Shown: in pieces, positions 1-44,444 of the stretch
Numbering within the stretch: position 1 is the first letter of the stretch
How the letters are laid out: every line of letters begins with the position of its first letter
DNA from: Candidatus Fermentibacteraceae bacterium
Lineage (GTDB): Bacteria > Fermentibacterota > Fermentibacteria > Fermentibacterales > JCC-6
DNA length: 44,444 nucleotides
Direction of reading: 5' to 3'
NCBI GenBank assembly: GCA_041686025.1
Contig: JAWLEP010000001.1
Coordinates: 1 to 44,444, forward strand
Made by a program: the position numbers and the translations under genes
Notes under the pieces: model-generated
What the model saw: the letters and a program-made list of their open reading frames with translations, nothing else
What the model was told of the DNA's origin: nothing
Database searches by the model: none

Positions 1-422
1 ATGATCCTCCTGGCGCCGGAGTAGCGGCGGGCGTAGTTGGGGTGGTCTATGGGGGTTATCACCACTCCCCGGTCGCGCCAGGACGAGCAGTGTATGAACT
101 CCCCTCCGCCAAGGTAGATGCCGGTGTGTACGGGATCGTCGAAGAGCAGTATGTCCCCGGGCGCCAGGCTGTCCCGGGGTACCGGCCGGCCCATCTGCTC
201 CATGGCGCTCACCGTTCTGGGCAGGGGGATCCCGTGGTCGTTGAACACCCTCCAGGCCAGGCCGCTGCAGTCGAACCCCGTGCTGTCGGCTCCCCCGTAG
301 ACGTATGGCGCTCCCAGGTAGGAACGGGCCTGCTCCAGTATGCTGTCGGTGAGAGATCGGGGACCAGGTTCTCCGAGTGACAGGGAAAGCAGCATGGACA
401 GCAGGACAGTCTCGATCCGCAC
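1..422 (-). CDS. NlpC/P60 (C40) cell-wall peptidase, 3' end runs off the window
   Basis: Not in the ORF track; manual translation from GTG 422 (GGAG SD upstream): MRIETVLLSMLL...YLGAPYVYGG...GFDCSGL...LPRT...PGDILLF..PVHTGIYLGGGEFIHCSS, with Cys-His-His triad and hydrophobic N-terminus. Confidence 0.93.
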   Translation of the reverse strand, partial: MRIETVLLSMLLSLSLGEPGPRSLTDSILEQARSYLGAPYVYGGADSTGFDCSGLAWRVFNDHGIPLPRTVSAMEQMGRPVPRDSLAPGDILLFDDPVHTGIYLGGGEFIHCSSWRDRGVVITPIDHPNYARRYSGARRI

Positions 423-506
423 CGGGGCTCCTTCCGGACAGTTGTGTCTTCTACAGAACGGGATCAAGTATATAAGCAGCTGGACCCGGGACCGGGAGGT
501 GACACC

Positions 507-1073
507 ATTTCCAGAGTTGAGCCCACCGCCGCATCTCTCTCCGACGGCACCGAGGCGGTGGTGCGGACGGCGGGCCGGAAGGACGCGGCTCAGCTGCAGG
601 AGCTGTACGAGGAGATTGCGGCCGAGGGCCCGCTCACCGTGGTGGCCCCGGACGAGGTGGAAGAAGACTGCGAGGCCGAGGCGAAGCGGATCGAATCCAT
701 GGCCGACTCCCAGGGATCCCTCTGCCTGGTGGCGGAGCAGGGGGGAAGGGTGATCGGAACCGCCAGGGCGGAGGGCGGCGGCCTTCGTCGCCTGGCCCAC
801 TTCGCCGAGGTCAGCTCGGTGTGGGTGAGGCGGGAGTGGCGGGAGCTGGGCGTGGCCGACGCCCTGATGGCAGCCCTGGTGAAGTGGGCGGAGAGGTCGG
901 AGAGGATAGAGAAGCTGGGGCTGTACGTGTTCTCGACAAGCGACCCCGCGGTGGCCCTTTACCGGAAGCACGGCTTCCATCTGGAAGGCAGGGGGGAGAG
1001 GGACATGAAGTTCGAGGACGGCACCTACGCCGACACCCTGATCATGGGCCGCTTCACAGATGGAGGAGAATAG
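507..1073 (+). CDS. GNAT family N-acetyltransferase (start uncertain: 444, 507 or 561)
   Basis: VWVRREWRELGVADALM acetyl-CoA-binding region, AVALYRKHGF motif B, EKLGLYV; strongest SD (GGAGGTGA) precedes in-frame ATT at 507. Confidence 0.85.
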   Translation: MSRVEPTAASLSDGTEAVVRTAGRKDAAQLQELYEEIAAEGPLTVVAPDEVEEDCEAEAKRIESMADSQGSLCLVAEQGGRVIGTARAEGGGLRRLAHFAEVSSVWVRREWRELGVADALMAALVKWAERSERIEKLGLYVFSTSDPAVALYRKHGFHLEGRGERDMKFEDGTYADTLIMGRFTDGGE

Positions 1074-1226
1074 GAGCCAGATGCGGATCGACTAGGCCGA
1101 CAGGGAGATAAGGAATCCCGCTGCCAGGTTCCTCATTGGACTGGTGTGTCTGCTGGCCAGCGGCCCGGCGGCTTCGTTTCGGGCGCTGAGCCGCGGGAGG
1201 GACGGCGAAGGGGACAGCCGCTCCGG

Positions 1227-2705
1227 CTAGCCGGCCGCCGCCTCCCGGATTCTCAGCAGGTCTCCCGCCACCTTCCGGATGCTGACGATGACAACGAAGA
1301 ACTCCAGCCTGCCCAGCAGCATCCCCACGGTCTGCGTCCACAGAACCAACTGCGGTGATTGCGGAGAGGTCATGCCGGTGGAGAGCCCCACCGTGCCCAG
1401 GGTGGAGGCGAACTCGAACAGGGAGTCCCGCAGGCCCCCTCCGTGGGCGGCCAGCACAGCAGTGCCCGCGGCCAGCGAAGCGATGTAGAGGAAGACGAAT
1501 GTCCCTACACTCCGCAGATGGCCTTCGCTTACGAACACCTTCCTGTCTCCCACCCAGACCGGATAGGGAACCACCGCCTTCCCCGGCAGAAGATGCCTGC
1601 GCACCTCCCACCCAACGCTCTTCGCCATCAGGAGAATCCTGTACTGCTTGATCCCCCCGGCCGTGGAGCAGGTACCGCCGCCTATCACCATCAGCAGGAT
1701 GATCATCCCCCAGCCGAAGGAGTTCCAGACGCCGAACCCGGTGGTGGAGAAACCGGTGGTGGTCAGGGCGGTGGCGGCCTGGAAGACGGCGCTGCGTGTG
1801 GCTTCGAAGGACGGCCCCGAGAGGCCGCGGGTGGTAAGGAGGAGCAGCAGGACGGCGCTCACCGGAAGCAGGAGCGCCACCAGGCGGATCTCCCCGTTGC
1901 GAAGGAAGGTGCGCAGCTTGCCGCGGATGAGCGACCATATGGTGACGAAGCTGATGCTTCCCAGGAGCATCAGCACGATGGTCACGGCTTCCACCTGCGG
2001 TGAGTCCCAGTGACCGATGCTGGCCGGCTCCGTCGAGAAACCGCCGGTGGATATCGCCGCGAAGGCGTGGTTGACCGCGCTGAACCAGTCCATTCCCGCC
2101 AGCCACAGCCCCAGGACGCCGAGAACCGCGTAGACGGAGTAGATCCTCATCACCAGCTTGGCGGACTCGCGAACATGGGGGACCAGCAGGTCCCTTCCCT
2201 CGGCGACGGACACCGCCGGGCCTGTGGGGCCGGCGATGGCCGAGAGCATAATTATCGCCAGCCCCGCCCCGCCGGCCAGCTGGGTCAGGCTGCGCCAGAG
2301 CAGGGTTATCCGGAACGCGCCGGTCACATCGACAACGGAGAGCCCGGTGGTGGTCCAGCCGCTGACGGATTCGAACACGGCCTGGGTGAAGCTCAGCCCC
2401 TCCAGCCGCATGAAGGGCCAGGCGGAGAAGATGCTGACCAGGATCCAGCTCACCAGGACGATCACCCCGCCCTCCCTCACCGTCAGAACCACCTGCTGCC
2501 GGGGATGGAGCAGGCGCCAGGCGACCAGGCCGAGAGCGGCCATGGCCAGGGCAGGCAGGGCAAAGGCGGCAGCGGCCCCCGCCTCTTCGGGGTAGGCCGC
2601 CAGGCCGGCGAGGGGGAGCAGCATGTAGGCAGATACGAGGACGAGCAGGAAGCCGACCTTGGAGCCTATCTCCCTGTATCGAAGGGCCAGATGGCTGCGT
2701 ATCAA
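1227..2705 (-). CDS. trkH: TrkH family potassium uptake membrane protein
   Basis: Four pore-loop motifs SGWTTTG, AISTGGF, ALTTTGF, LGTVGLS; STAGGIK; LLGRLEFF. Confidence 0.95.
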   Translation of the reverse strand: MIRSHLALRYREIGSKVGFLLVLVSAYMLLPLAGLAAYPEEAGAAAAFALPALAMAALGLVAWRLLHPRQQVVLTVREGGVIVLVSWILVSIFSAWPFMRLEGLSFTQAVFESVSGWTTTGLSVVDVTGAFRITLLWRSLTQLAGGAGLAIIMLSAIAGPTGPAVSVAEGRDLLVPHVRESAKLVMRIYSVYAVLGVLGLWLAGMDWFSAVNHAFAAISTGGFSTEPASIGHWDSPQVEAVTIVLMLLGSISFVTIWSLIRGKLRTFLRNGEIRLVALLLPVSAVLLLLLTTRGLSGPSFEATRSAVFQAATALTTTGFSTTGFGVWNSFGWGMIILLMVIGGGTCSTAGGIKQYRILLMAKSVGWEVRRHLLPGKAVVPYPVWVGDRKVFVSEGHLRSVGTFVFLYIASLAAGTAVLAAHGGGLRDSLFEFASTLGTVGLSTGMTSPQSPQLVLWTQTVGMLLGRLEFFVVIVSIRKVAGDLLRIREAAAG

Positions 2706-2711
2706 GCCGGT

Positions 2712-3374
2712 CTACACCTTTTCGCCGGTGATCGTCTTGATGATGCGGCCGTGGCTGCGGGGAAGGGTTATCAGAACGATCTTGTCATCCTTGCGCAGCG
2801 TGGTCTCGCCGCTGGGCACGATGGCCTCCCCGTTGCGGAGGACGACGGCCACCAGGCTGTCCGGTGAGAGATGGAGGTCCATCAGCCTGATGCCCACCAC
2901 CGGCGAGGAGGAGCTCAGCTGAAGCTCGGTGATGTTCACCTGTCCGGCACCGGCCGGGATCAGGTTGATCACCTCGTCCAGGGCGGTCTGCTGCTCGATC
3001 ATGCTGGTGATGGTCCGTATGGTGGAGAAGGCGGTGATGCCCAGCTTGCGGAAGACCTTCACATTGTCCGGATCGCTCACCAGCGCCACGGTTTTCTGCA
3101 CGCCGTAGATCCGCTGCGCCTGCTGGCACACGGCCAGGTTGTCCTCGTCGTTGGGGGTTACGGCGAGAACCGCCTCGTAGCCGTGGAGGTCGATCTCCTC
3201 CAGCAGATAGGGGTCGGTTCCGTCTCCGTGGACTGCGGTGACCTTCAGGCGCTCGGCGGTCTTTCTGCAGTCCTCCTCGTTGCGGTTGATCAGCGTGACG
3301 CTGTATCCCTTGGAGATGAAGGTCCGACACAGGAAGAAGACCGACCTGCCTCCGCCCACGATCAGTACCCTCAT
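2712..3374 (-). CDS. trkA: TrkA family K+ uptake regulatory subunit (RCK_N + RCK_C)
   Basis: MRVLIVGGGRSV..., GDGTD, AVTPNDEDNL, C-terminal VPSGETTLRKDDKI; ATG 3374 overlaps upstream TGA (ATGA). Confidence 0.92.
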   Translation of the reverse strand: MRVLIVGGGRSVFFLCRTFISKGYSVTLINRNEEDCRKTAERLKVTAVHGDGTDPYLLEEIDLHGYEAVLAVTPNDEDNLAVCQQAQRIYGVQKTVALVSDPDNVKVFRKLGITAFSTIRTITSMIEQQTALDEVINLIPAGAGQVNITELQLSSSSPVVGIRLMDLHLSPDSLVAVVLRNGEAIVPSGETTLRKDDKIVLITLPRSHGRIIKTITGEKV

Positions 3375-3796
3375 CGGGCGCCTTCCTCGATGCCCAGATG
3401 CCTTATGAACAGCTTGGCCGCCACGCTGGTGGGGGAGATGGTCTCCACTCCCAGCGTCCGGTAGATGTCCCTGCGTCTGGGCTCCAGGACCCTGGCCAGG
3501 ACCCGTTCCGCCCCGAACTCCACCCTGGCGAACTGGGCCACCATCAGGTTTATGTTGTCGCTGTTCGTGGTGGCGATCACGACGTCCGCCTTCTCGACTG
3601 CCGCCTGCCTCAGAACGCCGAGCTCGGTGGCGTCGCCCTTGACCCGGAAGCCGCTGAACTCGGGGGTCAGCCTTCCGAAGGCGGATTCCTTTCTGTCGAC
3701 GACCACCACGGAGTGGCCCTCGTGGCTGACGCTGTTGGCCAGATGAGAACCGAGCCGCCCGCACCCCACAATCACCACGTACCTGTGCTCAGACAC
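3371..3796 (-). CDS. trkA: TrkA-N (RCK_N only) protein
   Basis: VIVGCGRLG Rossmann motif, GDAT, ATTNSDNINL; 141 aa without RCK_C. Confidence 0.9.
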   Translation of the reverse strand: MSEHRYVVIVGCGRLGSHLANSVSHEGHSVVVVDRKESAFGRLTPEFSGFRVKGDATELGVLRQAAVEKADVVIATTNSDNINLMVAQFARVEFGAERVLARVLEPRRRDIYRTLGVETISPTSVAAKLFIRHLGIEEGAR

Positions 3797-3829
3797 GGGC
3801 GATCCCTGCCGCGACCGGACGCGGGGGCA

Positions 3830-4489
3830 TCAGAACCTCATCTCCCCCTTCTGGCGGCTGTCTGACGTGACCCGGTCCATGTTCTCCCGGGCGGGCTGGT
3901 AGGTGGGGTCCAGGGCGTTGGCGGCCCGGTACTGCCTCATGGCCTCGGTGGTGTTGCCCTCGATCTCATGGAGCACACCCAGGAGGTTCAGGCCCTCGGG
4001 CCTGCCGGGGTCGATGGAGATGGCCTTCCTGGCGTGCTCCAGGGCGGCTGGGAACTGGCGCTTGTTGATACTCTCCTTGGCCAGCTCGATGTACGTCTCG
4101 TAGTCGCTTGCGGCTTCCTCTTCGATATTCTCCCGGGCCAGCACCTTCCCAACGATATTGCGCAGCTCTTTGGGGGAGAAGGGCTTCTGGATGAAGTCCA
4201 CTGCGCCCAGCTTCATCGCCTCCACCGCCCAGTCCACCGTTCCGTACGCCGTGATGATGATGACCCTGACCTCCGGGCGGGACTTGCTGATGCGTCTGAG
4301 CACCTCCATGCCGTCCATCCCCGGCATCCTCAGGTCCAGCAGCATGACGTCGTACTCGGCGTCTTCCAGCTTCTGGAGGGCCTCCTCGCCGTTGACGGCG
4401 GTGTCCACCTCGGCGTCCAGCGCGCTGAGGGCCTGGGAGGCCGTCATGCGGATGTTCTTCTCGTCATCGACTATCAGTATTCGACTCAC
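3830..4489 (-). CDS. Response regulator, REC domain plus C-terminal TPR-like repeats
   Basis: ILIVDDE, LLDLRMPGMDG, IITAYG, KPF; C-terminus ALEHARKAISIDP...LLGVLHE...YRAANALDP is TPR-like, no HTH. Confidence 0.9.
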   Translation of the reverse strand: MSRILIVDDEKNIRMTASQALSALDAEVDTAVNGEEALQKLEDAEYDVMLLDLRMPGMDGMEVLRRISKSRPEVRVIIITAYGTVDWAVEAMKLGAVDFIQKPFSPKELRNIVGKVLARENIEEEAASDYETYIELAKESINKRQFPAALEHARKAISIDPGRPEGLNLLGVLHEIEGNTTEAMRQYRAANALDPTYQPARENMDRVTSDSRQKGEMRF

Positions 4490-6338
4490 TGCGATCTCCG
4501 TCCTCTTCTGGTTTCCCGGACACCGGAAGGGTGAGGGTGAATGTGCTGCCCTCGCCGGGAGTGGAGTCCACCCAAATGGTGCCCTTGTGCGCGCGGACGA
4601 TCTCCTTGCATATGCTCAGGCCCAATCCCGTGCCCTTCCGGTCGCTGTCGCCGTCCACCCTTACGAACTTGTCGAAGATGCGGCTCTGGTACTCCGGGGG
4701 GATTCCCTGGCCGTCGTCTTCGACGGAGACATGGACCCAGCTTCCTATTATCTGGGCCGAGACCGCTATCCTCGACTGGGCGTATCTCAGGGCATTGCCT
4801 ATCAGATTGGTCAGCACCCACGTGATCTTGTTGGCGTCCGCCCTCACCTCGGGGATGTCCTCCGGCACTTCGGCGACAAGCTCGATGCCCTGGTCGGAAG
4901 CCTGCGACTCGAAGACGGCAAGTGCCTTCTCCACCAGCATTGCCGTGGGTATGCTGTCCAGATCCATATCCACGTGACCGCTCTCGATGCGGGAGAGGTC
5001 GAGCAGGTCGCTTATGAGGCTCTTGAGGCGCTGAAGCTCCTCGTGGGCGGCATCCAGCAGCTCCTTCTGCTGGCCGGAGAGGGACTCGGTGGCGCTCTCC
5101 AGCAGGAGGTCGATGCTCATGCCCAGGCTGTGCAGCGGTGTCTTCAGCTCGTGGGAGGCGGTCATGATGAAGTCGCTCTTCATCCGGTCCAGCTCCTTGA
5201 GCCTGGTGACGTCACGCAGAAGCAGGACGACCCCGGTCATGTCGCCCCCCTTCTGGACCACCGGGGTGATGCTGAACATGTAGTGCCTGGGTGACTCATC
5301 GGTGCCCGTGGAGATTATGTCCTCCCCCGCGCCCAGCCTCGGCGACCGGCCGGTTTCCAGCGTATCCTTCACCAGCTCGAAGAGCCCCTCGTTCTTGACC
5401 ACCTCCAGGAAGTGCTTTCCCTCCGCCTCGCCGGGATCGATCTCCAGTATCCTGCACGCCCTGGGGTTGATGTTGGTGATGCGGTGGTCGGTGTCGATCA
5501 CCATCACGCCGTCGCTTATGCTTCTGAGAACGGCCTCGCTCTTCCGCTTCTCGGCCACTATCTGCTTCACGTTGAGCCTGTGGTAGCTCCCGATCTTCCG
5601 GGCCATCTCGTTGAAGCTGCCCGCCAGCCTGCCCAGCTCGTCGGAGCCCCCCTCGGGGACCATGGTCTCGTAGTCACCGGCCGCAAGCCTCTCTGTGGCT
5701 TCCATCATCTGGCGGATCGGGCGGACCAGCCGCTTGCTGAGCAGCAGGCTGAACGCCAGGGCCAGCCCGATGCCCAGCACGGCGATAACCAGGGTAGACC
5801 AGGTGGCCTTGCGGGAGACCGCGGAGGCTTCCCGGCTGGCTTCGTGCATCGTGTTATGGTTGATCTCCCGCAGCTGCAGCGCCATGTCACGCACCGACGT
5901 GAACTGGGGGAGAACGGTTTCGTGGTAGTAGCTGCCGGCCGCCCCCGGAGAGCTGGCCAGTACCTCCCGAAGCGATGAGAAGGCGGTGAGGTAGCGGGAG
6001 TATCCGGCCTCCATGGAATCGAGTATGGCCGCCTCCCCCTCGATGGTGATGTTGTCCTTGGCGCGCCCCAGCCAGAGCAGGAACTGGGCCTCGTTCCTCC
6101 GGAACTGCGAGAGGCCCTCGTCATCGTAGGCCAGCATGATCAGGAGGATCGCGCTGTCCTGCCGCTCTATGGCGTCCACCATGCTCTCCGCGGCCAGGAT
6201 GCTCTTGTAGTTCTCCCTGAGTATGGCGTCGCTGGCCTGGCCCAGCCGGACCAGATTGAACACGGCCCACGTCACCACGGCCGCCATGAGTATCAGGGCC
6301 AGGCTGTAGCCGAAAAGGATCTTCCTGCGAAGCTTCAC
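4464..6338 (-). CDS. Sensor histidine kinase (TM-periplasmic helical sensor-TM-HAMP-PAS-HisKA-HATPase)
   Basis: H-box ASHELKTPL, N-box NLIGNALRY, DDGQGI, GTGLGLSI; HAMP DELGRLAGSFNEM; PAS SISDGVMVID; GTG at 6338 after GGAGAGGG. Confidence 0.93.
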   Translation of the reverse strand: MKLRRKILFGYSLALILMAAVVTWAVFNLVRLGQASDAILRENYKSILAAESMVDAIERQDSAILLIMLAYDDEGLSQFRRNEAQFLLWLGRAKDNITIEGEAAILDSMEAGYSRYLTAFSSLREVLASSPGAAGSYYHETVLPQFTSVRDMALQLREINHNTMHEASREASAVSRKATWSTLVIAVLGIGLALAFSLLLSKRLVRPIRQMMEATERLAAGDYETMVPEGGSDELGRLAGSFNEMARKIGSYHRLNVKQIVAEKRKSEAVLRSISDGVMVIDTDHRITNINPRACRILEIDPGEAEGKHFLEVVKNEGLFELVKDTLETGRSPRLGAGEDIISTGTDESPRHYMFSITPVVQKGGDMTGVVLLLRDVTRLKELDRMKSDFIMTASHELKTPLHSLGMSIDLLLESATESLSGQQKELLDAAHEELQRLKSLISDLLDLSRIESGHVDMDLDSIPTAMLVEKALAVFESQASDQGIELVAEVPEDIPEVRADANKITWVLTNLIGNALRYAQSRIAVSAQIIGSWVHVSVEDDGQGIPPEYQSRIFDKFVRVDGDSDRKGTGLGLSICKEIVRAHKGTIWVDSTPGEGSTFTLTLPVSGKPEEDGDRSESNTDSR

Positions 6339-6473
6339 TTTCCCTCTCCCGTCGGGACGCGCTCGTTCGCGCTGCCGAAAGACGTCGAGCATCTCCTCGA
6401 ACAGCCAATATGCAAATATGCGTGGACACAGGCCACCGAACCATGACCGGGATCCGGGGCTTCGGCCCCCGCC

Positions 6474-6501
6474 TTGACGGGACGCGGTCTCACGGTATTA
6501 T
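6474..6501 (+). promoter_or_regulatory. Candidate sigma70 promoter for tetR-efflux operon
   Basis: TTGACG (6474-6479) - 16 nt - TATTAT (6496-6501), ~45 nt upstream of tetR ATG. Confidence 0.6.
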
Positions 6502-6510
6502 CTCCATAGT

Positions 6511-6526
6511 TTAACTGAATGGTTAA
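6511..6526. promoter_or_regulatory. Candidate TetR operator palindrome
   Basis: TTAAC-tgaatg-GTTAA AT-rich inverted repeat between the -10 box and tetR SD. Confidence 0.65.
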
Positions 6527-6547
6527 TGAAGGGGGTCGGGCCGACAG

Positions 6548-7162
6548 ATGAAGGCGAAAGCGAGCAGGGACCGGATTCTCGATGCGGCGGCCGAGGAGTT
6601 CGCCGAAGCGGGTCTCGCCGGGGCGAGAGTGGACTCCATCGCCCGGCGGGCGGGTGTAAACAAGGCGATGCTCTATTACAGGGTGGGCGGCAAGGAGGAC
6701 CTCTATCGCGAGGTGCTGCTTAGGGCCCAGGCGATCCTCCGTGCCGGGCTGGAGGCCGACCTCGAAGGGGAGAGCGATCCCTCGAAGGCGCTGAGGGCAT
6801 ACGTATGGGGTTTTATCGATTTCGCCAGAAGGCATCCGGAGGTTCCCTCCATAGTGCTCAGGGAGGTCGCCGGGAGCTTCGCCACCATGCCCGAGGAGGC
6901 AGTGGACGGCCTGAGGGGAATGCTGGACATCCTGACGGGAATACTGGAGAGGGGAATAGCTGAAGGAGCGTTTCCCGATGAAGGCCTCGACCCCTACAGC
7001 GTACAGCTGACGGTTACCGTGGCCGCGGTTGCGGCCTCCCGGGGAGGCCCGGCTCTGGAGCAGATGGGCGTTGAACCCGGAGAGGTGGCCGAACGTGTCG
7101 TGGAGATGCTGCTGCGCGGCGTCGGCTGCGGGACCGCATCCCGGCGGAAGGAGGAGCGATGA
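6548..7162 (+). CDS. TetR/AcrR family transcriptional regulator
   Basis: RILDAAAEEFAEAGLAGARVDSIARRAGVNKAMLYY HTH. Confidence 0.95.
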   Translation: MKAKASRDRILDAAAEEFAEAGLAGARVDSIARRAGVNKAMLYYRVGGKEDLYREVLLRAQAILRAGLEADLEGESDPSKALRAYVWGFIDFARRHPEVPSIVLREVAGSFATMPEEAVDGLRGMLDILTGILERGIAEGAFPDEGLDPYSVQLTVTVAAVAASRGGPALEQMGVEPGEVAERVVEMLLRGVGCGTASRRKEER

Positions 7163-8130
7163 GACGTTCTGTTGCAGTGGCCGCAGCTTCCCTGATCTTT
7201 GCGACGGCCCTTTCCTGCGGGGGCGAGGGCCCGCTGGAGGCGTCGGGGACCGTGGAGACCCTCCAGGTGCGATGTTCCTTCCGGGTCGGCGGCCTGGTAA
7301 GCGACCGGCCCGTGCGGGAGGGGGACCGGGTCTCCGCCGGAGACACTCTCGCCCTGCTGGACGATACACCGCTGCGGCTGGAGCTTTCGCTGCGGGAGGC
7401 CGAGCTGGCCTCCGCCCGGGCCAGGCTGGAGATGATGCAGGCGGGGCTTCGGCCGCAGGAGGTCAGCAGCGCCGGCGCTTCCATGCAGGCGGCCTCCGCC
7501 AGGATGGAGGAGGCCGCGGACAGCTATCGCCGGCTGGCCGAGCTGCACGAGGCCGGCGCTGTCTCGCGGCAGCAGCTGGACCGGGCGGCCACGGAGCTGG
7601 AGGTGGCGCAGCAGGGTTTCCGCTCGGCATCCGCTTCCGCCTCCATGGCCCGGGAGGGCTTCCGGGAGGAGGACGTGGCCGCGGCGGAGGCGGCGCTGGA
7701 CGCCGCGCAGGCGGGAGTGGGCCTGGCCCGGGAGAGGCTGGGCTACGCGGTGCTGACCGCGCCCCGCGACGGCGTTGTGCAGATCACGCACGTGGAGGCC
7801 GGAGAGGTTGCGGGAACCGGATCCCCGGTTGTCACCATCGCCCGCGTGGATACGGTGGAGGTCCGGGCCTGGGTGCCCCAGACGGCCCTGGGAGACCTGG
7901 AGCCGGGGATGGCGGTGGATGTGATCTCCGACTCCCGTCCCGGGAGCCCCATCGGCGGCAGACTGGAGCGCATCTCCGAGGAGGCGGAGTTCACGCCCTC
8001 CCGCATCGAGACCCGCGAGGAGAGGACCAGCCTGGTATACGAGACCACCTGCCGGGTGCCCAACCCCGAGGGAGTGCTGAAGGCCGGGATGCCGGTAACC
8101 GTCCGCTTCCCGGGGGTGCCGGGCGAATGA
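7159..8130 (+). CDS. HlyD family efflux adaptor (YbhG-like), probable lipoprotein
   Basis: Signal with LSC lipobox-like motif, ASGTVE, VREGDRVSAGD biotinyl-like half, coiled coil, AEFTP..IET.EER, LKAGMPV. Confidence 0.9.
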   Translation: MRRSVAVAAASLIFATALSCGGEGPLEASGTVETLQVRCSFRVGGLVSDRPVREGDRVSAGDTLALLDDTPLRLELSLREAELASARARLEMMQAGLRPQEVSSAGASMQAASARMEEAADSYRRLAELHEAGAVSRQQLDRAATELEVAQQGFRSASASASMAREGFREEDVAAAEAALDAAQAGVGLARERLGYAVLTAPRDGVVQITHVEAGEVAGTGSPVVTIARVDTVEVRAWVPQTALGDLEPGMAVDVISDSRPGSPIGGRLERISEEAEFTPSRIETREERTSLVYETTCRVPNPEGVLKAGMPVTVRFPGVPGE

Positions 8131-9056
8131 CCGACGCTCCGGCGGTGGAGCTCGACGGGGTGGTGAGGACGTTTGACGGCAGGGCCGCGCTGGACGGGGT
8201 CAGCCTCCGGGTGGGGCGGGGCGAGGTGTTCGGCCTGCTGGGCCCCGACGGCGCGGGCAAGAGCACCATGATGAGGATAGTGGCCACCGTGCTGCCCCCC
8301 ACCTCGGGGGCGGCCAGGACGCTGGGCCTGGACACGGTGGAGGACAGCACCGGGATCAAGAGACGGATCGGCTACATGAGCCAGCGCTTCGGTCTGTATC
8401 CCGACCTGACCGTGGCCGAGAACGTCCGCTTCTACGCCGACCTGTACGGGGTGGGCCCCGATTCCCGCCCCCGGCGGAGCGGGGAGCTCCTGCAGCGGGT
8501 GGGAATGCTGGAGTTCTCAGGCAGGCGTGCCGGGAAGCTCTCCGGGGGCATGAAGCAGAAGCTGGCCCTGGTGTGCGCGCTGATACATACCCCCGAGCTC
8601 CTGGTGCTGGACGAGCCCACCAACGGGGTGGACCCGGTGTCGCGGAGGGAGTTCTGGAAGCTGCTGCGGGAGATGGCCGGAGGCGAGCTGACCGTGCTGG
8701 TGTCCACCGCCTACCTGGAGGAGGCGGAGTGGTGCGACCGGATGGCCCTGCTCCACGAGGGGCGGGTCCTGGCCGCGGGCGACCGCGACGAGGTGGCCGG
8801 GCTGATGTCCGATGCGGTCCTCAGCATCTCCACTTCCGCCCCGGGAAGGGCCAGAAAGCTGCTGGAGGAGAGCATGCCGGGCCTGCGGGCCTGGTCGTGG
8901 GGAGACAGGGTCCACATGGCCACCGCCTCCCCGGAGAAGGACGCCCAGCGGGTGAGGAGCATCCTGCTCGAGGCGGGAATGGAGTGCGAGGTGGAGCGGG
9001 TGGAGCCGGAGCTGGAGGACGTCTTCGTGGCGGCCGTGGGGGACTGGGATGGCTGA
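8127..9056 (+). CDS. ABC transporter ATP-binding protein (YbhF-like, first NBD)
   Basis: GPDGAGKST, LSGGMKQKL, LVLDEPT; ATG 8127 overlaps upstream stop. Confidence 0.93.
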   Translation: MTDAPAVELDGVVRTFDGRAALDGVSLRVGRGEVFGLLGPDGAGKSTMMRIVATVLPPTSGAARTLGLDTVEDSTGIKRRIGYMSQRFGLYPDLTVAENVRFYADLYGVGPDSRPRRSGELLQRVGMLEFSGRRAGKLSGGMKQKLALVCALIHTPELLVLDEPTNGVDPVSRREFWKLLREMAGGELTVLVSTAYLEEAEWCDRMALLHEGRVLAAGDRDEVAGLMSDAVLSISTSAPGRARKLLEESMPGLRAWSWGDRVHMATASPEKDAQRVRSILLEAGMECEVERVEPELEDVFVAAVGDWDG

Positions 9057-9990
9057 GGCGGCGGTAGTGCTGGAGGGTCTGACCAGGCGATTCGGCTCCT
9101 TCACCGCGGTGGACTCCCTCAGCCTGCGGGTGGACCGGGGGGAGGTCTTCGGCTTTCTGGGGCCCAACGGCGCGGGCAAGTCCACCACCATCCGCATGCT
9201 GTGCGGGCTGCTCCGCCCCTCGGCGGGGAAGGGCACGGTGGCCGGGGTGGACATCATGCGCAGCCCGGAGTCGGTGAAGCCGAAGATAGGCTACATGAGC
9301 CAGCTCTTCTCCCTCTACGACGACCTCACCGTCGTCGAGAACCTCCGCTTCTTCGGCGGCATCTACGGCCTTCCGCGGGGGGAGCTGGAGGGGGCGCTCG
9401 GCCCGGCCCTCCGGGATGCCGGCCTGGAGGACAGCGCCGGACGTATGACGGGCACCCTGCCACCGGGGTGGAAGCAGCGGCTGGCGCTGGCCAGCGCGGT
9501 GCTCCACGGCCCGGAGATCGTGTTCCTGGACGAGCCCACCTCCGGGGTGGACCCGGTTACCCGGCGGCGCTTCTGGGACAGGATCTACGTTCTGGCCGAC
9601 GGCGGGGTCACCGTATTCGTCACCACCCACTACATGCGCGAGGCCGAGTACTGCGGCCGCCTGGGAATGATATCCCGGGGCAGGCTGATCGCCGTGGGCA
9701 CGCCCGGGGAGCTGAAGGGGGAGGTGCATCCCGGCGGCGTGCTGCAGATGGCGTGTGACGACGCCTCCGCCGTTGCGGGGCGGCTGGAGGGCCTGGACGA
9801 GGTGGAGGACGCCACCCCCACCGGCTCGGGGGTGCGGGTGGTCCCGGCGCCCGGCGCGTCCCCCGGGCAGGTAACCTCCGCCGTGGAGGGCCTGGGGCTG
9901 GACGATTGCCGCATCGAGACCACCGAGCCCACCATGGAGGACGTCTTCGTCTCCCTGGTCCGCAGGGAGTCCGGGGGTGAGGGGAGTTGA
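9049..9990 (+). CDS. ABC transporter ATP-binding protein (YbhF-like, second NBD)
   Basis: GPNGAGKST, degenerate signature LPPGWKQRL, FLDEPTSGVDP, TTHYM. Confidence 0.93.
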   Translation: MAEAAVVLEGLTRRFGSFTAVDSLSLRVDRGEVFGFLGPNGAGKSTTIRMLCGLLRPSAGKGTVAGVDIMRSPESVKPKIGYMSQLFSLYDDLTVVENLRFFGGIYGLPRGELEGALGPALRDAGLEDSAGRMTGTLPPGWKQRLALASAVLHGPEIVFLDEPTSGVDPVTRRRFWDRIYVLADGGVTVFVTTHYMREAEYCGRLGMISRGRLIAVGTPGELKGEVHPGGVLQMACDDASAVAGRLEGLDEVEDATPTGSGVRVVPAPGASPGQVTSAVEGLGLDDCRIETTEPTMEDVFVSLVRRESGGEGS

Positions 9991-11108
9991 GGGCGGCGAG
10001 GCTTCTGGCGGTGGCCCGCAAGGAGACGCTCCACGTGATCCGCGACCCGCGGAGCCTGGCCATGGGCATAGCGATACCGCTGCTGCTGATGGTCCTGTTC
10101 GGCTACGCCCTGTCTACCGACGTGAGAAACCTGCCCCTGGCCGTGTGGGACCGCAGCCGCACCCCCCAGAGCAGGGGTCTGGCCGACGCCCTCACCAGGT
10201 CGGGGGCGTTCCGCGCCGCCGGCTCGCTTGCGGGCTACGGAGCTGTGGAGGACGCCATGGCCGCCCGCCGGGCGGCCGCTGCGCTGGTGATACCCCGGGG
10301 CTTCGCGGACAGCCTGCTGTCCGGCCGGCCGGCGATGGTTCAGCTCCTGACCGACGGAAGCGACGCCTTCACCGCCAGGCTGGCCATGACCTACGCCTCG
10401 TCAATCGTCTCCGGCTGGCGCTGGCCGGGCGCCCCGCCGGCCGCCGACCCCCCGCTGGAGGTCAGCGTCCGGGCCTGGTACAACCCCACCCTGGAGTCGC
10501 GCAACGGCATCGTGCCCGGTCTGGCGGCGGTGATACTGATGGTGATAGCCGCCCTGCTGACCTCGCTGTCGGTGGCCCGGGAGTGGGAGACGGGCACCAT
10601 GGAGCAGCTGGTCTCCACCCCGGTGGAGAAGACCGAGCTCGTACTGGGCAAGCTCATTCCCTACGTGGCGGTGGGAGCGGTGGACGTGGTTCTCATTGCC
10701 GGCATGGCGGTGTTCCTGCTGGGCGTTCCCCTGCGTGGCAGCCTGGCCTTCCTGGCGCTGTCCAGCTTCTTCTTCGTCACCGGCTCGATGTCCCTGGGGC
10801 TGCTGATCAGCATCGCCACCCGAAGGCAGCTGCTGGCCAGCCAGCTGGCCCTCGTCACCACTTTCCTCCCCGCCTTCCTGCTGTCGGGATTCGTCTTCGA
10901 CATCGCCAGCATGCCCCCGGTGGTGCAGGCGGTGACCCACCTGGTTCCGGCGCGCTACTTCGTCACCATCCAGCGGGCGGTGTACCTCAAGGGCGGCGGC
11001 TTCGCCGTCCTCTGGCCCGACCTGCTGCTGATGGCCGGCTACTGCCTGCTGGCGCTGGCCGCCGCCCGTGGCAGGCTGCGGCTGTCGCTGGGGAGGGGAG
11101 GATCATGA
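9987..11108 (+). CDS. ABC-2 type permease (YbhS-like)
   Basis: RKE..HVIRDPRSL, LFGYA, WYNP, AREWETGTMEQL..TP, LSGFVF. Confidence 0.92.
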   Translation: MRAARLLAVARKETLHVIRDPRSLAMGIAIPLLLMVLFGYALSTDVRNLPLAVWDRSRTPQSRGLADALTRSGAFRAAGSLAGYGAVEDAMAARRAAAALVIPRGFADSLLSGRPAMVQLLTDGSDAFTARLAMTYASSIVSGWRWPGAPPAADPPLEVSVRAWYNPTLESRNGIVPGLAAVILMVIAALLTSLSVAREWETGTMEQLVSTPVEKTELVLGKLIPYVAVGAVDVVLIAGMAVFLLGVPLRGSLAFLALSSFFFVTGSMSLGLLISIATRRQLLASQLALVTTFLPAFLLSGFVFDIASMPPVVQAVTHLVPARYFVTIQRAVYLKGGGFAVLWPDLLLMAGYCLLALAAARGRLRLSLGRGGS

Positions 11109-12205
11109 CCGGCCGGCTGCGCCACCTGCTGCGCAAGGAGCTGATACAGACCCTGCGCGACCCCCGGATGCGGCTGGTGATACTGGCGGTCCCCCTTATC
11201 CAGACCCTGGTGTTCGGCTACGCGGTGAGCACGGACGTGAACAGGGTGGACGCGGCGGTGGTGGACCGGGACCGGACCCGGGAGAGCCGCAGCCTGGTGC
11301 AGTCCTTCACCGGTTCTCCCGCATTCGTCGGCCGGGCCGTCGTCGACATGGAGGCCGCCGCCGGGATGATGGACCGCGGACGGGTGGACATGGTCCTCTC
11401 GGTGCCGCAGGGCTTCGGCGAGGGGCTGGGGGCGGGGGATGCCTCGGTGCAGGTGATACTGGACGGGTCGTCCTCCGGGACAGCCGGAACGGTGATGGGC
11501 TACGCCAACGACGTGCTGGCGGCGTGGAGCCGGGGGCTGTCGCCGGCCTCCCGCCCCGCCGGAGGCGTGGAGCTGAGGAGCCGGGCCTGGTTCAACCCCG
11601 AGCTGGAGAGCCGGAACTTCTACCTTCCCGGAGTGGTGGTGACCCTGGTGACCATCGTGACCCTGATGCTGTCCAGCATGGCCGTGGTCCGGGAGAAGGA
11701 GATAGGAACCATCGAGCAGATATCGGTCACCCCCATCAGCCGGGCGGAGCTGATTCTGGGAAAGCTGTTGCCCTTCGCGGCGGTGGGCATGCTGAACGTG
11801 GCCCTGGTGGTGACCATCTCGGTCCTCTGGTTCGCCGTCCCCTTCCAGGGAAGCATTGCCGTGCTGATGGCGGGGGCCGCCCTCTTCCTTCTGTCCACCC
11901 TGGGGATGGGGCTGCTGATCTCGACGGTGAGCTCCACCCAGCAGCAGGCCATGCTCACCGATTTTCTGTTCATCATGCCCGCCATTCTCCTGTCCGGCTT
12001 CGTCTTCCCCATCTCCAACATGCCCTGGTGGGCGCAGGGGCTGTCGCTTCTCAACCCCCTCCGCTACATGCTGGTGATCGTCCGCGGGGTGTTCCTGCGC
12101 GGCGCCGGCATGGCGCATCTGTGGCCGCAGATGGCGGCCCTTGCCGCTCTGGGCGTGGCCCTGCTGGCGGCGGCGGTGCTCCGCTTCCGCAAGCGCGTGG
12201 GCTGA
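11105..12205 (+). CDS. ABC-2 type permease (YbhR-like)
   Basis: RKELIQTLRDP, WFNPEL, VREKEIGTIEQI.VTP, LSGFVFPI.NMP; ATG 11105 in ATGA overlap. Confidence 0.92.
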   Translation: MTGRLRHLLRKELIQTLRDPRMRLVILAVPLIQTLVFGYAVSTDVNRVDAAVVDRDRTRESRSLVQSFTGSPAFVGRAVVDMEAAAGMMDRGRVDMVLSVPQGFGEGLGAGDASVQVILDGSSSGTAGTVMGYANDVLAAWSRGLSPASRPAGGVELRSRAWFNPELESRNFYLPGVVVTLVTIVTLMLSSMAVVREKEIGTIEQISVTPISRAELILGKLLPFAAVGMLNVALVVTISVLWFAVPFQGSIAVLMAGAALFLLSTLGMGLLISTVSSTQQQAMLTDFLFIMPAILLSGFVFPISNMPWWAQGLSLLNPLRYMLVIVRGVFLRGAGMAHLWPQMAALAALGVALLAAAVLRFRKRVG

Positions 12206-12318
12206 TTGCCCTGGCGCCGGTGCAGGGACCCGGAGTCGTAGACGGGCGAACCGTCACCCCTTATGCTCTGCCCCGGCGATGACGGGACCGTCCAAACCGG
12301 CGTTAGGGAGGAGATCCA

Positions 12319-13791
12319 GTGAGACTTCCGCTCCGGGTCCTCGGCGGCGCCCGGCCATGGATGCTCTCGTCCCTGGCGGTCCTCGTGCTGGCGGTCGTTT
12401 GCCTGGGCAGCGCAGGCGACTGGTTCCTCTCCGACGACTACGTGCTCATCGGCGAGATAGCCCGAAGCGGGCCCTACCCCACCTGGGGCCGGGACACCGG
12501 AGGATTCCTGCGGCCGCTGACCATACTCTCCCTCTCCGCGGACTGCGGCATCGGCGGGCTGAGTCCGCTGTGCTACCACCTCACCGGCATGCTGCTGCAC
12601 CTGCTCTGCTCCGTCGGCGTCTGTCTCCTGGCCCGGGAGGCATTCGGCCATGAGCCGGGGGGCGGGCCGGCGGCACTGGCCGCCGGCCTCCTGTTCGGGG
12701 TGCTGCCCTCGCACTCCGAGCCGCTGTGCTGGATCTCGGGGAGGGCCGATCTCCTGGCCGGCCTCTTCGGCATCTTCTCCGTACTGGCCTACCTGCGGAG
12801 CCTGCGGCTGAAGAGCCGGGCGTGGGGTGCGGGGGCGGTGCTCCTGCTGGCCCTGGGCCTGGGGGCGAAGGAGAGCCTGGTGACGCTGCCCCTGGTGTGG
12901 CCGGCCTCCGGGCTCGCTGCGGGCCGGCGGCCCGGACGGCGCGGCCTGGCCACGGCTGCGGCGGGTATGCTGGTGCTGGGGGGATACCTGGCGGCCAGGA
13001 AGCTGGTCCTGGGGGCCTTCATCGGCGGCCTGGGATCGGCCAGGCATCTGGCCCTGATCGGCCCCGGCGTCATCGGCAACCTGGCCCGGTATATGCTGCG
13101 GGTCTTCGTCCCGCCCCTGGACGAGCCCTGGGCCGCGGCGGCCTCGGGGGCGATGCTGCTGCTCCTTGCCGGGTGGGCTCTGGCTGCACTGATTCGGGGG
13201 CGGCTGCGCATGAAAGGGCTGCGGGCGCCCCTTCTGTGGGGCCTGTGCTTCCTGGCGGCGCTGATTCCGGTGCTGTCGCTTGCCATCGGCGTGATGGACA
13301 CCCAGTCCGAGCGGTACCTCTACTTCCCCGGGGTCTTCGCCGTCATCGGCCTGGTGGCGCTGGCGCGGCGCGCGCTGGGAACCGGGGCGGCGGGCTGGTT
13401 CCTGGCGGCTCTCACGGTAGTCTCCGCCGCCGGCCTGTATTCCACGTCCCGAAGATGGGACGCAGCGGCGGGCCTCTCCCGCCGGCTGTCGGCGGAGGCG
13501 GCGCGGCTGGAAGCGTCGTCCGACGTGATCATCAACCTCCCCGACCACTACCGGGGAGCCTACGTGTTCCGCAACGGCCTGGAGGAGGCCTGCACGGTCT
13601 TCAGGGGGGCGGAGGACGCGCCGCCGGTGCTGCACCTGCACGGGATGGAGGACCCGAACTCCAGTTACGGGGCGGAGATGTCGGGGGAGACGGTGAAGCT
13701 CATCCTTCCGGACACCTCTCTGGTCTTCGAGAGAAGGGCCGGCCTGGACTACCACATCTTCGACGGAAGGCGTCTGCGGCCGGCCGGCTGA
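12319..13791 (+). CDS. Polytopic membrane protein, GT-C (PMT/TMTC-like) glycosyltransferase-like
   Basis: FLSDDY after TM1, FLRPL, YHLTGMLLH, PSHSEPLCWISGR, LGAKES, ERYLYFP. Confidence 0.7.
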   Translation: MRLPLRVLGGARPWMLSSLAVLVLAVVCLGSAGDWFLSDDYVLIGEIARSGPYPTWGRDTGGFLRPLTILSLSADCGIGGLSPLCYHLTGMLLHLLCSVGVCLLAREAFGHEPGGGPAALAAGLLFGVLPSHSEPLCWISGRADLLAGLFGIFSVLAYLRSLRLKSRAWGAGAVLLLALGLGAKESLVTLPLVWPASGLAAGRRPGRRGLATAAAGMLVLGGYLAARKLVLGAFIGGLGSARHLALIGPGVIGNLARYMLRVFVPPLDEPWAAAASGAMLLLLAGWALAALIRGRLRMKGLRAPLLWGLCFLAALIPVLSLAIGVMDTQSERYLYFPGVFAVIGLVALARRALGTGAAGWFLAALTVVSAAGLYSTSRRWDAAAGLSRRLSAEAARLEASSDVIINLPDHYRGAYVFRNGLEEACTVFRGAEDAPPVLHLHGMEDPNSSYGAEMSGETVKLILPDTSLVFERRAGLDYHIFDGRRLRPAG

Positions 13792-13803
13792 GGTATGGAG
13801 GCT

Positions 13804-14352
13804 CTAGCGGAACCTGACGCCGGCGGACAGAAGGGCCCTGGGATGCTCCAGGGAGTATAGGGCCCCGGTGAGCGAGACCTCCAGCATCACCGGGCCGGCG
13901 GGCGTTCTCCATCCCCCCGAGAGGTAGGGCCCGGTGGAGGTGTCTCGGCGGTAGTACCTGATCCAGGCGCACCAGCCGCCGCCCAGCCAGCTGCGCTCGG
14001 TCCAGAACTCCCGCTCCTGCAGCGCGGCCACCCCTGCGGAGACGCTCAGGCGGCCGAATGACCAGCGGAGGCCGGCCCTGGCCCGGCCCAGCCTTGCGCC
14101 ATGGTCGCGGTAATCGGTGCCGTAGGGGTTCTGCTGCGGGGGGCCCTCCTCGGGCGTCCATCCCCAGTAGCCCACGGCCCACTCCGTGGAGAGGTGGCTG
14201 TAGAGGTCCAGCCTCCAGGCCAGCCCCGGGACGAAGAAGCCCCCGCCCTGGCCGCATACGGGAAGGCTGCCGCCCATCCACGCCAGGTCCAGGCCGGCGT
14301 CACCGGCTCCGGCGGCGGCAATGAGAACGGCAACGCAGACGATAATCCTCAT
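13804..14352 (-). CDS. Hypothetical exported protein, possible outer-membrane beta-barrel
   Basis: GGAGG SD before ATG 14352, signal peptide MRIIVCVAVLIAAAGA, alternating strands, C-terminal SAGVRFR. Confidence 0.6.
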   Translation of the reverse strand: MRIIVCVAVLIAAAGAGDAGLDLAWMGGSLPVCGQGGGFFVPGLAWRLDLYSHLSTEWAVGYWGWTPEEGPPQQNPYGTDYRDHGARLGRARAGLRWSFGRLSVSAGVAALQEREFWTERSWLGGGWCAWIRYYRRDTSTGPYLSGGWRTPAGPVMLEVSLTGALYSLEHPRALLSAGVRFR

Positions 14353-14513
14353 GGCCCTCCTCCGGGCAGTCAATCTACCCGGCCCCGGATGCCGCCGGCA
14401 AGTGTGCGCGGCGGCCGTATTCCCTATAGTCGGACATCGACCGGGATAGAGGGGGTGGGCGGTCCGGTCCGGAGCCGGGGGTCCGGCGGGCCGCCGAGCT
14501 GGATGGGGGAACC

Positions 14514-15590
14514 ATGAGCGGTATCACGGGAAAGCTGCATCCTGAGAGGCTGGGAGGCCCGTACGGCGCCCTGGCGTACGTGGGAAGGCACGATACGGTA
14601 AAGACCTCCCTCAGCCTGATGGAGTATGGAGCGGACTCCTTCCGGTCGGGAGACCTGGACACGGAGGACCTGAAAGGTCTGCAAGCCGTGCGGGAGGGAG
14701 GGGAGGGCGTCAGGTGGCTGAACGTCTGCGGTCTGGCGGACGTGGAGGTGGTGGAGCGGATCGGAAGGAAACTGGGCATCCACCGGCTGGTTCTGCAGAA
14801 CATCCTCCATACGGGCCAGCGGCCCAGCGCGGAAGTATATGAGGGCTACATATTCCTGGCCTTGAATATGATAGAGTACCGTGAAGGTGGGAGTTACCTG
14901 GACTCCGAGCAGGTGAGCGTGATACTGGGCCCCGACTACGTAGTCACCTTCCAGGAGAAGGGCGGAGACGTCTTCGACCGCCTGCGGCTGAGGATACGAA
15001 ACGCAGAGGGATGCATCCGCTCGGCCGGGGCCGACTATCTGGCCTATTCCATACTGGACGCGGTGGTGGACCACTACTTCCTGGCCCTGGAGAACCTGGG
15101 CGAGGAGGTGGAGAGCCTGGAGGACCGGGTGATCGCCCGCCGGGACAGGCTGGGGATCGCCCGGATACACCGCCTGAAGCGGAAGCTGATATTCATGCGC
15201 AAGTCGGCCTGGCCCCTGCGGGAGGAGCTGGGGGTGCTGCTGCGGGGGGAGCACCCGCTGCTGTCGCCGGAGACGGTTCCCTACTTCCGGGACCTCTACG
15301 GCCATACCGTGGAGGTGATGGATACCGTGGAGACCTTCCGGGACATGGCCTCGGGGCTGCTGGAGGTCTACCTGTCCAGCCAGAGCAACCGGCTGAACGA
15401 GGTAATGAAGGTGCTTACCATAATTGCCACCATCTTCATACCCATCACCTTCATTACCGGCGTGTACGGAATGAACTTCCGCCACATGCCCGAGCTGGAG
15501 CTTCCCTGGGCCTATCCGGCCTGCCTGGTCATGTTCGTGGTCATCGCCGGCGGCATGCTGGTCTGGTTCCGGCGAAAAGGATGGCTCTAG
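14514..15590 (+). CDS. corA: Magnesium/cobalt transporter CorA
   Basis: WLNVCGL, GIHRLVLQNIL..GQRP, YFRDLYGH, NEVMKVLT, GVYGMNF, MPEL. Confidence 0.96.
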   Translation: MSGITGKLHPERLGGPYGALAYVGRHDTVKTSLSLMEYGADSFRSGDLDTEDLKGLQAVREGGEGVRWLNVCGLADVEVVERIGRKLGIHRLVLQNILHTGQRPSAEVYEGYIFLALNMIEYREGGSYLDSEQVSVILGPDYVVTFQEKGGDVFDRLRLRIRNAEGCIRSAGADYLAYSILDAVVDHYFLALENLGEEVESLEDRVIARRDRLGIARIHRLKRKLIFMRKSAWPLREELGVLLRGEHPLLSPETVPYFRDLYGHTVEVMDTVETFRDMASGLLEVYLSSQSNRLNEVMKVLTIIATIFIPITFITGVYGMNFRHMPELELPWAYPACLVMFVVIAGGMLVWFRRKGWL

Positions 15591-15604
15591 CAGCGAAGAA
15601 GGGC

Positions 15605-15646
15605 AAAGAGAAAGCCGGCCCGCGCTCGGCGGGCCGGCTCTTTTTC
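15605..15646. terminator. Bidirectional intrinsic terminator between convergent corA and S8 protease
   Basis: 11-bp stem AGCCGGCCCGC/GCGGGCCGGCT, flanked by AAAGAGAA on the left and CTTTTTC on the right. Confidence 0.85.
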
Positions 15647-15659
15647 TGCGCTGGTCCTT

Positions 15660-17375
15660 CTAGCGGACCACCGTCATCCTGGTAACGGCGCTGCCTTCAG
15701 GCGTGCTCGCCCTCAGCAGGTATACGCCGTTGCTGATGCCCTGGGGCAGGCTCCACTGGAAGCTGTGGCTGCCCCGGGCCATATCGCCGCTCTCGAGGTC
15801 GGCTACGCTGCGGCCTGCCAGGTCGTAGACGGTGATGTCCACCTGTCCGTCGGCAGGTACGTAGAGCTGGAAGCCGGCGGCTGCGCTCACCGGGTTGGGT
15901 GTCACCCGTGAGAGCACGGGGCCGGCGGGCTCCAGGGCAGCGCCGGTCTCGCCGGCGGTGCCGGTGAGCTCCAGGGCCGCCTGCACGGCCGCGTAGGCGT
16001 CCACCCGGCCCGCGCCGTAGGTGTTGTCCTTGCCTGTGGTGCCCAGGTCCAGGGAGGTCACCTCTATGATGGAATCGGTCTGGGCAACGGTAAGGTCGGG
16101 GTTGGCGCTGAGCATGAGCGCCACTACTCCCGCCAGATGCGGCGTGGCCATGGATGTACCGCTCATGGTGGTGTATCCGCCTCCCAGCTGTGTGCTGTAG
16201 ACGTCGACGCCGGGGCCGGAGATGTCGGGGTCGATCAGCGGCGACGAGTCGGAGTAGTCGTTCCACGGCGCAACGCTGCCCCACCAGGTCACGGGACCGC
16301 GGCTGGAGAAGCTGGCGATGTTGTCGCCGGAGTCGGTGGCTCCAACCGTAACCACCGCGCTGGTGCCGCCCTCGTAGGTCTGGTCCGGGTGGAACCAGGG
16401 GGGCGGGCAGTCGCCGCTGGCCAGTATGGTGCCGCCTCCCGGGCCGTCGTTGCCGGCGGCCACGCTGTGGTAGACGCCTGCGGTCAGCAGATCCTCCTCG
16501 GCCTCGCGCAGTGTGGCGTTGCCTACGGGGGAGGTGCCCAGGGACATGGTGAGAATAGGTACGTCACGGTCGGTGGCCCACTCCATGGCCTCTATCCAGG
16601 TGGGATATCCGCCGGTGTAGTAGTTGATCCGCAGGGCCATGATGGTGGCGGAGGGAGCGACTCCCGTCTCGGTGCCGGCGGTGCCGTCTCCGGCTACCGA
16701 GCCGGCGCAGTGGGTGCCGTGGCCGTAGTCGTCCATGGGATCATCGTCGCCGTCGTAGAAGTCGTAGCCGTAGTGCTCGCCGGCGGGGGTGTCGTGCCAC
16801 ATGTTGTTGCCGAGGTCGGAGTGGTTGTAGTCCACGCCGGTGTCGATGACGCCGATGATCGCGCCCTCGCCCTCGTAGCCCATGGACCATACGTCGGGGG
16901 CGTTTATCTGGCTGACGCCCCAGGCTATGTCCCTGTCCCGCTCCTCGGGGGTGGGCGGTCTGCGGTCAACGGGCTCTATGAGGCCGCCCTCGGGCGCGGC
17001 GAACTCCAGGTACCGGACGTCCTGCCTGGCTGCCGCCAGGCGGATTGTCTCCACCGAGGCCCGGGCGTATACGAAGTTGCCCAGCCAGTGGGACTCCACG
17101 TCCTCGGCGCCGCTCTGGTCGAGGAAGGAGACCAGCTCCTGCTGCGAGGAGGCCGCCAGGTCCTTCAGGGCGGCCACCACGAAGCGCTGTCGCTGTACAC
17201 GGGTCATTCCGTACGTGGCTGCGTCGACGTAGTCCTGGTCGAGGTCACCCTCCACGAGGATGGAGACGGGGATGAGCTCATCGGGAGCGCTGGACTCCAT
17301 CTGCTCCGTCAGCCCAGAGCCGATTCCGCCTGCCATTACCACGCCGACAAGCAGCAAGATAGCTGCGTATTTCAT
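15660..17375 (-). CDS. Secreted S8 (subtilisin-like) serine peptidase with T9SS/FlgD-like C-terminal domain
   Basis: Triad IDTG / HGTHCAG / GTSMATPH, AAGNDG oxyanion Asn, signal peptide, C-terminal PNP...ITVYDLAGR...W...GVYLLR; GGAGG SD before ATG 17375. Confidence 0.93.
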   Translation of the reverse strand: MKYAAILLLVGVVMAGGIGSGLTEQMESSAPDELIPVSILVEGDLDQDYVDAATYGMTRVQRQRFVVAALKDLAASSQQELVSFLDQSGAEDVESHWLGNFVYARASVETIRLAAARQDVRYLEFAAPEGGLIEPVDRRPPTPEERDRDIAWGVSQINAPDVWSMGYEGEGAIIGVIDTGVDYNHSDLGNNMWHDTPAGEHYGYDFYDGDDDPMDDYGHGTHCAGSVAGDGTAGTETGVAPSATIMALRINYYTGGYPTWIEAMEWATDRDVPILTMSLGTSPVGNATLREAEEDLLTAGVYHSVAAGNDGPGGGTILASGDCPPPWFHPDQTYEGGTSAVVTVGATDSGDNIASFSSRGPVTWWGSVAPWNDYSDSSPLIDPDISGPGVDVYSTQLGGGYTTMSGTSMATPHLAGVVALMLSANPDLTVAQTDSIIEVTSLDLGTTGKDNTYGAGRVDAYAAVQAALELTGTAGETGAALEPAGPVLSRVTPNPVSAAAGFQLYVPADGQVDITVYDLAGRSVADLESGDMARGSHSFQWSLPQGISNGVYLLRASTPEGSAVTRMTVVR

Positions 17376-17411
17376 GTAAACCTCCAAGTGGTTGATACTT
17401 GAACCACTACT

Positions 17412-17439
17412 AGTATATCTATTTCCTACCTCGGCACAA
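17412..17439 (-). promoter_or_regulatory. Candidate sigma70 promoter for S8 protease
   Basis: Minus strand TTGTGC - 16 nt - TATACT in an AT-rich intergenic stretch. Confidence 0.5.
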
Positions 17440-17478
17440 GGTCATTCGCCAGATCGCAGCCTCAGAAAGGGGTGCGGA

Positions 17479-17565
17479 ATGTACGCCGCAGCGGCCGTCC
17501 TCTTTGCCGCAGCCTGCCTGCAGGGCCTTTCGGGCTTCGGCTACTTCCCGTTCTCCCTTCCGCCG
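17479..17565 (+). pseudogene. N-terminal remnant of a TauE/SafE (TSUP) transporter gene
   Basis: AAGGGG SD then MYAAAAVLFAAACLQGLSGFGYFPFSLPP, matching the TSUP N-terminal QG.sGFG...P motif, then runs into antisense lpdA. Confidence 0.5.
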
Positions 17566-18980
17566 GTGGTGCCTCCGATGCCAGCCTCCTCGGTGGGCAG
17601 GCTTCCGCAGGGGGGGAGCTCCGACTCCGTAGAGGGGGCGGCGCCTCGGGCCGCACGGCGCACCGCACTTCTAAGGCCCTCCTCCAGGGTTGGGTGGTAG
17701 TAGGGCAGCTCCAGCATCTGGTGCACTGTAAGCTCCCTCTGAAGGGCCCAGGCCAGCAGGTGTGCCAGGTGCTCGCCTCCCGGGGCGCAGAGCTCGGCTC
17801 CCAGGAACAGACCGTCGCGTTCCCGGGCCCAGACCTTCACCGAGCCGACGGCGGTACCCGCCATCCTGGCCCTTCCCTGGCGGGAGTAGTCCTGGGCTCC
17901 CATCACCCTTCCCTCCCCCGGCCCGGGTGAGCCCACCGAGGCGATTCCGGGCTCGGTGAACACCACGCGCAGGGGCGCACGGCGACAGAATCTGCGCGGC
18001 TTCCCGCGCAGGGCGTTGTGCCCGGCGATCCTCCCGTCGTCTGCGGCCTCGTGCAGCAGCGGAGCCCTGGCGTTTACGTCTCCGGCTATGAAGACCCGGG
18101 TGCCCGGGACCAGCATGGTGGTCTCGTCGAAGGGGGGCAGGCCCCCGTCGTCCAGCTCCACGCCCAGGTTCTCCAGGCCCAGGTCCTCCGTAGCGGGCCT
18201 GCGGCCCACGGCCACCAGAGCCCTGTCCACAACCAGATCCTCACCTCCCGCGGAGACCCTGACGCCTTCGGGGTCCGCCGCCAGCTCCACCTCCGCCCCC
18301 AGTTCCGGCTCCAGCTCCGGGCGAAAAGCCTCCAGCGCGGCCTGCAGGATGTCGTCGTCGGCGATGCCGGCGATGGTCTCCGAGGCATCGAAGGCGCTCA
18401 CGTCCACCCCCAGCCTGGAGAACGCCTGGGCCAGCTCCAGGCCCACGGCTCCCAGGCCCACCACGGCCAGGCTGGAGGGAAGGTCCTCCAACTCGAACAC
18501 CCCGTCGCTGGTTATCACCCCGGGGATGCCGCGCCAGGGCTCCGGAACCACCGGCTTTGAACCGGTGGCAATGACAATGCTGTCCGCCTCCACACGACGG
18601 CCCTCTACGTCCAGGGCGTCGGGGCCCAGGAGGCGGGCATGGCCCTGCACGCTCCTGTCTCCCAGTTCATCCGTCGCCTTGAGCGTTCCCCTTACGAATC
18701 CGTCCCGAAGCCTGCGGACCCGCTCCATCACCGCCCTGCCGTCCACTGAGACGCCGGAGGCCCCGTCGAGGCCCATCTCCTCGGTCAGACGCAGTCGATG
18801 GAAGGCGTCGGCGGCCTCGATAAGGGCCTTCGACGGCATGCATCCCACCCTGGCGCAGGTGGTCCCGTAGGGCCCCTCGTTAACCAGCAGGAAGCTGTCG
18901 GTCCCCTTCCGCACCTCGCTGAGAGCGGACAGGCCGGCGGTGCCGGCTCCGATGATCACCACGTCGTAGCGGTCGCTCAC
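17541..18980 (-). CDS. lpdA: Dihydrolipoyl dehydrogenase family pyridine nucleotide-disulfide oxidoreductase
   Basis: IIGAGTAG, GTTCARVGCMPSKAL redox disulfide, GLGAVGLE, IAGDV, YYHPTLEE; GTG 18980 overlaps upstream stop. Confidence 0.88.
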   Translation of the reverse strand: MSDRYDVVIIGAGTAGLSALSEVRKGTDSFLLVNEGPYGTTCARVGCMPSKALIEAADAFHRLRLTEEMGLDGASGVSVDGRAVMERVRRLRDGFVRGTLKATDELGDRSVQGHARLLGPDALDVEGRRVEADSIVIATGSKPVVPEPWRGIPGVITSDGVFELEDLPSSLAVVGLGAVGLELAQAFSRLGVDVSAFDASETIAGIADDDILQAALEAFRPELEPELGAEVELAADPEGVRVSAGGEDLVVDRALVAVGRRPATEDLGLENLGVELDDGGLPPFDETTMLVPGTRVFIAGDVNARAPLLHEAADDGRIAGHNALRGKPRRFCRRAPLRVVFTEPGIASVGSPGPGEGRVMGAQDYSRQGRARMAGTAVGSVKVWARERDGLFLGAELCAPGGEHLAHLLAWALQRELTVHQMLELPYYHPTLEEGLRSAVRRAARGAAPSTESELPPCGSLPTEEAGIGGTTGGRENGK

Positions 18981-19453
18981 TGGCTGACACCTCCATCCCC
19001 GTCCGAGCTCAGATCCTTCTCCATCCTCACGTGCGCTATGCCGGCCTCCATGAACTCCCCGCTCACGGTGCGCCATCCCCGCCGGCGGTAGAAGCCCTCC
19101 GCCGTCCTCTGGGCGTGGCACCAGACCCGGGGCAGGCCGTAACGGGCCGCCAGGTCCTCCAGCTCATCCATGACCCTGGTGCCCAGGCCCATGCCCCTGT
19201 ACGGCGCCAGAACTGCCACCCGGCCTATCTTTCCGTCCCGGTCCACGTCCAGCCTGCCGGTCGCCGCCGGGAGGCCGTCGGCCCGCAGAAGCACGTGGAC
19301 GCAGAAGTGGTCCCTGTGGTCGTGCTCGATCTCCCCGGGAACGTCCATGCCCCGGACGAAGACGCTGTCCCTGATGGCGGCGGCCTCCCGGCCCAGGGAT
19401 CCGTAGTCGCCGGTCTCCACCACCAGGTCCGGCCGGCCGCCGGCATCCGTCAC
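18977..19453 (-). CDS. GNAT acetyltransferase (ElaA/YjcF-like)
   Basis: IRDSVFV...VP.EIE.D..D, ATGRL, KIGRVAVL..YRGMGLG, HAQ..AEGFY, FMEAGIAHVRM. Confidence 0.92.
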   Translation of the reverse strand: MTDAGGRPDLVVETGDYGSLGREAAAIRDSVFVRGMDVPGEIEHDHRDHFCVHVLLRADGLPAATGRLDVDRDGKIGRVAVLAPYRGMGLGTRVMDELEDLAARYGLPRVWCHAQRTAEGFYRRRGWRTVSGEFMEAGIAHVRMEKDLSSDGDGGVSQ

Positions 19454-19932
19454 AGGTAGATCCTGGCCCCCAGCGCGGCGTCCATGTCCAGGTCCGTGTC
19501 CGGGACCAGGTCCACCACCGGCACCACCTCCAGGAATATCTCCACCGGGGCCTCCTCGAACAGGTAGGCGGCTCCCAGCGGGATGCGGACGCCCAGGCGG
19601 AAGTCGTCATCGTTCTCCTCGCCGGGGCCCTGGTTGTCTCTGTCCAGGATCACCAGCCTGCCGCCTACGCCGTAGTAGAGAGGAAGGCGGCCGTCGCCCG
19701 GGCCCAGCCCCACAATGCCGAAGTGGTGCATCAGGTAGTCGGCGTGCAGGTGGAAGCTCTCGTTCTCTTTCAGCGACCAGGCCGCCGCCAGGTCCAGGGC
19801 GGAGCTGGCTCCCAGCCATCTCTTGAGTGTGAGCCCGGTCGGGTTTCCGGCGATGACTCCGACCCCCAGGCCGTCCATGGAGGCCGATACGGCAAAGGCA
19901 AGGAGCATTGCGGCGAAAAGGGCAGTTCTCAT
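19450..19932 (-). CDS. Putative outer-membrane beta-barrel (DUF3996-like)
   Basis: Signal peptide; GLGVIAGNPTGLTLK, HLHADYL, LYYGVGGR, LGVRIPLG, EIFLEVVP, terminal GARIYL. Confidence 0.7.
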   Translation of the reverse strand: MRTALFAAMLLAFAVSASMDGLGVGVIAGNPTGLTLKRWLGASSALDLAAAWSLKENESFHLHADYLMHHFGIVGLGPGDGRLPLYYGVGGRLVILDRDNQGPGEENDDDFRLGVRIPLGAAYLFEEAPVEIFLEVVPVVDLVPDTDLDMDAALGARIYL

Positions 19933-20114
19933 CTGGTCTCTCCTCTCTGCAGTCGGAGTTTCCTGAATCTGTTCTATAATGACACGGCGCTCTGGGCTCC
20001 AGCCCCGGGATTGTCCCCATTCCGGGGAGGGCGTTGCCCCCAGCCCCCTGTAGGAAGATAATTCCCCGAAGACGGCAGGATGACCTGGGCCCGACAATAG
20101 AAGGGAGATTGCAC

Positions 20115-20849
20115 ATGGGAGTACGTCTGTTTGTTCCGGCGGCGCTGCTTGCGGCATCGCTGTCGGGGGCCGCCGACCTGGCGGAGTTCGCTCTGGTGGG
20201 CTTCTCCCGCGATGGAAGCCACGTGGCGTGGGAGGAGTACGGGGTCCAGGACGGCAGCGGCTTTCCCTGGGCCAGCCTCGCCGTGGTGGGGGCGGCGTCG
20301 GGGGAGACCGTCCTGGCCGACACGCTGCTGCTGAACCTCTACAGCGGCGGCTACCCGGAGCGGTGGGAGGACGAGCTGGACCTGGTGGGGATGCTGCGGG
20401 ACAGCGTGCGGACGCTGCTGGCCCCGGCTCTGGACAGCCTGGACATCGAGGAGGGCCGGACGGGGGTGGCGCTTCTCACCCGGCTTCCCACCGACGCCTC
20501 GCACTACCGCACCACGGAGTTCGTCCGCCAGTGGTGGGGGCCCGGGTACGCCAGGGGCCCGAGGTACATGCTGGAGCAGAGGTGCGATACGCTGGGGAGG
20601 GAGATGATGTACAACGCTCCCCTGGTCTCGCTGAGGCTGGTCCTGCGGGCTTCGGGGGAGGAGCTGGTCCTGGCCGATGACGGAGCCGACGGAGCCCCCA
20701 GGGCCTACTGGTACCGTATCCGCGGGGTCCACATGTACGGCGACAGCACGCTGGCGGTGGTGCTGTCCAAGGGACTTCCGGGCTTCGAGGGGCCGGACAC
20801 CAGGTGGCGGGTGGTGGCCCGGGTGCTTCCGGAGGAGCTTCGGCCCTAG
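20115..20849 (+). CDS. DUF2259 family secreted protein
   Basis: Signal peptide then GFSRDG..VAWEEYGVQDGSGFPWA, late GFEGPD.R motif; GGGAG SD before ATG 20115. Confidence 0.75.
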   Translation: MGVRLFVPAALLAASLSGAADLAEFALVGFSRDGSHVAWEEYGVQDGSGFPWASLAVVGAASGETVLADTLLLNLYSGGYPERWEDELDLVGMLRDSVRTLLAPALDSLDIEEGRTGVALLTRLPTDASHYRTTEFVRQWWGPGYARGPRYMLEQRCDTLGREMMYNAPLVSLRLVLRASGEELVLADDGADGAPRAYWYRIRGVHMYGDSTLAVVLSKGLPGFEGPDTRWRVVARVLPEELRP

Positions 20850-21343
20850 CGGAGGGTCTTCAGGACCTCCAGGTTCTCCAGGGCCCGGGAGCGGTCCGGG
20901 TCCGGCAGCTCGGGCACCTCTCCTATGGAGCTCACATACTCTTCGGGGAAGCCATGGTAGCGGGCCCCCGCCAGTACCAGGCTCTTGTACCATCCGTAGG
21001 GGCGCAGGCCTTCGTCTATCCCGTCCTCCATGGCCACGTAGGCCTCGGCCATGCGGGCCTCCGGGCTGTCCAGCACCCGAAGCCCCAGCCTGACGTAGCT
21101 GACGTACAGCCCCTCTATGGCGTCGAGCCGCGACCAGCCTTCCCCGTCCAGACGGTAGAGGGCGCCGTAGGCGCAGGCCCCCGCTTCCGGGGGGATGTCG
21201 CACTTGGCCGACCCGTCAGATCCGGCGAGACGGAAGGCCAGCCTCCGGCCGGGTATGCGGCAGGCTCCCACCAGCCGGGCGCCGGGGATGCGGGCCCGGA
21301 GACGGGCGGGGAGGAGGTTCGATCCGTACGCCAGATAGAGCAT
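20846..21343 (-). CDS. Gamma-glutamylcyclotransferase family protein
   Basis: MLYLAYGSNL, DGSAKCDI, GALYRL, LDAIEG, PYGWYK.LV.AGA..HGFP.EY. Confidence 0.88.
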   Translation of the reverse strand: MLYLAYGSNLLPARLRARIPGARLVGACRIPGRRLAFRLAGSDGSAKCDIPPEAGACAYGALYRLDGEGWSRLDAIEGLYVSYVRLGLRVLDSPEARMAEAYVAMEDGIDEGLRPYGWYKSLVLAGARYHGFPEEYVSSIGEVPELPDPDRSRALENLEVLKTLR

Positions 21344-21463
21344 GGTGCGCCTTCCCGGATCTGGGGCCCTGTCAACGGCTGGAATATAAGGCCGGTCCCT
21401 TCGGTGAAAACCCGCAGATGAACGGTATGGACGGCCGTCGCGGACGTCTCGGCCCGGACAATG

Positions 21464-21516
21464 CCATACGAACCCGAGCGGACAAATGGGAGATATGCCC
21501 ACTCGGACTCGTATGG
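21464..21516 (-). repeat. 24-bp imperfect inverted repeat (hairpin favoured on minus strand)
   Basis: Arms 21464-21487 and 21493-21516 match at 19/24; four of five mismatches become G-U pairs on the minus strand. Confidence 0.7.
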
Positions 21517-21609
21517 AATTACATGTGCCATAGTGCCTTGTAAGATCGGGTGGCCGCGGCCTCCGGCGAAGGCGTTTCCATATCAGCTCAATCGCCCCGG
21601 GGAAGGGGG

Positions 21610-21639
21610 TTGACGCCAGCGTCTCCCATGCCATCTAAT
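21610..21639 (+). promoter_or_regulatory. Candidate promoter of hydrogenase operon
   Basis: TTGACG (21610-21615) - 18 nt - TCTAAT (21634-21639), just upstream of the structured leader. Confidence 0.45.
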
Positions 21640-21656
21640 TCAGCCATTGAGCCAGG

Positions 21657-21737
21657 GCCCGTCGGTTGCAAGAGGCCGCCAGTGCCGGAGCCGACGGGCG
21701 ACACGAGCCGCTAATGGGAGGGATTATGCTCGGCTCC
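21657..21737 (+). ncRNA. Riboswitch-like cis-regulatory leader (candidate Na+-I/DUF1646-like aptamer with alternative pairing)
   Basis: Stem GCCCGTCGG/CCGACGGGC enclosing TTG...AGTGCCG; GGAGCCGA (21687-21694) can instead pair with TCGGCTCC (21730-21737); class assignment is from memory only. Confidence 0.45.
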
Positions 21738-21886
21738 AACCTGCTGCACCGACACTTGCCACGGCTTCCCCGGTGCCTTCAGACCGAGTACTGTTTTTCG
21801 GCGGGACCCGCCTGATCCGCTAGTCCGCTGTCTTCTCTTCCTGCGGCAAGAGACCGGCTGGGTGGCAAGCCGGAAGGGCGCTGCAT

Positions 21887-22936
21887 TTGGAACGCAGGGG
21901 CCTGCTGGATGAAAAGGGGCTTACAGCCCTGCTGGAGGTTCTGACCAGGGAGTACCGGGTTGTGGCTCCGGTTCCCCTGGAAGGTGGTGCCTACGGTCTA
22001 GCCCCGCTCTCCGAAGCGGATCCGTCCAAGGTAGACCTGGCCGGAGTACGTCCCTACCAGCCCATGAAGTCCTTCTTCCTCAAACCCCGTCAGCGGGTTG
22101 CATACGACTACCAGACCCGCGTGCCGCAGGCCGACGGGAAGCCCTTCTGCCTCCTGGGAGCAAAGGCCTGCGACCTCGAGGGAATGGCCGTGCAGGACGC
22201 GGTCTTCCTCGAGGGCGAGTTCCGCGACCCGTTCTACGGGGCGGCCCGGGAGCGCAACCTGGTGATCACCTCCGACTGCGGCTTTGCCGCCGACACCTGC
22301 TTCTGTACCGCCATGGGGGGCGCGCCCTACGCGGAGAAGGGATTCGACCTGAACATCACCGTCCTGCCCGGCAGCTGGCTGCTGGAGGCCGGCTCGTCGG
22401 CCGGGGAGAGCCTCATGGACCGGCTGGGAGAGCACGTACGGCCGGCGGACGAGGAGTCCCTGGATATACGCCGGCACCAGAGGGACCGGGTCAGCGCCGA
22501 GGTCCGCAAGGGTGTTGACGAGTCCGGCGTCCCCGACACCGGCAGGCTGGACGGCGTGATCATGAAGGCCTACGAGAGCCCGGTCTGGAAGGACGAGGCC
22601 GACCGGTGCGTCGAGTGCGGCGCCTGCAACACCGTCTGCCCCACCTGTCACTGCTTCCTCCTCTACGACCAGATGCTCCAGGCCGGGGAGGAGATGGAGA
22701 AGCTGCGGGTCTGGGACTCCTGCCTGCTGAAGGGCTTCGCCCGGGTAGCCGGGGGGGAGAATCCCCGTCCCGAGCTGTGGATGAGGCTGCGCAACAGGTT
22801 CGAGAAGAAGTTCGACTTCTTCCCGAGGACCGAGGACATATACGCTTGCACGGGATGCGGAAGGTGCATCGCGGCCTGCCCGGCCGAGATCGACATCCGC
22901 GAGGTACTCCGAAGGCTGGTGGAAGATGCGCGATAG
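21887..22936 (+). CDS. 4Fe-4S protein, sulfhydrogenase beta (HydB)/AsrA-like
   Basis: GAKACDL, CFCTAMG, CVECGACNTVCPTCHCF, R.WDSC, GGENPR, CTGCGRCIAACP. Confidence 0.9.
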   Translation: MERRGLLDEKGLTALLEVLTREYRVVAPVPLEGGAYGLAPLSEADPSKVDLAGVRPYQPMKSFFLKPRQRVAYDYQTRVPQADGKPFCLLGAKACDLEGMAVQDAVFLEGEFRDPFYGAARERNLVITSDCGFAADTCFCTAMGGAPYAEKGFDLNITVLPGSWLLEAGSSAGESLMDRLGEHVRPADEESLDIRRHQRDRVSAEVRKGVDESGVPDTGRLDGVIMKAYESPVWKDEADRCVECGACNTVCPTCHCFLLYDQMLQAGEEMEKLRVWDSCLLKGFARVAGGENPRPELWMRLRNRFEKKFDFFPRTEDIYACTGCGRCIAACPAEIDIREVLRRLVEDAR

Positions 22937-23747
22937 GAACCCCTACGGACTTGTGGAGGCGGAGGTGGAGGAGATGGTCCGGGAGACCCCCACCATCTCC
23001 ACCGTGCGGATGCGCCCCCGGGAGGCGATACCGTTCGAGCCCGGGCAGTTCATCCAGCTCACCGTACCCGGGGAGGGGGAGGCGCCCTTCACTCCCTCAT
23101 CCCACTACGCCAAGACCGATCTGATGGACGTGAGCGTGATGAAGGTGGGCCGGGTCACCGAGCGTATCCACGCCCTGCAGCCGGGAGACAAGGTGGGCCT
23201 GCGCGGTCCCTTCGGAAGCGGATACCCGCTGGAGGACTTCAAGGGCCACGAGGTCCTGGTGGTGGGCGGCGGCTGCGGGTTCGCACCGCTGAGGGCGCTG
23301 ATGTACGGCCTCTTCGACATAGTCGACGACCTCGAGCAGCTAACCTTCCGGGGAGGCTGCCGGACCCCCGGCGAGCTGGTCTTCCACGACGAGATGGAGG
23401 ACTGGAAGGACCGCGACGACCTCAACCTCCGGCTGACGGTGGACCGGGGCGACGAATCCTGGAAGGGCAACGTGGGGGTGGTGACCACCATCCTCGACGA
23501 CGTGGAGATGGACTTTCCCGACGCCATCGGAGTTGTGTGCGGTCCTCCCATCATGATGAAGTTCGCCACCATGAAGCTGCTGGAGATGGGATTCGCCGAC
23601 GAGCACATCTACCTGTCCATGGAGAAGAACATGTCCTGCGCGGTGGGCATGTGCGGTCACTGCAGGCTGGGCCCCTACTACTGCTGCACGGACGGCCCGG
23701 TCTTCCAGTACAGCCGGATCAAGGGGCTATCGGGGATATGGGACTAG
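22926..23747 (+). CDS. FAD/NAD(P)-binding 2Fe-2S subunit, sulfhydrogenase gamma (HydG)/AsrB-like
   Basis: PGQF, GEAPFT, RGPFG, GGGCGFAPLR, CGPPIMM, MSCAVGMCGHC...CTDGPVF. Confidence 0.92.
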   Translation: MRDRNPYGLVEAEVEEMVRETPTISTVRMRPREAIPFEPGQFIQLTVPGEGEAPFTPSSHYAKTDLMDVSVMKVGRVTERIHALQPGDKVGLRGPFGSGYPLEDFKGHEVLVVGGGCGFAPLRALMYGLFDIVDDLEQLTFRGGCRTPGELVFHDEMEDWKDRDDLNLRLTVDRGDESWKGNVGVVTTILDDVEMDFPDAIGVVCGPPIMMKFATMKLLEMGFADEHIYLSMEKNMSCAVGMCGHCRLGPYYCCTDGPVFQYSRIKGLSGIWD

Positions 23748-23749
23748 GC

Positions 23750-24313
23750 ATGGAGAGAGCGACGAACAGCGCCGAGCAGCTGCACCACGGCCGGCTGGAG
23801 ACCGAGCCCCCGGCCGGCCCCGACATGAGGCTCTACATCGACCTCGACATCTGCTCGGAGAAGTGCGGCGAGTGCGAGATAAGCTGCAGCTACTTCTACC
23901 ATCCGGAGAACAACGGGATAATCTCGGTGGCCGAGCTGGCCACCTACGCCCTGGTGTGCAGGCGGTGCGACGACCCCCACTGCGTGGCGGCGTGCCCGAA
24001 GGACGCCCTGGAGCAGCAGGAGGACCTCGACGACATGCTGGTCCGGCACTCCATGCGCTGCATATCCTGCCGGTCCTGCTCCCACGCCTGTCCCTACGGC
24101 ACCATCTATCCCGAGCTGGTCCCCCAGCTGGCCCACGTCTGCGACTACTGCCTTGACCGCAGGGAGGACCAGGGCGAGCCGCTGTGCATAGCCACCTGCC
24201 CGTACGACGCGCTGAAGCTGATGCCGGGCGATGCGGAGCTGGATGAGAACACGTTCCTCGTGGGCGGAAACCTGATAGTGCACTCCACGCACTGGGACAG
24301 GGAGAAGGCATGA
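23750..24313 (+). CDS. Multi-4Fe-4S ferredoxin-like subunit (HydN/CooF/DmsB-like)
   Basis: C..KCGECEISC, CRRCDDPHCVAACP, CISCRSCSHACPYG, CDYC...PLCIATCP. Confidence 0.85.
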   Translation: MERATNSAEQLHHGRLETEPPAGPDMRLYIDLDICSEKCGECEISCSYFYHPENNGIISVAELATYALVCRRCDDPHCVAACPKDALEQQEDLDDMLVRHSMRCISCRSCSHACPYGTIYPELVPQLAHVCDYCLDRREDQGEPLCIATCPYDALKLMPGDAELDENTFLVGGNLIVHSTHWDREKA

Positions 24314-25236
24314 TCGAGGCTTACTACCTAATTGCGCTGGGCTTCGGCGCCACCGCTGCCCTGGGCCTGGCCGCCAGCTGGATAGACCGCAAGGTCACGG
24401 CCAGGCTGCAGTACAGGGTGGGGCCTCCGCTGCTGCAGCCCCTCACCGACCTGGTGAAGCTGATGGGAAAGGAGACAACGGTACCCTCCACCGCCACCCG
24501 CCCGGTCTTCTTCGCCGCGCCCCTGACGGGGCTGTCGGCGGTGATGGTGGCCTCGGCGGTCGTATGGGCGGCAAACGCCAACGCCCAGTCCGGGTTCGTG
24601 GGCGACTGGATCGTGCTGATATACCTGCTGGTGATGCCGTCGCTGGCCATGATCGCCGCCGGCTTCGCTTCCGGCAATCCGGTGGCCAGCCTGGGAGCCT
24701 CCCGGGAGATGAAGCTGGTCCTCTCCTACGAGCTGCCCTTCGTCCTCGCGCTGCTGGTTCCGGTCATCCACCACCCCGACAATGCCATACGGCTGGGGGC
24801 GCTGGTGGAGATGCAGAGGGCCTCGGGAGCGGTGGCCGGCAGCCTGTCCGGCCTGCTGGCCCTGCTGGTGGTCATCCTGGTCACCCAGGCCAAGCTGGCC
24901 CTGGTACCCTTCGACATTCCCGAAGCGGAGACCGAGCTGGCCGAGGGCCCTCTGATCGAGTACTCCGGTCCTCTGCTGGGCACGTTCCGCCTGATGAGGA
25001 ACATGATGCTCTTCCTTCTGCCCTTCGTGGCCGTCACCCTGTACTGGGGGGGAGCCAGCCTCAGCGGCTGGGGCTTCCTCTGGGCCTTCCTCAAGGTGGT
25101 GGCCCTGGTTGCGGTTACAACTGTCATACGAAACACGAACCCCCGCGTTCGAATAGACCAGGCGATGCGGTTCTTCTGGGGCCCGGTTACGGTGCTGGCA
25201 GCGGCCTCGGTGGTTCTCGCCCTGGCGGGCGCATGA
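24310..25236 (+). CDS. Hydrogenase membrane anchor subunit (NuoH/HycD/MbhM-like)
   Basis: DRKVTARLQYRVGPPLLQP..D..KL..KE, GASRE, PFDIPEAETEL.EG..IEYSG, PRVRIDQ. Confidence 0.93.
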   Translation: MIEAYYLIALGFGATAALGLAASWIDRKVTARLQYRVGPPLLQPLTDLVKLMGKETTVPSTATRPVFFAAPLTGLSAVMVASAVVWAANANAQSGFVGDWIVLIYLLVMPSLAMIAAGFASGNPVASLGASREMKLVLSYELPFVLALLVPVIHHPDNAIRLGALVEMQRASGAVAGSLSGLLALLVVILVTQAKLALVPFDIPEAETELAEGPLIEYSGPLLGTFRLMRNMMLFLLPFVAVTLYWGGASLSGWGFLWAFLKVVALVAVTTVIRNTNPRVRIDQAMRFFWGPVTVLAAASVVLALAGA

Positions 25237-25258
25237 TGGAAACGGAGGTGGCCGGCTG

Positions 25259-25690
25259 ATGGGGCTCAAGCTTAAGGCGCTTCTGAAATCGCCCTGGGTT
25301 TTCCACCTCTCCACCGGCAGCTGCAACAACTGCGACATCGAGGTTCTGGACTGCCTTACGCCCAGGTTCGACATCGAGCGTTTCGGAATGCTGCTGAAGG
25401 GCAGCATCCGCCACGCCGACGTCCTTCTGGTCACCGGCTCCTGCAACCGGATGTCGGCCGAGAGGCTGAAGACCCTCTACGAGCAGGTTCCCAAGCCCTG
25501 CCTGGTGGTGGCCATAGGGGAGTGCGCGCTCTCCCGGGGGATGTTCATCCACAGCTACAACTGTCCGGTCCCGCTGGACCACATCATTCCGGTGGACGTC
25601 TACATACCCGGCTGCCCGCCGAAGCCGGAGGCGGTAATCGCGGGCGTTGTCAAGCTGATAGAGAAGGTTGGAGGCAAGAAAGGTGACTGA
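25259..25690 (+). CDS. Group 4 [NiFe]-hydrogenase small subunit (NuoB/HycG/MbhJ-like)
   Basis: GSCNNCDIE (CxxC, hydrogenase type), RHADVLLVTG, AIGECA, PVDVYIPGCPPKPEA. Confidence 0.94.
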   Translation: MGLKLKALLKSPWVFHLSTGSCNNCDIEVLDCLTPRFDIERFGMLLKGSIRHADVLLVTGSCNRMSAERLKTLYEQVPKPCLVVAIGECALSRGMFIHSYNCPVPLDHIIPVDVYIPGCPPKPEAVIAGVVKLIEKVGGKKGD

Positions 25691-26159
25691 CCGGGCCGCT
25701 GTACTTCGGGATATCACCGAGAGGTTCTCCGGCGATATCCAGCGACTGGACGACGTCTCCCACAAGCGGGTCTACATCGACATCGAGACCGGCGCGCTGG
25801 TGAAGATGGCGCTCTACCTGTTCAGGCAGGTGGGGGCCCGGTTCAACATCGCTTCCGGGGTGGACTGCCGCAGCCACATCGAGATCCTCTACCACTTCAC
25901 CCTGGAGGACATCAACCTGATGATCTCGCTGCGGGTCAGGCTGGACCGCGAGAAGCCGGTGGTGGACTCGCTGACCCCCTACATCAAGGCCACCGACTGG
26001 ATCGAGCGGGAGATGAACGAGCTGCTGGGCATAGAGTTCACGGGCCATCCCGACATGAGGCGCCTGCTGCTGGCCGATGTCTGGCCCAAGGGCGTCTACC
26101 CGCTCCGGGCGGACTACGAGGAGTGGGACGACAGCGCCGTGCGGGACAGGGGGGTGTGA
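25683..26159 (+). CDS. NuoC/MbhK-like subunit
   Basis: SGVD, EILYHF, WIEREMNELLGIEF.GHPD.RRLLL...WP...YPLR. Confidence 0.92.
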   Translation: MTDRAAVLRDITERFSGDIQRLDDVSHKRVYIDIETGALVKMALYLFRQVGARFNIASGVDCRSHIEILYHFTLEDINLMISLRVRLDREKPVVDSLTPYIKATDWIEREMNELLGIEFTGHPDMRRLLLADVWPKGVYPLRADYEEWDDSAVRDRGV

Positions 26160-27346
26160 TGGGCAAGAGGACTACCATACCGATAGGGCCGTTCCATCCC
26201 CTGCAGGAGGAGCCGGAGTTCTTTACCCTCACCGTGGAGGGCGAGCGGGTGGTGGACATCGACGTCCGGATAGGCTGGAACCACCGGGGCATCGAGAAGC
26301 TCTCCGAGCGCAAGAACTTCGACCAGAGCACCTTCGTCATCGAGCGGATCTGCGGCATCTGCTCCACGAGCCATCCCTTCGCCTACACCATGGCGGTGGA
26401 GGACGTGATGCAGCTGGAGGTACCCGACCGGGCCAAGTACATCCGCACCATCATCGCCGAGGGGGAGAGGATCCACTCCCACCTGCTGTGGGCCGGCCTG
26501 GCGGGCCACTTCCTGGGCTACAACACGGTCTTCATGTGGGTCTGGAAAGCCCGCGAGGAGATACTGGACGTGATGGAGATGCTCTCGGGCAACCGCAACA
26601 ACTACGCAATGTTCAAGCCCGGGGGCGTCCGCCGCGACATAGACGCCGACGTGATAAAGCCCTGTCTGGCCAAGCTGGACAGGATCGAGGCCACCCTGGA
26701 CCTGGTCCGCAAGGCTGTAGAGGACGACCCGGTCCTGCAGGCCAGGACCAAGGGCGTGGGGGTGCTCACCCTGCAGGACGTCATCGACTACAGCGCCCTG
26801 GGGCCCACCTCGAGGGCCTCGGGACTGGCCCGGGACGTCCGCAAGGACAGTCCCTACGCCGCATACCCCATGCTTGACTGGCAGATGATCACCACCGAGA
26901 ACGGCGACGTCTACGACAAGGTGATCCTCCGGGTGCTGGAGCTGTACGAGTCGATCTCCATCCTCAGGCAGGCCCTTCCCAACCTGCCCGGCGGGGAGAT
27001 AGACGCCAACATCAAGTCGGTGCCTCCCGGGGAGGGCGTGGGTCACGCCGAGGCTCCCCGGGGAGAGGTATTCCACTACGTGCGCAGCGACGGGACCAAC
27101 CGGCCGGTGCGCCACAAGGTCCGGGCCCCCACCTTCATGAACCTGCCCACCTACCGGGAGTCGGTGGTGGGGGAGACCATCGCCGACGCCACCATAATCC
27201 TGGCCGCCATAGACCCCTGCTACTGCTGCACCGAGAGGGTGGCGGTGGTGGACGGCCGGGGCCGCAGGCTCCACGACGGAACCGACCTCGTGGAGATGTC
27301 CCGGGCCAAGACCGAGCGGCTGAGAAGGGAGATGGGAGGGGCATGA
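26159..27346 (+). CDS. Group 4 [NiFe]-hydrogenase large (catalytic) subunit
   Basis: IGPFHP..EEP, HRGIEK, L1 ERICGICS..H, EAPRGE, R.PT..N, L2 DPCYCCTER followed by a ~35 aa cleavable tail. Confidence 0.95.
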   Translation: MGKRTTIPIGPFHPLQEEPEFFTLTVEGERVVDIDVRIGWNHRGIEKLSERKNFDQSTFVIERICGICSTSHPFAYTMAVEDVMQLEVPDRAKYIRTIIAEGERIHSHLLWAGLAGHFLGYNTVFMWVWKAREEILDVMEMLSGNRNNYAMFKPGGVRRDIDADVIKPCLAKLDRIEATLDLVRKAVEDDPVLQARTKGVGVLTLQDVIDYSALGPTSRASGLARDVRKDSPYAAYPMLDWQMITTENGDVYDKVILRVLELYESISILRQALPNLPGGEIDANIKSVPPGEGVGHAEAPRGEVFHYVRSDGTNRPVRHKVRAPTFMNLPTYRESVVGETIADATIILAAIDPCYCCTERVAVVDGRGRRLHDGTDLVEMSRAKTERLRREMGGA

Positions 27347-29001
27347 ATCTCGCAGAGCTCATGAGACTGGACACGCTCGCCATCTTCTGCGCCGCCTTCA
27401 GCGGGCTCTTCTTCCTCCTGACAACCCTGTACTCCACCGGCTTCATGAAGGGCATGAGGTCGGGCTTCCGCTACTACCTCTACCTGCTGGTCACCCTGGT
27501 GGCCACCGCAGCGGCCCTCTTCGCGGACAACGTCATACTGCTGCTGGCCCTGTGGGGGTTCCTGGGTCTGATGCTCTATCTGCTGATAGGCTTCGGCCGG
27601 GCGGCGCGGACGGCGGACACAGCCAAGAAGACCATGATAATCATCGGGGGCTCGGACGCCCTCATGCTCATGGGCCTGGGACTGGTCTGGCATCTAAGCG
27701 GCACGGATGCCCCGATATGGGCCATGCGGCTCTCCGAGCTGCGCATCCCCATAGAGGGCGGGGCCAGCACCCTGGCCTTCCTGCTGCTGGCCGCCGGCGC
27801 CCTGGCCAAGGCCGGCGCCATGCCTCTGCACACCTGGATACCGGATACGGCGGAGGACGCCCCCATACCGGTGACCGCCTACCTGCCGGCCTCCCTGGAC
27901 AAGCTGCTTGGCATCTACCTGCTGGCCAGGCTCTGCCTGGAGGTATTCGTAATGAGCCCGGCGATGAACACCGTCCTGATGGCGGTGGGCAGCTTCACCA
28001 TAGTGGCCGCGGTTATGATGGCTCTGGTGCAGCACGACCTGCGGAGGCTGCTGGGCTACCACGCGGTGAGCCAGGTTGGCTACATGGTCCTGGGCATCGG
28101 CACGGGCACCATGGTGGGGATCGCCGGAGGTCTGTTCCACATGCTGAACCACGCCATCTACAAGGCCTGCCTGTTCTACACGGGAGGCGCCGTGGTGAAG
28201 AGGGCGGGAACCGCCGACCTCAGGAAGCTGGGGGGCTACGCAAAGGTGATGCCCGTGGTGTTCACCAGCTTCCTGGTGGCCGCCCTGGCCATCTCCGGCG
28301 TACCACCCCTCAACGGTTTCGCCTCCAAGTGGATGGTCTACCAGGGCGTGATCGAGACCGGAGCGGACGGAGGCTTCATGTGGGTGGTGTGGCTGGCCGC
28401 AGCCATGATAGGCAGCGCCCTCACACTGGCCAGCTTCATGAAGCTCTCCAACGCGGTCTTCCTCGGCCAGCCGTCGAAGCCCCTGGAGAAGCGGGGCAGC
28501 GGTGCCTGGGCCGGCATACCGGCGGTGACCCTGGCGGCCCTCTGCCTGGGGTTCGGCGTTCTGGCCCAGAGGCTGCCGCTGCGCTACCTGATATTCCCCT
28601 CCATCGGCGCCGAGCCCGGCGGCCAGGGCATCTGGCAGCCGGGAATGGCCTCGGTCCTCCTGCTGGGAGGCCTGCTGGTCGGCCTGATTCTCTACCTGAT
28701 CGGAAAGGCCTGGAAGGGCGCGCGGGTGAGCAAGCCCTTCGTGGGCGGAGTCGACCTGGAGGACCACCCCGACATGAGGGTCTCCGGGGCCGACTTCTAC
28801 CTCACGGTCAGCGAGATGGGCCCGCTGAAGAGGATGTACGCGCTGGCCGAGGCCAGGGCGTTCGACATCTACGAGCAGGGAAAGCAGCTGGTGTTCGAGC
28901 TGAGCGGGGCCCTGGGCGCGGCGCACAGCGGCGTCCTCTCCCGGTACCTGGGCTGGTACCTGCTCGGCATGGCGGCGATTCTAGCTGTACTGGTGTGGTG
29001 A
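27343..29001 (+). CDS. Antiporter-like membrane subunit (NuoL/MrpA/HyfB-like)
   Basis: AKAGAMPLHTWIP, LGYHAVSQVGYM, HMLNHAIYKACLF, SGVPPLNGFASKW, C-terminal HSG.L..YL. Confidence 0.9.
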   Translation: MNLAELMRLDTLAIFCAAFSGLFFLLTTLYSTGFMKGMRSGFRYYLYLLVTLVATAAALFADNVILLLALWGFLGLMLYLLIGFGRAARTADTAKKTMIIIGGSDALMLMGLGLVWHLSGTDAPIWAMRLSELRIPIEGGASTLAFLLLAAGALAKAGAMPLHTWIPDTAEDAPIPVTAYLPASLDKLLGIYLLARLCLEVFVMSPAMNTVLMAVGSFTIVAAVMMALVQHDLRRLLGYHAVSQVGYMVLGIGTGTMVGIAGGLFHMLNHAIYKACLFYTGGAVVKRAGTADLRKLGGYAKVMPVVFTSFLVAALAISGVPPLNGFASKWMVYQGVIETGADGGFMWVVWLAAAMIGSALTLASFMKLSNAVFLGQPSKPLEKRGSGAWAGIPAVTLAALCLGFGVLAQRLPLRYLIFPSIGAEPGGQGIWQPGMASVLLLGGLLVGLILYLIGKAWKGARVSKPFVGGVDLEDHPDMRVSGADFYLTVSEMGPLKRMYALAEARAFDIYEQGKQLVFELSGALGAAHSGVLSRYLGWYLLGMAAILAVLVW

Positions 29002-29005
29002 TGAG

Positions 29006-29536
29006 ATGATTGCTCTGTACATACTGCTTTCGATGATGATACTCGGAGCTCTGGTGGCCATCGAGGTTCGCAGCCTGATCTCCTCGGTGGTGGCGGTGGG
29101 GGCGGTGGGCCTGGGGCTCTCCCTGGTCTTCCTGCTGCTGAAGGCCCCGGACGTGGCCCTCACCCAGCTGGTGGTGGAGATCATCGCCGTGATCATACTG
29201 ATCAGGGCCACCATCCGCCGCAGGCTCCCCGAGTCACCGGTGTCCGCAAGGCCCTACGGGGTCCTTCTGGGCCTGGGGTTCGCCGTCCTGCTGGTTATGG
29301 TCTCCCTGCCGGCGCTGCAGGAGATCCCCCGGCTGGGACACCCCTACATGAGGGTGGCCGGGACCTACGTGGAGAGCGGCCTGCAGGATACCGGGGCCGC
29401 CAACCTTGTGGCCTCGGTGATACTGGACTACAGGGCCTACGATACCCTGGGAGAGGCCACTGTGCTCTTCACGGCCGTGATGGGAGTCATGGCCGTGCTC
29501 CGAAACAGGGGCCTCAAGAGCGGGGAGGAGGGCTGA
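29006..29536 (+). CDS. MbhD/MbhE-like (MrpA C-terminal part) subunit
   Basis: LKAPDVALTQLVVE; GAANLVASVILDYRAYDTLGEATVLF. Confidence 0.9.
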   Translation: MIALYILLSMMILGALVAIEVRSLISSVVAVGAVGLGLSLVFLLLKAPDVALTQLVVEIIAVIILIRATIRRRLPESPVSARPYGVLLGLGFAVLLVMVSLPALQEIPRLGHPYMRVAGTYVESGLQDTGAANLVASVILDYRAYDTLGEATVLFTAVMGVMAVLRNRGLKSGEEG

Positions 29537-29537
29537 C

Positions 29538-30002
29538 ATGGCCGACAGGCCCGAAGACGGAATGTCGCTCATAGTCAAGACCGTCACCAGGCTCACCCTG
29601 GGCCTGATCCTCCTCTACGGCCTCTACATCGTCCTGCACGGCCACCTTACGCCGGGAGGCGGCTTCGCCGGCGGCGTCATCGTGGCCCTCTCGCTGGTGC
29701 ACCTGGTGCTTGCCTTCGGCGGCCGGAGCGCCTGGAAGAGGATCTCCCATTCGGGCGCCTCCCGCATGGAGGCCACCGGAGCCCTGGGATTCCTGGCCCT
29801 GGCCCTGCTGGGTCTCACCGCCGGGTTCTTCCTCTCCAACTTCCTCCCCGAAGGCAGAGCTTTCGAGCTGTTCAGCGCCGGGTCGATACCCCTGGCCAAC
29901 CTGGCCATATGCCTCAAGGTGGGGGGCGGCCTGTTCGCCGTTTTCGCCATACTGACCATCTTCACCGCCGAGACCACCTCGCCGGACGGGGGGGAGCGAT
30001 GA
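29538..30002 (+). CDS. mnhB: MnhB/MrpB (MbhF-like) subunit
   Basis: YIVLHGHLTPGGGFAGG, SAG.IP..N..I.LKV. Confidence 0.9.
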   Translation: MADRPEDGMSLIVKTVTRLTLGLILLYGLYIVLHGHLTPGGGFAGGVIVALSLVHLVLAFGGRSAWKRISHSGASRMEATGALGFLALALLGLTAGFFLSNFLPEGRAFELFSAGSIPLANLAICLKVGGGLFAVFAILTIFTAETTSPDGGER

Positions 30003-30340
30003 CGGCCTACATACTCTGCCTGATCCTTTTCGGCCTCGGCATCTACTGCGCGGTCTCCAAGCGCAACCTGATAAAGATCATCGTCGGCGTGGCCATAGCC
30101 GAGTACGCCGTGAACCTGATGTTCGTCCTGGTTGGATACAGGATGGGAGGAGTGCCCCCCATCTTCGCAGCTCCCGGGGAGGCGCAGGGCGCGATGGTCG
30201 ACCCGCTGCCCCATGCCCTGGTGCTGACCTCGATCGTGATAGGTCTGGCCACCACGGCCCTGCTGGCGGCGATAGCCATGAGGATATACCGCAAGTACGG
30301 AACCTACGATGTCAACGAGATAAGGGAGCTGAGAGGGTGA
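29999..30340 (+). CDS. mnhC: MnhC/MrpC (MbhG-like) subunit
   Basis: KRNLIKII, AVNL, MVDPLPHALVLTSIVIG, YGT. Confidence 0.92.
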   Translation: MTAYILCLILFGLGIYCAVSKRNLIKIIVGVAIAEYAVNLMFVLVGYRMGGVPPIFAAPGEAQGAMVDPLPHALVLTSIVIGLATTALLAAIAMRIYRKYGTYDVNEIRELRG

Positions 30341-31851
30341 CACACACGCTGATGCCCCTGATGATCGCGGTGCCCCTCGGAGGCGCCTTCCTGTGCGCGC
30401 TAATGGGAAAGCGAGCCAGGGCACTGCCTGACGCCATGGGATTCCTGGTGACCCTTCTCGCCGCGGCGGGAGCGGTGTACTCGGTGAGCCTCGTGAAGTC
30501 CGCGGGTCCCCTGGTCTACTCAATGGGAGGCTGGAGGGCTCCCGTGGGAATAGTGCTCTCCCTCGACGGCCTCACCTCCCTGATGCTGGTCACCGTCAAC
30601 CTGGTGGCCTTCCTGGTGGCCGTATACGCCAGAGGGTACATGGAGCGCTACACGTCCAAGAGGCTGTTCTACGGCCTCTTCCTGCTGATGCTGGCGGGGA
30701 TGAACGGAGTGGTCCTCACCGGCGATATGTTCAACCTGTTCGTATTCCTGGAGATCGCATCGGTGGCCAGCTACGCCCTGGTGGCCTTCGGCACCGGGAA
30801 GCACGAGCTGGAGGCCGCCTTCAAGTACGGCGTGATGGGAACCATCGCCTCGCTGTTCATACTGCTGGGCATCATCCTGCTCTACGCCCGCACGTCCACT
30901 CTCAACATGGCCGACATGGCCGCGCAGCTTGCCGACGGAGGGGGAGACGTGGTCCCGCTGGTCACCGGCCTGTTCCTGGCCGGATTCGGCCTGAAGGCGG
31001 CGCTGGTTCCCTTCCACGCCTGGCTTCCCGACGCCCATCCGTCGGCTCCCGCTCCCATCAGCGCCATGCTCTCGGGCGTCCTCATCAAGTCCCTGGGCGT
31101 CTACGCGCTGGTGCGGGTCCTGTACAATGTCCTGGGGGTGGCCAAAGTAACCGAAGATGGTTCACCTTTCACTCCGCTGATCGTTCTGGGCATACTGTCC
31201 ATGATGGTGGGCGTGGTGCTGGCCCTGGGCCAGTGGGACATGAAGAGGCTGCTGGCCTACCACTCCATCAGCCAGATAGGATACGTGATCCTGGCAATAG
31301 GAATAGGCACCCCGCTGGCGGTGATGGCGGGTCTGTTCCACCTGTTCAACCACTCCATCTTCAAGTCACTTCTGTTCCTCGACTCGGGCGCCCTGGAGCA
31401 CGCCACCGGCACCCGGGACCTCAGGAGGATGGCGGGGGTGGGCAGGAAGCTGCCGGTGACCTCTTCCACCACCCTGATCGCTTCGATGTCCATCGCCGGC
31501 ATACCGCCCTTCAACGGATTCTGGAGCAAGCTGCTGATCATCGTGGCGGCGGTGCAGGCCGGCCACTCCTGGAGCGCCTTCTGGGCGGTGCTGGCCAGCA
31601 TCCTCACACTGGCCTCCTTCACCAAGGTGCTGCGCTACGGGTTCCAGGGAGGCGCAAGCGAGCGGCTGCGCCAGCTGGCGGCGGTCCCGCTGTCCATGAA
31701 GGTTGCCCTGGTGCTCTTCGCCGTGATCTGCATCGGCGGGGGCCTGCTTCTGCTGCCCTCGCTGCGTGATCTCTTCCTCGGCCCCGCCGCCGACGCTCTG
31801 GCCGGCGGTACCGAGCAGCTGGGCTTCGTCCTGACGGGGGGTGCGTCATGA
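30337..31851 (+). CDS. mnhD: MnhD/MrpD (MbhH-like) antiporter subunit
   Basis: GGW..PVGI.L.LDGL, TGDMFNLFVFLEI, KAALVPFHAWLPDAHPSAP, KRLLAYHSISQ, NH..FKSLLF, GIPPFNGFWSK. Confidence 0.93.
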   Translation: MTHTLMPLMIAVPLGGAFLCALMGKRARALPDAMGFLVTLLAAAGAVYSVSLVKSAGPLVYSMGGWRAPVGIVLSLDGLTSLMLVTVNLVAFLVAVYARGYMERYTSKRLFYGLFLLMLAGMNGVVLTGDMFNLFVFLEIASVASYALVAFGTGKHELEAAFKYGVMGTIASLFILLGIILLYARTSTLNMADMAAQLADGGGDVVPLVTGLFLAGFGLKAALVPFHAWLPDAHPSAPAPISAMLSGVLIKSLGVYALVRVLYNVLGVAKVTEDGSPFTPLIVLGILSMMVGVVLALGQWDMKRLLAYHSISQIGYVILAIGIGTPLAVMAGLFHLFNHSIFKSLLFLDSGALEHATGTRDLRRMAGVGRKLPVTSSTTLIASMSIAGIPPFNGFWSKLLIIVAAVQAGHSWSAFWAVLASILTLASFTKVLRYGFQGGASERLRQLAAVPLSMKVALVLFAVICIGGGLLLLPSLRDLFLGPAADALAGGTEQLGFVLTGGAS

Positions 31852-32360
31852 GGAGCAGGATAGCCATGTTCCTGGTGGCCCTGGCCGCCTGGTGCATTCT
31901 CAGCTGGTCGGTGAGCCCCCAGCACCTGGCGGTGGGAGTGGTGGTCTCGCTGATCGTGGCGGTCTCCGTGGGGGACCTGTTCGTCAGCCGGCCCCACATG
32001 ATGACGCATCCGCTGCGCTGGCTTAACCTGATCTTCGTCTACGCGCCGCTGCTGGCCTGGGAGTGCGTGAAGGCCAACTTCGACGTGGCCTACAGGGTGC
32101 TCAACCCCGCGCTTCCGGTGAAGCCGGGAATAGTGCGCATCAGGACCTCGCTGCGGTCGGACACCGGTCTGACCTTCCTGGCCAACTCCATAACGCTTAC
32201 GCCGGGGACCATGACGGTGGACGTGGACGCCGACGAGGGGATCCTCTACATCCACTGGATCAACGTCAGCAGCGATGACCCCGCCGAACGGGCCAGTCGC
32301 ATAGCCGGGAGGTTCGAGCCCGTTCTGAGAAGGATCTTCGAGGAAGGGGGTGGAGAATGA
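31848..32360 (+). CDS. mnhE: MnhE/MrpE (MbhA-like) subunit
   Basis: KANFDVAYRVL.P, PGIV, LANSITLTPGT.TVDV, LYIHWI. Confidence 0.93.
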   Translation: MRSRIAMFLVALAAWCILSWSVSPQHLAVGVVVSLIVAVSVGDLFVSRPHMMTHPLRWLNLIFVYAPLLAWECVKANFDVAYRVLNPALPVKPGIVRIRTSLRSDTGLTFLANSITLTPGTMTVDVDADEGILYIHWINVSSDDPAERASRIAGRFEPVLRRIFEEGGGE

Positions 32361-32725
32361 GAGCAGCCAGATGGGCCCTGGGAGGAGTCGTTCTGCTGGC
32401 GGTGCTGGCCCTGATAGTATTCAGGACCTACCCGGTGGAGTTCCTGGAGAACGTAAGCGACTCCGGTTTCGCGGCCCGCGCTCTCTACATCGTGCTCCTG
32501 TCCGCCCTCCTCTGTCTCTTCCGAATCGCCAGGGGCCCCACCTCGGCGGACCGGATCATGGCCATAGACATACTGGGCATACTGATAGTGGGCTTCTGCG
32601 CCATAATGGCGGCCGTGACCGATACCGGCTGGTACCTGGACATAGGGATCGCCTGGGCGCTGCAGAGCTTCATCGCATCTCTGGCATTCTCCAAGTACCT
32701 GGAGAGGAGGCGGTTCGATGCTTAG
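32357..32725 (+). CDS. mnhF: MnhF/MrpF (MbhB-like) subunit
   Basis: RIARGPTSADRIMAID, YLDI, SFI.SLAFSKYLE. Confidence 0.9.
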   Translation: MRAARWALGGVVLLAVLALIVFRTYPVEFLENVSDSGFAARALYIVLLSALLCLFRIARGPTSADRIMAIDILGILIVGFCAIMAAVTDTGWYLDIGIAWALQSFIASLAFSKYLERRRFDA

Positions 32726-33080
32726 CATCCTCGGCAAGGTGCTCATCGGCGTCGGCCTGGGGTTCGACCTGCTGGGCTGCCTCGGCCTGGTCCGCCTGCC
32801 GGATGTCTACAACAGGCTCCAGGCTGCTACGAAGTGCGTCACCCTGGGCACCTGCAGCATTCTGCTGGGGGTGTTCTTCTACAGCGGCATGATCACCGGA
32901 ACCGGCATCAAGGCGCTGCTGTGCATCCTCTTCCTGGTGCTTACGGCCCCGGTGGCCGCCCACGCCATCTCCAAGGGCGCCCACAACGGCGGCCTTCGCA
33001 TGTGGAAGGGCTCCGTCACCGACGAGTACCTGGAGGACACGGGCAAGGGTGAGGGAGAAGGGGAGGGGGCGGCAACATGA
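32718..33080 (+). CDS. mnhG: MnhG/MrpG (MbhC-like) subunit
   Basis: GLVRLPDVYNRLQAATKCVTLG, LTAPVAAHAI. Confidence 0.93.
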   Translation: MLSILGKVLIGVGLGFDLLGCLGLVRLPDVYNRLQAATKCVTLGTCSILLGVFFYSGMITGTGIKALLCILFLVLTAPVAAHAISKGAHNGGLRMWKGSVTDEYLEDTGKGEGEGEGAAT

Positions 33081-33700
33081 GACTCCCCAAGGTAAGAGAG
33101 CTGGTGGAGGCCATAAGGGCCATCTTCGTGGGCCCCTACACCTCCCCGTTCCCCAAAGAGATGCCGCAGCCCCACCGCAACTTCCGGGGCCAGCCCGAGT
33201 TCGACCCCGAGAAGTGCGTGGGCTGTCTGGGCTGCGAGGAGATATGCCCCGTGGGGGCCATCGACCACCGCGACGAGCTCGACCGCGAGGACGGCACCCC
33301 CATGCGGGTGATGATACACTACACCGACACCTGCATCTTCTGCGGGGAGTGCGAGGCCGCCTGCATCAACGACCACCAGGGCATCGTTCTCACAGATCAG
33401 TGGGAGCTGTCGTTCTTCGACCGCGCAGAGGCCTACGAGACCATCGAGAAGGAGCTGGTGCTCTGCGAGTGCTGCGGCGAGCCGGTGGCCTGCCGCGACC
33501 ACCTGATCTGGATATCCGACCGGCTGGCCGAGCTCACCTTCTCCAACCCCACCCTCTACCTGACGAAGATGAGGGAGCTGGGAGTGGCCGACGAGAACCT
33601 GGTGAGGACGGCCATGGAGGGCTGGAGGCCCGACCGGATGAAGGTGCTCTGCGCCCGCTGCCGCCGCCAGACCACCCTCACCACGGCGGAGGACTCCTGA
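33077..33700 (+). CDS. NuoI/HycF/MbhN-like 2x[4Fe-4S] subunit
   Basis: GPYT..FP, FRG.P, CVGCLGCEEICP, CIFCGECEAAC, extra CECCG and CARCRR. Confidence 0.9.
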   Translation: MRLPKVRELVEAIRAIFVGPYTSPFPKEMPQPHRNFRGQPEFDPEKCVGCLGCEEICPVGAIDHRDELDREDGTPMRVMIHYTDTCIFCGECEAACINDHQGIVLTDQWELSFFDRAEAYETIEKELVLCECCGEPVACRDHLIWISDRLAELTFSNPTLYLTKMRELGVADENLVRTAMEGWRPDRMKVLCARCRRQTTLTTAEDS

Positions 33701-34200
33701 CCCAGGGGTCCGCCGCGGAAGAGAGACCCCTCGTAGAGGGACTGCGGGAGCTGGCGAGGGCCGGCTCCCGCGTCGTCCTTCTGGGGGTGGGGAACGCCCT
33801 GCGGGGCGATGACGGATTCGGGCCGGCTCTGGCCGGAAGGCTCGCCGGCCGCACCCGCGCAGTATGCATCGATGCCGGAACCACCCCCGAGAACCAGACC
33901 GCCCCCGTCCTGCGCGCCCGGCCGGACGCCGTGATCGTAGCGGACGCCGCCGACTTCGGCGGTGAGCCCGGGGATCTGTCGCTGATCGAGGCCGGCAGAA
34001 TCTCCGAATGCGGCGGCGCCATCACCCACTCCATGTCCCTGAAGCTGCTGGCCGACTACCTCACCGGGGAGACGGGGGCCCGGATAGCCCTGCTGGCCGT
34101 GCAGCCTGCGGACACCCGGTTCGGCAGGCCTCTGTGTGAACGGGTCTCGCAGGCCCTGGATGCTGCCGAGAGTGCTATTCTGGAGGCTCTGGAAGGCTAG
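33697..34200 (+). CDS. hycI: Hydrogenase maturation protease (HycI-like); probable CTG start
   Basis: VLLGVGNALRGDDGFG, IDAGTTPEN, DAADFGGEPG, THSMSL, AVQP. Confidence 0.9.
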   Translation: MTQGSAAEERPLVEGLRELARAGSRVVLLGVGNALRGDDGFGPALAGRLAGRTRAVCIDAGTTPENQTAPVLRARPDAVIVADAADFGGEPGDLSLIEAGRISECGGAITHSMSLKLLADYLTGETGARIALLAVQPADTRFGRPLCERVSQALDAAESAILEALEG

Positions 34201-35357
34201 AGGGCGCCCTCTGTGGTAAGGGGGAGCTCCAGGGTGAAGGTGCTGCCCTCCCCCGGCCGGCTGTCCACCCTGGCGTCCCCGCCGTGGACGTCCGCCGCCC
34301 TCTTCACAATGGACAGGCCCAGGCCGCTGCCCCTGGATTTGCCCGCGGAGGCCCGAATCCTCACGAACTCCTCGAAGAGCCGGTCCTGGTCCTCGGGGCT
34401 GATCCCGGGGCCGTTGTCCTCCACCTGGACCAGCACGCTTCCGTCCCCGCTTCTGGCCCGGACCTCGATCCGTCCGCCCTCGGGCGTGTACTTTATGGCG
34501 TTGGCCAGCAGGTTGCCCACCGCCTCCCGCACCAGGAACGCGATGCCCTGTATGGAGGGGAGGTGGGGGGGGACGTTCAGCTCCACCTTCTGGTCCTTCA
34601 TGGCGGACCGGTCGGACAGCTCCTCCACCACCTTCTCCAGTATCGCTCCCACGTCCACGGTCTTGATGCTGGAGCGCAGGTCCTCGGAGGAGTCCAGCAT
34701 GGCCAGCACCTGGAAGTCGTGGAGGAAGGAGCTCACCTCCCCCAGCCTGTCCCGGAGCCTTTCCAGGAGATGGACCTGCTGCTTGGTGAGCGGCTTGTCC
34801 ATCACCGACTCCAGGCCGTAGACAAGTGAGATGGAGGTGTTCACCGGCGAGCGCAGGTCGTGCACTGCGATCTTGAGGAAGTCCCTCTGCAGCGAGGAGA
34901 GGCTTCTAAGCTGCCGGTTGGCCTCCGCCGCCTTCCGCTCGGCGTCCCTCAACCTCTCACGGGTCCTGGAGATGGACCTGCCCATCTCCCCTGCGGCCAG
35001 GCCCACCAGCAGCACGGCCCCGGCCCGGCCGATGTCCACGTAGAGGTCGGTGGTCACGGCTCCGGAGAGGTGGAGAAGGGCGGTCTCCAGGATCTTTACG
35101 ATGGCGATTACCATGACTCCTCGCCCCCACCATATGGCGGCTATCAGTATGGGGATGTAGAGGAGGTGCGAGTATATGGAGCTCAGCCCGAGGACGAAGC
35201 GGAAGATGTATACCAGCGCCCCGTAGGCCAGGAGCATGCCCAGCAGCACCAGGGCCCTGAATACGTCCCTGGAATCGGCGGTCTGAGTGCGCGGCGTATC
35301 GCCGATGGTTCCCCTCCGGGGTTTGCGGTCGGGCAGGCTGCCCCGCAGCGGCTGCAT
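34197..35357 (-). CDS. Membrane-bound sensor histidine kinase (start uncertain)
   Basis: N-terminal TMs (YSHLLYIPILIAAIWWG), AVHDLRSP, NLLANAIKYT, DNGPGI, GSGLGLSI. Confidence 0.9.
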   Translation of the reverse strand: MQPLRGSLPDRKPRRGTIGDTPRTQTADSRDVFRALVLLGMLLAYGALVYIFRFVLGLSSIYSHLLYIPILIAAIWWGRGVMVIAIVKILETALLHLSGAVTTDLYVDIGRAGAVLLVGLAAGEMGRSISRTRERLRDAERKAAEANRQLRSLSSLQRDFLKIAVHDLRSPVNTSISLVYGLESVMDKPLTKQQVHLLERLRDRLGEVSSFLHDFQVLAMLDSSEDLRSSIKTVDVGAILEKVVEELSDRSAMKDQKVELNVPPHLPSIQGIAFLVREAVGNLLANAIKYTPEGGRIEVRARSGDGSVLVQVEDNGPGISPEDQDRLFEEFVRIRASAGKSRGSGLGLSIVKRAADVHGGDARVDSRPGEGSTFTLELPLTTEGAL

Positions 35358-35427
35358 ACCCTGAGAACACCCATGATCAGCCTAAAGAATAGGCAACGGG
35401 GATTGCCTCGGCAATGGCCTCCGGCGG

Positions 35428-36090
35428 TCAGCCCTCCGCCAGCCGGACCACCAGCACGCCGTCTCCCATGGGCAGCATCACCGGCTGCAGGCCGGGGTCT
35501 GCGTAGACCGAATCCACCAGCCCCGCCACCGCAGCCGGCGCTCCGGGAGGAGGCTCTCGCAGAAGGGCCCTTCCGCCCATGAAGGCGTTGTCCAGGGCCA
35601 CGACCCCCCCGGGACGGACCAGCCTGCGGCAGAGGGCGAAGTAATCGGGATAGCCGGACTTGTCGGCGTCGATGAAGGCCATGTCGAAGCCGCCCTCGTT
35701 TCCCTCGGCCACCAGCTCCTGCAGTGTCCGGGACGCCGGCCCCAGCCGCAGCTCGATCCGGCCGTCGAGGCCGGCCCTCCTCCAGTACTCCCCGGCCGTC
35801 TCCGTCCACTCCCGGGAGACGTCGCAGGCCACCAGCCTGCCGTCGGGGGGGAGGGCGCGGGCCATGCATGTGGAGCTGTAGCCGGTGAATACCCCCACCT
35901 CCAGCACCGACCTGGCCCCGATGAGCCCCGCCAGAAGAGCCAGCAGCTGCCCCTGCTGCGGGGATACCTGCATCCTGGACTCCGGCAGCTCCGAGGTCCT
36001 GCGGCGGAGGTCGGCCAGCAGCCCGTCCTCCCTCCTCAGCGCCAGCCCGCGCATGAGATCCTGCAGCGTGTCCCGTGACGGTCTACCCAT
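35428..36090 (-). CDS. SAM-dependent O-methyltransferase (caffeoyl-CoA OMT / Methyltransf_3)
   Basis: MQVSPQQGQLL, VLEVGVFTGYS, FDMAFIDADK..Y, LDN, LPMGDG. Confidence 0.93.
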   Translation of the reverse strand: MGRPSRDTLQDLMRGLALRREDGLLADLRRRTSELPESRMQVSPQQGQLLALLAGLIGARSVLEVGVFTGYSSTCMARALPPDGRLVACDVSREWTETAGEYWRRAGLDGRIELRLGPASRTLQELVAEGNEGGFDMAFIDADKSGYPDYFALCRRLVRPGGVVALDNAFMGGRALLREPPPGAPAAVAGLVDSVYADPGLQPVMLPMGDGVLVVRLAEG

Positions 36091-37075
36091 CGGCCTCCCC
36101 CTCTTCCTCTGTTCCGGGCCCGCCGTACGGGCTTCCGTAGAGCTCTCTCAGGCAGTCCGGGCAAAGACTATGGCTGAACTCCGCCATGGAGTGCTGCCGC
36201 AGAAAGACCTCCAGCTGCTCCCAGTAACCGGAATCGTCACGTATCTTCTTGCAGTGTGAGCAGATGGGTACGATTCCCCTCAGGGTCCGTATCTTATCCA
36301 GAGCGGAGCTGAGATCTTCGATCAGCCTCTCCCGCTCCAGTTCCGCCCGCTTCCGCTCTGTTATCTCCAGGTGGGTCCCCAGGGCCCTGACCGGATTACC
36401 CTCTTCGTCCCTCTCGACTATTCGGCCCCAATTCAGTATCCACCGCCAGCTGCCGTCCCTGGCCCTCAGCCTGTGCTCCACCTCGAACGAGTCCGTCTCC
36501 CCCCTCTCGTGCCGGGCCGCCTCCTCCCTGACCGCGTCCAGGTCGTCGGGGTGCACCAGACCGAGCCAGACGTCCTTCTGGGGGGGCAGCTCCTCCGGCC
36601 CGTAGCCGAGCATGGTCGCCCAGCTTTCGCTCCTTTCGACCCTTCCGGTGGTGAAGTCCTCCTCCCACCACGCCAGCCGGCTGCTCTCCAGCACCGCCTG
36701 CAGCCGCTCCCGGTACCTCGAGAGCTGCGCGTAGAGAACCCGGTCGGGCGGGTCGCATTCCATGACGGCCACCGCTCCGGAGACCACCCCCGAAGGGTCG
36801 AGGAGCGGTCGGCAGATGAGGGTCCTGCGCTGGCCGTCCTCGAGTGCGATGGACCTGCTGCAGGGACGGCCGGTGCGGAGCGCCTCGCGGACGGGGCATC
36901 CCGGGCAGACGGGAGGGCGGGCGCAGTCGATGAGGGAGCACTCGCTGCATCCGAGGCCGCAGGGCACAGCTGTCGCCGGGGGCAGGCGGGTGTAGGAAAC
37001 GGGTTCGCCGTAGCGGTCGAAGACCACGGCGTCCGGGGCGAGGCCCCCCTCCGCGACGGCGGTGGCCGGGTCCAT
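36083..37075 (-). CDS. PAS/PAC sensor protein with Cys/His-rich C-terminal domain
   Basis: PAS_3 (MLGY, VHPDD, EHRLR.RDGSWRWI..G), C-terminal PICSHCKKIRDDSGYW...HS..FSHSLCPDC; ATG 37075 after GGAAGGGG. Confidence 0.8.
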   Translation of the reverse strand: MDPATAVAEGGLAPDAVVFDRYGEPVSYTRLPPATAVPCGLGCSECSLIDCARPPVCPGCPVREALRTGRPCSRSIALEDGQRRTLICRPLLDPSGVVSGAVAVMECDPPDRVLYAQLSRYRERLQAVLESSRLAWWEEDFTTGRVERSESWATMLGYGPEELPPQKDVWLGLVHPDDLDAVREEAARHERGETDSFEVEHRLRARDGSWRWILNWGRIVERDEEGNPVRALGTHLEITERKRAELERERLIEDLSSALDKIRTLRGIVPICSHCKKIRDDSGYWEQLEVFLRQHSMAEFSHSLCPDCLRELYGSPYGGPGTEEEGEADG

Positions 37076-37237
37076 CGGAGTGTCCCCTTCCCGGGAGGTC
37101 AGATGGCGGCTGACACCAATGGCTGCAGAAGATAAACGACATGTGTCCGGCGTTGTCAAGGCCCGGCGGTCTTTGGGGCGGCGGCCGGCGCTTGTATCTT
37201 TCCGACCGATAAAGGCGCATGGAAGGAGACAGCCGAT

Positions 37238-38251
37238 ATGCCGCACCATGAGCCCATGACCCGAGAGAGGCTGGACGCCCTGCTCCACTGCCGGGACACG
37301 CCCCGAACGTCCCTGGAGGAGTCCGGACTGGCTGTGATCAGCGACCTCCATATGGGGGCCGGGGGACCCGCCGACAACTTCCGCGGCAACGAGGCCGCCC
37401 TGATGCAGGCCCTGGCCGCCTACAGGGAGGGGGGTCGACGGCTGGTGCTCCTGGGGGATACGGAGGAGCTCTGGCAGTACGACATGCCCGAGATCCGCCC
37501 CCACCGCCGCCCCATCTACTCGCGGCTGCGGGACTTCGGGCCGGCAGGGGTGCTGAGGGTATGGGGCAACCACGACGACATGTGGGCCCGCCCCGATACG
37601 GAAGACCCCTCCGGAGCCGGGCCCGCATCGGAGGCCATCCTGGTGGAGACGGCCGGCAGGCCGATGCTCATGGTCCACGGCCATCAGGGCAGCCTGGAAT
37701 CCGACCTCCTGGGGGGCGCAAGCCGCTTACTGGTCAGGCTGTTCCGGTGCTTCGAGGGCCCCTGGATGCTCCTGATGAAGGCCCTGCGGCTCTATCGCAA
37801 GCCCTCCACCATGACCAGGATCCGCAGGGACTTCGAGCGGGTGATGTACCGCTGGGCCCTGGACAGGGACACGGTCCTGGTGTGCGGGCACTCCCACCGT
37901 GCCGTATTCGCGTCCCGGTCGCATGCGGAGAGGCTCCGGGCCCACATCCGGTACCTGCGGGACCTGCTGGCCATGGTCCCGCCGCAGGCGCCGGAGGCGG
38001 CGGAGATGAGGCTGGAGCTGCGGGGCGCCGTCCGGGAGCTTCGTCACGAGAGGAGGAGGGGGCGCGACTTCGCTTCCGTGGCGGAGGGGGATGCCGCCCC
38101 GGTCTACTTCAACAGCGGATGCGGCCTGTACAGGGAGGGCATGACGGCCCTGGAGCTGGACCCCTCCGGGGCCCGGCTTGTGAAGTGGGGAAACCGAAGG
38201 GGGGACAGGGAGGTCTACCACCGGATGCCCATGCAGCATATACTGTGGTAA
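37238..38251 (+). CDS. Calcineurin-like metallophosphoesterase
   Basis: ISDLH, LLGD, GNHD, HGH, GHSH, YFNSG motifs in order. Confidence 0.88.
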   Translation: MPHHEPMTRERLDALLHCRDTPRTSLEESGLAVISDLHMGAGGPADNFRGNEAALMQALAAYREGGRRLVLLGDTEELWQYDMPEIRPHRRPIYSRLRDFGPAGVLRVWGNHDDMWARPDTEDPSGAGPASEAILVETAGRPMLMVHGHQGSLESDLLGGASRLLVRLFRCFEGPWMLLMKALRLYRKPSTMTRIRRDFERVMYRWALDRDTVLVCGHSHRAVFASRSHAERLRAHIRYLRDLLAMVPPQAPEAAEMRLELRGAVRELRHERRRGRDFASVAEGDAAPVYFNSGCGLYREGMTALELDPSGARLVKWGNRRGDREVYHRMPMQHILW

Positions 38252-38288
38252 GCGGTCGTTTTCGAAGAGACGAGGAGAGCCTGGCCCG

Positions 38289-38717
38289 ATGAGCGAAGAG
38301 AGCGCCTGTCCCCGCTGCGGATACCCGGACAGAGAGCTGCTGAGCCCCGGAGGCGCCTCCGCCCTCAGGCGGGTGGAGATGGGCAACTGGATGACCCTCA
38401 AGCTCTGCCCGGAGTGCGGTCAGCTGTGGTGCGAGGTCCCCCACGGGCCGGGAGCCTCCTTCCGCGTTGCGGCGGCCTGGCCCTGCACCCGGGCGGACTT
38501 CCACCGGCTCAACGGCCTGGAGAACGCCCGGATACTCCACGAGTGGCACGTGGCGATGCTCCGGCGGAACCTGCCCCTGCTGCCCGACTCGGAGAGGGCG
38601 GGTGTGAAGGAGCTCCTGGAAGGACGCGAGTGGGAGCACGGCGTTGTGGACTACGGGCCGTGGCGCTTCAGCCCGAAGTTCGTCCGGCGGCCCGAAGACC
38701 TGGAGAGGTACGTCTGA
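38289..38717 (+). CDS. Hypothetical protein with two CxxC motifs
   Basis: GAGGAG SD; CPRCG and CPECGQLW; GC3-rich codon use. Confidence 0.65.
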   Translation: MSEESACPRCGYPDRELLSPGGASALRRVEMGNWMTLKLCPECGQLWCEVPHGPGASFRVAAAWPCTRADFHRLNGLENARILHEWHVAMLRRNLPLLPDSERAGVKELLEGREWEHGVVDYGPWRFSPKFVRRPEDLERYV

Positions 38718-38751
38718 CCACCAAGGACAGAGGATGAGGGGAGCCGCCGCC

Positions 38752-38868
38752 ATGGCGAGCAAGGGCTTCAACACGCAGGTGGAGGGTTTCTGGGCGGCTG
38801 GATGGCCGTTCACCATAGGCTTCGCCAAGCTGTCGTTCTCGCAGGTGCTGCTGGGACTGGAAATCTGA
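38752..38868 (+). pseudogene. Small membrane protein gene, probably truncated by a TGA at a conserved Trp position
   Basis: GAGGGGAG SD; MASKGFNTQVEGFWAAGWPFTIGFAKLSFSQVLLGLEI* then CCC (Pro); resembles small proteins with GWLFTIG...WPY motif (from memory). Confidence 0.45.
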
Positions 38869-38953
38869 CCCTGTCCATGACACTCGCATGGTGGACAGCA
38901 TACCCGACCTGAGCTGAGCCCTGTCGGGACCATTCGGGCAGCGGGAGGGGCGG

Positions 38954-40534
38954 TTGAGCCTGGAGAGGCATCTGGACAGCGGCCTGGCTGCTGCTGCGGC
39001 CTGTGCGGCGGCCGCGGTGCTCATAGCCGCCACCATGGCCACCTGGGGCCTGCAGCTGCTTGACGACGGCTACTACTACCTGCAGGTGGCGGCGAACCTC
39101 TCCCGGGGAGCCGGTTCCAGCTTCGACGGGATCCATCCCACCAATGGCTACCATCCCCTCTGGCAGCTCCTGCTGGTGCCCCTGCACCGGATCGCCTCCA
39201 AGCCCGCGGCGGCGTGGCTGGCGGCGGGGCTGCAGACACTGCTCTTCGCGGCCTCCGGCCTGGTGCTCTGCCGCCTGGTCCGCAGGGCGGGAGGCGGCAC
39301 GGGGACCGCTACCGCCGCCTGCGCCTTCTGGGTCCTGAACCTCTGGCTGTGGGGCAAGGGGGCCATGTCGGGAATGGAGACCGGCCTGCTGCTGGTCCTC
39401 TTCGGCCTCTGCCTCAACCTGCTGCTGCGGACCCTGCGAAGCGGCCGGGGCGGGTGGAGCCTGGGCCTCCTGCTGGCTCTCACCGCAGCGGCCCGGCTGG
39501 ACGCCGTGGCCCTGGCCGCGGCGGCCGCGGCCGTGCTCCTGGCCCGGCGGATGCGGGGGCAGGCCCTGCGGGCCGCCGTTCCCACAGTCGCCTACCTGGC
39601 CGTCTACCTTCCACTGAACGCCCTTCTCTTCGGCGGGGCCACCCCCGTCTCCGGGTACGTCAAGTCGCAGCACGGCAGGGAGCTGGTCTCGCGACTGCTC
39701 CGGCACGGGGACACCGCGGCTTTCTCCCACGCGGCTTCGAACCTTCGGGAGCTGGCCACCCTGGGCGGCAGGCTCCCCCTCTGGGCCGCCCTGGCCTGCC
39801 TGGCGGGCCTGGCCATTGCTGCCACGATGGCCTGGAAAAGGGGCAGGGAAGGGCTGCGGGGCCTGATGGCGGCCACCGGCATCTACGGCGCCGTCCTCCT
39901 GGGATTCTACGCGCTGCTGTACCCCTCCCTGCTGGGAGCCTACACCTACTACTGGCTGCCGCTGCTGTACGCGGCCGTGGGCGTGGCTTTCGCATCCCTG
40001 GCCGGCTTCGGCAGAAGGCCTCGGGGCTGGGCATTGGCGTCCGCCCTGGTGCTGCTTCTGGCCTTCGACCTGATCTACGCCGCCGACAGGCTGGGGAGCT
40101 GGTCTTTCACCGTCCCGGAGCGGGAGAGGCCGGAGGCCGCCGGAGTACGCTTCCTGAACTCCCTGCGGGGCGATGTGCTGGTGGGAAGCTGGGATGCGGG
40201 CTACCTGGGCTGGAGCTGCCGGCACCCGGTGGTGAACCTGGACGGCCTGGTGTCCAGCTACCGCTACCAGGACTTCCTGGAGGAGCACGGGGTGGAGGAG
40301 TGGATACTGCGGGAGGGGATCACCCACCTGGCCAACGTGGACTACTACAGCGGAAAGAGGGAGCTTGCCGAGGAGCGTCTGGGATGGTCCCGGGTCTTCG
40401 CCGACACGGCCGCCATGCCCAGGGCCGTCTCCCTGTTCTCGCTCTCACCCGCCGAGCTGGAGTACGCGTCGCGGCAGACCAGGATATTCTACGTGTACGC
40501 AAGGCCCGCCGGCACTGTCCGCAGGAGCCGTTGA
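38954..40534 (+). CDS. Polytopic membrane protein, GT-C glycosyltransferase-like
   Basis: DDGYYYLQVA.NL..G.G.SFDG..PTNGYHPLW, SGMETGL, ARLD, WDAG, VVNLDGLV. Confidence 0.7.
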   Translation: MSLERHLDSGLAAAAACAAAAVLIAATMATWGLQLLDDGYYYLQVAANLSRGAGSSFDGIHPTNGYHPLWQLLLVPLHRIASKPAAAWLAAGLQTLLFAASGLVLCRLVRRAGGGTGTATAACAFWVLNLWLWGKGAMSGMETGLLLVLFGLCLNLLLRTLRSGRGGWSLGLLLALTAAARLDAVALAAAAAAVLLARRMRGQALRAAVPTVAYLAVYLPLNALLFGGATPVSGYVKSQHGRELVSRLLRHGDTAAFSHAASNLRELATLGGRLPLWAALACLAGLAIAATMAWKRGREGLRGLMAATGIYGAVLLGFYALLYPSLLGAYTYYWLPLLYAAVGVAFASLAGFGRRPRGWALASALVLLLAFDLIYAADRLGSWSFTVPERERPEAAGVRFLNSLRGDVLVGSWDAGYLGWSCRHPVVNLDGLVSSYRYQDFLEEHGVEEWILREGITHLANVDYYSGKRELAEERLGWSRVFADTAAMPRAVSLFSLSPAELEYASRQTRIFYVYARPAGTVRRSR

Positions 40535-40633
40535 GACTTATGATCTAGGCCCGATGGAAAGAGGCTTCCTGCAGGAGGAATCTGAGGATCTCCCGCGCCC
40601 GTCTCGGGACGCGGCGGCAAATGGAAAGCGGAG

Positions 40634-43399
40634 ATGAGCGGCACAGAATACTACAGAATGACGGCCGGCGAGACGCTGGAGCATTTCGGCTCCGGCCCGG
40701 AGGGCCTCCCCCGCGAGAAGGCCCGCAGCCACCGCGAGGAGTACGGCAGAAACGAGATAACCGCCGCGCTGGGCGTCCCCAAGTGGGTGCTGTTCCTCAA
40801 GCAGTTCCGGGACCTGCTGGTAGTAGTCCTGATAGTGGCCGGCGTCATATCGCTGTCCATAGGCAGCTACCGCGACGGCGGCGTGATGTTCGCCATAGTG
40901 GTGATAAACGCCGTAATCGGATTCGTCCAGGAGTACAAGGCCGGCCGGATCATAGAGAAGCTGCGCGATATGATCAGGTCCCCGGCCAAGGTGATGGTGG
41001 ACGGAGCGCTGCAGGAGCTGCCCCAGGCCGACCTGGTCCCCGGCGACGTGGTCCAGATAGAGGCCGGAGACAAGATCCCGGCCGACCTGCGGATACTGGA
41101 GTGCTACGACCTGCGCACCAACGAGTTCTCCCTCACCGGCGAGTCCATGAGCCAGGAGAAGGAGAGCAACGCCATCGACGATGAGAGGATCCTCGCCGAC
41201 CGCGACAACATGGCCTGGATGGGCACCACGGTGGCCACCGGAAGCGCCACCGGAGTGGTGGTGGCCACCGGCATGGACACCGAGATGGGCAAGATCGCGG
41301 GGATGACCGAGTCCGCCGGCGAGGTGCGGTCCCCGCTGCAGAGGGAGCTGGGGGTTCTCGCGAGGTGGCTGACCGGCATCGGGATCACCGTCTGCGTCGG
41401 CGTCTTCGCCCTGTCGCTGCTGCTGGATTTCGGCCTGGTGGTGAGCCTGATCTACGCTCTGGGCATCGCCGTGGCGGTGGTGCCGCAGGCCCTGCCGGCC
41501 CAGGTGACGGTGGCCCTCTCCACGGCCAGCCGCCGGCTGGCGGCCAGGAAGGCGGTGGTGAAGAACCTGCCTTCTGTGGAGACCCTGGGCTCCACCACCG
41601 TGATCTGCACCGACAAGACCGGCACCCTGACCAAGAACGAGATGACGGTGACCACCGTGTGGTTCGACGGCCGGGAGTACCGCGTGACGGGGATCGGCTA
41701 CGAGCCCGAGGGGGAGATACTGGGCCCCGACGGCAAGCCGCTGGACCAGGCTGGCATCGACGAGATCGAGATCATGATGGACGCCGCCACCATGGCCTCC
41801 AACGCCGAGATCCATCCCCCCGACGGCGAGCACTCCGGCTGGTACCCCATAGGCGATCCCACCGAGGCGGCCCTGGTGGCCTGCTCCACCAAGCTGGGCA
41901 CCCGCAGCCCCACCGAGGACCAGGACAATCCGGAGCTGCACGAGTTTCCCTTCGAATCCGAGCGCAAGAGGATGAGCTCGGTGCGTCAGTTCGGGGAGCG
42001 CAGACAGCTGGCCCTGAAGGGGGCCACCGACAGCGTGCTCTCCATCTCCAGGCACATATGGCGCGACGGGAAGGCCGTTCCCATAACCGACGAGGACCGC
42101 CGGAGGATCGGAGAGCTGGCGGAGGGCTATGCCGACCGGGCCCTGCGGGTGCTGGCCATAGCCTACCGTCCCCTCTCGGACAGCGGGGACGACTACGTCA
42201 TCGAAGAGGTGGAGCGCGACGTGGTCTTCCTGGGACTGATGTGCATGATAGATCCCCCGAAAGATGGAGTGGCGGAGGCGATAGAGGCCTGCCACGACGC
42301 CCGGATCCGGGTGCTCATCATGACCGGAGACCACGCTATAACCGCGCGGGCCGTGGGCAGGGAGATAGGTCTCTCCCGGGACGGCGACCCCGAGGTGCAC
42401 ACCGGCCTGGAGCTGGAGGAGATGGACGACGGGGAGCTGGGGGGGATACTCTCCTCGGGCAGGTCCCTGATCTTCTCCCGGGTCAACCCCGGGCACAAGC
42501 TGCGGATCGTGAAGCTGCTCCAGGACCAGGGCGAGGTGGTGGCGGTGACCGGGGACGGGGTGAACGACGCTCCGGCGCTGAAGCGGGCGGCCATCGGCGT
42601 GGCCATGGGTCAGACCGGGACCGACGTGGCCAAGGAGGCCGCGCGGCTGGTGCTGCTGGACGACAGCTTCCCCACCCTGGTGGACGCGGTGCGGGAGGGA
42701 AGGACCATATACGGAAACCTCCGCAAGACGGTTCTGGCCTCCATGACCACCAATGCGGCGGAGCTGGCCGTGGTCCTCTTCGGACTGGCCGGGGTGGCGA
42801 TGCGGAACTGGGCCATTCCCATACTGGCCCTCCAGGTTCTGGCCATCGACCTCCTGGCCGAGATCATGCCCCTCACCTTCCTTACCTACGACCCGCCGAC
42901 CCCGGGGATAATGTCCGAGCCGCCGCGGAAGCAGGGCCAGCACATAATGAACCGCGGTACCGCACGGGAGGTTCTCCTCTTCGGGCTGCTCATCGGGGCG
43001 CTGTCCTTCGGCAACTACTGGCTGTACATGCTCCGGGAGGGAATCTCCTTCGTATCCAGCGTGTCCCTGGAGAATCCGGTCTATCTCCGGGCCACCACCA
43101 TGGCCTACCTCACCATAGCCTTCTGCCAGTTCATGAACGTCCTCTCCAGGCGCCACCGCCTGACCAGCCTGTTCAACCGCAACTTCTTCACCAACAGGAT
43201 TCTTCTGGCGTCCATCGCCGGTTCCATAGCCCTGCTGCTGCTGGTGCTGGGCATTCCGCAGGTGGGCCGGCTCCTCTACCTGGTCATGCCCGGTCCCGTG
43301 GACTGGCTGTTCGTGCTGGGCGCCGCCGGGGTCTTCCTGGCCGTCTTCGAGTCCGTGAAGGCCTTCAAGCGGGCCCGGGCCGGCGGAGGGGAGGGCTGA
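40634..43399 (+). CDS. P2-type cation-transporting ATPase
   Basis: LTGES, ICTDKTGTLT phosphorylation site, GDPTE, KGA, DPP, MTGD, TGDGVNDAPAL. Confidence 0.95.
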   Translation: MSGTEYYRMTAGETLEHFGSGPEGLPREKARSHREEYGRNEITAALGVPKWVLFLKQFRDLLVVVLIVAGVISLSIGSYRDGGVMFAIVVINAVIGFVQEYKAGRIIEKLRDMIRSPAKVMVDGALQELPQADLVPGDVVQIEAGDKIPADLRILECYDLRTNEFSLTGESMSQEKESNAIDDERILADRDNMAWMGTTVATGSATGVVVATGMDTEMGKIAGMTESAGEVRSPLQRELGVLARWLTGIGITVCVGVFALSLLLDFGLVVSLIYALGIAVAVVPQALPAQVTVALSTASRRLAARKAVVKNLPSVETLGSTTVICTDKTGTLTKNEMTVTTVWFDGREYRVTGIGYEPEGEILGPDGKPLDQAGIDEIEIMMDAATMASNAEIHPPDGEHSGWYPIGDPTEAALVACSTKLGTRSPTEDQDNPELHEFPFESERKRMSSVRQFGERRQLALKGATDSVLSISRHIWRDGKAVPITDEDRRRIGELAEGYADRALRVLAIAYRPLSDSGDDYVIEEVERDVVFLGLMCMIDPPKDGVAEAIEACHDARIRVLIMTGDHAITARAVGREIGLSRDGDPEVHTGLELEEMDDGELGGILSSGRSLIFSRVNPGHKLRIVKLLQDQGEVVAVTGDGVNDAPALKRAAIGVAMGQTGTDVAKEAARLVLLDDSFPTLVDAVREGRTIYGNLRKTVLASMTTNAAELAVVLFGLAGVAMRNWAIPILALQVLAIDLLAEIMPLTFLTYDPPTPGIMSEPPRKQGQHIMNRGTAREVLLFGLLIGALSFGNYWLYMLREGISFVSSVSLENPVYLRATTMAYLTIAFCQFMNVLSRRHRLTSLFNRNFFTNRILLASIAGSIALLLLVLGIPQVGRLLYLVMPGPVDWLFVLGAAGVFLAVFESVKAFKRARAGGGEG

Positions 43400-43401
43400 C
43401 C

Positions 43402-44250
43402 GTGCCCGGCATCGGCCTGGCCCTGGGAGGCGGCGGCGTCCGCGGTCTGGCCCACATCCGGGTCCTGGCGGAGTTCGACAGGGCCGGGATCCGCCCCTGC
43501 GCCCTGGCGGGGACCAGCATGGGCGCCATCATGGGGGCCATGTACGCTTCGGGGATGCCGGCTGCGGAGATGGAGGAGCACGTTCGCGAGCATGTGATCA
43601 TGGACGACGACAAGCTGTCCGACATCCTGCACAAGAGGCGGCACCTGCTGAAATGGGCCGGGGCCTTCATCCCCGAGATCCGGGGAAGGGGGCTGGTCCA
43701 TGCCGACAGGCTGCTGGAGATGATAATGGGCGAGGTCCTCGAGGGGTCCTTCGAGGATCTGGAAATACCTCTCACCGTGGTGGCCGCCGACTACTGGACC
43801 GGTGAGCAGGTGCTTTTCGACGAAGGCCCCCTGGAGCCGGCGGTGAAGGCCAGCATGTCCGTGCCCGGAGTGTTCCCGCCGGTGGAGCTGGAGGGCCGGG
43901 TGCTGGTGGACGGCGGGATCGTCAACCAGGTGCCCTACGACCTTCTGGCCGACAGCTGCCAGAGGGTGGCGGCGGTGGACGTGGGGCCGGCGCCCAGGCC
44001 GGGGAAGTCCGACCTTCCGGGGGCCCTGGACGCCATCGCCGGGGCCTTCGACATCGTACAGAACCGTATGCTGGAGCTGAAGCTGGAGCGGTCCGGGCCG
44101 GACATACTGGTCAGGCCCAGGTTCGAAGACATCGGCCTGATGGACTTCTCGAAGGTGGACGACGTCTTCGAGCAGTCGGCGGGCGAGGTGGCCCGCCTTC
44201 GGGAGTATCTGCAGGAGCTGCCGGACCGGAAGGGCGGCCCGCAGCAATGA
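43402..44250 (+). CDS. Patatin-like phospholipase
   Basis: LALGGGGVRGLAH, GTSMG nucleophile, ASMSVPG, DGG. Confidence 0.92.
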   Translation: MPGIGLALGGGGVRGLAHIRVLAEFDRAGIRPCALAGTSMGAIMGAMYASGMPAAEMEEHVREHVIMDDDKLSDILHKRRHLLKWAGAFIPEIRGRGLVHADRLLEMIMGEVLEGSFEDLEIPLTVVAADYWTGEQVLFDEGPLEPAVKASMSVPGVFPPVELEGRVLVDGGIVNQVPYDLLADSCQRVAAVDVGPAPRPGKSDLPGALDAIAGAFDIVQNRMLELKLERSGPDILVRPRFEDIGLMDFSKVDDVFEQSAGEVARLREYLQELPDRKGGPQQ

Positions 44251-44363
44251 GCACGGTATGCTGTACTATTGCCTTTCCACCTTTTCAATACATACTGTAG
44301 AAGTAGCCGATGCTGCGGGGCCGTGGGTTGTGATGGCATGCGACTGAGGAGGAGGGCCAATCT

Positions 44364-44438
44364 GTGAGCTGCACTGAGTCCGAATCCCTGTCGGAGAAGG
44401 TCCCCACCGGCATCGGAGGGCTGGACGGTCTTGGATAG
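44364..44438 (+). pseudogene. Possible KaiC/RecA-like ATPase N-terminal fragment with early stop
   Basis: GGAGGAGG SD, GTG start, EKVPTGIGGLDG then TAG; window ends 6 nt later. Confidence 0.4.
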
Positions 44439-44444
44439 CGGGCG

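Follow-up and report, generated by a model that had tools for sequence, protein, structure and literature searches.

A conserved, genus-restricted leader upstream of a Hun hydrogenase operon and its possible action as a translational gate

The window analysed here is a 44,444-nucleotide stretch of a Candidatus Fermentibacteraceae genome (G000), in which a long operon on the forward strand is preceded by a candidate structured leader. According to Pfam and NCBIfam, the operon products include AsrA/HydB-like and AsrB/HydG-like proteins and an Fe-S protein; NuoH-like, small, 30-kDa and large group-4 hydrogenase subunits; MrpA/D-, MbhD/E- and MnhB-G-like antiporter subunits; and a HycF-like Fe-S protein and a HycI-like protease. 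The large hydrogenase subunit carries CGIC and CYCC motifs, which are those reported for HunG (Glass et al., bioRxiv 10.1101/536078), and the AsrAB-like, group-4g hydrogenase and Mnh layout is likewise that of the Hun operon in the same source. Because the AsrAB-like module, the group-4 CGIC/CYCC large subunit and the Mnh module are all present, the operon is, by gene content, a Hun operon, and the placement of the leader ahead of a hydrogenase-Mrp operon in a preliminary description of this DNA is confirmed. The first gene, hunA, starts at TTG 21887 (UUG) behind the Shine-Dalgarno (SD) sequence GGAAGG at 21872-77. Three reverse-strand genes (34197-37684) run towards the operon end and encode a histidine-kinase-like ATPase, an O-methyltransferase and a PAS protein. 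The features of the locus are as follows, where G001 is a sister species, L048 and L049 are metagenome loci, and P1, H2 and H4 are predicted hairpins.

Other side of the intergenic stretch from the Hun operon, divergent: AIG2/GGACT-like gene
21610 to 21615, forward strand: inferred -35 element TTGACG, a word common to 22 orthologous operons, where it lies 34-37 nt before the start codon
21634 to 21639, forward strand: -10-like TCTAAT, inferred from lineage promoter geometry, 18 nt after TTGACG
21646 to 21738, forward strand: conserved 5' block and candidate sensor domain, 4 of 93 sites differing from G001
21657 to 21699, forward strand: P1, a stem of 11 bp plus an internal loop and, at 21674-86, a small inner hairpin, predicted in minimum-free-energy and centroid folds
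21664 to 21673, forward strand: GGTTG (21664-68) directly followed by CAAGA (21669-73), Na+-I words without an intervening stem-loop
21687 to 21737, forward strand: possible alternative 8-bp helix of 21687-94 with 21730-37, exclusive with P1 and H2
21705 to 21736, forward strand: predicted hairpin H2, with a GGGAGG SD in the loop and the AUG of an upstream open reading frame (uORF) in the 3' arm, invariant in G001 and L049
21726 to 21815, forward strand: 29-codon uORF from ATG 21726, open in three full sequences and drifting
21834 to 21841, forward strand: candidate anti-SD complementary to 21872-79 (8/8 in G001, L048 and L049; here 7 bp with one G-U)
21851 to 21889, forward strand: invariant 3' block with predicted hairpin H4, SD GGAAGG (21872-77) and the TTG start
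21887 to 22936, forward strand: hunA, first operon gene, AsrA/HydB-like Fe-S protein
21887 to 34200, forward strand: Hun operon, with an AsrA/B-like module, a group-4 [NiFe] hydrogenase, Mrp/Mnh subunits and a HycI-like protease

The -10 box proposed in the preliminary description corresponds to TCTAAT, which lies 18 nt after TTGACG; a consensus scan does not call this promoter. Positions 21610-17 carry no variant in G001, L049 or four DNA runs, and A21638G falls within the -10-like word in one haplotype. When the -35-to-start spacing of the lineage is applied here, transcription is predicted to start near 21646, and the -35 at 21610 is likely to drive synthesis of a 5' leader of 241 nt. In RNA-library contigs from two samples of one study, the 5'-most pieces start at 21729 (X6, with adapter before it) and 21727 (X7, with one piece reaching 22294), and 21646-21726 is uncovered; these are contigs only, DNA carry-over is possible, and they are given no weight here for or against any reading. 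Contigs from X17 start at 21852, and those from X18 do not cover the leader. The ends near 21726 could mean that transcripts start or are cut there, that a short structured fragment was lost, or that depth was low. A scan of the forward strand found no terminator-like site, and the T-run at 21794-98 varies between strains, which together argue against transcription attenuation.

The perfect 9-bp stem 21657-65/21691-99 reported earlier is present and, when one G-U and one U-A pair are added, reaches 11 bp. The inner CGGTTG...CAGTGCCG pairing said to lie inside this stem is impossible, because CGG 21663-65 already belongs to the outer stem; the inner pairing predicted instead is GGC(C)/GCC at 21674-86. 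By itself, the P1 hairpin has a fold z of -3.5 with boundaries picked by hand, and the whole leader has a z of +1.55, which is no better than shuffles. Stems of at least 9 Watson-Crick base-pairs within 50 nt occur in 12/300 dinucleotide shuffles of the leader, and stems of at least 11 bp including G-U pairs in 33/300. The sequence GGAGCCGA (21687-94) is fully complementary to TCGGCTCC (21730-37), and this helix is intact in all three full sequences (G000, G001 and L049). The claim of two mutually exclusive folds therefore stands as far as perfect pairing goes, but an 8-bp complement at any distance is found in 129/300 dinucleotide shuffles, so that the alternative pairing alone is at chance level, and it shows no compensatory change. 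In the isolated 5' domain, the alternative helix is predicted to be 10.8 kcal/mol less stable than P1 (the P1+H2 state). For the suggested switch between the two folds, the computations give no consistent change in access to either ribosome-binding site.

The hairpin described around a GGGAGGG SD is also present (21705-36), but its SD serves the uORF rather than hunA: GGGAGG precedes ATG 21726 and lies ~165 nt upstream of hunA. Codon changes in the uORF number six nonsynonymous and three synonymous in G001, and two and none in L049; by these counts the peptide drifts about neutrally. A longer frame of 58 codons from TTG 21647 was rejected, because L049 and three of the four runs carry a one-base insertion that disrupts it. 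Closer to hunA, hairpin H4 (21854-73) is predicted to present the loop GGGTGG, and the consensus fold contains P1, H2 and the hunA SD paired to 21834-41. The exact anti-SD 8-mer arises in 75/5000 shuffles and any 8-mer complement to 21868-83 in 456/5000. Within the anti-SD, positions 21837-41 carry no variant, in an otherwise variable region.

Compared with G001, the 5' block (21646-21738) differs at 4/93 positions, the 3' block (21851-89) at 0/39 and the middle at 19/112. Neutral yardsticks from the same comparison give 52/187 differences at fourfold-degenerate sites and 54/265 at upstream intergenic sites. When variable sites are pooled, the counts are 4/93 for the 5' block, 32/112 for the middle and 0/39 for the 3' block, which shows no difference in G001, L048 or L049 and no listed variant in the four runs. 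For the 5' block against fourfold sites, Fisher's test gives p of about 1e-6, an optimistic value, as are the p values in general, because the block edges were drawn by eye after the alignment had been viewed. Judged by these comparisons, the leader is under selection, with two blocks conserved far above neutral sites. The conservation in relatives that the preliminary description looked for is therefore found, but the accompanying covariation is not: compensatory changes affect 0 of 24 pairs in three near-identical sequences, a set with almost no power.

The conservation counts leave out a distant variant. It is represented by one 30-letter loose end, identical in DNA runs X8 and X14, with a depth of 5 in X8 and an assumed adjacency to 21683. 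This variant retains the 5' strand of P1 and GGTTGC, and adjoining bases change. It reads CTAGA, GAAGCC and AGCTGCC, and most of its middle region is no longer alignable.

Among 70 genomes of the phylum, BLAST and a covariance model (R1) find the leader only in G000 and G001. It also occurs in at least two of 80 metagenome loci (whole in L049, partial in L048) and in DNA runs of related strains. R1 was built from three near-identical sequences and so has a short reach; it matched its positive control and 0/95 other loci, and gave 0/121 and 0/26 in genomes of two other phyla, where it was run without a positive control. An exact-pattern scan of GTDB returned 16 stretches, of which one is the same as G001; 14 lie within open frames of at least 189 codons and one other has no stem, and they were therefore rejected as chance matches. 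As far as these searches reach, the leader appears to be restricted to one genus.

When 61 genomes, 47 of them from the 70 of this phylum, were searched at the protein level, 30 loci were recovered. Twenty-four close orthologues of hunA lie outside the genus, all with hunB and hunC behind them. In 22 of these, the word TTGAC stands 34-37 nt before the ATG, which implies a leaderless mRNA; the other two, G037 and G006, have other leaders. The 22 leaderless-looking operons (L005-L007 and L009-L027) read TTGAC(A/G), ~17 nt, a TAT-started hexamer usually without the last T, ~6 nt and ATG, and this promoter spacing shows no genome-wide excess in G000. In a quick tree that kept 51 of 54 loci (L049, L062 and L072 were dropped), the 22 leaderless loci form one clade with 98% SH-aLRT support and the leader-bearing loci fall outside it. 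An insertion of the leader at an ancestral leaderless start was rejected on this basis, since it is no more likely than the loss of a leader. In the tree, the sister lineage of this genus is G006, whose own leader spans 144 nt (L004:1339-1485), with several predicted stems and a hairpin just before the ATG. A homology of the two leaders, seen by eye, was rejected since its score is reached by 258/1000 shuffles.

The tentative identification of the leader as a Na+-I or Li+ riboswitch in the preliminary description is not upheld. At the gathering score, Rfam gives no match in the window, and at E up to 10 around the leader only two irrelevant weak matches appear; the DUF1646, nhaA-I and nhaA-II models that had been named for such a scan give none at the leader, nor any above their cut-offs in the genomes searched. 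For Na+-I (RF03071, cut-off 40.5 bits), the best score in the genome is 12.4 bits, elsewhere, and 0/70 phylum genomes exceed the cut-off, with a positive control in L. lactis. RF03057 (Li+-I/Na+-II, cut-off 37 bits) gives nothing at the locus in G000 or G001 at E<=10 with 150 of ~1100 candidates scored per genome, and nothing at the leader in a direct scan. RF03038 (Li+-II, cut-off 70.4 bits) gives nothing at the leader and no score over the cut-off, and its control set likewise holds no genome over the cut-off. Twenty Hun loci searched with Rfam yield 0 matches, and searches of 5, 26 and 151 genomes for true Na+-I instances for a custom model yield none over the cut-off.

Li+-I (nhaA-I, RF03057), Na+-II and Li+-II (nhaA-II, RF03038) riboswitches resemble the leader in preceding cation-transport genes, and translational control is proposed for most Li+ riboswitches (PMC9646797). 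The leader has, however, neither the GGGTG...CAGGTT...GGTCGGGCCGCC pattern seen in the Li+-I constructs nor that of the Na+-II construct in the same paper, and it also lacks the GGGUG...CAGGUU and GGYCGGGCCG loop words of RF03057. The leader is thus not a Na+-I, Na+-II, Li+-I or Li+-II riboswitch. Other known RNAs were also set aside: signal recognition particle (SRP) RNA is found elsewhere in the genome, 6S RNA is excluded as the leader has no stable rod fold, and a cold-seep-1 match reaches 24 bits against a cut-off of 126. A search for 6S RNA gave no match at E<=1 in G000, G001 or G006, and SRP RNA was found in all three. CsrA was not found in the 95%-complete genome. Outside motif-discovery supplements, the literature searched describes neither this leader nor any riboswitch controlling a Hun operon, and the words 'riboswitch' and 'Rex' do not occur in the main text of Glass et al. 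(10.1101/536078).

We tentatively propose, with a probability of roughly 0.45, that this genus-restricted conserved leader acts as a translational gate with a postulated effector. The 241-nt region would be transcribed from the -35 at 21610, and H4 together with the anti-SD would occlude the hunA SD and its UUG start. The effector, either a protein or a small ligand, would bind to the conserved 5' domain (P1 and H2) and so relieve the block on the hunA ribosome-binding site. In anti-SD translational attenuators, the SD is sequestered by an upstream complement for which an alternative partner is available. The leader shares with such attenuators in general the predicted sequestration and the alternative partner, but differs in that no ON state appears in the models.

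The predicted closed default state follows from the cost of opening the hunA SD, for which all constructs give values of 5.6-9.9 kcal/mol. Full-length models place the P1, alternative and long-range states within ~3 kcal/mol, and although G000, G001 and L049 are ~96% alike, they are not predicted to share one dominant fold. When P1 and H2 are forced, the unpairing of the hunA SD is 0.32, 0.04 and 0.58 in the three sequences, and no modelled state opens this SD consistently across them. The cost of opening is no lower when the 5' domain is deleted or the uORF is masked. A long-range pairing between the 5' strand of P1 and the SD block is not significant (201/2000 and 316/2000 shuffles; 207/5000 random genome 39-mers), and a search for a link between the conserved 5' and 3' blocks gave none that reached significance. 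GC-rich RNA is easily predicted to be occluded, which counts against the gate reading.

The conserved blocks might instead act mainly as DNA, with an internal promoter or operator giving a shorter transcript, from near 21681 by a sigma-54-like site or from ATG 21726, and with incidental hairpins; we regard this as unlikely. Sigma-54 promoters have a consensus with GG-N10-GC spacing. The genome encodes RpoN and has six strong enhancer-binding-protein matches, and 21655-70 is one of five genome sites with this spacing at the stringency used. Nevertheless, where sigma-54-like sites stand ahead of apparent gene starts in the genome they begin with TGGCA, which 21655-70 does not have, and the distant variant has TG in place of GG. 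Two one-sided C>U changes in P1 of G001 both leave G-U pairs on the forward strand, so that they break DNA symmetry and keep RNA pairing. For a start at 21726, a -35-like CCGACG lies 35 nt before the ATG, the modal spacing of the leaderless relatives, but no good -10 is found at the lineage spacing. Further upstream, a palindrome TATGG-N11-CCATA (21512-21532) that fits control at the DNA level is kept in G001 and L049 inside a variable intergenic region, and is possibly a regulator site for either divergent promoter.

The leader could also be a static structure that fixes a low rate of hunA initiation, or that serves as a protection or processing mark of the long operon mRNA. The hunA SD is predicted to be closed in all states, the two folds change the opening of the uORF site by less than 2 kcal/mol in no consistent direction, and the 144-nt structured leader of the sister lineage G006 is unrelated, all of which agree with a fixed role. 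Near-invariant predicted loop and junction bases over 93 nt nevertheless exceed what a stabilising hairpin needs, and we likewise consider this explanation improbable.

Alternatively, the leader might be a Na+-sensing riboswitch, that is, a rearranged or tandem Na+-I offshoot or a new class built from Na+-I-like parts (GGUUG, CAAGA and tandem GGG-x-GG hairpins), in which Na+ opens the hunA ribosome-binding site and turns on the hydrogenase-Mrp complex. In four published Na+-I constructs, a stem-loop of 11-21 nt separates GGTTG from CAAGA, and GGGTRR follows after a further 12-14 nt (PMC9337991); these spacings are those of the four constructs, and the natural range among 308 Na+-I RNAs may be wider. 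The GGTTG/AGTGCC core named in the preliminary description is thus right in its first word, but AGTGCC is in none of the four constructs. The leader resembles Na+-I in having GGTTG and CAAGA near the 5' end, G-rich GGG-x-GG loops (GGGAGG and GGGTGG) and Na+-related genes behind. The second hairpin, in a different register, follows another CAAGA (21847-51) by 8 nt, with no GGTTG nearby and so without a 5' half. The operon includes Mrp/Mnh subunits, and the K subunit of the host V-type ATPase reads TQGIY, HQG and VEFY, which by eye match the Na+-site residues Thr64, Gln65, Tyr68, Gln110 and Glu139 (PMC2359735); Na+ energetics is therefore plausible for the host. A loosened Na+-I pattern has eight matches in the 2.7-Mb genome, one of them the leader, and this rarity, although post hoc in that the pattern was loosened after the leader had been viewed, suggests itself as the best remaining argument for a Na+-I offshoot.

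Several observations oppose a Na+ sensor. Because GGTTG abuts CAAGA, with a 0-nt insert, the Na+-I P1 (UUG/CAA) cannot form, and GGUU is predicted to pair with AGCC rather than CAA. The spacer from CAAGA to the GGGAGG loop is 42 nt as against 12-14, GGGAGG is in another register, and the leader has neither the intrinsic terminator usual for Na+-I nor a covariance-model score. The strict Na+-I pattern has no match in the genome or in 477 kb of Hun loci. GGTTG (21664-68) is kept in G001, L049 and the distant variant, but the first CAAGA, present here, in G001 and in L049, becomes CTAGA in that variant (the 30-letter loose end of two runs), a change at one of the two adenosines altered in mutant M1 (A32U A33U), which abolished the Na+ response (PMC9337991). 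The second CAAGA reads AAAGA in L048, L049 and four DNA runs. No second copy of the leader was found in the genome, and hence none before other Na+ genes. We therefore give a Na+ sensor little credence; if it were real, it would be a riboswitch on an energy-converting group-4g hydrogenase and would mark Na+ as the Hun coupling ion.

Control by a leader peptide, in which translation of the 29-codon uORF senses a signal and governs hunA, is very improbable: the uORF has a strong SD and ATG, a predicted opening cost of ~3-5 kcal/mol as against 11-15 at hunA (SD to start), and a start and stop kept in the three full sequences, but its near-neutral drift in G001 comes with no conserved codon run, its stop lies 71 nt from the hunA start, masking it leaves the SD closed, and its SD-AUG spacing is only 4 nt.

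Whether or not it gates translation as proposed, the leader is a real but narrow orphan leader and no known cation riboswitch. As one of many such leaders, in a single uncultured genus and with neither covariation nor a known ligand, its value is moderate. The Hun complex occurs widely among uncultured sediment bacteria, and its controlling signal would point to the electron donor or the coupling ion. The 93-nt block is small enough for in vitro probing in one experiment.

Upstream of the Hun orthologues examined, at least four layouts occur: besides the present leader these are a Rex-like palindrome, a start without a leader, and a different conserved hairpin. The long leader of this genus sets it apart from the other lineages. 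The palindrome TTGTGR-N6-YCACAA, which we take to be a 'Rex box', precedes hunA in 22 of 87 dereplicated Hun regions (22 loci among L055-L124), as against 0.01 in shuffles. It is absent from 21345-21890 of the window, and this lineage may therefore use another control; the genome has two Rex-family matches.

In another Hun clade, a different, conserved hairpin directly follows a clear promoter, with CYGGAGGA pairing with TCYTCHAGA, and is followed by a second stem. Its positions are:

L050:2197-2250, hairpin of the other clade
L051:2392-2442, hairpin of the other clade
L053:2201-2251, hairpin of the other clade
L057:2238-2288, hairpin of the other clade

The same words oppose each other, in swapped order, atop P1 (CAAGA 21669-73 and CCGGAG 21685-90), and CHAGA varies between A and T in both cases. 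This word match is post hoc and has a chance of ~122/5000 shuffles; the CCGGAG/CAAGA words common to both hairpins could represent a shared binding motif. In L107, ~250 nt before hunA, a hairpin is followed by CAAGA and GGGTGG, and this pattern occurs in 4 of 87 Hun regions as against 0.29 expected, two of the four belonging to this genus.

What the first reader, a model, noticed from the sequence alone, without database searches (positions are those of the whole stretch)
21887..34200. Hybrid NAD(P)H-linked, Mrp-coupled membrane [NiFe]-hydrogenase operon
Seen: 17 co-oriented, mostly overlapping genes encoding HydB/AsrA-like FeS, HydG/AsrB-like FAD/NAD(P), polyferredoxin, NuoH/B/C/D-like core, two antiporter-like subunits, MbhD/E, MnhB/C/E/F/G, NuoI-like and HycI. 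Known: HydB/HydG normally partner HydD/HydA in soluble group 3b sulfhydrogenases, or AsrC in sulfite reductase, while Mbh-type group 4 enzymes use ferredoxin. Neither HydD/HydA nor AsrC is in this operon. Inference: the diaphorase module docks on the membrane hydrogenase. The complex would then either spend Na+/H+ motive force to evolve H2 from NAD(P)H, or conserve energy from H2 to NAD(P)+. Automated annotation would likely mislabel it as sulfhydrogenase plus complex I.
Basis: partly seen in the sequence, partly recalled or inferred. Interest (0 to 1): 0.9.

Follow-up and report, generated by a model that had tools for sequence, protein, structure and literature searches.

The report
Hun membrane hydrogenase, likely NADH-linked
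These 17 tightly packed genes are a complete copy of the already named but untested "Hun" operon, a membrane nickel-iron hydrogenase joined to sodium/proton-antiporter genes; its front end likely exchanges electrons with NADH rather than ferredoxin, and one of its two predicted proton pumps lacks a normally conserved glutamate.

Summary
In detail: 17 co-oriented genes, gaps -23 to +22 nt, with intact [NiFe] motifs (RICGIC/DPCYCC). It is not a new kind of system. It matches the 16-subunit Hun complex (group 4g, CGIC-CYCC, AsrAB-like, no AsrC; bioRxiv 10.1101/536078) plus HycI. This scan has already reported it on other DNA (8 earlier findings shown).

hunAB lie upstream of the large subunit in 63 of 63 assessable loci from many phyla. 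The genome shows no AsrC and no group 3b HydA.

Against the published ferredoxin model: HunB is an intact FAD/NAD(P)/[2Fe-2S] protein with an invariant NADH-type Asp, HunC/HunP resemble HycB/HycF, and many relatives are Rex-linked.

Not found in my searches: the MbsH'-like HunH has Gly for the conserved TM5 Glu in 57 of 61 copies and usually lacks TM1-2, which suggests one working pump.

Best reading: a reversible NADH:H+ oxidoreductase moving at most about one ion, useful at very low H2. Untested.

The parts
21887..22936 (+). hunA: HydB/AsrA-like Fe-S subunit (349 aa, 16 Cys)
   Evidence: Fer4_22; ShyB 186.8, HydB 170.3, AsrA 134 bits, all under cut-off; only PDB hit is SHI beta 9nez_B; only Fer4_22 in the genome
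22926..23747 (+). hunB: FAD/NAD(P)/[2Fe-2S] subunit, HydG/AsrB/PyrK-like (273 aa); GGGCGFAP, TVD173, CGPP, four C-terminal Cys
   Evidence: motifs invariant in 59 sequences; model pLDDT 91.9, TM 0.91 to NADPH-bound SHI gamma 9nf0_C
23750..24313 (+). hunC: HydN/HycB/DmsB-type Fe-S adapter, likely 4x[4Fe-4S] (187 aa, 16 Cys)
24310..25236 (+). hunD: NuoH/MbhM-like membrane anchor
   Evidence: PF00146; acidic residues conserved in 71 sequences
25259..25690 (+). hunE: small hydrogenase subunit (NuoB/MbhJ-like, CxxC)
25668..26159 (+). hunF: NuoC/MbhK-like subunit
   Evidence: PF00329
26159..27346 (+). hunG: group 4 [NiFe] large subunit; L1 RICGIC, L2 DPCYCC, C-terminal tail
   Evidence: top PDB hits MbhL 6cfw_L (311 bits) and HycE 7z0s_E (288.8)
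27343..29001 (+). hunH: MbsH'/MrpA-like antiporter subunit lacking TM1-2; TM5 Glu replaced by Gly72; D105, K156, D186, K187, H266, K329 kept; C-terminal TM15-lateral helix-TM16
29006..29536 (+). hunI: MbhD/MbhE (MrpA C-terminal part), D49 and E58
29538..30002 (+). hunJ: MrpB/MnhB, PGGGF
29999..30340 (+). hunK: MrpC/MnhC
30337..31851 (+). hunL: MrpD/MbhH-like antiporter subunit with intact E139, K220, K251, K398
   Evidence: top PDB hit 6cfw_H; 58 of 58 conserved
31848..32360 (+). hunM: MrpE/MnhE
   Evidence: PF01899
32357..32725 (+). hunN: MrpF/MnhF with an extra N-terminal hydrophobic helix; D65, D71
32718..33080 (+). hunO: MrpG/MnhG
   Evidence: PF03334
33077..33700 (+). hunP: HycF/NuoI-like 2x[4Fe-4S] subunit with C-terminal CxxC...CxxC quartet
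   Evidence: top PDB hit HycF 7z0s_F; quartet in 61 of 61
33697..34200 (+). hycI: hydrogenase maturation endopeptidase (start uncertain, CTG used)
   Evidence: PF01750, TIGR00072 over cut-off

Best explanation
This operon is a complete Hun-family complex: a group 4 [NiFe] hydrogenase on an MBS-like Mrp membrane arm that likely links NADH to H2 through a predicted wire HunB (FAD, [2Fe-2S]) - HunA - HunC - HunP - HunE - HunG. HunAB would take the place that formate dehydrogenase takes in formate hydrogenlyase, docking through HycB-like HunC on HycF-like HunP (inferred). The arm is predicted to be ordered HunD-HunH-HunL-Na+ module as in MBS. HunH has lost the TM5 Glu and TM1-2, so likely only HunL plus the Na+ module moves ions, at most about one per two electrons. 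I commit to the MBH/complex I sign: H2 evolution from NADH would push ions out, which is affordable only at sub-pascal H2, and inward ion flow would drive NAD+ reduction by trace H2. In this fermenter-type genome it would mainly dispose of NADH as H2 when partners keep H2 low. Shown: genes, motifs, synteny, partners not found, residue losses. Inferred: docking, NADH use, stoichiometry, direction. Nested odds: Hun member 0.97; NAD(H) is the physiological partner 0.7; this sign about half of that.
For: Hun match: 16 genes map letter for letter onto HunA-P as described in the text (EFGP hydrogenase, DHIKL and I-O membrane modules, CGIC-CYCC, AsrC missing). Tight linkage: 63 of 63 loci, with ABC staying with EFGP in 9 of 9 rearranged operons; HunB forms one clade (SH-aLRT 99, quick tree, 23 of 23 rows) apart from Hdr-linked Flx-type paralogues. 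No other partner found: no NIR_SIR domain; both other [NiFe] large subunits score as VhuA-type; 6 of 20 Hun-bearing relatives show no group 3 large subunit. NADH: G115, G116, G118, P121, D173, C205-P208 and four Cys are invariant in 59 HunB. TVD aligns with ATD/VTD of NAD-using PyrK and NfnA, not with SVT-R of NADPH-using SHI gamma; the Asp is present in 68 of 69. AsrABC is called NADH-linked in PMC10949509, against the Hun paper's premise. FHL-like wire: HycF's Cys quartet contacts HycB (10.1101/2022.03.21.484881), and HunP keeps the quartet in 61 of 61. Rex (NADH sensor, recalled): the gene heads 13 of 58 operons with room upstream, 10 of the 13 with a box; a box lies before hunA in 18 of 80 regions against 36 of 1600 shuffles. 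Membrane arm: HunH aligns to MbsH' over 516 residues (model 1-551 to chain 56-616); G72 sits at MrpA E140/MbhH E141; Gly in 57 of 61; Na+ path residues conserved.
Against: No biochemistry was found. NADH to H2 is thermodynamically tight: -16 kJ/mol at 0.1 Pa with E0' -320 mV and only -7.7 kJ/mol at NAD+/NADH = 30, against about 14.5 kJ per ion at 150 mV; ferredoxin gives -24 to -41 kJ/mol between 100 and 0.1 Pa. The published model is ferredoxin input. The Asp is a soft indicator: a group 3b HydG (L079) and Flx paralogues have it too. This window has no Rex box (best 6 mismatches), nor do 20 of 20 close relatives. Losing the TM5 Glu in the subunit predicted to sit between the anchor and HunL could cut coupling altogether rather than leave one pump. 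The genome already has Rnf and a HydABC-type [FeFe] hydrogenase for NADH disposal. The 80 loci are the best hits of at least 581 and include near kin and overlap with the 20 relatives, so counts are not independent.
Confidence: 0.45

Rival explanations
1. Same NAD(H)-linked complex with inverted sign: inward Na+/H+ flow, the native direction of Mrp protons, drives uphill H2 evolution from NADH, and H2-to-NAD+ would pump ions out.
For: NADH to H2 is endergonic above about 1-100 Pa, by under one ion's worth at 10-1000 Pa. The arm is a complete mrpA-G set with a rewired HunH. PMC8679088 notes that MbhH elements could conduct protons in reverse. Rnf and a Na+-type V/A-ATPase ring subunit could supply the gradient (Na+ signature recalled).
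Against: MBH and MBS pump out while electrons flow to the catalytic subunit, and HunH/HunL match the MBS layout. No feature seen here predicts a sign change.
Confidence: 0.2
2. Published model: reduced ferredoxin enters at HunABC, and H2 evolution pumps Na+/H+ as in MBH.
For: 10.1101/536078; ample driving force; large subunit closest to MbhL; two antiporter-like subunits suit a larger free energy (PMC7684303).
Against: Does not explain an invariant NAD(P)-binding domain. AsrABC is described as NADH-linked. A non-bifurcating FNR-type flavin on a ferredoxin-fed wire would short-circuit ferredoxin to NAD+ (inference). Rex links in relatives.
Confidence: 0.18
3. NAD(H)-linked hydrogenase anchored on an Mrp arm but largely uncoupled: the redox arm works near equilibrium as a valve, and the arm does ion exchange or little.
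For: TM5 Glu lost in 57 of 61 and TM1-2 absent in 51 of 60 HunH; the Glu140/Lys223 pair is called strictly conserved in MrpA (10.1101/2022.01.24.477492); NADH/H2 is near equilibrium at 1-100 Pa.
Against: HunH keeps D105, K156, D186, K187, H266 and K329 in 61 of 61; HunL, HunD and the Na+ path are fully conserved, which is costly to keep if uncoupled.
Confidence: 0.12
4. HunAB are co-transcribed passengers that bind another enzyme (an orphan group 3 hydrogenase such as the C22 MvhAG-like pair, or a sulfur acceptor system).
For: The C22 hydrogenase pair has no adjacent MvhD/Hdr; the genome is 94.75% complete, so a partner could be unassembled.
Against: C22 and C49 large subunits score higher on VhuA (305.6; 269.9 partial) than on ShyA (194.9; 74), while a true 3b HydA scores 349.9 on ShyA. 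6 of 20 Hun relatives show no group 3 large subunit. Linkage is 63 of 63.
Confidence: 0.05

Closest known systems
Hun Ni-Fe hydrogenase-Na+/H+ antiporter supercomplex (hunA-P; Glass et al., bioRxiv 10.1101/536078; in silico only)
   Same: 16 subunits in the same modules, AsrAB-like front end without AsrC, CGIC-CYCC large subunit, occasional molybdopterin-domain insert between hunB and hunC
   Different: That paper proposes ferredoxin input and treats HunH as a proton pump; here the evidence favours NADH, and HunH lacks the TM5 Glu and TM1-2. This copy also has hycI.
Saganbacteria RX5A 'enigmatic' group 4 hydrogenase locus (PMC6349859)
   Same: group 4 hydrogenase + Mrp-like subunits + cooF-like + asrA/asrB proposed as an oxidoreductase module
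   Different: It carries the molybdopterin-domain protein, absent here; function was likened to Mbh.
Pyrococcus furiosus MBH (group 4d, PDB 6CFW)
   Same: closest solved large subunit and MrpD-like subunit; Na+ module
   Different: MBH has one antiporter-like subunit and uses ferredoxin; no HunABC module.
Pyrococcus furiosus MBS (PDB 6U8Y)
   Same: two antiporter-like subunits; HunH matches MbsH' including TM15-HL-TM16
   Different: MBS has no [NiFe] site; MbsH' keeps its Glu (E128) and its first two helices.
Escherichia coli formate hydrogenlyase (group 4a, PDB 7Z0S/7Z0T)
   Same: HycB-like adapter, HycF-like subunit with Cys quartet, HycE-like tail and HycI
   Different: The input here is a flavoprotein pair, not FdhF; full Mrp Na+ module.
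P. furiosus SHI beta/gamma (group 3b, PDB 9NEZ/9NF0), AsrAB and Hdr-linked FlxA/B/C
   Same: HunA and HunB are homologues with the same fold
   Different: No HydA/HydD, AsrC or HdrA partner in the operon; HunB is its own clade and has Asp where SHI gamma has Thr-Arg.

Membership tests
Hun complex | 16-gene operon hunA-P | tested here: met
   16 genes plus hycI; mapping made from the paper's text, as its figure and Table S5 are not held
Hun complex | large subunit motifs CGIC and CYCC | tested here: met
   RICGIC / DPCYCC; DPCYCC in 77 of 80 related loci
Hun complex | AsrA/AsrB-like HunAB with AsrC missing | tested here: met
Hun complex | Mrp-type P and Na modules (HunD, H-O) | tested here: met
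Hun complex | HunG classed as group 4g by HydDB; direct similarity to the type protein RXG63129 | not testable with these tools
   HydDB not available and the accession was not fetched; an Atribacterota locus (L116) has 72% identical HunG and order A-H
Hun complex | ferredoxin as donor (proposed, never measured) | not testable with these tools
   sequence evidence points to NADH
Group 3b sulfhydrogenase (HydBGDA) | HydB and HydG homologues | tested here: met
   (below the equivalog cut-offs)
Group 3b sulfhydrogenase (HydBGDA) | HydD and HydA in the operon or genome | tested here: not met
   operon large subunit is group 4; other large subunits are VhuA-type; genome 94.75% complete
Anaerobic sulfite reductase AsrABC | sirohaem subunit AsrC | tested here: not met
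   TIGR02912 best 37.7 bits against cut-off 324, ferredoxin stretch only; PF01077 0 of 1 genome, 11 of 14 controls positive
MBH (group 4d) | single antiporter-like subunit, no flavin input module | tested here: not met
   two antiporter-like genes and hunABC
MBS/Mbx | MbsH plus MbsH' membrane arm with Na+ module | tested here: met
MBS/Mbx | catalytic subunit without Ni-binding CxxC motifs | tested here: not met
   both motifs present
Formate hydrogenlyase (group 4a) | HycB-like and HycF-like relay | tested here: met
Formate hydrogenlyase (group 4a) | molybdopterin formate dehydrogenase input | tested here: not met
   none among the 17 genes; rest of the genome not searched for it
Complex I (Nuo) | NuoEFG input and a quinone-site NuoD without Ni ligands | tested here: not met

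The most novel reading that the evidence does not exclude
Hun is an NADH:proton oxidoreductase, a complex I with H+ as acceptor built from an FNR-type flavin module, whose MbsH'-like subunit has been rewired stepwise (TM5 Glu to Gly, loss of TM1-2, extra helix on MrpF) so that inward ion flow drives H2 evolution from NADH. That would be a sign-reversed member of the complex I superfamily and a non-bifurcating way for fermenters to shed NADH as H2.
Probability: 0.2. Interest if true: 0.85.

Novelty: new member of a known kind. Interest (0 to 1): 0.4.

Why it matters
Group 4g is listed as uncharacterised in HydDB, and Hun is common: at least 581 loci in one genome collection. If NADH is the partner, energy models for Omnitrophota, Fermentibacterota, Atribacterota, Spirochaetota and others that assume ferredoxin-driven pumping need revising. 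The natural Glu-to-Gly state of HunH is the pump-inactivation experiment that the MBS paper only proposed. A cultured carrier, Desulfosarcina variabilis (L120), has the full operon with Gly-type HunH, so the question can be tested. This copy itself is ordinary for the family.

Tried and rejected

RNA-library contigs (4 of 7 listed runs laid, 3 studies): pieces bridge hunB/hunC (X2, X4), hunC/hunD (X2), hunH/hunI and hunL/hunM (X4) and hunM/hunN (X2). But they are contigs, DNA may be present (X4 covers 30 of 30 bins, X1 28), and the runs were chosen with this stretch. No claim of co-transcription or expression is made.

Promoter/terminator scan: 4 and 7 sites against 1.7 and 4.5 expected, none informative. 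No Rex box before this operon.

PDB search with the HunH C-terminal 162 aa gave only chance hits; the profile and fold searches answered the question instead.

Idea that the molybdopterin-insert variants use formate: weakened, because the L156 insert lacks the residues aligned to the FdhA Cys/Sec-His stretch.

Idea that D186 arose to replace the lost Glu: it is also present in all 4 Glu-keeping copies.

Idea that HunH truncation and the HunN extra helix are one clean lineage event: they co-vary (46 of 47 against 0 of 8), but on a FastTree of HunG three full-length Spirochaetota copies nest among truncated ones, with mixed support.

The careful HunB tree did not finish; only the quick tree is cited, and long branches meet among the outgroups.

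Sulfhydrogenase, Asr, MBH, MBS, FHL and complex I membership were rejected (see Membership tests).

Literature searches for later work on Hun or an NADH reading: one search gave 0 papers, only the Hun preprint plus an unrelated paper, nothing further on it, and one search did not find the SHI structure paper. The library lacks most subscription journals.

Full report
Observation. Seventeen genes run on the + strand from 21887 to 34200, with gaps of -23 to +22 nt and no internal stops. They are flanked by opposite-strand genes (a GGCT-like gene at 20846-21634 and a histidine kinase at 34197-35357). Pfam and NCBIfam give: HydB/AsrA-like Fe-S, HydG/AsrB-like FAD/NAD/[2Fe-2S], HydN/DmsB-like Fe-S, NuoH, B, C, D-like, antiporter-like, MbhD/E, MnhB, MnhC, antiporter-like, MnhE, F, G, HycF/NuoI-like, HycI. 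The NuoD-like protein has both Ni-binding motifs, RICGIC and DPCYCC, then TER and a tail as in HycE; its best solved relatives are MbhL and HycE.

Partners elsewhere in the genome (87 contigs, 94.75% complete). There is one Fer4_22 protein, hunA itself. The AsrC model hits only ferredoxin stretches (best 37.7 bits, cut-off 324), and no NIR_SIR domain is found (11 of 14 control genomes positive). Three [NiFe] large subunits exist: this one, one on C49 beside MvhD and HdrA/B (cut by the contig end; VhuA 269.9 bits), and one on C22 (VhuA 305.6, ShyA 194.9, HydA 135.5). A true group 3b HydA in G036 scores 349.9 on ShyA. The C22 pair has no adjacent MvhD/Hdr, so I cannot formally exclude it as a partner. 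But 6 of 20 Hun-bearing relatives (G013, G014, G019, G020, G028, G032) show no group 3 large subunit with this query. The genome also has Rnf, a HydABC-type [FeFe] hydrogenase, a Rex-led Mbx-like operon and a V/A-ATPase ring subunit with Na+-type residues (signature recalled).

Synteny. Of 41 genomes searched with HunA, 21 (own included) have a 46-100% identical hit. All 20 relatives fetched have hunA-G together; 18 have all 17 genes and 2 end at contig edges. I fetched 16 of the 25 weaker (27-36%) hits: 14 sit beside HdrA and MvhD (Flx-type), 1 is a 3b operon and 1 heads a Hyf-like group 4 operon. In 63 of 63 loci with at least 4.5 kb upstream, hunA and hunB precede hunG. Of the 17 dropped, 7 still show both and 10 are cut short. 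L2 is DPCYCC in 77 of 80. In 9 loci the Mrp genes have moved or are not seen next to hunG, and ABC stays with EFGP in all 9; in 3 of them ABC-EFGP is contiguous with no membrane gene between. Seven of the 9 are titled Spirochaetota, so they are not independent, and the two locus sets overlap in part. The host is probably a Fermentibacterota organism (inference; no marker gene tested).

What it is. The preprint 10.1101/536078 (Glass et al.; I read the abstract, outline, search passages and all of section 8; figures are not held and supplements were not available) describes a 16-subunit Hun complex. HunAB are like AsrAB with AsrC missing, the HunEFGP hydrogenase is group 4g with CGIC-CYCC, there are Mrp-like P and Na modules, and some genomes have a molybdopterin-domain gene between hunB and hunC. 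Every point matches, including the insert in L143 and L156. PMC6349859 (passages) noted the insert-bearing variant in Saganbacteria. Eight earlier findings of this scan shown concern the same design on other genomes, seven naming Hun. So the operon is known in silico. No biochemistry turned up, in a library that lacks most subscription journals.

Electron input. The preprint assumes AsrAB take electrons from ferredoxin; PMC10949509 (passages) calls AsrABC NADH-linked. HunB keeps GGxGxxP, CGPP, T171/D173 and four Cys invariant in 59 sequences, and its model (pLDDT 91.9) superposes on NADPH-bound SHI gamma with TM 0.91. At the strand end that contacts the 2'-position of the nucleotide (role recalled from the FNR family), HunB has TVD like NAD-using PyrK and NfnA, whereas SHI gamma has SVT-R; 68 of 69 loci have the Asp and the other is masked. 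The test is soft, since L079's 3b HydG and Flx paralogues also have it. HunB is one clade in a quick tree. HunC is HycB/HydN-like and HunP is HycF-like. In FHL the HycF C-terminal Cys quartet contacts HycB, which carries the input enzyme (10.1101/2022.03.21.484881, passages), and HunP keeps such a quartet in 61 of 61. This gives a predicted wire HunB-A-C-P-E-G; it could not be modelled as a complex. Following a lead from earlier findings, a rex gene directly heads 13 of 58 operons with room upstream, 10 with a box at 3 or fewer mismatches to a recalled consensus. A box precedes hunA in 18 of 80 regions against 36 of 1600 shuffles. Against this: the window (6 mismatches) and all 20 close relatives have none, and Rex regulons can include ferredoxin enzymes (recalled).

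Membrane arm. hunH-O follow mrpA-G order. HunL is MbhH/MrpD-like with E139, K220, K251 and K398 in 58 of 58, and Na+ path residues are kept (HunI D49/E58 69 of 69, HunJ F43 67 of 67, HunN D71 53 of 56). The HunH model (pLDDT 89.1) aligns to MbsH' over 516 residues, 1-551 to 56-616, the longest alignment among the 50 rows listed, and has the highest query TM-score listed (0.76). Z-scores and E-values alone rank other antiporter-like subunits first. So HunH has the TM15-helix-TM16 element that in MBS ties the arm to the redox module (PMC7684303, passages) and lacks TM1-2. Its G72 aligns with MrpA E140 and MbhH E141; the MrpA Glu140/Lys223 pair is called strictly conserved (10.1101/2022.01.24.477492, passages). 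Gly is found in 57 of 61 copies and Glu in 4, while D105, K156, D186, K187, H266 and K329 are invariant. All 4 Glu copies are full length; of 56 Gly copies besides the window, 5 are full length and 51 lack TM1-2. HunN has an extra N-terminal helix in 46 of 47 truncated-HunH loci and 0 of 8 full-length ones. The two insert-bearing, Glu-keeping loci branch deepest among HunG (FastTree 0.92 and 1.0, two outgroups) and among HunB, which suggests but does not prove stepwise loss. I did not see this in section 8 of the preprint, and a word search of earlier findings gave nothing.

Energetics. NADH to H2 yields -4.7, -10.4 and -16.1 kJ/mol at 10, 1 and 0.1 Pa with E0' -320 mV, and +3.8, -1.9 and -7.7 at NAD+/NADH = 30; one ion at 150 mV costs about 14.5 kJ. 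MBH moves about one ion per two electrons while evolving H2 (PMC8679088, passages). With that sign kept, Hun could conserve energy from NADH only at sub-pascal H2, or spend gradient to reduce NAD+ with trace H2. A disabled second pump fits a small budget. I give NAD(H) linkage 0.7, split between kept sign (about 0.35-0.4), inverted sign (0.2) and loose coupling (0.12); ferredoxin input 0.18; HunAB serving another enzyme 0.05. The 0.45 on the best explanation covers its wire and one-pump reading with the sign as its weakest step.

Verdict. A real, complete, ordinary copy of a published but untested complex, already flagged several times by this scan. Added here: the partner search, the FHL-like wiring argument, the sign problem and the degenerate HunH. 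Other papers seen: PMC8542988, PMC9324843 and PMC5030696 (passages; they treat 4g/Mrp or related membrane hydrogenases as ferredoxin-driven) and PMC5037454 (passages; 4g uncharacterised). The preprint's Table S5 and figures, which I could not see, may already show some of these variants. Interest 0.4.

Noticed in passing
L170 (G038:C11:188000-207999), locus 1119-17694, - strand: A second pairing of HydB/HydG-like genes with a group 4 hydrogenase: hydB, hydG, hycI, then Hyf-type genes (HyfB-like, fused C/D large subunit RICGIC/DPCFSC). No HunC-like gene or MnhE/F/G genes were detected. Possibly an independent NAD(P)H-linked group 4a-like enzyme.
   Followed up: partly
L001 (G000:C22:34903-42048), - strand: An MvhG/MvhA-like (group 3c-like) pair without MvhD/Hdr sits behind two roadblock genes, a small-GTPase-like gene, DUF4388 and a DnaA-like ATPase, and before a ferredoxin and hyp genes. 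Could be a signalling-linked hydrogenase.
   Followed up: partly
L002 (G000:C7:30576-41908), - strand: Rex-led Mrp-Mbx-like operon: NuoD-like subunit without Ni motifs and a NuoI-GltD fusion (PRK13984-like), so a second membrane complex with a possible NAD(P)H module; Rex box with 2 mismatches upstream.
   Followed up: partly
L169 (G000:C49:1-15263): HdrCBA-MvhD, an Fe-S gene and a fumarate-reductase-like flavoprotein, then mvhG-mvhA (cut by the contig end). A divergent cluster holds a second MvhD-containing fusion and a similar flavoprotein.
   Followed up: partly
L143:1986-3722 and L156:2249-4024: FdhA-like molybdopterin-domain protein between hunB and hunC; in L156 it lacks the residues aligned to the Cys/Sec-His stretch, so likely a scaffold. 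Both loci keep the HunH Glu.
   Followed up: partly
L146: A second group 4 hydrogenase gene set lies directly upstream of hunA.
   Followed up: no
L106, L144 (between hunB and hunC): Unrelated small ORFs (about 120 and 160 aa) are inserted inside the operon.
   Followed up: no
L127: Operon broken by many frameshifts, probably assembly errors.
   Followed up: no
window 34197-37684: Convergent histidine kinase (HATPase_c), O-methyltransferase and PAS-domain gene downstream; no link to the operon was seen in relatives by the probes used.
   Followed up: no
and 75 tallies: Hun is patchy among relatives: no high-identity HunA hit in the six genomes of genus g9 or the five of g12. G022 has hunD(part)-P and hycI at a contig end with no hunA found.
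   Followed up: partly
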